Positions 1 to 41,046 of a stretch of DNA of 41,046 nt are shown one piece after another. The stretch's first letter is position 1. Each line of letters starts with the position of its first letter. The position numbers and the translations under genes were made by a program. The stretch is from positions 1 through 41,046 of the forward strand of contig JBDZUN010000004.1 of the NCBI GenBank assembly GCA_040255145.1. Direction: 5' to 3'. This stretch comes from Hyphomicrobiales bacterium (GTDB taxonomy: Bacteria > Pseudomonadota > Alphaproteobacteria > JBDZUN01). Below the pieces are notes generated by a model that saw nothing but the letters and a program-made list of their open reading frames with translations, did no database searches and was not told where the DNA came from.

Positions 1-103
1 CTTCCGCGGGGATGACGTCAGAGTGTAGACGGCTTGATCCGACCCCACCATGCCACACGCGCTAGCGCGCTACCGACCTACTTTCCGTGAAGGCAGACGA
101 CCC

Positions 104-1009
104 ATGCAGGACCTCTATCCCTCGCGCCAAAAGACCGAACCCGAGCGGCTGCCGCGCCTGGACCCGACGCTGCACGGCGCCTGGACCCCGGCGGCGCCGC
201 TGAGCCGCGAGCAGGCGGCGCATTTCGACGAACGCGGCTATCTGGTGCTGGACGATCTGCTCAGCGAGCCGGAGGTCGCGGCGCTCCAGGCCGAGGCGCG
301 GCGCCTGCTGGCGGACCCCGACGCGCTCGAACCCGAGACCGTGATCCGCGAGCCGGGCGGGGCGGAGGTGCGCTCCATCTTCCGCGTCCACGGGCAGAGC
401 GGCCTGATGGCACGCCTCGCCGCCGACGAGCGGCTGGCCGGGATTGCGCGCTTCCTGCTCGCGGACGAAGTGTACGTCCATCAATCGCGGCTGAACTACA
501 AGCCGGGCTTTCACGGCAAGGAGTTCTACTGGCACTCCGACTTCGAGACCTGGCACGTCGAGGACGGCATGCCGCGCATGCGCGCCCTGTCGATGTCGGT
601 GCTGCTGGCCGAGAACACGCCGCATAACGGGCCGCTGATGCTGATCCCGGGATCGCACCGGACCTTCCTGACCTGCGTCGGCGAAACGCCCGCGGACCAT
701 TACCGCGCGTCGCTGCGCCGGCAGGAATACGGCGTCCCGGACGAAGACAATCTCGCCGCCATGGTCGCGGAGCACGGCATCGTCGCGCCCACCGCCAAGC
801 CGGGCACGGTGATCGTGTTCGACTGCAACATGATGCACGGCTCCAACGGCAACATCACGCCGCAGCCGCGCGCCAACGCGTTCATCGTCTACAACGCCGC
901 GTCCAACCGCCTGGTCGCGCCGTTCGGCGCGCCGGCGCCGCGGCCGGAATTCATCGCGACCCGGACGATCGTGCCGATCCGCGTCGCGACGGGTTCGCTG
1001 GCCGCCTGA
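104..1009 (+). CDS. ectD: Ectoine hydroxylase (Fe(II)/2-oxoglutarate-dependent dioxygenase)
   Basis: Lies in ORF 50..1009. The internal ATG at 104 gives the N-terminus MQDLYPSRQ, which I remember as typical of EctD orthologues. Contains the EctD signature FYWHSDFETWHVEDGMP (H-x-D iron ligands) and a distal His in NMMHGSNGN. Third codon positions are strongly G/C. Confidence 0.9.
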   Translation: MQDLYPSRQKTEPERLPRLDPTLHGAWTPAAPLSREQAAHFDERGYLVLDDLLSEPEVAALQAEARRLLADPDALEPETVIREPGGAEVRSIFRVHGQSGLMARLAADERLAGIARFLLADEVYVHQSRLNYKPGFHGKEFYWHSDFETWHVEDGMPRMRALSMSVLLAENTPHNGPLMLIPGSHRTFLTCVGETPADHYRASLRRQEYGVPDEDNLAAMVAEHGIVAPTAKPGTVIVFDCNMMHGSNGNITPQPRANAFIVYNAASNRLVAPFGAPAPRPEFIATRTIVPIRVATGSLAA

Positions 1010-1064
1010 CGGGACGCGCCCGGTCGCCGGTCACCGGCCCGGACGCCCGTGGAGGGATAACGCG

Positions 1065-2492
1065 ATGGGCGCGGAACAACAGGGCGGCCCAGGCCCGGCC
1101 CTGCCCGGTTCCGCCGCGGCGGCGCCGGGGCCGGTGCTGCGGCGCGCGATCGCGGCGTCGGCGATCGGCAACGCGACCGAGTGGTTCGACTACGGCATCT
1201 ATGCCTATGGCCTGACCTATTTCTCCGAGGCGTTGTTCCCCGGCAGCACGCAGGAAGCGACGCTGTTCGCGCTCGCGACCTTCGCCATCTCCTTCCTGGT
1301 GCGGCCGTTCGGCGGGCTGTTCTGGGGTCCGCTCGGCGATACGCTGGGCCGGAAATCGGTTCTCGCGCTGACGATCCTGATGATGGCGGGCGCCACCGCC
1401 TGCATCGGCCTGATCCCGTCCTACGACGCGGTCGGCTTCTGCTCGCCCGCCCTGCTGGTGCTGCTGCGCCTCGTCCAGGGCTTTTCGACTGGCGGCGAAT
1501 ATGGCGGCGCGGCGACGTTCATGGCGGAATATGCGCCGGACGAGAAGCGCGGCCTGTGCGGCAGCTTCCTGGAATTCGGCACGCTCGGCGGCTTCGCGCT
1601 CGGCGCGCTCTTGATGCTCGGCTTTTCCGTGGCCCTGGGTGACGCGGCGATGCACGCCTGGGGGTGGCGGCTGCCGTTCCTGGTGGCCGCGCCGCTCGGC
1701 TTCGTCGGCGTCTATCTGCGCTCCAGGATGGAGGAGACGCCGGTCTTCGAGGAGGTCGAGCGGACCGGCGGCCGCCGGCGCGACATCTGGGCCGAACTCA
1801 AGGCGTTGATGGTCGATTATCCGACCCCGCTGCTGGCGCTGGGCGGCCTTGTGGTCGCGCTCAACGTCGTCAACTACACCCTCTTGAGCTACACGCCGAC
1901 CTATCTCGCGACCCATATCGGGCTGACCACCGACGACGCGCTGATCGTTCCCATCGTCGGCATGCTGTTCATGATGGTGCTGCTGCCGTTCGCCGGCCGC
2001 CTGTCCGACAGGATCGGGCGCAAGCCGCTGTGGTGGTTCTCGCTGGTCGGCCTGTTCGTCATGGCGGTGCCGCTCTATCACCTGATGGCGGCGAGCCTGA
2101 TCGGCGCGGTGATCAGTTTCATCCTGCTCGGGCTGCTCTACGTGCCGCAACTGGCGACGATCTCCGCCACCTTCCCGGCGATGTTCCCGACGCCGGTGCG
2201 CTTCGCCGGCTTCGCGATCGCCTATAATGTCTCGACATCGCTGTTCGGCGGCACGGCGCCGGCGATCAATGCCTGGCTGATCGATGTCACGGGAAGCAAC
2301 CTGGTTCCGGCCTATTTCATGATGGCCGCCTGCGTGATCGGCGGCCTGTCGCTCCTGTTCGTGGTCGAGACGGCCGGCCGCTCGCTGCGCGGCACCGAGA
2401 TCCCGGGCACCCGGGAATCGGAGCGCGAGCTTCGGGCGCTGGACCGTGAGGGGGGCGCGGCGCGGTTCGAGGCCGCGGCCACGGACGGCTGA
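1065..2492 (+). CDS. MFS transporter of the metabolite:H+ symporter type (ProP-like osmoprotectant transporter)
   Basis: ATG 1065 is preceded by GGAGGG. The 475-aa product is hydrophobic, with about 12 TM-like segments. N-terminal GNATEWFDYGIYAY and the loop RPFGGLFWGPLGDTLGRK are typical of the ProP/KgtP/ShiA family. Sits directly downstream of ectD. Confidence 0.8.
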   Translation: MGAEQQGGPGPALPGSAAAAPGPVLRRAIAASAIGNATEWFDYGIYAYGLTYFSEALFPGSTQEATLFALATFAISFLVRPFGGLFWGPLGDTLGRKSVLALTILMMAGATACIGLIPSYDAVGFCSPALLVLLRLVQGFSTGGEYGGAATFMAEYAPDEKRGLCGSFLEFGTLGGFALGALLMLGFSVALGDAAMHAWGWRLPFLVAAPLGFVGVYLRSRMEETPVFEEVERTGGRRRDIWAELKALMVDYPTPLLALGGLVVALNVVNYTLLSYTPTYLATHIGLTTDDALIVPIVGMLFMMVLLPFAGRLSDRIGRKPLWWFSLVGLFVMAVPLYHLMAASLIGAVISFILLGLLYVPQLATISATFPAMFPTPVRFAGFAIAYNVSTSLFGGTAPAINAWLIDVTGSNLVPAYFMMAACVIGGLSLLFVVETAGRSLRGTEIPGTRESERELRALDREGGAARFEAAATDG

Positions 2493-3727
2493 TGCTCGGC
2501 GCGGTGCTCCCGGTCCGCAGCCTGCTCGTCGCCATCTTCGTGCTGATGTCGGGGAGCGGGTTCCTGTCGACCCTGATCAGCCTGCGCCTGGAACGCACGG
2601 GCACAACCTCGCTGCTGATCGGCCTCGTCGCCACCTGCTATTTCCTGGGCCTGACCGTCGGCTCGCTCAGGGTCGCGCCGGTGATCCGGCGCGTCGGCCA
2701 TATCCGCGCCTTCGCCGCCTTCTTGTCGCTGTTCTCGGCCAGCGCGCTGACCTATGCCGTCTACCAGGACATCGCGCTGTGGGCGGCCTTGCGCTTCATC
2801 GACGGCCTGTGCATGGCGGGCGTGTTCGTCTGCATCGAGAGCTGGCTGAACGAGCGGGCGGAGCCGCAGACCCGCGGCGCAGTGCTAGCCGCCTATATGA
2901 TCGCGCTCTATGCCGGGCAGGCGATCGGCCAGTTCCTGCTCAACCTCGGCGTGGCCGCGCCGGCGCTGCCGTTCATGGCGGCGTCGATCCTGCTGTCGCT
3001 TGCGACGATCCCCGTGGTGCTGACCCGGATCGTCGGGCCGGCGCTGGACACCAGCACGCCGCTCAGCATGCGCCGGCTCTATGCCGCCTCGCCGCTCGGC
3101 ATCGTCGGCGCGGCCACCACCGGCATGATGATCGGCGCGTTCTACGCGCTGGGCGCGGTCCACGCCCGGCGGCTCGGCCTCGACCTGTCCGACACGGCGA
3201 CGTTCATGAGCGTCGTGATCTTCGGCGGCGTGGTGCTGCAATGGCCGATCGGCCGGCTGTCGGACCGGTTCGACCGCCGGGTGGTGATCGCCGGCACCGT
3301 CGCCGCCGCGTTCGTGGTCAGCGTGGGCATCGCGGTCGCCAGCGGGTTCGCGCCCGGACGCCTGCTGATGGTCCTGGGCGGCCTGTTCGGGGGCTTGAGC
3401 TTCGCGCTCTATCCGCTATGCGTCGCGCACACCAACGACCACCTGTCGCGGGACGGGCGGGTCGCGGCGAGCGGCGGACTGGTGCTGGCCTATTCGGCCG
3501 GCGCGGCGGTCGGGCCGATCGTCGGCGCGGGGGCGATGAGCCTGATGGGGCCGGCGGGCCTCTACGTGTTCATCGCGCTGTGCGCCGGCGCGACGCTGGG
3601 CTTCGCGCTGTGGCGGCAGCGAATCAGCGCGCCGGTGCCCGGGGCGATGCAGCAGCCCTATCAGATCCTGCCGCGCACGACGCCGATGTCGGCCTCGCTC
3701 GACCCCCATGCGGCGGAGGACGGCTAA
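2492..3727 (+). CDS. MFS transporter, substrate unknown
   Basis: ATG 2492 overlaps the upstream stop (TGATG), suggesting translational coupling. The 411-aa product is hydrophobic throughout, with about 12 TM-like segments and an Arg-rich TM2-3 loop (VIRRVGH). Only a generic family call is possible. Confidence 0.72.
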   Translation: MLGAVLPVRSLLVAIFVLMSGSGFLSTLISLRLERTGTTSLLIGLVATCYFLGLTVGSLRVAPVIRRVGHIRAFAAFLSLFSASALTYAVYQDIALWAALRFIDGLCMAGVFVCIESWLNERAEPQTRGAVLAAYMIALYAGQAIGQFLLNLGVAAPALPFMAASILLSLATIPVVLTRIVGPALDTSTPLSMRRLYAASPLGIVGAATTGMMIGAFYALGAVHARRLGLDLSDTATFMSVVIFGGVVLQWPIGRLSDRFDRRVVIAGTVAAAFVVSVGIAVASGFAPGRLLMVLGGLFGGLSFALYPLCVAHTNDHLSRDGRVAASGGLVLAYSAGAAVGPIVGAGAMSLMGPAGLYVFIALCAGATLGFALWRQRISAPVPGAMQQPYQILPRTTPMSASLDPHAAEDG

Positions 3728-3870
3728 GGGAAACGCGCCCCCATTCCACCAACGGATGGGCGGATTGTCGCAGGCAGTCCTTCCATCGCGCCGCCCGATG
3801 CTGGAACATTGACGGAAGGGGCCGGAAGGCCCGCGTCCGGCCGTGCCGGGTCGCTTCGGGGGGATCGTCC

Positions 3871-6800
3871 ATGCGTCGCTTCGCCGCAATCGTTGTCGCG
3901 ACCGTTGCGTTCTGCGTCGTCGCGGCGTTGCCCTCCGTGAGGGCGGCGGGCGCCGGCGAGGCCGCGACTGCGCCGAAGGCCGCCTCGGCGGAGGCCGACC
4001 GGCTCCGGTTCCTGCCGCAGAGCTATATCGACGAGGCGCGGCGGCTGACCGGCCGGGTGGCGCGCGCGAAGCCCGAGGGCGGCGTGCCCGCGCTGATGGC
4101 CAAGGCGGCGCAGGCGGTGGGCAAGGCGTCGCCGGGCGTCCGCGTCGAGCTTCTGGAGCAGGCGCTGTCGCTGTCGCCCGACAGCTTCACCCTGTGGATG
4201 CGCCTGTCGGAGACGGCGATCCAGGCAAGCGAGGACGACAAGTACGACCGGCGCGGCGAGATGGGGGCCGAGGCGACCGGCGCCGCGATCGAGGGCTATC
4301 GCCGCGCGCCCGACCCGGATGGGCAGGCCCAGGCGCTCGACATGCTGGGCCGCGCGCTGGCGGCGCGCCAGGCATGGCGGCCGGCGATCCACGCCTATCG
4401 CGCGCGGCTCGCGCTCCGCGACGATCCGGACGTGCGCAAGACCTATGAGCGGCTTTTAGCGCAGCACGGCTTTCGCATCGTCGACCAGTCCGTCCAGTCG
4501 AATGCGGCGGCGCCGCGGCTGTGCGTCGTGTTCTCCGACCCGCTGCGCAGGAACGATCCGAATCTCGCCGACTTCGTGTCGGTGCAGGGGCGCGGCACGC
4601 TCGCGGTCGAGCCGCAGGAGCGCCAGATCTGCGTCGACGGCGTCGCGCACGGCGAGAAGTACCACGTGACGGTGCGGGCCGGCCTGCCCTCGGCGGACGG
4701 CGAGGTGCTGCCGAAGACCGTCGAGCTCGACATGTATGTCCGCGACCGGGCGCCGTCCGTGCGCTTCCTGTCGCGCGCCTACGTGCTGCCGAAGGGCGGC
4801 GAGGCGACCATCCCGATCGTCTCGGTCAACAGCGACACGATCGAGGCCGCGGTCTATCGCGTCGGCGACCGCGCCCTCGCCGGCACCATCGGCGACGGCA
4901 AGTTCCTGCGCCAGCTTTCCGGCTATGACGCCGACACGATCAAGGACCAGAGCGGCGAGCAGGTCTGGCAGGGCACCGTCGCGGTTACGGCTGCGCTCAA
5001 CCGGGACGTGACCACGGCGATCCCGGTCGGCGCGATCGTGCCGCAGTTGAAGCCGGGCGCCTACGTCATGGTGGCCAAGCCCGCCAGCGGCAAGACCTGG
5101 GACTATCAGGCGCGGGCGACGCAATGGTTCATCGTCACCGATATCGGCCTGACCGCGCTGGCCGGCAATGACGGTTTCCACGTCATCGCCCGCTCGCTGT
5201 CGACGGCCGGGCCGGTCGTCGGCGCGGCCCTGCGCCTGGTCGCCGTCAATAACGAGGTGCTGGCGACCGGCCGGACCGACGCACAGGGCTATGCGCGCTT
5301 CGATCCGGGTCTGGTGCGCGGCACCGGCGGGCTGGCGCCGGCGCTGATCGTGGCCGAAGGGCCAGGCGGCGACTATTCGTTCCTGGACCTGACCAAGACG
5401 GCGTTCGACCTGTCGGACCGCGGCATTACCGGGCGGCCGTCGCCCAAGCCGCTCGACGTGTTCCTGGCGGTCGAGCGCGGCGTCTACCGCCCCGGCGAAA
5501 CGGCGCATGCGGTCACGCTGATCCGCGACACCAAGGCGGTGGCGACCGCCGCGCCGATGACCCTGATCCTGAAGCGCCCGGACGGGGTGGAGGCCGCGCG
5601 CTATCAGCTCACCGACCAGAAGTTGGGCGGCGGTGCGGTCACGATTCCAATTCTCAAGACGGCGATGCGCGGCACCTGGCGGCTCGACGCCTATGCCGAT
5701 CCCAAGGGCGACAGCCTGGCGGAGACGACCTTCCTGGTCGAGGACTTCCAGCCGGAGCGGCTGACCTTCGACCTCAAGACCGCGGCCAAGGCGCTCGATC
5801 CGGCCGACCCGGCGCCGGTCGCGCTGGACGCGCGCTTCCTGTACGGCGCGCCCGCCGCCAGCCTCGCGATCGAGGGCGAGACGGTGGTGAAGCCGGCCGA
5901 CGGGCTGGACGGCTTCGCCGGCTATCGCTTCGGCCTGGCCGACGAGAGCTTCGATCCCGTGACCCAGCCCCTGCCCGAGGGCCTGAAGACCGACGCCGCC
6001 GGCCATGCGGCCATCGTCCCGGCGCTCGGCGAGGTCGGCAGCACCAGCAAGCCGCTGCAGGCGACCGTGATTGTCCGGGTGCTCGATTCCGGCGGCCACC
6101 CGGTGGAACGGATCCTGTCCCTGCCGGTCAAGGGCGTGAACGCGCGGGTCGGCGTCAAGCCGCTGTTCGACGGTGCTGTCGAGGAGGGCGGCAACGCCGC
6201 CTTCGACGTGATCGTGGTCGGGCCGGACGGCAAACAGGCGGCCGGCGCGCTCGACTGGTCGCTGGAGAAGGTGCGGCGGACCTTCCAGTGGTACCAGTCG
6301 AACGGCGGCTGGAACTACGAGCCGGTGGTCTCCAGGCAGCGCGTCGCCAACGGCACGGTCGCGGCGAAGGCCGAGGGCGCGGTGCGGATCGAGTCCAGGG
6401 TCGATTGGGGCGAATACCAGCTTACCGTGACGCCGCACGACGGTGCCGCGCTGCCGGTCAGCGTCGATTTCGACGCCGGCTGGTACGTCGCGCCCAAGAC
6501 GGCGGACGCGCCCGACATCCTGAAGGTCTCGCTGGACAAGCAGCGATACAAGGTCGGCGACATGGCGACGGTGCGGATCGAGCCGCGCTTCGCCGGCACG
6601 GCCCTGGTCATGGTGATGGACGACCGGCTGATCGCGATGCAGGCGGTCGAGGTGCCGGCGACCGGGGCCAGCGTCCGGCTGCCGGTCACGCGCGACTGGG
6701 GGCCGGGCGCCTATGTCACCGCGACCCTGTTCCGGCCGATGAACCTGACCGACAAGAAGATGCCCGGCCGCGCCATCGGCCTGTCGTGGGCCGGGGTCGA

Positions 6801-9153
6801 TCCCGGCGACCGCAAGCTGGCGGTGGCGCTGAGCGCGCCGGACGAGGCCGCGCCGCGCCAGCCGCTCGGCGTCGATATCAAGGTGGCCGGCGCCGGCGTC
6901 AACGAGGAGGCCTACGTCACGCTCGCGGCGGTCGACCTCGGCATCCTCAACCTGACGCGGTACCAGCCGCCGGCGCCGGACGCCTGGTATTTCGGCCAGC
7001 GCCGGCTGGGCATGGATATCCGCGACCTCTATGGCGAACTGATCGACCGCTTCCAGGGCATGCCGGGCCACGTCAAGTCGGGCGGCGACGGCGGCTCGCT
7101 TTCGCGCCTCGAAGGGCCGCCGCCGACGGAAACGCTGGTCTCGTTCTTTTCCGGGCCGGTCAAGCTGGACGGCGACGGCGCGGCGCACGTCGATTTCGCC
7201 ATGCCCGACTTCAACGGCACCGTCCGTCTGATGGCGATCGCCTGGACCAAAACGGGCGTCGGCCACGCCGTCCGCGACGTGGTGGTGCGCGATCCGATCG
7301 TGACCGTCGCCGACTTGCCGCGCTTCCTGGCGCCCGGCGACCGCTCGCGGCTACTCCTGCATCTGACCCATGTCGAGGGGCCGTCGGGTGCTGTGCAGGT
7401 CGCGGTCGCCGCCGACGGGCCGGTCACGGTCGAGGGGGGCGCTACGCCCCGCACGGTCACGCTCGCCGACAAGGGCGAGGCGGAGGTGCGGCTGCCGATC
7501 AAGGCGGAGACGGCGGGCGACGCCCATCTGACGGTGACGGTCACGACGCCCGACGGCAACGCGCTGACCAAGCACCTGACGCTCGGGGTGCGCGACAACG
7601 AGCCGACGACGGCGATCGCGCGGGTCGTGCCGCTCGCCTCGAACCAGGGGGCGCTGACGGTGACGCAGGCCGAATTCGCTTCGTTCAAGCCGCATACCGG
7701 CATCGCCACCGTGGCGGTCAGTGGGGCCGGGCCGCTCGACGTGCCGGGCATCCTGCATGACCTCGACCGCTATCCCTATGGCTGTTCCGAACAGTTGACG
7801 AGCCGGGCGCTGCCGCTGCTGTACCTGGACCAGGTCGCGCTGGCGGCCGGGCTGTCCGGCGACGAAAGCGTCCGCGAGCGCGTCGAGAAGGCGATCGCCG
7901 ACGTGCTGGCCAACCAGGGCACCAACGGCGATTTCGGGCTCTGGGGTCCCAGCGACGGCTCCGGCAACAATGCCGATCCGTGGCTCGACGCCTATATCGC
8001 CGACTTCCTGACGCGGGCGCGCGAGGTGGGTTATGCCGTGCCGGATGTCGGGTTCGACACGGCGCTCGACAATCTCAAGAACCGGGTGGCCATGGCTCCC
8101 GACTTCGACAAGGGCGGCGAGGGGATTGCCTATGCGCTCTATGTCCTGGCGCGCAACGGCAAGGCGGCCATCGGCGACCTGCGCTATTACGCCGACACCA
8201 AGCTGGCGGCGTTCACCAGCCCGCTGTCCAAGGCGCAGATCGGCGCGGCGCTGGCTTTGTACGGCGACCTGCCGCGCGCCGAAAGCGTGATGGCCCAGGC
8301 GGTCGCGGCGCTTGATGAGACCAGGCTGGACCGCGGCTGGCGCGCCGATTATGGCTCCACCCTGCGCGACGGCGCGGCGATCCTGACGCTCACCTCGGAG
8401 ACCAAGGTGCCCGGCGTCGATGCCGGTGCGCTGGCCGGCCGGATCGCAAAGTTGCGGCTCGACGCGCGCTATACCAGCACGCAGGACGACGCCTGGACCC
8501 TGCTCGCGGCGCACGCGCTGATCGCGCGGTCGGGCGCGCCGTCGCTGCAGGTGGATGGCGCGCCGCTGAACGGGCCGCTGTTCCGCACGGTCAAGGCCGA
8601 CGACCTGCCGGCCGACGGCTTGGTTGTCGCCAATGGCGGCGCCCAGGCAATCGACGCGGTGCTGCGCCTGTCGGGCATCCCGCTGACGCCACCGCCCGCC
8701 GGGGGCGACGGCTATACCATCGAACGGGCCTATTTCGACCTGAAGGGCAAGCCGGCCGATCCGGCCAAGGTCGAGCAGGGCGCGCGGCTTGCGGTCGTGC
8801 TGACCGTGACCTCGACCGAGAGCCGCGCGGCGCGCCTGATCGTCGACGACCCGCTGCCGGCCGGGTTCGAGATCGACAATCCGAACTTGGTCCGTGCCGG
8901 CGACGTCGCCGCGCTGGGCACGATCCGGGCGCCGGAGACCGTCGCCCATACCGAGTTCCGCAGCGACCGCTTCGTCGCGGCGCTCGACCGCGGCACGGGC
9001 GACCCGACCTCGTTCCAGCTCGCCTACATCGTCCGCGCGGTCTCGCCCGGCCATTTCCTGCACCCGGCGGCGACCGTCATGGACATGTACCGGCCGGACC
9101 AGCGGGCGCGCACCGCGACGGGAACCGTCGACGTGGCCGGGCCGCCGGAATAG
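3871..9153 (+). CDS. Bacterial alpha-2-macroglobulin family protein (YfhM/ECAM-like), thioester-containing
   Basis: ATG 3871 lies in frame inside the artefactual 2235-aa ORF. It gives the signal peptide MRRFAAIVVATVAFCVVAALPSVRAAG. The product is 1760 aa, with a thioester motif G-CSEQ (CSEQ at 7783..7794). It is followed by pbpC, as in the classical operon. Confidence 0.9.
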   Translation: MRRFAAIVVATVAFCVVAALPSVRAAGAGEAATAPKAASAEADRLRFLPQSYIDEARRLTGRVARAKPEGGVPALMAKAAQAVGKASPGVRVELLEQALSLSPDSFTLWMRLSETAIQASEDDKYDRRGEMGAEATGAAIEGYRRAPDPDGQAQALDMLGRALAARQAWRPAIHAYRARLALRDDPDVRKTYERLLAQHGFRIVDQSVQSNAAAPRLCVVFSDPLRRNDPNLADFVSVQGRGTLAVEPQERQICVDGVAHGEKYHVTVRAGLPSADGEVLPKTVELDMYVRDRAPSVRFLSRAYVLPKGGEATIPIVSVNSDTIEAAVYRVGDRALAGTIGDGKFLRQLSGYDADTIKDQSGEQVWQGTVAVTAALNRDVTTAIPVGAIVPQLKPGAYVMVAKPASGKTWDYQARATQWFIVTDIGLTALAGNDGFHVIARSLSTAGPVVGAALRLVAVNNEVLATGRTDAQGYARFDPGLVRGTGGLAPALIVAEGPGGDYSFLDLTKTAFDLSDRGITGRPSPKPLDVFLAVERGVYRPGETAHAVTLIRDTKAVATAAPMTLILKRPDGVEAARYQLTDQKLGGGAVTIPILKTAMRGTWRLDAYADPKGDSLAETTFLVEDFQPERLTFDLKTAAKALDPADPAPVALDARFLYGAPAASLAIEGETVVKPADGLDGFAGYRFGLADESFDPVTQPLPEGLKTDAAGHAAIVPALGEVGSTSKPLQATVIVRVLDSGGHPVERILSLPVKGVNARVGVKPLFDGAVEEGGNAAFDVIVVGPDGKQAAGALDWSLEKVRRTFQWYQSNGGWNYEPVVSRQRVANGTVAAKAEGAVRIESRVDWGEYQLTVTPHDGAALPVSVDFDAGWYVAPKTADAPDILKVSLDKQRYKVGDMATVRIEPRFAGTALVMVMDDRLIAMQAVEVPATGASVRLPVTRDWGPGAYVTATLFRPMNLTDKKMPGRAIGLSWAGVDPGDRKLAVALSAPDEAAPRQPLGVDIKVAGAGVNEEAYVTLAAVDLGILNLTRYQPPAPDAWYFGQRRLGMDIRDLYGELIDRFQGMPGHVKSGGDGGSLSRLEGPPPTETLVSFFSGPVKLDGDGAAHVDFAMPDFNGTVRLMAIAWTKTGVGHAVRDVVVRDPIVTVADLPRFLAPGDRSRLLLHLTHVEGPSGAVQVAVAADGPVTVEGGATPRTVTLADKGEAEVRLPIKAETAGDAHLTVTVTTPDGNALTKHLTLGVRDNEPTTAIARVVPLASNQGALTVTQAEFASFKPHTGIATVAVSGAGPLDVPGILHDLDRYPYGCSEQLTSRALPLLYLDQVALAAGLSGDESVRERVEKAIADVLANQGTNGDFGLWGPSDGSGNNADPWLDAYIADFLTRAREVGYAVPDVGFDTALDNLKNRVAMAPDFDKGGEGIAYALYVLARNGKAAIGDLRYYADTKLAAFTSPLSKAQIGAALALYGDLPRAESVMAQAVAALDETRLDRGWRADYGSTLRDGAAILTLTSETKVPGVDAGALAGRIAKLRLDARYTSTQDDAWTLLAAHALIARSGAPSLQVDGAPLNGPLFRTVKADDLPADGLVVANGGAQAIDAVLRLSGIPLTPPPAGGDGYTIERAYFDLKGKPADPAKVEQGARLAVVLTVTSTESRAARLIVDDPLPAGFEIDNPNLVRAGDVAALGTIRAPETVAHTEFRSDRFVAALDRGTGDPTSFQLAYIVRAVSPGHFLHPAATVMDMYRPDQRARTATGTVDVAGPPE

Positions 9154-9164
9154 GAGGCCGCGGG

Positions 9165-11237
9165 ATGGGCCGGCGCCGCAAGATCGCCGTCGCCGCGGCA
9201 TGCTGTGGGCTGATCGTGCTCGCGGCCGTCGGCGGCCTGCGGCTTGCGGTTGGCATGGCCGCCGTGCCGCCGGCGCCGGTCGCTTCCTCCGTGGTACTCG
9301 ACCGTCACGGCGCGCTGATGCGCGCCTATACGGTGGCGGACGGCATCTGGCGGCTGCCGACCACAGTCGACGATGTCGACCCGCTGGTCGTCCGCATGCT
9401 GCTGGCCTACGAGGACCACCGCTTTTGGCAGCACCACGGTGTCGATGTCCGGGCCGTCGCGCGCGCGGCATTCCAGTTCATGACCCATGGCCGCATCGTG
9501 TCGGGCGGCTCGACCCTGACCATGCAGGTGGCGCGGCTGCAGGGTGAGGGGACGACCCGCTCGGTCGCCGGCAAGCTCGGCCAGATGGTCGGCGCGCTGG
9601 CGCTGGAGCGGCACGCGACCAAGCGCGAGATCCTCGACCGCTACCTGACGCTCGCGCCCTATGGCGGCAACCTGGAAGGCTTGCGCGCCGCGTCGCTCGC
9701 CTATTTCGGCAAGGAGCCGCGCCGGTTGAGCGTGGCCGAAGCGGCGCTCCTGGTCGCGCTGCCCCAGGCGCCGGAGGACCGCCGCCCCGATCGGCACCCG
9801 GCGGCGGCGCGGGCGGCGCGCGACCATGTCCTGGTCCGCGCCCTGGCCGAAGGCGTGATCGACGGGGCCGGCGCGGCGGCGGCGCGCCGAGCGCCGATCC
9901 CGCGGCAGCGCCGGCCCTTTCCGATGCTGGCGCCGCAGCTTGCCGACCGCGTCGTCGCCGCGGCGTCGGGCCGGGCGGCATACCGCCTGACGCTCGACGC
10001 CGACCTGCAGCGCGGGCTCCAGGCGCTGGCCGCCGAGCGCGCCGCCGCGATCGACCCCGCCGCCTCCGCCGCGATCGTGGTCGCCGACCACCGGACCGGG
10101 GCGATCCTGGCCTCGGTCGGCTCCGCCGGCTTCTTCGATGCCGCGCGCGCCGGCTATATCGACATGACGGACGCGCTGCGCTCGCCCGGATCGACGTTGA
10201 AGCCGCTGATCTACGGGCTGGGGTTCGAGCTCGGCCTGGCGCATCCCGAAAGCTTGGTCGACGACCGGCCGACCGCCTTCGCCGGCTATGCGCCCGAGAA
10301 TTACGATCGCGCCTTCCACGGCACGGTGACGGTACGGCAGGCGCTCCAGGCGTCGCTCAACGTGCCGGCGGTCATCATGCTCGACCTGGTCGGTCCGGCG
10401 CGCCTCGCCGCGCGGATGAAGCGGGCCGGGACCCACCCGGTGATCCCGGACTTGAGCCCGCCGGGCCTCGCCATCGGCCTCGGCGGCCTGGGCGTGACCC
10501 TGCGCGACCTGACAACGCTCTATGCCGCGCTGGCCCGCGGCGGGAGTGCCGTCACACTCTACGACACCCTGCCGCCGCCGCCCGGCGCCGGGCCGCTGCC
10601 CCAGCGCCGAGTGCTGGACGAGCGGGCCGCCTGGTACGTCTCCGACATTCTGGCCGGGGCGCCGGTGCCGCTCAACCGGCTCGGCGGGCGGATCGCCTTC
10701 AAGACCGGCACCTCCTACGGCCACCGCGACGCCTGGGCGGTCGGCTATGACGGGCGGATCGTGGTCGGCGTCTGGCTCGGCCGGGCCGACAGCGCGCCGG
10801 TGGCGGGCCTTGCCGGCATCGACGCCGCCGCGCCGCTCCTGTTCGACGTGTTCGCGCGGGCCGGCCGGCCGGCGCCGCTGCGCCAGGCGCCGCCCGGCAT
10901 CCTCAGGGCCGCGACCCCCGCGCTGCCGCCGCCGCTGCGCCGGGTTGAAATGCGCCGCGTCGCCGCCGGATCGGGGGATTCGCCGGGGCCGGAGATCGCC
11001 TTCCCGCCCGACGGCGCGCGCGTCGACCTGGCAATGGGCGGGCCGGACGGCGGGATGCTGGTGGTCAAGGTGCGCAACGGGACCGGCCCGTTTACCTTCT
11101 TCCTGGACGGCGCGCCGGTGGCGGAAGAACCGTTCCTGCGCCAGGCGGCCGTGCGCGCAACGGGCGAGGGCTTCGCCACCATCGCGGTGGTCGACGGCGA
11201 GGGCCGGTCGGCGCGTGTCCGTGTGTTCGTGCGATAG
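9165..11237 (+). CDS. pbpC: Penicillin-binding protein 1C (bifunctional glycosyltransferase/transpeptidase)
   Basis: ATG 9165 is preceded by AGGAGG. Carries the GT51 motif EDHRFWQHHGVD and the transpeptidase motifs STLK, SLN and KTGTS. Has an N-terminal membrane anchor and sits directly after the alpha-2-macroglobulin gene. Confidence 0.9.
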   Translation: MGRRRKIAVAAACCGLIVLAAVGGLRLAVGMAAVPPAPVASSVVLDRHGALMRAYTVADGIWRLPTTVDDVDPLVVRMLLAYEDHRFWQHHGVDVRAVARAAFQFMTHGRIVSGGSTLTMQVARLQGEGTTRSVAGKLGQMVGALALERHATKREILDRYLTLAPYGGNLEGLRAASLAYFGKEPRRLSVAEAALLVALPQAPEDRRPDRHPAAARAARDHVLVRALAEGVIDGAGAAAARRAPIPRQRRPFPMLAPQLADRVVAAASGRAAYRLTLDADLQRGLQALAAERAAAIDPAASAAIVVADHRTGAILASVGSAGFFDAARAGYIDMTDALRSPGSTLKPLIYGLGFELGLAHPESLVDDRPTAFAGYAPENYDRAFHGTVTVRQALQASLNVPAVIMLDLVGPARLAARMKRAGTHPVIPDLSPPGLAIGLGGLGVTLRDLTTLYAALARGGSAVTLYDTLPPPPGAGPLPQRRVLDERAAWYVSDILAGAPVPLNRLGGRIAFKTGTSYGHRDAWAVGYDGRIVVGVWLGRADSAPVAGLAGIDAAAPLLFDVFARAGRPAPLRQAPPGILRAATPALPPPLRRVEMRRVAAGSGDSPGPEIAFPPDGARVDLAMGGPDGGMLVVKVRNGTGPFTFFLDGAPVAEEPFLRQAAVRATGEGFATIAVVDGEGRSARVRVFVR

Positions 11238-11249
11238 AGATAGACCGCG

Positions 11250-11876
11250 ATGAACCGGCCCTCGCCGCTGCAGAACCGCGTGACGCCGTTTGGCGAGATC
11301 GTCGCCGTGGGCGAGCGCGGCCTGTTCACCGGCAATCGCGGCATCCTGCACGATCCGGCGACCCGCACTCTGCTCAAGCGGCGCTGGACCAACAAGGCGT
11401 GGATCATCTGCCTGTGCAGCTTCAAGGGATGGCATCGGGTGGTGATGGGCGGAAGAAGCTGGACGGAGCTGTTCTTCCTCGACGAGGCGACCGCGCTCGC
11501 CGCCGGGCATCGGCCGTGCTTCACGTGCCGGCGGGCCGAAGCGGAGGCCTTCCGCGCGGCCTGGGCGGCGGGCAACGGCGGCGCCCGTCCGCGCGCGCCT
11601 GAGATGGACGCCGTGCTCCATGCCGAGCGCCTGGCGGACCGGAAGAAGCGCACCCATCCGCTGGAGCAACCCATCGCGGCGCTGCCCGACGGCGCAATGG
11701 TCGCGGCCGAAGGCGAAAGCTATGCCGTGGTCGGCGGCCGGCCGCTGCGCTGGTCGTTTTCCGGCTACATGCCCGTTGCAAACTTCCCCGAACGCACCGT
11801 GCTGGTGACACCGCCGTCGACCGTGCGCGCACTCGCCGCCGGCTATCGCCCACTGCTTCACCCCAGCGCCGGATAG
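11250..11876 (+). CDS. Hypothetical protein with a Cys4 (CxC...CxxC) putative zinc site
   Basis: The 208-aa ORF starts with ATG and has high GC3. Cys54/Cys56 (IICLCS) and Cys90/Cys93 (RPCFTCRR) could form a zinc site. The segment FFLDEATALAAGHRPCFTCRR resembles the end of the Ada-type zinc-binding domain; this resemblance is from memory only. Confidence 0.55.
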   Translation: MNRPSPLQNRVTPFGEIVAVGERGLFTGNRGILHDPATRTLLKRRWTNKAWIICLCSFKGWHRVVMGGRSWTELFFLDEATALAAGHRPCFTCRRAEAEAFRAAWAAGNGGARPRAPEMDAVLHAERLADRKKRTHPLEQPIAALPDGAMVAAEGESYAVVGGRPLRWSFSGYMPVANFPERTVLVTPPSTVRALAAGYRPLLHPSAG

Positions 11877-11912
11877 GACCACGCGACAGGGGTGCGATGG
11901 ATCGGCCGCGAC

Positions 11913-12287
11913 CTACCCTGCGAAGGCTGTCGTGGACAGGAGCGCGATCTCGGCGTGGCGGGAATCGAGCCGGGTGTGCTGCACGACGATCGGCACGTCG
12001 GATTCGATGACCGAGGAATAGTCCGTTCCGCGCGGCACCGGCGCCGGATCGGTCAGGTCGTTGAACCGGACATGCAGGGTGCGCCGCGCCGGCACCTCGA
12101 CCCGATAGGGTCCGACCGGCTCGCGATCGACGAAGAACAGCGTGATCGCGACATGCGCCGCCGCGTCGCCGGCATTCAGGATGCAGGCGGTCTCGTGGCT
12201 GATCAGGGTCCGGTCGGCGCCGGCCATGCTGTCCGCGGGGATGTAGCCTTCGGCGATGGCCCAGCGGGTATGTCCAATCGGCTTCAT
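11913..12287 (-). CDS. Sensory rhodopsin transducer (ASRT)-like small beta-sandwich protein
   Basis: ATG at 12287 (MKPIGHTRWAIAEGY) is preceded by GAGGA; the codon listed in the track at 12320 is TTG. The 124-aa product carries the motifs WAIAEGYIP, ISHETxCILNAGD, EPVGPYR, VPARRTxHVRFNDLxDPAP and VPIVVQHTRLDSR. These match my memory of the Anabaena ASRT family. Confidence 0.72.
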   Translation of the reverse strand: MKPIGHTRWAIAEGYIPADSMAGADRTLISHETACILNAGDAAAHVAITLFFVDREPVGPYRVEVPARRTLHVRFNDLTDPAPVPRGTDYSSVIESDVPIVVQHTRLDSRHAEIALLSTTAFAG

Positions 12288-12564
12288 GTCGCGTCCTCGA
12301 ATGGTTGCTACAGTCTTCAAACCCGCGAGCGGCGGAGGTGGCCCCGGTCCGGGGGCGGCGAATCCGCCGGGCGGCCACGGTGGACCCGAACCGCGACGCC
12401 GCGCTCGCGCAAGGGGACGATACGCCGCAGCGGCGCTGCTGCACCGGCCGCCGCCTGGGGCGTGCCCGGCGGAGGTCGGAGACCGGGGCCTTGGCCACGT
12501 TCCAAAGATCGGGATCGCGGGCTATCGTTGCGGCGATTGGGCAACCGCACCGGGGGAGGTCGCC

Positions 12565-13296
12565 GTGCCGCTCGAATCCTGGTCCTGCGCCGCACCCAGC
12601 TTCGACCGCGCGCTCGACCGGCTGGCCGAGGAAGCCTCGGCGTTGGGATTTGACGCGGTCGACTACGCGTTCATGCCGCGGGCGCGCACGCCGGACGGCG
12701 GCTTCAGCGCGCCGGACATAGAATCGCGCAACCTGCCGCCGGACTGGAAGCCCGGCTGGGCGCGCTATTGCCGCGAAGACCCGTACCTGTGGACCTGCTA
12801 TCGGCGCAACCTGCCGCTCGATTGGGACGAGGTCAAAGGCGCCGCGTGGCTTTCCGACACCCAGAAGCAGGCGATCGCCTATATTGACGGCCTCGGGTTC
12901 CTGGACGGCGTCACCGTGCCGATCCACCTGGTGGGCGGCAGCTTCGCCTTCGTCAGCGGCATGGCGCGGCCGCGTCACGGAGCCTGGCGCGCGCAGCAGG
13001 CCTGGGCGACGGAAAAGCTGTTCGTGCTTGCGCACACCTTCCATGCGGCGGTGGCCCGCCATGTCGGCGGCTCCGGCGGCGAGCGTCCGGTCGCGCTCTC
13101 GCCGCGCGAGTGCGACGTGCTGCACCACGCCGCCCGCGGCCTCAGCGCGCCGGAGACGGCGCGGCTCATGCACCGCTCGGTCGAGACGGTGCGGCGCCAG
13201 CGCAAGTCGGCGATGGACAAGCTCGACGCGCACACCATCGCCCACGCCGTCGCGCGCGCGGTGTCGCTCGGCCTGGTCGAGCCGCCCCTGCATTGA
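12565..13296 (+). CDS. LuxR-family transcriptional regulator with an autoinducer-binding-like N-terminal domain (LuxR solo within this window)
   Basis: GTG 12565 lies 5 nt after GGGGGAGG. The upstream part of ORF 12256.. is low-complexity and antisense to the ASRT gene. The N-domain has WARYCREDPYLW and GLGFLDGVTVPIH, which look like autoinducer-binding motifs. The C-terminus has a LuxR HTH: LSPRECDVLHHAARGLSAPETARLMHRSVETVRRQRKSAMDKL. Confidence 0.72.
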   Translation: MPLESWSCAAPSFDRALDRLAEEASALGFDAVDYAFMPRARTPDGGFSAPDIESRNLPPDWKPGWARYCREDPYLWTCYRRNLPLDWDEVKGAAWLSDTQKQAIAYIDGLGFLDGVTVPIHLVGGSFAFVSGMARPRHGAWRAQQAWATEKLFVLAHTFHAAVARHVGGSGGERPVALSPRECDVLHHAARGLSAPETARLMHRSVETVRRQRKSAMDKLDAHTIAHAVARAVSLGLVEPPLH

Positions 13297-13306
13297 CCGA
13301 AGGCCG

Positions 13307-13324
13307 ATGACCCGTTCGGGTCAT
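13307..13324 (+). terminator. Short hairpin after the LuxR gene (ATGACCC-GTTC-GGGTCAT)
   Basis: Inverted repeat read directly from the sequence: a 7-bp stem with a 4-nt loop. It is followed by TGTT only, so the U-tract is weak. Confidence 0.3.
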
Positions 13325-13397
13325 TGTTCCTCCGTCGTCCGCATTCCATGATCGGCGCAACCGCGATTGCGGACTGCAAAGACAGGGAGGCCCGATC

Positions 13398-14837
13398 ATG
13401 ATCATTGCAGAATACGGGAAGTATGACGGTCTGGGGTTGGCAGAGCTGGTGCGCCGCAAGGAGGTCACGCCGGAAGACCTGGTGGACAGCGCTATCGACG
13501 CGATCGGGCGGCTGAACCCCCAGATCAACTGCGTCGTGCAGCAATTGCGCGACCATGCGCTCGGGCAGATCAAGGCCGGCCTGCCCTACGGCCCGTTCCG
13601 CGGCGTGCCGCTCCTGGTCAAGGAGTTCGGCATGCACTTCAAGGGCATGGTGTCGTCCGGTGGCTCGCGCATGGCCGCAGGCTTCCGCCACGATCACGAC
13701 ACCGTGATGATGGAACGCTGCCACGCCGCCGGCATGGTCACCGTCGGCACCACCACCACGCCGGAGATGGCGTTCAACGCCGCGAGCGAGGCGCTGCTGT
13801 ACGGCCCGACGCGCAATCCCTGGAACCTGGATTATTCGGTCGGCGGATCGTCCGGCGGCGCCGGCGCCGCGGTCGGTAGCGGCATGGTGCCGATCGCCCA
13901 CGCCAATGACGGCGCCGGCTCGATCCGCATCCCGGGCGCCTGCAACGGCGTGGTCGGCATGAAGCCCTCGCGTGGGCGCACCCCCGGCGGACCCGATTTC
14001 GGCATGCTGCTGTGGGGACTGGCCGTGGAGTTCTTCGAGACGCGCAGCGTGCGCGATTCGGCCGCCATGCTCGACGCCGTCGCCGGGCCTGACGAGGGCT
14101 ATTTCTACACCGCGCCGCCGCCGCGCCGCGGCTTCCTGACCGCGGCCCTGACGCCGCCGGGCCGCCTGCGCATCGGAGTGGTCGAAAGGCTGCCGGGCGG
14201 CTGCGCCACCGCGGCCGAGAACCTGGAGCGCCTGGCCGACACGCGCAAGCTGCTGGAGGAGCTCGGGCATATCTGCGAGCCGCTCCGCATCGAATACGAC
14301 GCCGAGACGTTCAATGCATCGTCCGTGCCGCTCTGGGCCACGACCCTCGGCTATTTCATGGACCTGTTCTCGCACGCCACCGGCCGCCCGGTCGGGCCGG
14401 ACAATACCGAGGCCGTGACGCTCGCCGTCTACCAGTACGGCCAGTCGCTGAAGGCGTTCGAGCTGGAGGCGGCGATGGCGCAGCAGAACGCCATCGCGCG
14501 CCAAGTCGCGGCGCAGATTCGCGATTATGATGTGCTGCTGACGCCGGCGCTGGCGCGCGACGTGGCGAAGATCGGCGAGCTCGACCAGAACGCGCAGAAC
14601 GTCGACATGCTGGCCTGGTGGCAGCAGATCATCCAGGACTATTCGCCGTTCACGCCGCTGTTCAACACGACCGGACAGCCGGCGGTCATGCTGCCGCTGT
14701 GGCAGGCGAAATCGGGTCTGCCGCTCTCCATGCAGTTCGTCGGACGCCCCGGCGACGAGGAGACGCTATACAGCCTGGCCGGGCAGTTGGAGCAGGCCCT
14801 GCCGTGGACGGATCGCCGGCCGCCGCACTACGCCTGA
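13398..14837 (+). CDS. Amidase-signature family amidase
   Basis: ATG 13398 is preceded by GGGAGG. The 479-aa product carries the amidase-signature core GGSSGGAGAAVGSGMVPIAHANDGAGSIRIPGACNGVVGMKPSRGR. Confidence 0.85.
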   Translation: MIIAEYGKYDGLGLAELVRRKEVTPEDLVDSAIDAIGRLNPQINCVVQQLRDHALGQIKAGLPYGPFRGVPLLVKEFGMHFKGMVSSGGSRMAAGFRHDHDTVMMERCHAAGMVTVGTTTTPEMAFNAASEALLYGPTRNPWNLDYSVGGSSGGAGAAVGSGMVPIAHANDGAGSIRIPGACNGVVGMKPSRGRTPGGPDFGMLLWGLAVEFFETRSVRDSAAMLDAVAGPDEGYFYTAPPPRRGFLTAALTPPGRLRIGVVERLPGGCATAAENLERLADTRKLLEELGHICEPLRIEYDAETFNASSVPLWATTLGYFMDLFSHATGRPVGPDNTEAVTLAVYQYGQSLKAFELEAAMAQQNAIARQVAAQIRDYDVLLTPALARDVAKIGELDQNAQNVDMLAWWQQIIQDYSPFTPLFNTTGQPAVMLPLWQAKSGLPLSMQFVGRPGDEETLYSLAGQLEQALPWTDRRPPHYA

Positions 14838-15012
14838 CGCCTCCGCCCGCCTGCCGCCCGGCCCCGCCGCCGGGTTGCAGCCCGATTCGCACGCCTTCGC
14901 CGCAGTACGGCGGCGGTCCTGGCGCAAGGATCGCGGCCGTGCGCGGCGGGCGCTGGCGCGCCGACCCGCGAAATGCTCCATAATCGCCGGAACGGCTGCG
15001 GGGGAGAGAGCA

Positions 15013-17037
15013 TTGCTGCGGGTTGGAATCGATGTTGGCGGCACGTTCACGGACCTGTTCGCCTTCGACCGGGACACCGGCGAGGTGCGGACAGCGAAGG
15101 TCCTGACCACCAAGACCAACCTGGTCGACGGGGTGTTCGGGGCGCTCAAGGCGGCGGATATCGAGCCGTCGCAGATGCTGGAATTCATCGGCCAGGGCAG
15201 CACCACGGCGACCAACGCGCTGATCGAGCGCAACTTCCCGCCCGCTGCACTGATCACGACCGAGGGCTTTCGCGACACGATCGAGATCGGCCGCCAGCGC
15301 CGCGCCCACCTCTATGACCCCTATCAGGTCAAGGAACGGCCGCTGATCCCGCGGCGGATGCGCTTCACGGTGGACGAGCGGCTGTCCGCAAGCGGCGAGG
15401 TGGTTCGTCCGCTCGACCGTACACGGACGAAGGCGGTAATCGACCGTGCGCTGGCGATGGGCGCGCAGAGCTTCGCGGTCGCCTTCATCAACGCCTATGC
15501 TGACGGCCGCCATGAGCGGGAGGCGCGCGACCTGATCGCCGAGGTCGCCCCCGGCGTGCCGGTCGCGATCTCCAGCGAGACCCGGCCGGTGTTCCGCGAG
15601 CTTGGCCGTTTCACCACCACGGTCATCCGCGCCGCCCTGCTGCCGGTCATGGCAAGTTACTTCGAGCGGCTGGAGCAGGCCCTGCGCGAACGCGGCTTCG
15701 CCGGCACGCTGACGATCATCAAGTCGAACGGCGGCACCATGGCGGTGCAGGCGGCCAAGGAGCGGCCGGAGGAATTGTTGGAATCCGGCCCTGCCGGCGG
15801 CGTGGCCTATGCCGCGCTGCTGTCGCGCACCGTGGCGCGGCAAACGAACATCATTCACACCGACATGGGCGGCACCTCGTTCGACGTGTCGGTGGTCGAG
15901 GACGGCGCCGGCCTGATCACGCACGAGCACGATTTGGGCTGGGACGTGCCGCTGATCACGCCGATGCTCGACATCCGCAGCGTCGGCTCCGGCGGTGGCT
16001 CGATCGCCTGGATCGATGGCGGCGGCTCGCTGCGCGTCGGGCCGCGCAGCGCCGGCGCCGATCCCGGGCCGGTCTGCTATGGCCGCGGCGGCGCCGAGGC
16101 GACCGTGACCGACGCCAACCTCGTGCTCGGCCGGCTCGAAGCGACGCTGGGGGGCAAGTTCGACCTCGACATCGAGGCGGCGCGGCGCGCGATCGCGGCG
16201 GTGGGCGAGCGCGTCGGGCTCGACCCGGTCGCGGCGGCCGAGGGCATCGTCGCCATCTGCAACGAGAACATGGCCCAGGCGATCCGCGCCGCGCTGGCCG
16301 ATCGCGGGCGCGACCCGCGCGACTTCGCGCTGGCCAGCTTCGGCGGCGCCGGCGGCATGCACGCCTGCTGGATCGCGCGCTCGCTCGGCGTTCCGGTCGT
16401 GATCGTGCCGGCCTATGCCGGCGTCGCCTCCGCCTTCGGCGCGACCCAGATGGACATCCGCTACGACATCGAGCGGTTCTATTACAAGCCGCTGCACGAC
16501 GCCGACCCGGCCGCGCTGGAGGACGAATTCGGCGCATTGGAGCGCGACGGCGCCGACCTGATCGGGCGCGAGGGCCTGAGCGCCGATTCGATCCGGTTCG
16601 AGCGCACCGCGCAGATGCGCTATGAGGGCCAGAGCTACGAGGTGCTGACGCCGCTCGACACCGGGCCGATCGCCACGCTCGAGCCCATCGCCAAAAGCTT
16701 TCACGAAGCGCACCTGCGCGAATACGGCGTCGCGTCGGAGGATTTCGCGCCGGCCTTCGTCAGCCTGGGGGTCGCGGCGATCGGCGCGGTGCAGCATTTC
16801 CGTCCGGCACCGCAGCGCAGCGACGAGGCGGTGGCGCGCCTGCCGCTCAAAGGCGAGCGCCCGGTGGTGTTCGACGGCACGGCGCGCCCGACGCCGGTCT
16901 ACGACGCCCGCCAGCTCATTCCCGGCGCGCGCATCCAGGGGCCGGCGGTGCTGGAGCACGCGCATTCCTGCACCGTGCTACCGCCGGGTTCCGATGCCGT
17001 GATCGACCCGGAGAGCAATCTGATCATCACCGTGTAG
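15013..17037 (+). CDS. Hydantoinase/oxoprolinase family, A subunit (HyuA-like)
   Basis: TTG 15013 follows GGGGAGAGAG. This gives an N-terminus LLRVGIDVGGTFTD, typical of Hydantoinase_A proteins. The start listed in the track at 14875 is also TTG and adds 46 low-complexity residues. Confidence 0.82.
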   Translation: MLRVGIDVGGTFTDLFAFDRDTGEVRTAKVLTTKTNLVDGVFGALKAADIEPSQMLEFIGQGSTTATNALIERNFPPAALITTEGFRDTIEIGRQRRAHLYDPYQVKERPLIPRRMRFTVDERLSASGEVVRPLDRTRTKAVIDRALAMGAQSFAVAFINAYADGRHEREARDLIAEVAPGVPVAISSETRPVFRELGRFTTTVIRAALLPVMASYFERLEQALRERGFAGTLTIIKSNGGTMAVQAAKERPEELLESGPAGGVAYAALLSRTVARQTNIIHTDMGGTSFDVSVVEDGAGLITHEHDLGWDVPLITPMLDIRSVGSGGGSIAWIDGGGSLRVGPRSAGADPGPVCYGRGGAEATVTDANLVLGRLEATLGGKFDLDIEAARRAIAAVGERVGLDPVAAAEGIVAICNENMAQAIRAALADRGRDPRDFALASFGGAGGMHACWIARSLGVPVVIVPAYAGVASAFGATQMDIRYDIERFYYKPLHDADPAALEDEFGALERDGADLIGREGLSADSIRFERTAQMRYEGQSYEVLTPLDTGPIATLEPIAKSFHEAHLREYGVASEDFAPAFVSLGVAAIGAVQHFRPAPQRSDEAVARLPLKGERPVVFDGTARPTPVYDARQLIPGARIQGPAVLEHAHSCTVLPPGSDAVIDPESNLIITV

Positions 17038-17065
17038 AATGCCCCATTCGACAGGGAGGTCGGCC

Positions 17066-18841
17066 ATGACCCGCCAGAACACGCTCGAAAAGCTCGATCC
17101 CGTCACGTTCGAGGTGCTGCGCAGCTTCTTCGAATATACCTGCGGGCGGATGAGCACGGTGCTGCAGAAGGCGAGCTTCTCGCCGATCATGTACGACAGC
17201 GTCGATTTCTCGAACGCGATCTACAACGAGAAGCTGGAACTGGTCGGGCAGACCGCGAACTGCCCCGTCCACATCGCCGCGATGCACTTTTCGGCGCGCG
17301 CCTCGGTCGACCATTTCGGCTTCCAGTCGCTCAAGCCCGGCGACGTGTTCGTATTGAACGACCCTTACCAGGGCGGCACGCACATCAACGACGTGACCTT
17401 CACGATGCCGGTCTTCCTGCGCGACGAGCTGCTCGGCTTCGCCGTGTCGCGCGGGCATTGGACCGACCTCGGCGGCGGCAGCGCCGGCGGCCAGACCTTC
17501 GGCACCCACATCGCCGGCGAGGGCCTGCGGCTGCCGCCGCTGCGCCTCTACGAGAACTATCAGATCAATGACGACCTGTTGCGCATCATCCTCAGCAACA
17601 CGCGCACGCCGCAATATGTGAAGGGCGACCTGCAAGCGCATCTCGGTGCGCTGCGCGTGGCCGAGCAGGAATTGCAGCGCGCGGCCGAACGTTATGGCGC
17701 CGAGGTGGTGCGGGCCGCGATGCGCGAGGTCATCGAATATACTGAACGGCTGACCCGCAGCGCGATCGCCGCGATTCCCGACGGCACCTATCGGGCCACC
17801 GATTATGCGGATACGGACGGTATCTCGGACGATCCCGTGCATATCGCGGTGGCGCTGACGGTCAAGGACGACACGATCACGGTCGACTTCGAGGGCAGCG
17901 ACGAGCCGGTCGCCGGCGCGATCAACTCGCCGATGGCAAACACCTATTCGGCCGTCTACTACTCGCTGAAATTCTTTCTGGCGCCGGACGCGCCGGCCAA
18001 TTCCGGCAGCTTCCGCCCGATCGCGATCCGCCTGCCGGATCGCTGCTGGCTGAATGCGCAATGGCCGTCGGGGACGATCGGCTGCACCACGCTGACCTCG
18101 TCCAAGATCACCGGCGCGATCTGGAAGGCGCTGGCCAAGGCGATGCCGGAGCGGGTCGTCGCGCCGACCTTCGGCGAATGCAACTGGTTCGTCTGCGCGG
18201 TGCGCAAGCCGGATACGGACGAAACGCTGGTCTTCTCCGATCTGCCGGCCGGCGGGTGGGGCGGCGGGCCTGAGCACGACGGCATGAACGTCACCCAGGA
18301 TCCGCTGGGCAATTGCGCTAACCTGTCGGCTGAGGTGGCGGAGCTTTTGTTCCCGGTCCGCTACGAGGCGTTCGAGTTGCGCGACGGTTCCGGCGGCGCG
18401 GGGCTGAACCGCGGCGGGCTCGGCGCCCGGCTGAAGATCCGCTTCGATACCGGTGGCGAGTTCTCGATCGAGACCTCGCGCACGCGCGAAGGCGCCGCGG
18501 GCGTCAATGGCGGCGGCGACAGCCCGCCCCAATCGGTGCGCAAGGTCAAGCCGGCCGGCGAGGTCGAGGTACTGGGTGGCTATGACGCGGACGGAGCTTG
18601 GCACAATCCGCTGCGCGGCCGCCGCTTCGCGCCGGCGGAGGCGCTGGAGATCCTCAGCACGGGGGGCGGCGGCTGGGGCGATCCGCTCGACCGCCCGGCT
18701 GAGCGGGTGCGCGAGGACGTGCTCGACGACTACATCAGCCTGCGCGAGGCGGAGACCGCCTATGGCGTCGTGCTCGACCCCGCGACGCTGGAGATCGATC
18801 AGGCGGCGACCGCTACGTTGCGTACCGCACGCGCTGCCTGA
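17066..18841 (+). CDS. Hydantoinase/oxoprolinase family, B subunit (HyuB-like)
   Basis: ATG 17066 follows GGGAGG. The N-terminus LDPVTFEVLRSFFEYTCGRMSTVLQKASFSPIMYDSVDFSNAIY is typical of Hydantoinase_B. It lies 29 nt after the hyuA-like stop. Confidence 0.85.
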   Translation: MTRQNTLEKLDPVTFEVLRSFFEYTCGRMSTVLQKASFSPIMYDSVDFSNAIYNEKLELVGQTANCPVHIAAMHFSARASVDHFGFQSLKPGDVFVLNDPYQGGTHINDVTFTMPVFLRDELLGFAVSRGHWTDLGGGSAGGQTFGTHIAGEGLRLPPLRLYENYQINDDLLRIILSNTRTPQYVKGDLQAHLGALRVAEQELQRAAERYGAEVVRAAMREVIEYTERLTRSAIAAIPDGTYRATDYADTDGISDDPVHIAVALTVKDDTITVDFEGSDEPVAGAINSPMANTYSAVYYSLKFFLAPDAPANSGSFRPIAIRLPDRCWLNAQWPSGTIGCTTLTSSKITGAIWKALAKAMPERVVAPTFGECNWFVCAVRKPDTDETLVFSDLPAGGWGGGPEHDGMNVTQDPLGNCANLSAEVAELLFPVRYEAFELRDGSGGAGLNRGGLGARLKIRFDTGGEFSIETSRTREGAAGVNGGGDSPPQSVRKVKPAGEVEVLGGYDADGAWHNPLRGRRFAPAEALEILSTGGGGWGDPLDRPAERVREDVLDDYISLREAETAYGVVLDPATLEIDQAATATLRTARAA

Positions 18842-18849
18842 CAATTCGA

Positions 18850-18980
18850 TTCGTCATTGCGAGCGCAGCGAAGCAATCCATTTCCTCGGCCGTCGTCCCG
18901 GGCGAGCGATAGCGAGACCCGGGACCCATTGTGCCGCGATATGGGTCCCGGATAGCCCTTACGAGCTTCCGGGACGACAA
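18850..18980. repeat. REP/MITE-like intergenic repeat element
   Basis: Contains CATTGCGAGCGCAGCGAAGCAATCC, whose reverse-frame translation is ..LLRCARNDE... It also has an imperfect 36-nt inverted repeat, 18892..18927 (GTCGTCCCGGGCGAGCGATAGCGAGACCCGGGACCC) paired with 18943..18978. I recognise these modules from memory as a dispersed repeat family of Rhizobiales/Rhodospirillales genomes that is often mis-annotated as small ORFs. Confidence 0.55.
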
Positions 18981-19013
18981 CCAAAGCTGAATGACGTCGG
19001 GAGACGGGAGGCC

Positions 19014-19036
19014 GGCACCGGAATCATTCCGGTGCC
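19014..19036. terminator. Perfect 11+11 bp palindrome (GGCACCGGAAT-C-ATTCCGGTGCC) overlapping the stop codon of the FAD oxidoreductase gene
   Basis: Read directly from the sequence. It lies between the convergent hyuB-like and oxidoreductase genes. No clear U-tract is present on either strand. Confidence 0.4.
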
Positions 19037-20514
19037 TTGAACGGCGATAGACCGGCGGGGGCGAGGCCGGCCAGCCGCCCGATCAACCATGACGGCTTGC
19101 GACCGGCATCCTCGGCGGCGTCCTTCCGCTCGGTCGCGTAGCGCACGATGTTGCCGCCGATGAACCGGATCGGTTCGGGCGGGAAGCCGCGCGTCAGGCG
19201 GCCGACCAGGCCACAGCGCGACCATTCGTCGTCGCGTCCCAGCGCGAGCGCGGCCAGGATGCGCCCGCCCAGCATGCTGGGGCCGACGCCGTTGCCGGAA
19301 TAGCCGACGCCGAACAGGACGCCCGGATAGCTGGCGAGCCGGCCGAATATGGGCAGGCCGCTGGGCGAGCGGTCGATCGGCCCGCGCCAGCTATGGGTGC
19401 GCGGCACGCCGCCGAGCGCGGGATAGGTCCGGCGCAGCCAGGTCTCGACCTCGCCGGCGATGGCGGATCGGCCCTCGAACCGCACGCCGACGTGGCGGCC
19501 GAAGGCCATTCCGCCGCGGCCGCCGCCGCGTCCGAACACAACGCGGCCGTCCGGCGTGGTGCGGTAGTAGTGCACCAGCATGCGCGAATCCGAGATGGTC
19601 ATGCCGTCGGTCCAGCCGGTCCGCGCCAACGCGTCGGGCGCGGCGTCGGTCGCGACGATGTCGCTGGAGACGACGACGATCGCCTTGCGGATTTCGGCGA
19701 AGGCGACGCCCCAGGCATTGGTCGCGAGCACGACCTGCGCGGCGGTGACGCTGCCCCGGTCGGTTTGCACGCGACAGGGGCGCGTCTTGCTCAAGGCCCG
19801 CATGGCGGTGCCCTCGAAGATGCGCACGCCGCGCTCGAGCGCGACCCAGCGCAGGCCACGCGCCAGTTGGGCCGGCTGCACCGAGGCCGAGCTCGGCTCG
19901 AACACGCCGGCGACGTGGAAGGGCGAGCCGGTGCGCGCCGCGACCTCGGCCGGGTCGAGCGGCACGAACGGATGCGCCTGGTAGCGGGCGAGTTCGTCGA
20001 ACGTCGCGTCCCAGGTGCCGACCTGCGCCGCGCTGGTCGCCGCCCACATCCAGCCATCGACGCGCAGGCCGGCGTCGATCCCGTTGTCGCGGCAGAAATG
20101 CTCCAGGTTGTAGATCGCGTCGGCCGAGGCCTGGCACAGGCGCAAAGCCTCCTCCGCCCCGCACAGTTTCTTCAGGGTCGTGAACTTCGACCACAGGCTC
20201 ATCACGAAGCCGCCGTTGCGGCCGCTGGCACCGGCCCCGCAGACGTCGCGTTCGATCAGCACGACGTCGAGCGCGGGTTCCGCCTCTTTCAGCCGGATCG
20301 CGGTCCAAAGCCCGGTGAAGCCGCCGCCGACGATGCACACGTCGCAATGCGTATCGCCGCGCAACGGCTCTGGCCGCGCCGCGTCGGCCGCGAGCGCCTG
20401 CTGAAGCCACAGGCTCCGTGGCGGGGGGGCGATGACCCGGTCCTCCGTCGCGCCGTCCGGATCGGCGCGCCTCAGGCCCCGGTCTCCATCGGCATGGCAG
20501 GGTCGCGGCTCCAT
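19024..20514 (-). CDS. FAD-dependent oxidoreductase (DAO/amine-oxidase-like family)
   Basis: The 496-aa product has the dinucleotide-binding motif DVCIVGGGFTGLWTAIRL. ATG 20514 is the only in-frame ATG and overlaps the upstream gene by 43 nt. I found no better SD-linked start, so the start is uncertain. Confidence 0.78.
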   Translation of the reverse strand: MEPRPCHADGDRGLRRADPDGATEDRVIAPPPRSLWLQQALAADAARPEPLRGDTHCDVCIVGGGFTGLWTAIRLKEAEPALDVVLIERDVCGAGASGRNGGFVMSLWSKFTTLKKLCGAEEALRLCQASADAIYNLEHFCRDNGIDAGLRVDGWMWAATSAAQVGTWDATFDELARYQAHPFVPLDPAEVAARTGSPFHVAGVFEPSSASVQPAQLARGLRWVALERGVRIFEGTAMRALSKTRPCRVQTDRGSVTAAQVVLATNAWGVAFAEIRKAIVVVSSDIVATDAAPDALARTGWTDGMTISDSRMLVHYYRTTPDGRVVFGRGGGRGGMAFGRHVGVRFEGRSAIAGEVETWLRRTYPALGGVPRTHSWRGPIDRSPSGLPIFGRLASYPGVLFGVGYSGNGVGPSMLGGRILAALALGRDDEWSRCGLVGRLTRGFPPEPIRFIGGNIVRYATERKDAAEDAGRKPSWLIGRLAGLAPAGLSPFKAPE

Positions 20515-21341
20515 TCGGTCATCGAGCCGTCATAGACCGAAATCGCGGGGTGGCCCAGCCGCGCCAAAGCCAGCGCGTCCATCGTTGCGGAGATGCCGCC
20601 GCCGCAATAGCAGATGACGCGCGGCCGCTCGAACGCGCCGACCGCGGCGAATAGCGAGCGCAGCTCCGCGTCGGAGCGGTAGGTGCCGTCCTCGGCCAGC
20701 AGGGCGGCATAGGGCACGTTGGTGCTGCCCTTGATGTGGCCCTTGCGGCCGTAATTTGTCGGGGCGTCGCCGCGATGGACGCTGGGCGCCAGGGCGTTGA
20801 TCGTGCAGACCGCGCCGTCGCCGATCGCAGCCAGCACCGCCTGCTTGTCGGCCCAGGCGCCGGGCCGCGCGGTCAGCGACAGTTCCGCCGGCGGATAATT
20901 CCGGGCGCCGGATTCGACCGGGCGGCCCTCCGCCTGCCATTTGGCGAAGCCGCCGTCGAGCACCGCGACATCGTCGAAGCCGCACGACCGCAGCATCCAC
21001 CACAGCCGCGTCGCCCACATCGGCGTTGTCGTCGTATAGACGACGACGCGGGTGCCGTGCCCGACCCCGAGGGCGCCGAGCGCCTTTGCCAGCCGGTCGA
21101 CCGGCGGCATGGTGAACGGCAGCGGCACGTCGGTGTTGGAGAGGTCGCGGACGAGGTCGGCGAAGCCCGCGCGGGGGATGTGGGCGGCCTCGTAATCGGG
21201 TCGCCCGCTCTCGATCGTATAGGGGCCGGGTGTCGCCGGCCGCAGGTGGACGGTGGCGTCGAAGATGCGCAGGTCCGGATCGCCCAAGTGATCCGCCAGC
21301 CATCCGGTCGATACCAGGCCCTTGCCGTCCCATTCCGCCAT
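20472..21341 (-). CDS. Two-domain rhodanese sulfurtransferase (thiosulfate/3-mercaptopyruvate sulfurtransferase family)
   Basis: ATG 21341 (MAEWDGKGLVSTGWLADHL) is preceded by GGGGAGGA. Has a tandem rhodanese layout with the active-site loop CYCGGGISAT near the C-terminus. Confidence 0.8.
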   Translation of the reverse strand: MAEWDGKGLVSTGWLADHLGDPDLRIFDATVHLRPATPGPYTIESGRPDYEAAHIPRAGFADLVRDLSNTDVPLPFTMPPVDRLAKALGALGVGHGTRVVVYTTTTPMWATRLWWMLRSCGFDDVAVLDGGFAKWQAEGRPVESGARNYPPAELSLTARPGAWADKQAVLAAIGDGAVCTINALAPSVHRGDAPTNYGRKGHIKGSTNVPYAALLAEDGTYRSDAELRSLFAAVGAFERPRVICYCGGGISATMDALALARLGHPAISVYDGSMTEWSRDPAMPMETGA

Positions 21342-21450
21342 GCCGTCCTCCCCTCGCTCGGCGCGCGCCGGCGCCGCCGGTCGATCATCCCTTCCGGGCG
21401 GGCCGGAAATCAAGAGGGCTGCGGCGACCAGGCGTCAGTCGGTTTGGGTG

Positions 21451-21951
21451 TCAGTCGCCGTGGGGGGCGGCCGCGGCCGCGGCGTCTTCCTCGGTCAGGA
21501 AGGTCGAAGCCGGCCGGGGGCGCCGGCGCGGAATCCTGCCCCGGCTGGCGGCGATGCCGAGTTCCAGGCTGTCGGCGATGCGGTGCGCGCGCTCGACGAA
21601 GTGTCTGGCCGCTGCTGGCGGGCAAATCTCCCGCGCCGTCTCGGCGAACAGCGTCAGCCAGCGGTCGAAATGCGGCGTGCCGACCGGCAGCGGCGTGTGC
21701 GCCACCATCGGCTGGCCGTGATAGCGGCCGCTCATCAGCGCGACCGAGGACCAGAAGGCGCACATCCGCTGAATGTGCGCTTCCCAGTCGTGCACTTTGT
21801 ATTCGAAGACCGGGCCGATCAGCGGGTCGCGCCGGGCGCGGTCATAGAAGCTGCGGACCAGCCGCTCGATCATCGGTTCGTCAATGCCGGTCCGGGCGAA
21901 GATATCGGCGACGATCTGCTCCCGGTCGCGCCGGAGATGGGGTGCGTCCAC
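21451..21951 (-). CDS. Group III truncated haemoglobin
   Basis: This is the C-terminal part of the artefactual ORF 21451..23040. GTG 21951 lies 4 nt after GAGGA; TTG 21975 is an alternative start. The motifs FYDRARRDPLIGPVF, W(E)AHIQRMCAFWSSVALMSGRYHGQPMVAHTPLP and FDRWLTLF match my memory of Ctb-type trHbIII. Confidence 0.72.
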   Translation of the reverse strand: MDAPHLRRDREQIVADIFARTGIDEPMIERLVRSFYDRARRDPLIGPVFEYKVHDWEAHIQRMCAFWSSVALMSGRYHGQPMVAHTPLPVGTPHFDRWLTLFAETAREICPPAAARHFVERAHRIADSLELGIAASRGRIPRRRPRPASTFLTEEDAAAAAAPHGD

Positions 21952-21986
21952 TATGTCCTCGCGCTGCCGCTCAGCCAAAAATGATA

Positions 21987-22006
21987 CATAACAAATAGAT
22001 GTTATG
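21987..22006. promoter_or_regulatory. AT-rich palindrome CATAACA-N6-TGTTATG upstream of the truncated haemoglobin gene
   Basis: Read directly: 21987..21993 and 22000..22006 are perfect reverse complements. They sit in a locally AT-rich 50-nt gap between the COG0523 stop (22050) and the globin start. The function is inferred. Confidence 0.3.
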
Positions 22007-22049
22007 CACTCAAGCGAGGACGCTGCCGTCGCAGCCGGTATTCCCGTCT

Positions 22050-23309
22050 TCAGGCGACGGCCGGCTGGTCCCAGCTTGGGAACGGGTCGCGCAGGGCGCG
22101 GTAGAGCGCCGGGTCGAAGCGGTCCTCCGGGCCGACCAGGCAATCTTCCAGCGCCGCTTCGATGGCGCGCCGGTCCATGCCGGGGCCGCCGATGAACACG
22201 ATCTCCTGCCGGCGGTCGCCCCAGACCGGCGACCAGCTTTTCGCCATCAGCTTCTGGAACGGTTCGTGGCGCGGCCAGAGCTGCCGGGCGACGCCGGCCC
22301 ACCAAAAGCCGCGCGCTTCGGTCTTCGCTTGGGCGCCGGCCCAGGACAGGTCGCCGACCTGGGCGGGTCGGGTGGCCAGCCAGAAGCTGCCCTTGGCGCG
22401 CAGCACGCCGGGATAGGGCCGGGTCGCGAAAGCGTGGAAACGGGCCGGATCGAACGGGCGGCGGGCGCGGAAGACGAAGCTCGACAGGCCGTATTCTTCG
22501 GTCTCCGGCACGTGGTCGGCAAAGCCGTAGAGCGCCTTGTGCCAGGCCGGATGGCGCGCCGCCTTCACCGCATCGAACGATCCGGTATGCAGCACCGCCG
22601 AAAGCGGCGCGCGGCCGAAATCGGCCTCGATCAGGCGGGCGTCGGCGTTCAGTGAGCGGATCAAGGCGCGGATGTCCCGGCGGCCGCGTTCGGATGTGGC
22701 GGACGCCTTGTTGATCACCACGACGTCGGCGAACTCGATCTGGTCGACCAGAAGGTCGATCAGGGTGCGCTCGTCGGCGTCGTCCGCGGCGTGGCCCAGA
22801 TCCTTCAGCCGGTCGCGGCTGCGGAATGAGTCCATCACGTTGAGCGCGTCGACCACCGTGACGAAGGTGTCGAGCCGCGCGATGTCGACCAGGGAGCGGC
22901 CCTCCTCGTCCCGGAACGAGAAGGAGGCGGCGATCGGGCGCGGCTCGGCGATGCCGGTGCTCTCGATCAAGAGGTAGTCGAAGCGGCCGCCGCCGGCCAG
23001 GCGCCGCACCTCGGTCAGCAGGTCGTCGCGCAGCGTGCAACAGATGCAGCCGTTCGACAGCTCGACCATCTGCTCGTCGGTATGGGACAGATCGAAGCCG
23101 CCGTCGCGGATCAGCTCCGCGTCGATGTTGACCTCGCTCATGTCGTTGACGATGACTGCGACGCGGATGCCGTCGCGGTTGTTCAGCACATGGTTGAGCA
23201 GGCTGGTCTTGCCGGCGCCGAGGAACCCGTTCAGCACCGTGACCGGCAGAAGATGGCGCCCCGCCGCAGACGGACGATCCGTTCCCGCCTCAGGCCGCGA
23301 GCTGTCCAT
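22050..23309 (-). CDS. COG0523-family G3E GTPase metallochaperone (CobW/YjiA/ZigA-like)
   Basis: The 419-aa product has Walker A GFLGAGKTSLLN, the CxCC metal motif GCICCTLRDDL, IESTGIAEP, and a CobW-type C-terminal domain. ATG 23309 overlaps the upstream giant gene by 20 nt. Confidence 0.85.
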   Translation of the reverse strand: MDSSRPEAGTDRPSAAGRHLLPVTVLNGFLGAGKTSLLNHVLNNRDGIRVAVIVNDMSEVNIDAELIRDGGFDLSHTDEQMVELSNGCICCTLRDDLLTEVRRLAGGGRFDYLLIESTGIAEPRPIAASFSFRDEEGRSLVDIARLDTFVTVVDALNVMDSFRSRDRLKDLGHAADDADERTLIDLLVDQIEFADVVVINKASATSERGRRDIRALIRSLNADARLIEADFGRAPLSAVLHTGSFDAVKAARHPAWHKALYGFADHVPETEEYGLSSFVFRARRPFDPARFHAFATRPYPGVLRAKGSFWLATRPAQVGDLSWAGAQAKTEARGFWWAGVARQLWPRHEPFQKLMAKSWSPVWGDRRQEIVFIGGPGMDRRAIEAALEDCLVGPEDRFDPALYRALRDPFPSWDQPAVA

Positions 23310-26300
23310 TGAACACCACGTCTACCCAGTAATTCGACTTGCTGTAGCTGCCGGACGGGAACAGGCCGGAACTGCCATAGGCGAAGACGCCGTTGCCGCC
23401 GCTGGCGTCGGAGGCCGGCGCATGGAGGGACCCGTTCGAGTGATCGGTGTCGAAATAATTGCCGGTCGCGGAGTAGTTGCCGTCGGTATGATAGGAGGCG
23501 ATGTAGGTGGTCCCGGCCGTGATCGCGACCGGGGTGTTGAGGTTGGCGGTCTGCCAGCCGCTCGCCGTTTCGTTGGTGAAGGTCGCGGTGGCGAGCAGGG
23601 TGCCGTCGGCGTTCCACAGATGACCCTCGTGGGCGCCGGTATTCTGCGGCCCCTTGTAGAACTTGATGCCGGTGATGGTGCCGGCCACGTCGGACGTGAA
23701 CTTCATGCCCAGTTCGACCGGGTTGGGATCGTCATCCGTGATCGTCGCCGGAGTATCGGACGGCGCGAACAGGCTGATTCCGGAGCCGGGCGCGTTCACC
23801 GTCAGGGAGACGGTGGCGCTGGCGCTGCCGCCGCGGCCGTCGCCGATCGTGTAGCCGAAGCTGGCCGCGCCGGTATAGCCGGCATTCGGCGTGAAGATGA
23901 CGGTCTGTGCCTGGGCGTTCAGCGACGCGACGCCGCCGGTGGCGCTGCCGACGCCGGTGACGGTCAGCGCGTCGCCGTCGGGATCGGTGTCGTTGGCGAG
24001 CAGCGCCGAGGTCGGCAGCGTGAGCGCCGTGTTCTCCTGGGTGCTGAAGCCGCTGTCGTTCGCGGCGACCGGGTTGTTGTTGGCGCCGGAGCCCTGGTTG
24101 TAGACGACATCGACCCAGTAATTGGCGCTGCCGTAAGTGGCGGTGGGGAACACGCCCGACGCACCGTAGGCATAGACGCCGTTGCCGCCGCTGGCGTCGG
24201 AGGCGAGTGCGGTCAGCGGTCCGTTGGTGACGGCATTGGTGAAGTAGTTGCCGGTGGCCGCGTAGTCGCCGTTGCTGTGATAGGACGCGATGTAGGTCGT
24301 GTTGGCAGCGATCGTCACCGGGCTCGCGAAGGTGGCGATCTGCCAGCCGCTCGCGGTTTCGTTGGTGAAGGTCGCGGTCGCCAGAAGGGTGCCGGTCGAC
24401 GACCACAGGTGCGCCTCATGCACACCGGTATCCTGCGGCCCCTTGTAGAACTTGATTCCGCTGATCGTCCCGGTGCTCGACGCCTGGAACTTCATGCCGA
24501 GCTCCACCGCCTTGGGGTCGTCCTCGCTGGGTCCGGTCGGCCCGTCGGACGGCGCGAACAGGCTGAGCGCGGTGCCGGGGGCGTTGACGGTCAGCGCCAC
24601 GGTGGCGGTCGCGCTGCCCCCGCGGCCGTCGCCGATCGTGTAGGTGAAGCCGGCCGCCCCGTCATAGCCCGCCGTCGGCGTGAAGATGACGGTCTGGGCC
24701 TGCGCGTTCAGTGCGATCGTGCCGTGGGTGGCGCCGCCCACGCTGACGATGCTGAGCGGGTCGCCGTCGGCGTCGCTGTCGTTGGCGAGCAGCGCGGCGG
24801 CGGCGATGGTCAGCGCGGCGTCCTGCTGGGTGCTGAAGCCGCTGTCGTTCGCCGCGACCGGATCGTTGTTGGCGGCGACGCCCTGTTCGTACACGACATC
24901 GACCCAGTAATTGGCGTTGCCGTATGTGGCGGTAGGAAACAGGCCGGACGCGCCGTAGGCAAAGACGCCGTTACCGCCGGCGACGTCGGAGGCCAGTGCG
25001 GTCAGCGGCCCGTTGGTCACGGCGTCGGCGAAGTAGTTGCTGTCCGCCGAATAGAAGCCGTTCGAGTGGTAGGAGGCGATGTAGGTCGTGTTGGCCGCGA
25101 TCGACACCGGGCTCGTGAAGGTGGCGGTCTGCCAGCCGCTGGCGGACTCGCCGGTGAAGGTCGCGGTGGCGAGCAGGGTGCCGGTCGACGACCACAGATG
25201 CGCCTCGTGCACGCCGGTATTCTGCGGGCCCTTGTAGAACTTGATCCCGGTGATCGTCCCGGCGCTCGACGCCTGGAACTTCATGCCGAGCTCGACCGGC
25301 AGCGGATCGTCTTCGGTGACCATGTCCGGGGCGGCCGAGGACGGGAACAGCGATACGCCGGTGCTCGGCTGGTCGACCGTCAGGGCGACGTTGGCCGAGG
25401 CCGTGCCGCCGCGCCCGTCGCCGACCGTGTAGGTGAAGCTGGCCGGGCCGTTATAGCCCGCGGTCGGCGTGAAAGTGATCGTCTGCGCCTGGGCGTTCAG
25501 CGCGACAGTGCCGTGAGTGGCGCCGCTGACGCCGGTGACGTTGAGGCCGTCGTGGTCGGCGTCGGTGTCGTTGGCCGTCAGGCTCGACGCCGCGATGACC
25601 AGCGGCGTGTCCTGCGCCGTGTTGAAGCCGGAATCATCCACCGCAATCGGAACGTGATTGGGCGACGATATGAACTGGACATCGACCCAATAGTTCTCGT
25701 TGGTGAACGTGTTGTCCGGGAACGTCGTCGTGTCGCCGTAGGCATAGACGCCGGCGCCGGTCGGCGCGATGAGCTGGCCGCTGGTGCGCGGGGCGTCGAA
25801 ATAGCCGGTCGTGGCGGAATAGCGGTTGCCGGTGTGGTAGGACGCGACATAGGTGGTGCCGGCCGTGACTGCCACCGGCTGCGAGAAGGTCACGGTCTGC
25901 CAGCCGCTATCGGTCTCGTTGGTGAACGTCGCGCTGGCCAGCAGGGTGCCGTCGGCGGTCCACAGATGCGCGGTATGCGTCCCCTGATTGAGGAAGCTTT
26001 TGTAGAAGCTGATGCTGGTGATCGTGCCGTCGGCGGTGGTCTGGAACTTCATGCCCAGCTCGACGCTGGCGAAGTCCTGGATGAATTCCGAATCGGTGTC
26101 GGCCGGCTTGTCGGCATAGGTCCAGAGGGTCGAGCCTTCCCACTGGCTGACGGTGATCGGCGTGCCCGTCGTCGGCGTGGCCTGCATGTTGAGGCTGTCG
26201 TCGACCGCACGCGCGAGGACGGTGTAGTTGCCCGCCGCCTCGACCCGGCCCGAATAGGTCCAGGTGTCGAAGCCGGTGGCCTTGTGCCACGTCGTGCCGC

Positions 26301-28530
26301 TGTCGATCGAGACCTCAACGCCGGCGACCTTGCCGCCGCCGCTGTCCTGCGCCGTGCCGGCCACGGTGATGTCCTGGCCTTCCAGGAAATCCCCGCCGGA
26401 GGACACGGAGGTTATGGTTGAGGTCGGCGCCGTATGGTCGGTCGTCCCGGTCGCGATGACGAGGCTCGCGTCCAGCGTATCGGGCTGGATCCCCATGTCG
26501 GCGAACAGGTTGACCATCGCCTGCTGCACGTTCGGGTCAGTCGGGATCTGCTCGTTGTCGTGGTGGTCATCCAGGCCCCATGACCAGTAGACCGTGCCCG
26601 CGCCGAACACGATCGCGCCGCTGTCGGCCCGGTACATCGTCAGGCTGTGCTGCGCCGCCGCGTTGTCGCCGACGACCGATCCGTAGTCGAGCAGGTAGGT
26701 GTTGACCGAGACGGTCGACAGCGACAGGTCGACCAGGCCCGCGGGGCGGAAGCCGTTATCGACGTCCGAATCCCATTCGTAGCCGAGCAGGCCGGTGACC
26801 AGGGCGCCGGTCTCGCCCGGCTGCAGTTGCGAAATGTCCGTGTTCCGCCAGAAGCGGAACTGGGACATGTCGTAGGGCACGGTGATCGTGTCCAGGCGAT
26901 AGGAATCGACCGTGAACATCGTCCCGGTCAGCGCGTTCTCCGGCTCCTGCCCCGGATCCTGGAACCGTTCGTCCCGCCAGGTGCCAGTGCTGGTGTCGGA
27001 GGGGTCGATGTCCGAATTCGCCCAGGTCTCCTTGTAGCAGACCAGCGTGCGGTAGGGTGTGCCGCTGCCGTCGATGCTGTCCTCCCAGCGGGTCTTCCAA
27101 TAGACCTCGTTGCCGCTGAAGAAGGCGAGGTTGACGCCCGCATCGCGCGCCGCCTCGACATTGGCGCGCTGGTCGGCCGACCAGTATTCGTCGTGGCCGA
27201 CCGACAGGAACGCCTCGTGGTTCATAAGCTGCTGGCCGGCGCGCGCGGTGTCGACGCCGGAGATGTACGAGACGTCGTAGCCGTTTTCCTCGATCCAGCG
27301 GATCGCGGAATATTCGGCGCCGAACAGGTAGTCCTGCGGCCCCGAGGCATAGACGTAGTCGCTGGTGATGAACGGCCGGTTGTAGCTGACCGCGTAGGCG
27401 CGCCCGATCGCCTGCAGGCCGCAATGGCAGTTGGGTGGCTGGTAGGACAGCATGTCGTCGGGGTTCAACGGCACGTCGCCGCCGTAGAAGCTGGCGCCGC
27501 CCCAGGCGTTATAGGCCTGCCAGGTGGTGTCCGAGGTCTGGAACACCATGTCGCTGTGCGATTGGTCGTCGCGGACGATGAACGGGATCTCGTTGACCCC
27601 TTCGGTGCCGTCCTCGCGCACCAGCTTCGCCAGATAGACGCCGGACACCGCGTCCGCCGGTACGTCCCAGCTCGCCGATACGCCCCAGTTGCCGCAGTCG
27701 ATCAAGCCGAGCGAATAATCGACGATCGGGTGCGGCTGGACCTGGGCGGTGTCGAGCTGGCGCTGGATCGTGGTGACCAGCCGCGCGCCATCGCCGCCGT
27801 AATAGCCCAGCCGATAGATGTCGATCCGATAGTTGGTCGAATCGGTATTGATCTTGAAATCGACGGTATCGCCATGATCGACGCTGATGTCGGTCGCGAA
27901 GCCTTCGATGTTGCGGTCGCCGGGTGTGGTGGAGCGCCAGACGCTCTCCGGCGTCCCCTGCTTCATGTTTTCCAGGGCAATGGCGTTGAGTTGCTGCGCT
28001 TGGGGTGCTGCCGCGGTCGAATCCGGGGCGTTGATTACCACCTGCGGGTCGGTCAGGAGCGCATTGACACCCTTGCTGAACGCGATCGGGCCGTTGGCCA
28101 ACGATTGGGGCAGCGTCGTCGTCGGCGTGCTGGCCACCGATTCCTGCGTCGTGGTCGGGCCGACCCCCGGGTCGATGTCCATGCCCACCGCGGTCGACTG
28201 CAGCGCCACCGCTGATGAGCCGGACGATATCGCGCTGCTGAGCGTCGATGTGACCGATGTGGCCCACGGGCGGACGGCCGGCACCGCGGTCGCTGACGTG
28301 GCGGCGGGGCCGCCCGGCAGGTCTCCGGCTGCGCCGCCGCCGGTCCCGGTCGGGTCGAGGGGCGAGATCGCGGTCGTCGCGCCGATGCCGGCGCCGTCGG
28401 CGGCCGATGAGTCCGCCGGTGCGCCGGTCAGTCCGGAAAGGGTCGATGTCGAATCCGCCGACGGCATTCGTGTCAGTGGTGCAGCGCCCGCGCCCGACGA
28501 CGATGCGAGAATCCGGCTGTTCGTATCCAT
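23290..28530 (-). CDS. Giant (1746 aa) multidomain protein of unknown function
   Basis: ATG at 28530. Domain order: a Ser/Thr/Ala/Gly-rich N-terminus, an N,N-dimethylformamidase-beta-subunit-like domain, an Ig-like domain, four DUF4082 modules and three interleaved cadherin-like modules. The DMFase-like core has DFKINTDSTNYRIDIYRLGYYGG, FIVRDD, TWQAYNAWGG, GHDEYWS and FFSGNEVYWKTRWE. The DUF4082 modules read VELGMKF...I(T/S)GIKFYKG...HLW...GWQ...TYIASYH...NYWVDVV. The cadherin-like modules read PVAANDSGFST...LLANDSDADGD...FTPTAGY.GAA.FTYTIGDGRGG. I see no classical signal peptide. Confidence 0.85.
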   Translation of the reverse strand: MDTNSRILASSSGAGAAPLTRMPSADSTSTLSGLTGAPADSSAADGAGIGATTAISPLDPTGTGGGAAGDLPGGPAATSATAVPAVRPWATSVTSTLSSAISSGSSAVALQSTAVGMDIDPGVGPTTTQESVASTPTTTLPQSLANGPIAFSKGVNALLTDPQVVINAPDSTAAAPQAQQLNAIALENMKQGTPESVWRSTTPGDRNIEGFATDISVDHGDTVDFKINTDSTNYRIDIYRLGYYGGDGARLVTTIQRQLDTAQVQPHPIVDYSLGLIDCGNWGVSASWDVPADAVSGVYLAKLVREDGTEGVNEIPFIVRDDQSHSDMVFQTSDTTWQAYNAWGGASFYGGDVPLNPDDMLSYQPPNCHCGLQAIGRAYAVSYNRPFITSDYVYASGPQDYLFGAEYSAIRWIEENGYDVSYISGVDTARAGQQLMNHEAFLSVGHDEYWSADQRANVEAARDAGVNLAFFSGNEVYWKTRWEDSIDGSGTPYRTLVCYKETWANSDIDPSDTSTGTWRDERFQDPGQEPENALTGTMFTVDSYRLDTITVPYDMSQFRFWRNTDISQLQPGETGALVTGLLGYEWDSDVDNGFRPAGLVDLSLSTVSVNTYLLDYGSVVGDNAAAQHSLTMYRADSGAIVFGAGTVYWSWGLDDHHDNEQIPTDPNVQQAMVNLFADMGIQPDTLDASLVIATGTTDHTAPTSTITSVSSGGDFLEGQDITVAGTAQDSGGGKVAGVEVSIDSGTTWHKATGFDTWTYSGRVEAAGNYTVLARAVDDSLNMQATPTTGTPITVSQWEGSTLWTYADKPADTDSEFIQDFASVELGMKFQTTADGTITSISFYKSFLNQGTHTAHLWTADGTLLASATFTNETDSGWQTVTFSQPVAVTAGTTYVASYHTGNRYSATTGYFDAPRTSGQLIAPTGAGVYAYGDTTTFPDNTFTNENYWVDVQFISSPNHVPIAVDDSGFNTAQDTPLVIAASSLTANDTDADHDGLNVTGVSGATHGTVALNAQAQTITFTPTAGYNGPASFTYTVGDGRGGTASANVALTVDQPSTGVSLFPSSAAPDMVTEDDPLPVELGMKFQASSAGTITGIKFYKGPQNTGVHEAHLWSSTGTLLATATFTGESASGWQTATFTSPVSIAANTTYIASYHSNGFYSADSNYFADAVTNGPLTALASDVAGGNGVFAYGASGLFPTATYGNANYWVDVVYEQGVAANNDPVAANDSGFSTQQDAALTIAAAALLANDSDADGDPLSIVSVGGATHGTIALNAQAQTVIFTPTAGYDGAAGFTYTIGDGRGGSATATVALTVNAPGTALSLFAPSDGPTGPSEDDPKAVELGMKFQASSTGTISGIKFYKGPQDTGVHEAHLWSSTGTLLATATFTNETASGWQIATFASPVTIAANTTYIASYHSNGDYAATGNYFTNAVTNGPLTALASDASGGNGVYAYGASGVFPTATYGSANYWVDVVYNQGSGANNNPVAANDSGFSTQENTALTLPTSALLANDTDPDGDALTVTGVGSATGGVASLNAQAQTVIFTPNAGYTGAASFGYTIGDGRGGSASATVSLTVNAPGSGISLFAPSDTPATITDDDPNPVELGMKFTSDVAGTITGIKFYKGPQNTGAHEGHLWNADGTLLATATFTNETASGWQTANLNTPVAITAGTTYIASYHTDGNYSATGNYFDTDHSNGSLHAPASDASGGNGVFAYGSSGLFPSGSYSKSNYWVDVVFNGQLAA
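23293..25659. repeat. Three tandem 789-bp (263-codon) coding repeat units, followed by a degenerate partial fourth unit up to about 26160
   Basis: Ghost plus-strand ORFs at 23663/24452/25241 and at 23891/24680 are exactly 789 nt apart. The 24-mer GTTGCCGCCGCTGGCGTCGGAGGC occurs at 23392 and 24181. The variant GTTACCGCCGGCGACGTCGGAGGC occurs at 24970. Confidence 0.85.
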
Positions 28531-28838
28531 GCTTAGCCCCCGTCGATCGCCGTCATGTGCGGTCGGGTCACCAGGACACAGCGTTTCTGTGATCGGGACG
28601 TGCGGAAAGGTATCTCTTTGGCGGTCGGATCAGCCGAAATAGGTAAGACGGCGAAGGCGGTTTCGATTGACAGCCGGATCGCGTTTCGATCCGTAAACGG
28701 ATTGGGGCGTCAGCCGGCGGTGGCGCGACGCGTTTGACCAATGAGACCATCGATGGATGGCATCTAACCCCTATGGGGAATCCAATATCCGATCAACGGG
28801 CGATAGCATTTCCGCTCTCCATTGGCGGAGGGCGCGAT

Positions 28839-29144
28839 ATGCAAAGATACAAGTCTGCGATTCTAGCCGTTGCGATTCTGGTCGGCGGCGCGACCGGCGC
28901 GTCCGCGTCGCTGGTCGATGTCAGCCGCGTGCAAATCTTGGCGGGCCCGAGCAATCCGGGCGACCTGATCAGGGACCTGATCAAGGATCTGATCAAGGAT
29001 CTGCGTGGGGGCCGCGGCGGCCCTAGCGGAGGACCGCATTCGGTGCCGGGGCCGGCCGCCGCCGTCGGGCTGTCGTACCTGCTGGCGGCGGGCGGCTATC
29101 ACCTGATCCGCCGACGCCGTCGTAACCGGGACAAGCAGGAATGA
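28839..29144 (+). CDS. Small secreted protein with a PEP-CTERM-like (VPGP-type) C-terminal sorting signal; putative exosortase substrate
   Basis: ATG 28839 lies 7 nt after GGAGGG. Signal peptide: MQRYKSAILAVAILVGGATGASA. The core contains DLIRDLIKDLIKDL and RGGRGGPSGGP. The C-terminus is VPGP, then AAAVGLSYLLAAGGYHLI, then RRRRRNRDKQE. The 5' codons are unusually AT-rich (AGA, TCT, ATT, CTA, GTT). Confidence 0.62.
   Translation: MQRYKSAILAVAILVGGATGASASLVDVSRVQILAGPSNPGDLIRDLIKDLIKDLRGGRGGPSGGPHSVPGPAAAVGLSYLLAAGGYHLIRRRRRNRDKQE
28962..29003 (+). repeat. In-frame 12-nt tandem repeat, 3.5 copies (GACCTGATCAGG GACCTGATCAAG GATCTGATCAAG GATCTG), encoding DLIR-DLIK-DLIK-DL
   Basis: Read directly from the sequence. 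Confidence 0.9.
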
Positions 29145-29249
29145 CGTCCAATCGCGGCTTTGGCAGCGGCTGATCGCGCGGGCGTTCCACCTGGGCCGGC
29201 CAAGGTGTTCACGGCACGGACGGTAGCTCTCTGCTGACGGGTTTTGCGC

Positions 29250-30107
29250 ATGCGTGACGGGCTGGCAGCGATGGGACCGGCGGCGCAGGAATATGGCGCG
29301 TCGTCGGCTTACGTGGTCGGCCGCGGCGCGCTGTTCGGCGGCGTCGCGCTGATCGGCATCGCCAATGCGCTGACGGAGCGGGTCGTTTCCGCCGTCAGGT
29401 TCGATGGCCTGTCCCAAGCGCTGATCACGACCTTCGGCGTCAGCGTCCTGGTATGGATCGGCGCCGGCTTGGGCATATCGCTGCTGCTGCGCGACCGCGC
29501 GGCGCCGGCGACGCGGCGCGACTGGACGGTCGCGATGGTGGCTGCCGTCGCGTTCCTCATCCCGTCGAGCATGGCAAGCTGGGTCGCGCTGACCGGCGTC
29601 GCCGCCTATTGCCTTCACGTTGCCATGCCGCGCACTGCCCTGCATCGGGGCGCGCTGATCGTGCTCGCGATCGCGGCGGTCCGTTTCTGGAGCCACGTCG
29701 CCTTCGCATTGTTCGGCCACTACATCCTTCAGATCTATGCGATGCTCGTAAGCCGGCTGGTCGGGGTCGCGCGGGCCGGTAACGCCCTGCAGCTTGCGGA
29801 CGGCGGCTATCTCTGGATCGCGCCCGGTTGCTCGTCCTTCACCAACGTCTCGCTGACGGTTCTGTGCTGGATCCTGTTCGCCCAGGCGACGGACCGTCCA
29901 CTGCGCCGTCGCGCATCGGCCTGGTGCCTGCTGGCGATCGGCGGGGTCGTCGCCATCAATGCTGTCCGCATCGCCCTGATCGTGCGCTACCCGGATTTCT
30001 TCCAGCTCATCCATGGGCCGATCGGCGCGACGACCGCTGGCTGGCTGACTGTCGCCGCCATGGTGGGCCTCTGTGCTTTCGGGACCAGGCGCGATGCGCG
30101 CGTCTAG
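29250..30107 (+). CDS. Exosortase/archaeosortase-family integral membrane protein (small, single-domain)
   Basis: Polytopic hydrophobic protein. Numbered in the 287-aa ORF, it has an ordered Cys196 (GNALQLADGGYLWIAPGCSSF), Arg242 (INAVRIALIV) and His257 (LIHGPIG). The spacing of 46 and 15 residues resembles the exosortase/archaeosortase catalytic residues. It lies directly downstream of a sorting-signal protein. The start could be ATG 29250 or ATG 29271; the track start at 29244 is TTG. Confidence 0.68.
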   Translation: MRDGLAAMGPAAQEYGASSAYVVGRGALFGGVALIGIANALTERVVSAVRFDGLSQALITTFGVSVLVWIGAGLGISLLLRDRAAPATRRDWTVAMVAAVAFLIPSSMASWVALTGVAAYCLHVAMPRTALHRGALIVLAIAAVRFWSHVAFALFGHYILQIYAMLVSRLVGVARAGNALQLADGGYLWIAPGCSSFTNVSLTVLCWILFAQATDRPLRRRASAWCLLAIGGVVAINAVRIALIVRYPDFFQLIHGPIGATTAGWLTVAAMVGLCAFGTRRDARV

Positions 30108-30573
30108 CGTCCGGGCGGCCTTCCTCGCGGTGCTGATCGTCACCGTTGCCGTCAAAGTCTCGATCGCCGGCCGGGAGCTTACCGAGCCGCCCGCACACCC
30201 GGAGAAGCCGTTCGTGGATCGGCTGCGGGCGCAAGGCTTCGACGTGACGCTCCGCTCCGACTCCAACCCGGCGGTAATGCGCGCGGTGGCCGGTGCGTGC
30301 CGGCTGTCCGCGGCGATCACGTCGCCCGCCGGATGGGACCGGGCAGTGGTCCAGCGTCTGGCCCACGACGGCGACCGCACGTATTTCGTGTTTCGCGGGA
30401 GCGTCTACGCGACGCAGCCCGTCATCCGCACGTCGCTTCATTACTATTGGTGGCGGGCCCGGCGATCCTTCGGCGTCGATGCGCGATTAAGCCCGGTACT
30501 GGCGGTCATCGCGTCGCCGGCCTGTGACGCAGCCACGGCGGTACGGCCGTTCCTGGCGCACGGCGTCGGCTAA
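30094..30573 (+). CDS. Hypothetical membrane-anchored protein, translationally coupled to the exosortase gene
   Basis: ATG 30094 overlaps the exosortase stop (TAG 30105..30107) by 14 nt. It has an N-terminal anchor MRASSVRAAFLAVLIVTVAVKVSIAG followed by a roughly 130-aa soluble domain. GC3 is high. I recognise no family. Confidence 0.5.
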   Translation: MRASSVRAAFLAVLIVTVAVKVSIAGRELTEPPAHPEKPFVDRLRAQGFDVTLRSDSNPAVMRAVAGACRLSAAITSPAGWDRAVVQRLAHDGDRTYFVFRGSVYATQPVIRTSLHYYWWRARRSFGVDARLSPVLAVIASPACDAATAVRPFLAHGVG

Positions 30574-30719
30574 CCTCGCCGCCCTTCCGCGAACGGGCGC
30601 GAACGCGCCGCCGCGGCGCAATTCTCCATTTGTCAGTCAGAACTGGTCGCGCCGAGGTGCCGGCGGCGTTTTCGCACGTCGTCCTGTCGCTGCAATCGAT
30701 AGCGGGAAGGGCGGATGAC

Positions 30720-30960
30720 CGAGAAAGGTTGCATCGGATTTGAGCTAAATCAATGTCGATCGAGGAGGTACCCGCTATTCATTCATTATGGGTAGGTAAT
30801 CATCCGTTAAGCGAAATTGTAAGCGTGCTGAATAGGTGAGCTAATACGGCGAGGGACAAGTGGTCCAATATGGTTAATGTTTTATGTAATATCGAGAACA
30901 ATTGATGCGAAATTGACCTGACTGCTCCGTTCGGGCGAGGGGAGCTGATGTCAAATCAAT
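30720..30960. promoter_or_regulatory. Low-GC (about 44% by my count, against roughly 70% flanks) intergenic island with phased short repeats, upstream of the EPS regulator gene
   Basis: I counted 105 G+C in the 240 nt of 30721..30960. TGAGCTAA occurs at 30741 and 30837. GCGAAATTG occurs at 30811 and 30907. Both pairs are exactly 96 nt apart. AAATCAAT occurs at 30747 and 30953. Confidence 0.45.
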
Positions 30961-31039
30961 ACTTCCTGCCGGCCGATACACCTGCCGAGTCAGCGAAGCA
31001 GTTCGTGAAGTATTCCCGTTCCAGCCGGAGGGCATCCAG

Positions 31040-31834
31040 ATGACCCAGCAATTCAACGTTGAAGCCGCACTGACGTCCTACTGCCCGTCGGATGCCATCG
31101 TCGGCGTCCAGGGCCGCGAGAACGGCGCCGGCCCAGCATCGGCGAGGATTCCCGCCACCGTACTCGCGGAGAAGGTCGTCGTGGTCGTGGATGGCTCGGC
31201 ATTCAGCCGCGAATGCCTCACCAAGGCGCTGCAAACAACGTACACGTCGGGTGCCATCGTTGCGTTCGAGGGCGCGGAGCAATTGCTGCACGCCGACCTC
31301 GATCCCGACACGGTCCGCCTGGTTCTGTTCAATGCCCATGGCAAGCGCGCGCGCGACGTCGGGGTCGAGCAGGCCCTGCAGCAGATCCGGCTGAACTTCG
31401 CGGAGGTCGCGGTCATCCTGATCTCGGATTTCGAGAGCGGCGATCGCGTGATCGAGGCGCTGGGGCGCGGCGTCCGCGGCTACATCCCGACCAGCGCGAG
31501 TTTCGACGTCGCGATCAAGGCGATGCGGCTGGTGGAGGCGGGCGGCACCTTCGTGCCGGCGACCAGCCTGATGAACCTGTCGGACATGGCGCCCGGCTCC
31601 GCCAACGGGCCGCACAAGGTCAACGGCGTCGACGGACCCGACTTCACGCCGCGTCAGCTCGGCGTCCTCCACCGGATCACCGAAGGCAAGGCCAACAAGA
31701 TCATCGCCCACGAGCTGGCGATCAGCGAGAGCACGGTGAAGGTCCACGTGCGCAACATCATGCAGAAGCTGAAGGCGACCAACCGGACGGAAGTGGCCTT
31801 CCGCACCAGGGGCATGTTCAGCCACGAAATGTAA
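31040..31834 (+). CDS. LuxR/FixJ-family regulator with a degenerate (pseudo-)receiver domain
   Basis: ATG 31040 lies 8 nt after GGAGG. The C-terminal HTH is FTPRQLGVLHRITEGKANKIIAHELAISESTVKVHVRNIMQKL. The receiver-like N-domain aligns to NarL/FixJ. The phospho-acceptor position is Asn (RLVLFNAHG, AAT at 31331..31333) and the conserved Lys position is Thr (GYIPTSAS). Confidence 0.8.
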   Translation: MTQQFNVEAALTSYCPSDAIVGVQGRENGAGPASARIPATVLAEKVVVVVDGSAFSRECLTKALQTTYTSGAIVAFEGAEQLLHADLDPDTVRLVLFNAHGKRARDVGVEQALQQIRLNFAEVAVILISDFESGDRVIEALGRGVRGYIPTSASFDVAIKAMRLVEAGGTFVPATSLMNLSDMAPGSANGPHKVNGVDGPDFTPRQLGVLHRITEGKANKIIAHELAISESTVKVHVRNIMQKLKATNRTEVAFRTRGMFSHEM

Positions 31835-31879
31835 TCCGAGGCCGTAAGGCGCGGGGTTCCGGCGAGCGGGGATTGAGCG

Positions 31880-34123
31880 ATGATCGTAGTCGATCAGAAC
31901 GAGAACAGGTCGTCAGGCTTCCTGGTCAACTGCCTTCGCGTTGCGGGCCGGCGGAAATGGATAATCGGCTTATCCATGCTGGGCGGCCTCGCTATCGCGC
32001 TGTTGCTCAACGCGATGGCGCTGCCGCGCTATACCGCTGGGGCGGTGGTCGCGCTCGACGCGCGCAAGGTGCAGGTCATCGACATCAACTCCGTGGTGTC
32101 CAAGCTTCCGGAGGAGAATGCCGCGCTGCGCACCGAACTCGACGCGATCACGTCCCGGTCGATGGCCAGCCTGGTCGCCGACCGGCTGAAGATCGAGACC
32201 CGGCCCGACCTGCTCGCCGCGATGCGGGTTCGCAATCCGCTCGCGGTGCGGGTACACGGCGCGCTTGCGCGCGTGGCCGGCGCGTTCGGCCGCCTCCGGC
32301 CGTCCTGGCTGACTGGCGCGGAGGACGACCCGGCGCCGGTCGTCCGGCCGTACGCGGAAAAGGTCGAGCGGGCGGCGATCGTGGACTGGCTGCAATCCGG
32401 CCTGGGCGTCAGCAATGACGGCCGTTCCTTCACCATCTACATCGACTTCTCGTCGCCCGATCCCGCTGTGTCCTCCGAAATCGCCAACGCGTTCGCGGCC
32501 ACTTATCTCGACGATCTGGTCAGCATGAAGGTGCGCGCCGCGCGCAACGCCAGCACGTGGCTGCGGCAGCGGCTGGAGGAGATGCGGCACGAACTGGAAG
32601 TGTCGGAGACCGCGGTGTTCGAGTTCCGCCGTTCCGCCGGCCTGATACAGTTTCGCGGCGATACGCTTGCCAGCCAGCAGATCAGCGAATTGAACACGCG
32701 GCTCGGCGAGGTGCGGACCGAGCGCGCCAGGATCGAAGCCCGGATTCAGAATGCGATGAGCAGCAACGGCGGTCTTGCCGAAGTTGCGGATTCGCCGCTG
32801 ATCGAGGCGCTGCGCAAGCAGATTGGCGACAACGACGCCAAGCTCGCCGACCTGCGCGATGCCGGCGCGCAGCGCAATCCGGAGACCCTCGCCCTGGAAT
32901 CGCAGCAGGCGGCGCTGCACAAGCAGTTGACGCGCGAAACCGGGCGCGCCGTCGCCAGCCTCAAGGAAGAGGCCGCCGCGGTCGGGCGCCAGGAGGCGGA
33001 ACTGCAATCGAGCCTGCAGGGCATGGCGTCACGCTTCGGCCACGCCGGCGAGGCCGCCGTCCGGCTCAGCCAGCTCGAGCGGGAGGCCGATGCCAGCCGC
33101 GCCATCTATGAAAGCTTTCTTGGCCGCTACAAGGAGACGATCGAGCAGGAAGGGCTGACGATGCCGGAGGCCCGGCTGTTATCGGCGGCGGAACCGCCGG
33201 TGGTGCCGACCGGCGCAGGCCGCCTGTCGGTGATGCTGTTCGGCCTGCTGAGCGGGTTGGCGTTCGGCGCCATGCTGGCAGCGTTCCGTGAGCGGCTCGA
33301 CGAGCGGGTGCACGACGTCGCCGATGTGGAGCGCGTCGCGGCCGCCTCGGTCATGGGCGTCCTGCCGGCAGTGCCGCGCTGGCGCCCGGCGCCGGAACTT
33401 CAGGTGTCGCGGTTCAACCGCACGCCGTTCGGCGAGGCGATCCAGCGGACCGGCGCCGCGCTGCGGCTGCCGCGGGCGCCCCTGCGGGCGCGGGTGATCA
33501 TGGTCACGTCGGCCGCGGCGCGTGAGGGCAAGACGTCGTTCTGCACCGCGCTCGCCCGCTTTCTGGCCATGTCCGGCCGCCGCGTCCTGGTGATCGACGC
33601 CGATTTCCGCCGGCCGCGTCTGGGCCGGGCGTTCGGCTTGGTCGAGCGCGCGGATACCCAGAATGTCATCCACGGCACCGTGAGCCTCGCCGAAGGCGTA
33701 CAGGCCGATCCGCGGTCGGGCGCGCATGTGCTGACGGCGCTGGCCGAACCGGGCGCGCTGCATTCGCACCTGCAGGGACCGGGATGGGACGCGCTGGTCG
33801 CCCGGGCACGCGAGCATTATGACGTGGTGATCCTGGACACGCCGCCGGTCGCGGCCGCGTCGGATGCCGGCGTGATCGGCGCCTGCGCGGACGTGAACCT
33901 GTTTCTGGTGCGATGGGGTCGGTCCACGCGGTCGGGCATTGTCGGCGCGATCCGGTTCCTGAACCTGTGCGGGCTGACCGTCGACGGCGTCGTGCTGACC
34001 AGGACCAAGGCCCGCGGCGCACCATCCTATCTGACCACCTACGGCCAGGGACCGGGCGGCCTGACGATCGTACCAGGCGAGACCCGCGCGGCGCTGCGCG
34101 CCCCGACGGCGAACTCGGTCTGA
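31880..34123 (+). CDS. Polysaccharide co-polymerase / BY-kinase-like protein (Wzc/ExoP/GumC family)
   Basis: The 747-aa product has an N-terminal TM and a Wzz-like periplasmic domain with a long coiled-coil. A second TM is followed by a cytoplasmic P-loop domain: Walker A SAAAREGKTS, A' VLVIDADFRRP, Walker B YDVVILDTPP. The C-terminal tail has only two Tyr (SYLTTYGQ). Confidence 0.85.
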   Translation: MIVVDQNENRSSGFLVNCLRVAGRRKWIIGLSMLGGLAIALLLNAMALPRYTAGAVVALDARKVQVIDINSVVSKLPEENAALRTELDAITSRSMASLVADRLKIETRPDLLAAMRVRNPLAVRVHGALARVAGAFGRLRPSWLTGAEDDPAPVVRPYAEKVERAAIVDWLQSGLGVSNDGRSFTIYIDFSSPDPAVSSEIANAFAATYLDDLVSMKVRAARNASTWLRQRLEEMRHELEVSETAVFEFRRSAGLIQFRGDTLASQQISELNTRLGEVRTERARIEARIQNAMSSNGGLAEVADSPLIEALRKQIGDNDAKLADLRDAGAQRNPETLALESQQAALHKQLTRETGRAVASLKEEAAAVGRQEAELQSSLQGMASRFGHAGEAAVRLSQLEREADASRAIYESFLGRYKETIEQEGLTMPEARLLSAAEPPVVPTGAGRLSVMLFGLLSGLAFGAMLAAFRERLDERVHDVADVERVAAASVMGVLPAVPRWRPAPELQVSRFNRTPFGEAIQRTGAALRLPRAPLRARVIMVTSAAAREGKTSFCTALARFLAMSGRRVLVIDADFRRPRLGRAFGLVERADTQNVIHGTVSLAEGVQADPRSGAHVLTALAEPGALHSHLQGPGWDALVARAREHYDVVILDTPPVAAASDAGVIGACADVNLFLVRWGRSTRSGIVGAIRFLNLCGLTVDGVVLTRTKARGAPSYLTTYGQGPGGLTIVPGETRAALRAPTANSV

Positions 34124-34184
34124 ACGAAATCGTCCGGAAGGCCGCCTCGGCCAGGTGCTCCCCTGTTGTTCCAGGCGGTAGAGT

Positions 34185-34225
34185 GTTTCCAGCAAAAGTG
34201 GATGCCACTTTTGCGGTTCGGAAAC
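34185..34225. terminator. Hairpin GTTTCC-a-GCAAAAGTGG-atg-CCACTTTTGC-ggttc-GGAAAC in a convergent intergenic region
   Basis: A perfect 10-bp stem (34192..34201 pairing with 34205..34214) plus outer 6-bp arms, read directly. No U-tract. Confidence 0.4.
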
Positions 34226-34256
34226 GCGATAAACCACCAAGAACTTAGAGATCGTC

Positions 34257-34277
34257 CACCGTTTCCATGAAACGGTG
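34257..34277. terminator. Hairpin CACCGTTTC-cat-GAAACGGTG in a convergent intergenic region
   Basis: A perfect 9-bp stem with a 3-nt loop, read directly. It lies between the wzc-like stop (34123) and the OMP stop (34365). Confidence 0.4.
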
Positions 34278-34364
34278 AACGGCTCCAGAGTGTGCTGAGA
34301 TCAGGTTGAACCGCCTGCCCTCGGATGACAACAAAGGGTGTGATCCACCAGATCTCAACCCGCT

Positions 34365-35597
34365 CTAGAACTGCACGTGGAAGCCGAGCATCGCGTAATA
34401 ACGCTCATAGCGGTCGAGCGTGCGGTCCGAGAAGCGGTTGGAGTAGCCGACCGTGCCGGTCAACGACATGCGCCGGTTGACCAGATATTCCACCGTGGCG
34501 GCGCCGGTCGGCGTGACCATCTGGCGATCTTCGTCCTTGTACGTTTCCTGTAGGACGCCGACCTCGACCTTGGTCAGGAGGTTGTGCCGGGCTTCCTGTT
34601 CCAGCGCCAGCCCGAATTCCGTCTCGATACGTCCGGACGCGCCGATCTCGATCGTGGCCACGTCCTCTCGCCGGACCGAGGCCGTCAGCGCGCTGCGGGG
34701 CGTGATGCTCCAGGTCACGGCGCCGCGCGCGCCGACCCCCAGGAACGGACGGAGCGCCGGATCGTCGTTGTCCACGTGGAACAGGCCGACGGCCACCTCG
34801 CCCCACCATTTGTCGGTGATGTCGATGTTCGTTCCGAGATAGAAGCCGGTGGTGAACGAATCGCGATCGAGGCCGTCGCGGTCGCGCGCGGCGTCGACGT
34901 CGCGCCGCTCGGCATAGGCCTCCAGGAAGGGGCTGAACCGCGGCGTCAGGGTGTAGGAGCCGCGCAGCGTGCCGCGATATTCCGTGCGGTCGCGGTCCTG
35001 CTGGCCGCGATCGAGGTAGTTGTAGCGCTCGACGCGCGCGTTCGCCGACAACGTGACCCGGTTGTGGGTATAGGCGTAGCCCAGCGTCCCCGACGCGGTG
35101 TTGTAGGCCGCGGGGCTCTGGTTGCGGCCGCGCGTCGATTCCGGGTCGGCGCGGCTTTCCGCCAGATGCGCGCCGCTGAAGTCCATCGACAGCTCGCTCC
35201 GCCGGTTCAGGGCATAGCGGCTTTCCGTCTCGCCGCCGAAGGTCGTGTTGTCCTGCTCCGAATGTTCGGCGAACACCGCCCGGTCGGCCCAGAGGCGCGA
35301 GCTCAGCGACAGGCCTCCGTGATCGGTCTTGGCGGTCACGGACGGCGCGACGTGCGTGACGAAATCGCCTTCGACGTCATTGTGGGCGGCAAAGATGTTG
35401 CTGTCGTAGCCTTCGCTGACGTCGAGCTCGGGCGCGACGATCAGCGGGCCGGCCTTGATCAGGTGCGGTTCATAGCCTGGACGCGGCAATTGCCAAGGCG
35501 TCGTCGGCCGCTGCTGCTGCGCGGCGGCCGGATCGGGGGGGATCAACCAACAGCAGCACAGCGTCCACCCGACCAGCGCGCGCCGCCAGACGGCCAT
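34365..35597 (-). CDS. Outer-membrane beta-barrel protein associated with polysaccharide export
   Basis: The 410-aa product starts at ATG 35597 with a signal-like N-terminus ending PAAAQQ. It shows an alternating-polarity strand pattern rich in Y/G/S/T/R/D and ends GFHVQF, a terminal aromatic typical of OMPs. It lies 49 nt downstream of the Wza-like gene. Confidence 0.68.
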   Translation of the reverse strand: MAVWRRALVGWTLCCCWLIPPDPAAAQQQRPTTPWQLPRPGYEPHLIKAGPLIVAPELDVSEGYDSNIFAAHNDVEGDFVTHVAPSVTAKTDHGGLSLSSRLWADRAVFAEHSEQDNTTFGGETESRYALNRRSELSMDFSGAHLAESRADPESTRGRNQSPAAYNTASGTLGYAYTHNRVTLSANARVERYNYLDRGQQDRDRTEYRGTLRGSYTLTPRFSPFLEAYAERRDVDAARDRDGLDRDSFTTGFYLGTNIDITDKWWGEVAVGLFHVDNDDPALRPFLGVGARGAVTWSITPRSALTASVRREDVATIEIGASGRIETEFGLALEQEARHNLLTKVEVGVLQETYKDEDRQMVTPTGAATVEYLVNRRMSLTGTVGYSNRFSDRTLDRYERYYAMLGFHVQF

Positions 35598-35646
35598 CCA
35601 GACTCACCGTGCGCCGGGGCCGCGAACGGCTGCGTTCCCGGCCACC

Positions 35647-36210
35647 CTAGAACCAGCTTTCGTAGACATAGATTGTATCGTTCGGCTGGACGGCGGTGCT
35701 CGGCGACGCTTGGCCCTCGACCGGCTTGCCGCCGGTCGTACGCGTGATGGCGACGTGGTTCTCCTCCGCCCGGAAGGTATAGCCGCCGGCGATCGCCACC
35801 GCGGTCCGCACGGTCATGCCGGGGGTATACGGATAGAGACCGGGCCGCTGAACCTCGCCCAGGATGAAGAAGGGCCGGTACTGCTCGACCTCCACCGTGG
35901 TGCTCGGGTTGCCGCGAATCTGCTGCTCGGTCGCGCGGGCCGCGATGCGCGTCTCGACCTCGCGCGGAGTCAGGCCACCGACCTTGACGATGCCGATCAG
36001 CGGAATGGAGATGTTGCCGGTATCGCTGACGGTGTATTCGCGATCGGCCGCGTCGACGCCCTGGACGGTGACGCGGATGCGGTCCCCCGCGCCAAGCTGG
36101 TACGGCTGGTTCCCCGCATCGCCGATCGGCTGCAGGCGGCTCCATGGCGCCGCGCAGCCGGTCAACCCAAGCAAAAGCACCAGCACCGCCGTGCTACGCA
36201 GCCGCAGCAT
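35647..36210 (-). CDS. Short Wza/GumB/ExoF-type outer-membrane polysaccharide export (OPX) lipoprotein
   Basis: ATG 36210 lies 5 nt after GGAGGGG. It gives MLRLRSTAVLVLLLGLTGC, with the lipobox LTGC. The Poly_export motif is YQLGAGDRIRVTV...VSDTGNISIPLIGIVKVGGLTPREVE. One SLBB-like segment follows (FFILGEVQRPGLYPYTPGMTVRTAVAIAGG). At only 187 aa it has no room for a Wza-type C-terminal OM-spanning helix. Confidence 0.85.
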   Translation of the reverse strand: MLRLRSTAVLVLLLGLTGCAAPWSRLQPIGDAGNQPYQLGAGDRIRVTVQGVDAADREYTVSDTGNISIPLIGIVKVGGLTPREVETRIAARATEQQIRGNPSTTVEVEQYRPFFILGEVQRPGLYPYTPGMTVRTAVAIAGGYTFRAEENHVAITRTTGGKPVEGQASPSTAVQPNDTIYVYESWF

Positions 36211-36372
36211 CGCATCCCCTCCGCACTCTGGCAGCATTGTTGGCATCGCGGCGTAACCACCGCAAGCCGTTCCGTCCACCGGCGATATCGATTTCTCCGC
36301 AATGTTGCGCGCGCGACACCGGATGGGCGCCCGTGCCGCCGTATCGACAGCTCGCTCGTCCTTCGCTCTGTT

Positions 36373-36879
36373 CTATCTGCCCGTACACACGACATCGGAC
36401 CGGCCCGCGAACCGTCGTGGCGACGATCCCGGCGCCTCGGAGGAAAAGGGTGGTCCCCGTTCGTGCTGGCCCGCCCCCGGGAGCAGCGGCGTCGGCAGGC
36501 TGAGCTCGATGATCGTGCGGCCGATGCGGTACTCGACATGGGTTGCGGGGACCGTCGGCGGGTCGGAAAGTCCCAGCAGCGCCGCGTCGAACGATAATTG
36601 ACCAGATGGATTCGGGTTGCGGCTGTGGCCGGAAATGCGGAAGCCGCCACGCTGATCATCGGACTTGCGCAGGCCGAGCTTGCCGCTGTCCTCGCCTTCG
36701 CCGCGCAGGACTTCGACCCACGAGCCCAACACCAGGCCGGCTTCCCGCATGACCTTGGCGTCGATCCGGATACGTACCAGCGAAAGCAGCCGGCCGTTGC
36801 GCAACCGCTGGCGCGCAAGCGACAGGACAACGCCTTCTGCGGCCCTGGCGGTGCTTCGTCTGACGGGAAGCCAAGACAT
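36373..36879 (-). CDS. Hypothetical protein (168 aa), no family recognised
   Basis: ATG 36879 (MSWLPVRR) lies 4 nt after GGAGGA. Third codon positions are mostly G/C, and this is the best-looking frame in a 700-nt stretch. The segments RIRIDAKVMREAGLVLGSWVEVL and THVEYRIGRTIIELSLP look faintly like AbrB/SpoVT-type strands, which is speculative. The C-terminal 35 residues look low-complexity. Confidence 0.4.
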   Translation of the reverse strand: MSWLPVRRSTARAAEGVVLSLARQRLRNGRLLSLVRIRIDAKVMREAGLVLGSWVEVLRGEGEDSGKLGLRKSDDQRGGFRISGHSRNPNPSGQLSFDAALLGLSDPPTVPATHVEYRIGRTIIELSLPTPLLPGAGQHERGPPFSSEAPGSSPRRFAGRSDVVCTGR

Positions 36880-36978
36880 CGTTTCCTCCATGGCACGCAG
36901 ATGTGGCGCCATGCGATTCCCCATTGCCCGCGACGCGGCGGGTCCGGCGGGGGCGCCTGGCGCCGTATCCGCGTGCGG

Positions 36979-38028
36979 TTACAGCAATCGGGCGCCGTCC
37001 CGCACGGCGCGCCGCGGCGCCGCCGGATCTTGCGGCCGCACGTTCGGTCCCCTGAATACCGAAGGCGACCCGATGTCGCCCGGCTTGTAATGGTCGAGAA
37101 ACCACTCGTAGGTGCGCGCGACCCCGGTGCGCAGCGGCGTCCGCGCTTCCCAGCCGAGCGCGTTGATGCGCGTGACATCCAGAAGCTTGCGTGGCGCGCC
37201 GTCCGACCTGGTCGGGTCGAAGCGCAACTCGCCGTCGAAGCCGACGACCTCCGCCACCAGCCCGGCGAGCGCGGCGATGCTGGTATCAGCGCCCCATCCG
37301 ATGTTGATCGGCGCGTCCTCGTCATAGTGACGCAACAGGAAGACGCAGGCGTCGGCCAGGTCGTCGACGAACAGGAATTCGCGCTGCGCGCGGCCGCTGC
37401 CCAGCACGTCCAGGACGCGCGCCCCGCTTTCGCGCGCCAAATGGGCCTTGTGGATCAGCGCGGGCAGGACGTGGCTGGTCGCCAGGTCGAAATTGTCGCC
37501 CGGTCCGTAAAGATTGGTGGGCTGACAGCTTATGAAGTTCCGCTCGTACTGGCGGCGCAGCGCCGCGCAGTACTGGATGCCGGCGATCTTGGCGATCGCA
37601 TAGCCGATATTGGTCGGCTCCAGCGGACCGCTGAGCAGGGCGGATTCCTGCATCGGCTGCGCCGCGTCGCGCGGGTAGATGCAGGACGACCCGAGATAAA
37701 GCAGCTTTTCGATCGCGGTCTGGTGCGCCGCATTGATCACGTTCGCGGCGATCATCAGGTTGTCGTACAGGAAAGTCGCCGGCCGCGCGTCGTTGGCGAA
37801 CATGCCGCCCACGGTGCCGGCGGCGACGATCACCGCGTCCGGTCGCTCGCGCGCGAACCATAGCTCGGTGTCGCGCTGCCGGCGCAGGTCCAGCGCTTCG
37901 TGCGACGCAGTCAGGATCGTGCACCGCTCCTGCATCAGGCGCCGCACCAGCGCGGAGCCGACCATGCCGTTATGGCCGGCGACGAACACACGCTTGTCGT
38001 GCAACGAAAATTCCTCTTTTGCCGACAT
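36979..38028 (-). CDS. fcl: GDP-L-fucose synthase (GDP-4-keto-6-deoxy-D-mannose 3,5-epimerase/4-reductase)
   Basis: ATG 38028 (MSAKEEFSLHDKRVFVAGHNGMVGSALVRRL) lies inside the artefactual ORF 36979..38382. It has the Rossmann motif GHNGMVGSA, GSSCIYP and the catalytic YAIAK. It lies 14 nt after gmd. Confidence 0.85.
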   Translation of the reverse strand: MSAKEEFSLHDKRVFVAGHNGMVGSALVRRLMQERCTILTASHEALDLRRQRDTELWFARERPDAVIVAAGTVGGMFANDARPATFLYDNLMIAANVINAAHQTAIEKLLYLGSSCIYPRDAAQPMQESALLSGPLEPTNIGYAIAKIAGIQYCAALRRQYERNFISCQPTNLYGPGDNFDLATSHVLPALIHKAHLARESGARVLDVLGSGRAQREFLFVDDLADACVFLLRHYDEDAPINIGWGADTSIAALAGLVAEVVGFDGELRFDPTRSDGAPRKLLDVTRINALGWEARTPLRTGVARTYEWFLDHYKPGDIGSPSVFRGPNVRPQDPAAPRRAVRDGARLL

Positions 38029-38042
38029 TTCCGGTCGCTCCG

Positions 38043-39095
38043 TCAGACCGCCATCGCGACGCCTTGGGGGCCGGTCGCGAAGCCGGCCTTGTTCAGGGCG
38101 CCCTCCCGCCGCGCCAGCTCGATGTCGTGGTCGACCATCGTTGCGACCAGCTCGTTGAACCCGACGCGCGGGCGCCAGCGCAGCTGCCGGTGCGCCTTCG
38201 AGGCGTCGCCGAGCAGGTGGTCGACCTCCTTCGGCCGCAGGTAGCGTTCGTCGAATGCGACATGATCCCGCCAGTCGAGGCCGACCCGCGCGAACGCCGC
38301 CTCGCAGAATTCGCGCACCGAATGCGTCTCGCCGGTTGCGACCACGTAGTCGTCGGGTTCGTTCTGCTGCAGCATCAGCCACATCGCCTCGACATAGTCG
38401 CCGGCGAAGCCCCAGTCGCGCTTCGCATCCAGGTTGCCGAGATAGAGCTTCTGCTGCAGTCCCTCGTGGATGCGGCCGACCGCGCGCGTGATCTTGCGGG
38501 TCACGAAGGTCTCGCCGCGCAATGGGCTCTCGTGGTTGAACAGGATGCCGTTGCAGATGAACATGCCGTAGGATTCGCGGTAGTTCACGGCGTACCAGTG
38601 CGCGGCGACCTTGCTGACCGCATAGGGGCTATGCGGATGAAACGGTGTCGCCTCTGACTGGGGCGCCGGCGCGCCGCCGAACATCTCGGACGAGCCGGCC
38701 TGGTAGTACCGCACGTCGCGGAGGCCGTTCGCCGTGCAGTAGTCGCGCAGGGTGTCGAGCAAGATGAGCGTGCCGATCGCGACGACCTGGGCGGTGTATT
38801 CCGGGATCTCGAACGACACCTTGACGTGGCTCTGCGCGCCGAGATTGTAGACCTCGTCCGGCCGCACCTTTTCCAGGGTGCGGCGCAGCGCCGTGCCGTC
38901 GGTCAGGTCGCCGTAGTGCAGAGTCAGCGCCGGCCCCGGCTCGTGCGCGTCGTGATAGACGTGATCGAGGCGGTCGGTGTTGAACAGGCTGGAACGGCGG
39001 ATGATGCCGTGCACCTCATAGCCCCTGGCCAGCAGGAAGTCGGTGAGATAGGCGCCGTCTTGGCCGGTCACGCCGGTAATCAGGGCCCTACGCAT
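38043..39095 (-). CDS. gmd: GDP-mannose 4,6-dehydratase
   Basis: The 350-aa product begins [36 protein letters not shown]. It carries GSSEMFG, the catalytic SPYAVSK and [17 protein letters not shown]. Confidence 0.92.
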
Positions 39096-40284
39096 GGGTC
39101 AGTTCTCCATCGGGGATTCGACCGTTGTGCCGCCGGTTGCGCCCGCCGGCACCCAGCGCGTAGCGCAGGCCATCGGCCACCTGCTCCTGCTCCGCCTCGG
39201 TCATCTGCGGGAACAGGGGCAGCAGGATGCAGCGGTCGCGCGCCGCCTCGGAATGCGGCAGCGGAACCTTGCCGTACCGGTCGGCATAGGCGGGCTCCTG
39301 GTGCGCGCACATGATCCCGCGCCGCGTCGCGATGTCCCGGTCCAGCATCGTCTGCATGACCGCTTTCTGGTCCGCGCCGTCCGGCAGGCGGACGCAGAAG
39401 CTCTGCCAGTTGGAGCGTGCCCAGTCCGGCTCGTGCGGCAGGCCCAGCCCTGGGATCGCGCCCAGCAGAGTCCGGTAGGATTCGGCCAGTTCGCGCCGCC
39501 GGGCGACGATGCCGGGCAGGCGCTCCATCTGCCGCCGCCCGACCGCCGCCTGGATGTCGGTCATGCGGTAGTTGAAGGCGGGCATCACGTATTGCTCGAA
39601 CGCGACCGTCGTGGCGTTGTGGCGCACGGTGTCGGACACGCTCATGCCGTGCTGGCGCAGCAGCCGGTGCAGGTGGTCCCATTCGGCGTCATTGGTCGTC
39701 AGCATGCCGCCGTCGCCGGTGGTCACGACCTTGCGCGGATGGAACGAAAAGCACGCGATGTCGCCGTGCGGCCGGCCGATCGGCTCGAAGCGGTCGGCCA
39801 GCCGGATTTCCGAGCCGAGCGCGCAGGCCGCGTCCTCGACCAGCGGCAGGGCGTAGGTGCGCGACAGGTCGTGCAGCGCGCGCAGGTCGCACGGCATGCC
39901 CATCTGGTGCACGCACAGGATGGCGCGGGTGCGCGGCGTGATCGCGTCGGCGACCCGCTGCGGGTCGATATTGAAGGTCAGCGGGTCGATGTCGACAAAA
40001 ACCGGCGTCGCGCCGCAGGCCAGGATGCTGTTCGCGGTGGCGACGAAGCTGTGGCTGACGGTGATGACTTCCGCCCCCGGCACGACGCCGGCCGCGAGCA
40101 GCGCCAGATGCAGCGCCGCTGTGCAGTTCGACACGGCGCAGGCGTGGCGTGCGCCGACCAGGTCGGCGAATTCGGCCTCGAACGCGGCGACCTGCTGGCC
40201 CTGGGTCAGCCAGCCCGAGAGCACCACGTCGCGGGCGGCGTCGGCCTCGGCCTTGCCGATCAGCGGCTTTGCGATCGGGATCAT
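39088..40284 (-). CDS. DegT/DnrJ/EryC1/StrS-family PLP-dependent sugar aminotransferase (possibly GDP-perosamine-synthase-like)
   Basis: The 398-aa product starts [16 protein letters not shown]. It carries [29 protein letters not shown] and the PLP-lysine context [21 protein letters not shown]. Its stop overlaps the gmd start by 8 nt (ATGCGTAG). The substrate call is inferred from gmd adjacency only. Confidence 0.85.
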
Positions 40285-41046
40285 GCCGTGGCCGTCGCCA
40301 GGGGGGCTGCTTTGGCCGGTTCAGCCTCGCGCACGCTTTGCCACCAGGGCACCAGGCCCCTGAGGCCGTCGGCCAGCGGCACGGTCGCCTCGAACCCGAT
40401 CAGGACCTTCGCCGCCGACACGTCGGCCAGGCGCCGGCGGACCGGATTGACCGCCCGCTCCGCCGCGTGCTCCGGGCGCAGATCGGGGCGGCCCATCGCC
40501 GTGGCGAGCTGTTCGGCAAGCTGCGCCAGACTGGTCTCGATCCCGGTCGCGACGTTCAGCACCGTGTCGGTCGCGTCCGACTCCGCCGCCAGAATGTTGG
40601 CGCGCGCGATATCGTCGACGTGGACGAAGTCCATGGTCTGCAGCCCGTTGCCGAAGATGACTGGCGGCAGGCCGGCGTCGATCCGCTCCATCCAGCGGAT
40701 CAGAACCTCCGTGTACTTGCCATGGGTGTCCATGCGCGGCCCGTAGGCGTTGAAATAGCGCAAGCCGACATAGTCCAGGCCGTACTGGTCGTTGAACGCG
40801 CGCAGAAGCCCTTCGCCGAAGGCCTTGGCCGCGCCGTAGAGCGTGCGGTTCGGGTAGGGCGAACAGGCCTCGGTGGTCGGAAAGCGGTCCGCCATGCCGT
40901 AAACCGACGCCGACGACGAATAGACCAGCTTGCGCACGCCCTCGGTGACGCACAGCTCGGCCAGGTCGAAGGTCGCATCGACCATGACCTCCAGCGCGGC
41001 GCGCGGCTCGGCGGCGCAATGGGTGATGCGCAAGGCGGCCTGGTGG
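40281..41046 (-). CDS. NAD-dependent epimerase/dehydratase (extended SDR), 5'-truncated by the window edge
   Basis: Carries YSSSASVYG and the catalytic YGAAK. The frame stays open to the window end (..HQAALRITHCAA), so the Rossmann N-terminus lies outside the window. The track start at 41033 is TTG. The stop overlaps the downstream ATG (ATGA, 40281..40284). Confidence 0.8.
   Translation of the reverse strand, partial: HQAALRITHCAAEPRAALEVMVDATFDLAELCVTEGVRKLVYSSSASVYGMADRFPTTEACSPYPNRTLYGAAKAFGEGLLRAFNDQYGLDYVGLRYFNAYGPRMDTHGKYTEVLIRWMERIDAGLPPVIFGNGLQTMDFVHVDDIARANILAAESDATDTVLNVATGIETSLAQLAEQLATAMGRPDLRPEHAAERAVNPVRRRLADVSAAKVLIGFEATVPLADGLRGLVPWWQSVREAEPAKAAPLATATA

Follow-up and report, generated by a model that had tools for sequence, protein, structure and literature searches.

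Three co-directional genes at positions 28839-30573 of the stretch of Hyphomicrobiales DNA analysed here (41,046 nucleotides, hereafter the window) encode a 101-aa pre-protein, a polytopic membrane protein of 285 or 287 aa and a membrane-anchored protein of 159 aa, and this trio recurs in many soil alphaproteobacteria. The locus is probably a cassette for protein sorting whose enzyme belongs to an uncurated alphaproteobacterial subfamily of exosortases, operating by the mechanism proposed below. It is a known system of protein sorting with an undescribed tail and an uncurated enzyme subfamily, not a new kind of system. A preliminary description of the same DNA had read the three genes as an exosortase-type enzyme, its cognate mini-substrate and an accessory protein, a reading that our analysis supports and that conservation of the locus strengthens.

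In the proposed mechanism, the 101-aa pre-protein would be exported via Sec and its signal peptide removed, after which its C-terminal helix would keep it anchored in the inner membrane, the Arg cluster being cytoplasmic and VPGP lying at the membrane surface on the periplasmic side. The polytopic enzyme would recognise a signature of the GAPGPxAGxGLP type and cut at or beside it using Cys194, Arg240 and His255, a cut that would free a peptide of about 46-49 residues. By analogy with archaeosortase A, this peptide would then be transferred by transpeptidation to an acceptor, which might be a lipid or else the polysaccharide of the adjacent locus; alternatively, the enzyme may simply release it. 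The 159-aa protein would belong to the enzyme as a fixed subunit on the periplasmic side, in the place that EpsI occupies beside EpsH/XrtA. We use archaeosortase A as the mechanistic precedent because it is the only member of the family for which there is experimental evidence that the helix is removed and a lipid attached.

Locus layout and genomic setting

All sequence-level statements of the preliminary description hold for this locus, namely the three co-directional genes and their sizes, the signal peptide and tripartite tail of the small protein, and the 14-nt overlap between the ATG of the accessory gene and the stop of the enzyme gene (Table 1). The enzyme gene, which ends at 30107, may start at ATG 29250 (285 aa) or at an alternative TTG at 29244 (287 aa). 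Relative to the orthologous locus L001, substitutions at codon positions 1/2/3 number 20/13/40, 49/35/84 and 26/20/60 in the three genes, and this accumulation of differences at third positions supports all three as coding. Their frames are intact, with GC3 between 0.77 and 0.85. The AT-rich 5' codons remarked on earlier in the small gene are borne out by a GC3 of 0.53 over its first 15 codons, against 0.82 over the remainder, and a GGAGGG ribosome-binding site, read from the sequence, lies 8 nt before its ATG. We considered whether the small gene might be a spurious ORF and rejected this on the basis of conservation, codon-position pattern, GC3 and the ribosome-binding site. Because the three-gene arrangement recurs across genera, the locus is beyond what chance would produce.

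Table 1. Features of the three-gene locus and its surroundings, in window coordinates.
Feature	Position	Strand	Basis or detail
Upstream intergenic region, presumed small-gene promoter and leader	28531-28838	+	Long identical blocks in L001 alignment; function inferred
Conserved block TTCGATTGACA	28662-28672	+	L001 alignment
Conserved palindrome TCCGTAAACGGA	28690-28701	+	L001 alignment
Small pre-protein gene (predicted substrate)	28839-29144	+	101 aa; ORF and orthologues
DLI[RK] tandem repeat encoding DLIRDLIKDLIKDL	28962-29003	+	12 nt x 3.5 copies, residues 42-55; Tandem Repeats Finder
Tripartite sorting signal (residues 69-99)	29043-29135	+	Alignment of 120 homologous tails
VPGP motif, residues 69-72	29043-29054	+	
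18-residue hydrophobic helix, residues 73-90	29055-29108	+	
Basic cluster RRRRRNRDK, residues 91-99	29109-29135	+	
Exosortase/archaeosortase-family membrane protein	29250-30107	+	285 aa; TIGR04178 and residue conservation
Predicted catalytic codon, Cys194	29829-29831	+	
Predicted catalytic codon, Arg240	29967-29969	+	
Predicted catalytic codon, His255	30012-30014	+	
Accessory-protein gene	30094-30573	+	159 aa; homologues downstream of enzyme genes
GerE-type response regulator	31040-31834	+	Pfam
Wzc-like chain-length/tyrosine-kinase protein	31880-34123	+	Pfam
BBP2_2 outer-membrane protein (porin)	34365-35597	-	Pfam
Poly_export/SLBB protein	35647-36279	-	Pfam

In the region upstream of the small gene, no sigma-54-like site of the type reported for some PEP-CTERM genes scored better than chance, no sigma-70-like sites or terminators were found, and an Rfam scan returned no match. 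The flanks are as previously described, with a 1746-aa protein containing four DUF4082 domains on one side and the GerE, Wzc-like, BBP2_2 and Poly_export genes on the other; the order of the export genes is kept in L001. Against families associated with XrtA/XrtB (EpsA, EpsF/EpsG, TIGR03016 and EpsE/pepcterm_export), proteins of this export locus stay below cutoff, and the 41-kb window, where the local regulator is of the GerE type, contains no PrsK, PrsR or PrsT gene. A polysaccharide context is found at the window, L001, Microvirga terricola, Rhizobium sp. WL3 and L026, the last being a distant member with a PrsT scoring above cutoff (331 vs 312) and with Wzc-like and sugar-transferase genes nearby; this context is not universal, being absent at L021. 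The trio and the polysaccharide-export genes may be functionally tied.

The C-terminal signature and its carriers

The family tail signature is GAPGPxAGxGLP, leading into a hydrophobic helix of about 18 residues and then an R/K cluster that, in the 120 homologous tails aligned, ends about 10 residues or fewer from the stop. P-G-P, Gly+7 and Leu+8 occur in all of these tails (100%) and Pro+9 in 98%, with Gly as the middle motif residue in 120/120. VPGP, singled out as the motif in the preliminary description, is present in the window protein, but it is a minority, local variant of this longer signature. The window tail further departs from its relatives in having Ser79 where 98% have Pro, and Tyr80 in place of Phe or Ile. 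When the window protein and the tails of its relatives were compared with the CTERM models of NCBIfam and Pfam, PEP-CTERM and VPLPA-CTERM among them, none matched: PEP-CTERM (TIGR02595/PF07589) was unmatched at E ≤ 1 and, for three larger carriers, even at E ≤ 10. Kinship with VPLPA-CTERM (TIGR03370), tentatively suggested before, finds no backing here; that class is likewise alphaproteobacterial and its motif begins with V-P before a hydrophobic helix and an Arg cluster, but no match to any CTERM model appears even at E ≤ 10, and the signature here runs P-G-P and then A-G-x-G-L-P.

Of the published attributes of tripartite sorting signals (listed in 10.1101/2023.06.07.544157), the small protein displays a C-terminal location, invariant P-G-P and G-L-P, a hydrophobic helix that leads into an Arg cluster, and a signal peptide at its N-terminus. 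Several carriers per genome, another such attribute, are seen in Microvirga puerhi (3 carriers on 3 contigs), and carriers with unrelated cores occur across clades; the window's 41 kb shows one carrier. Literature searches gave nothing relevant on PGP-, APGP- or VPGP-CTERM, nor on exosortase in combination with Microvirga or Bradyrhizobium.

By inspection, residues 1-23 of the 101-aa pre-protein form a signal peptide ending ASA/S (the slash marks its end), and residues 24-68 form a core in which a Gly-rich stretch comes after the DLI[RK] repeat. Orthologues of the small protein are 77-83% identical, with conservative changes, and close ones retain xIKDLIKDLL; other genera have Gly/Trp/His-rich cores. 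In the neighbourhood comparison called for by the preliminary description, the three-gene arrangement recurs across genera but the DLIK repeat is limited to a clade. Within the family, cores are hypervariable and the tail is conserved, and an N-terminus resembling a signal peptide is found in every aligned small-protein member. Outside the tail the carriers are unrelated, having DLIK, Gly/Trp/His-rich or Cys-containing cores or being proteins of 218-241 aa, which in distant clades lie beside distant enzymes of the same family. A profile of the small protein retrieves 2218 proteins at E ≤ 1, in a census that leans towards small proteins, and the best 120 of the 2218 are all 69-112 aa long. These best 120 are named "hypothetical" or are unnamed; one is labelled MYXO-CTERM by UniRef.

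Co-occurrence of enzyme and tail was assessed by gene neighbourhood. In 23/26 loci a PGP-tailed small gene, or what is left of one, is found no further than about 1.5 kb from the gene for the enzyme, at varying positions and on varying strands, so the small ORF is indeed conserved beside enzyme homologues; the taxa with linked loci are Microvirga, Bradyrhizobium, Devosia, Falsiroseomonas and MAGs. L026, L028 and L032 likewise hold a neighbouring PGP-tailed gene, and a Microvirga ossetica plasmid also carries PGP-tailed genes near the enzyme. Some loci (L018, L022 and L031) have no adjacent substrate, Rhizobiaceae loci being without one, and in Microvirga arabica the enzyme gene is adjoined by a remnant of the small gene that is clearly a pseudogene. 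Microvirga puerhi has at least 3 small paralogues on separate contigs, of which one non-adjacent paralogue, whose neighbourhood we examined, is unlinked to the enzyme gene, and some clades have 2-3 targets per locus. The original description of the substrate as "dedicated" is accordingly correct only in part, given the unlinked Microvirga paralogues, the 218-241-aa carriers and the Rhizobiaceae loci. Within the 41-kb window the 101-aa protein is the only PGP-tailed one; a second regular-expression match to the tail, at 4862-5011, was dismissed because its frame is implausible.

The enzyme, its partner and the most similar known systems

Sequence comparisons support the membrane protein as an exosortase-type enzyme belonging to an uncurated subfamily. 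It scores 25.8 bits against the exosortase/archaeosortase signature TIGR04178 over residues 192-279, a borderline result given the cutoff of 23, and five relatives score 19.4, 28.5, 21.3, 21.3 and 18.4 bits, leaving 4/6 members tested below cutoff. At E ≤ 1, the six enzymes scanned against NCBIfam (window, Bradyrhizobium, Aliirhizobium, Microvirga, L026 and L028) match no Xrt, Crt or Art subfamily model except for two very weak ArtE/ArtF matches, and the window enzyme matches no named Xrt/Art subfamily, which speaks against the earlier concern that it might belong to one already described. The preliminary description had also named in advance a failure to match PF09721 as grounds for refutation, and formally this is what we find: no Pfam family, PF09721 included, is matched by the window enzyme at E ≤ 1, and 8/8 close homologues have nothing in their precomputed Pfam field. 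With a Pfam match absent, membership of the exosortase family rests on the borderline TIGR04178 score and the conserved Cys, Arg and His.

These residues, suspected in the literature to be the catalytic set of the exosortase/archaeosortase family, where they are near-invariant and follow one another in this order in the C-terminal half, are the ones originally numbered Cys196, Arg242 and His257 from the 287-aa start. Over 140 full-length representatives sharing ≤50% mutual identity, Cys194 is conserved in 100%, Arg240 in 99%, His255 in 97% and Asn237 in 98%, and the Cys, Arg and His are invariant among the 8 nearest homologues; in ArtA, mutagenesis found Cys173, Arg214 and Arg253 to be critical. 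Tyr163 of the window enzyme (29736-29738) stands where 94% of relatives have Asp. An AlphaFold2 model (mean pLDDT 76.7) is polytopic and helical, with eight long helices and a short beta-hairpin preceding the Cys. The enzyme profile retrieved nothing from PDB sequences. A profile search of 1.84 billion proteins returned 244 representatives of the enzyme family at E ≤ 1e-30 and only 1043 at E ≤ 0.001, which suggests that the family stands well apart from most exosortases.

The 159-aa protein consists of an N-terminal membrane helix with an invariant Lys and an alpha/beta domain of about 130 aa in which Cys69 and Cys144 are invariant. All loci that have sequence downstream of the enzyme gene encode a homologue there, and in L010 and L014, from two Microvirga species, it is fused to the enzyme as a single 463-aa ORF; the fusion is also seen in 4/158 enzyme-family representatives, which are 453-462 aa long. 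The earlier statement that the enzyme has no fused EpsI-like domain is accordingly true of the window gene, but the 159-aa protein is itself fused to the enzyme in other species. These fusions make it the positional counterpart of EpsI, although EpsI homology was undetected: the Pfam EpsI family is matched by 0/18 third-protein sequences and TIGR02914 by none of those tested. Searches with the third protein against Pfam, NCBIfam and PDB sequences gave no match. Its AlphaFold2 model has a pLDDT of 79, and as neither this model nor that of the enzyme has a Foldseek match in the PDB at E ≤ 0.001, both folds are unassignable by this route.

The XrtA (EpsH)/PEP-CTERM/EpsI system (Haft et al. 2006, PMC1569441) resembles the present one in having a polytopic enzyme whose Cys, Arg and His are conserved, substrates that pair an N-terminal signal peptide with a C-terminal motif, hydrophobic helix and Arg cluster, a frequent location inside polysaccharide loci, and a second protein whose gene directly follows that of the enzyme or which is fused to the enzyme C-terminus, as EpsI is to EpsH. 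It is natural to ask whether the cassette is simply a divergent XrtA (or XrtB) system in which PGP has drifted from PEP and the 159-aa protein from EpsI. PGP is one residue from PEP in an identical tripartite layout, the third gene behaves as EpsI does in position and fusion, L026 adjoins its above-cutoff PrsT together with Wzc-like and sugar-transferase genes, and the window's neighbours resemble XrtA/XrtB-associated families, though below cutoff. We nevertheless consider this explanation unlikely, as the window enzyme matches no XrtA or Pfam exosortase model and the six enzymes tested no Xrt/Crt/Art model beyond the two very weak hits; the GAPGPxAGxGLP motif is missed by PEP-CTERM models in every tail; the downstream protein has no detectable similarity to EpsI; and the small number of representatives suggests separation from other exosortases. 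Further differences from XrtA are that no PrsK, PrsR or PrsT gene lies in the 41-kb window and that most substrates here are Gly-rich proteins of 69-112 aa. Archaeosortase A with PGF-CTERM, from Haloferax volcanii, shares the TIGR04178 superfamily signature and a tripartite signal in which motif and helix are directly joined, but is archaeal, has a PGF motif, large S-layer glycoprotein substrates and an archaeal-lipid acceptor, and has no counterpart of the 159-aa protein. One-enzyme/one-target systems such as JDVT-CTERM with its myxosortase-like protease (Haft 2023, preprint, 10.1101/2023.06.07.544157) likewise have regularly adjacent, probably co-transcribed enzyme and target genes, and adjacency is accepted there as evidence for sorting systems with few targets; the JDVT-CTERM enzyme family is, however, unrelated to the present one, and here there are several paralogues per Microvirga genome and 2-3 targets per locus in some clades.

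That some small paralogues are unlinked to an enzyme gene, and some enzyme loci are without an adjacent small gene, would also fit ordinary bitopic inner-membrane proteins that keep a permanent C-terminal anchor uncut by the enzyme, their linkage reflecting another shared role such as polysaccharide export. We hold this to be very unlikely, since a plain anchor has no need of an invariant P-G-P...G-L-P at the start of its helix, and a conserved tail set against hypervariable cores, and found also on unrelated 218-241-aa proteins beside distant enzymes of the family, is the pattern described for sorting signals (10.1101/2023.06.07.544157). A sorting function for the family would still be compatible with a cassette that is decaying or inactive in the window genome: the window copy could be impaired by the replacement of an Asp found in 94% of relatives with Tyr163 in the enzyme, and of a 98% conserved Pro with Ser79 in the substrate, where Tyr80 also replaces Phe or Ile, and in Microvirga arabica the small gene is a pseudogene remnant. 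There seems little chance that this is so, however, with three intact frames, GC3 values of 0.77-0.85, the Cys, Arg and His all retained and differences from L001 falling chiefly at third codon positions; the substitutions could be sequencing or assembly errors, the contig being metagenome-derived, or a compensating pair. A protein-sorting cassette remains our preferred reading of the locus.

Meaning for annotation and for exosortase biology

Annotation is incomplete here: upwards of 2000 small proteins with a PGP tail (E ≤ 1) are assigned to no family, and in Rhizobium sp. WL3 the RefSeq name of enzyme and partner alike is "hypothetical protein". One new model each for the enzyme subfamily, its partner and the sorting domain would remedy this. 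Exosortases are widespread, and with one enzyme, one fixed partner and an adjacent substrate, the subfamily could offer a simple handle on what bacterial exosortase substrates become joined to: the mature part of the substrate is predicted to be only a few dozen residues long and so is well suited to identification of a C-terminal adduct by mass spectrometry, and the carriers include culturable, genetically tractable genera (Microvirga, Bradyrhizobium and Devosia). A bolder proposal, which we regard as possible but doubtful, is that the enzymes form a separate, unnamed exosortase subfamily that has a "PGP-CTERM" signal of its own, GAPGPxAGxGLP, and an obligatory partner unrelated to EpsI, and that its main products are Gly-rich, hypervariable peptides of about 25-60 residues coupled through their C-termini to a lipid or an exported polysaccharide. 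If that were true, a peptide-capped polymer or lipopeptide coat would be widespread in soil and nodule alphaproteobacteria such as Microvirga, Bradyrhizobium and Devosia.

The three-gene cassette and its surroundings

The three genes that the preliminary description had grouped into a sorting module are all present as described: a small gene for the predicted substrate, a gene for an exosortase-type membrane protein (the enzyme), and a third gene whose ATG overlaps the enzyme stop codon by 14 nt. The small gene has a GGAGGG ribosome-binding site 8 nt 5' of its ATG, no terminator-like site was found between the three genes, and the AT-rich codons reported at the 5' end of the small gene are evident (GC3 0.53 in the first 15 codons vs 0.82 in the remainder). 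Third codon positions hold most of the nucleotide differences from L001, an orthologous metagenomic locus, in all three genes (positions 1/2/3: 20/13/40 in the small gene, 49/35/84 in the enzyme gene and 26/20/60 in the third gene), and the small protein is 67-83% identical to five close orthologues, with conservative changes. To judge by their sequences, all three genes are real.

Coordinates of the cassette, its flanks and related features in homologous loci (L-numbers)
Feature	Sequence	Coordinates	Strand	Detail
529-aa ORF	window	21451-23040	-	
Giant multi-domain protein	window	23290-28530	-	DUF4082 x4, DMFA2_C, cadherin-like domains; directly upstream of cassette
Upstream region	window	28531-28838		308 nt
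Block TTCGATTGACA	window	28662-28672		
Block TCCGTAAACGGA	window	28690-28701		perfect palindrome
Small gene	window	28839-29144	+	101 aa
Substrate codons 79-80	window	29073-29078		
Enzyme gene	window	29250 (ATG) or 29244 (TTG) to 30107	+	285 or 287 aa
Enzyme codon 163	window	29736-29738		
Third gene	window	30094-30573	+	159 aa
Third-protein Lys21 codon	window	30154-30156		
Small-gene remnant	L006	2537-2695		Microvirga arabica
Fused reading frame	L010	2328-3719		
Fused reading frame	L014	6760-8151		
Giant secreted protein	L019	1971-7664	+	Bradyrhizobium genosp. SA-3; LamG, GSDH, Big_7, PKD; directly upstream
Large tailed proteins	L026	482-1150, 4592-5248		
Large tailed protein	L028	8119-8844		
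Enzyme and partner homologues	L031	5947-7312		Rhizobium sp. WL3 plasmid NZ_CP042825.1

The flanks are likewise as first stated, with the giant protein (1746 aa) on one side and, on the other, a GerE-type regulator, a Wzc-like protein, a BBP2_2 outer-membrane protein and a Poly_export protein. L019 resembles the window in that a giant secreted protein with several types of domain is encoded 5' of the cassette; that of the window carries no C-terminal sorting tail. The only match of the 529-aa ORF, which is unrelated to the trio, is a weak one to a bacterial-globin domain close to the C-terminus (E 1e-5); NCBIfam gave none.

Association of the cassette with polysaccharide genes is frequent, not universal. 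The window and L001 have export genes resembling XrtA/XrtB-associated families (scores below cutoff); Microvirga terricola (L007) has genes for Wzz, Poly_export, WecG, a Wzy-like protein and glycosyltransferases; the Rhizobium sp. WL3 plasmid has a fucose/colanic-acid-like cluster; and L026 has PrsT, above cutoff, adjoining the enzyme, with a Wzc-like protein and a sugar transferase. Among Bradyrhizobium loci, L019 encodes a secreted protein of 1897 aa with multiple domains, together with a type I secretion pair, and L021 is without polysaccharide genes. The non-coding stretch 5' of the small gene and its L001 counterpart are unusually alike, conserved about as well as the coding regions; the two share the blocks TTCGATTGACA and TCCGTAAACGGA, which may mark an operator or leader element. 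No sigma-54-like, sigma-70-like or consensus promoter site and no Rfam family was found there.

The membrane enzyme and its partner

In the NCBIfam scan, the single meaningful match of the enzyme is to TIGR04178, the exosortase/archaeosortase signature (25.8 bits, cutoff 23, residues 192-279); none of the Xrt, Crt or Art subfamily models matches, and Pfam gives no match at E ≤ 1, PF09721 included. For five relatives in other genera, TIGR04178 scores are 18-28 bits, and these proteins too lack a subfamily match. Searching 1.84 billion representative proteins with an enzyme profile recovered 1043 relatives at E ≤ 0.001, 244 of them at E ≤ 1e-30. Invariant WIAPGCSS, NxxRIxLI and HG motifs are common to the eight nearest homologues, and Cys194 (100%), Arg240 (99%), His255 (97%) and Asn237 (98%) are conserved across 140 full-length representatives. 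According to the literature, the exosortase family is suspected to use Cys, Arg and His, in that order, for catalysis, and Cys173, Arg214 and Arg253 of archaeosortase A are critical by mutagenesis. AlphaFold2 predicts a polytopic, helical protein (mean pLDDT 76.7); no related solved structure was found by sequence or by fold. The proposed exosortase identity thus stands on the TIGR04178 match and the conserved residues, its expected PF09721 match being missing. We did not accept that missing match as a refutation, as had been suggested beforehand, because of the TIGR04178 match, the shared motifs, the conserved Cys, Arg and His and the polytopic model, and we conclude that the enzyme represents a true but divergent, uncurated exosortase subfamily. 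On the WL3 plasmid, the homologues of enzyme (WP_147884957.1) and partner (WP_147884958.1) are both "hypothetical protein" in RefSeq, inside the polysaccharide cluster.

Two sites set the window copy apart from its relatives. Enzyme residue 163 is Tyr (LQIYAM) vs Asp (LQIDAM) in 94% of 140 relatives and 7/7 close homologues, and substrate residues 79-80 are Ser-Tyr vs Pro (98%) and Phe/Ile. The Tyr163 and Ser79 changes could reflect early decay, compensate for each other, or be assembly or sequence errors, the contig being derived from a metagenome.

A homologue of the third protein lies 3' of the enzyme gene in every locus with downstream sequence, and a single 463-aa reading frame encodes both proteins in Microvirga sp. 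BT688 and in M. makkahensis; this fusion is sequence evidence that enzyme and third protein act together. Among 158 representatives, four (P0009, P0040, P0052, P0138) are 453-462 aa long and fit such a fusion by length. EpsI genes are reported just downstream of the EpsH gene or fused to it, and the third protein, sharing this placement and fusion, is therefore a positional counterpart of EpsI; homology to EpsI was not detected with the TIGR02914 and Pfam models. Nor has it a match in Pfam, NCBIfam, PDB sequences or PDB folds. Its AlphaFold2 model (pLDDT 79) shows one membrane helix followed by a small alpha/beta domain, and the positive N-terminus and Cys pair suggest that this domain is periplasmic. 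Across 18 diverse members, a Lys in the N-terminal helix, two Cys, Gly80, a Gln-Pro and Pro134 are invariant; in the window the Lys is Lys21, within the membrane helix or at its end, and the Cys are Cys69 and Cys144.

Small carriers and their C-terminal tail

By inspection, residues 1-23 of the small protein resemble a Sec signal peptide ending ASA|S; residues 42-55 (DLIRDLIKDLIKDL) are encoded by a 12-nt tandem repeat in 3.5 copies and precede a Gly-rich stretch; and the tail comprises VPGP (69-72), 18 hydrophobic residues (73-90) and RRRRRNRDK (91-99). A profile of 15 small proteins retrieved 2218 proteins at E ≤ 1, of which the 120 best range from 69 to 112 aa in length, have cores with 33% Gly and, where their sources name them, are called "hypothetical protein", with the exception of one UniRef MYXO-CTERM label. 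In these 120 tails P-G-P, Gly at +7 and Leu at +8 are 100% conserved and Pro at +9 98%, giving the consensus [KV]-G-A-P-G-P-[IV]-A-G-[AV]-G-L-P-[FI]-L-x-x-A-G-G-Y-x-x-x-R-R-x-R-x-R, and VPGP is therefore a local variant of GAPGP. None of the tails is matched, even at E ≤ 10, by a sorting-domain model of NCBIfam or Pfam, PEP-CTERM included; the VPLPA-CTERM model is equally silent, and the likeness to that class put forward in the preliminary description falls away. The UniRef label "MYXO-CTERM domain-containing protein", on an 80-aa PGP-tailed protein of Microvirga makkahensis (P0190, WP_160887033.1), seems wrong, since the tail lacks Cys.

Cores are unrelated between clades: a DLIK helix in the window's clade, GWGHGG-type repeats in Microvirga, a PADRGxTPGLGWG motif in Devosia and others, and Cys-containing cores in Bradyrhizobium. 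In many small carriers (tail-bearing proteins) of Devosia, Microvirga and MAGs, P-[PA]-D-R-[GN]-x(1-3)-[ST]-P-G-L-G-W-G directly follows the signal peptide (loci L003, L004, L016 and L017; P0215, P0244, P0263); the window's clade has the DLIK repeat in its place. Proteins of 218-241 aa ending VPGPIVGAGLPGL...RRRRR adjoin remote members of the enzyme family in L026 and L028, so that the tail also occurs beyond mini-proteins. Tail, conservation and unrelated cores agree with the published attributes of tripartite sorting signals (10.1101/2023.06.07.544157), as an initial reading of the C-terminus had anticipated.

We compared 26 loci, comprising the window, three metagenomic contigs and 22 species-representative genomes. 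In 22 of them, one or more small ORFs with a tail of this type lie within ~1.5 kb of the enzyme gene, mostly directly upstream, at times divergent, downstream or duplicated. Among the 26, L002 ends at a contig edge, and L018 and L022 (Aliirhizobium) have no PGP-tailed small gene within 8 kb on each side. Microvirga arabica retains a remnant with two in-frame stops just 5' of the enzyme gene; intact paralogues (P0187, P0212) occur elsewhere in the species. Two PGP-tailed copies occupy flanking positions on the Microvirga ossetica megaplasmid, and the WL3 plasmid has no PGP-tailed gene within 6 kb. The window's 41 kb hold one carrier only. The description of the substrate as dedicated holds only in part. 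Microvirga puerhi has at least three small carriers; of these three, on three contigs, one adjoins the enzyme gene and, of the other two, the one inspected lies in an unrelated neighbourhood. A Pseudaminobacter carrier is likewise unlinked to the enzyme within the available sequence.

Proposed processing and novelty

The anatomy, conservation and linkage of the trio are directly demonstrated; the chemistry that we propose for it is inferred from archaeosortase A and the general exosortase model. The small protein would be exported through Sec and lose its signal peptide. Its C-terminal helix would then anchor it in the inner membrane, the Arg cluster facing the cytoplasm and VPGP lying on the periplasmic side, whereupon the enzyme would recognise the PGP signature and cleave via its conserved Cys. 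A peptide of ~46-49 residues would be released, or passed on to an acceptor, either lipid or polysaccharide; the third protein would serve as a fixed subunit. Exosortase-type sorting is a known kind of system; neither the enzyme subfamily, sorting-signal flavour and partner protein nor the predominance of very small Gly-rich substrates is covered by NCBIfam release 20.0, Pfam or the searchable literature.
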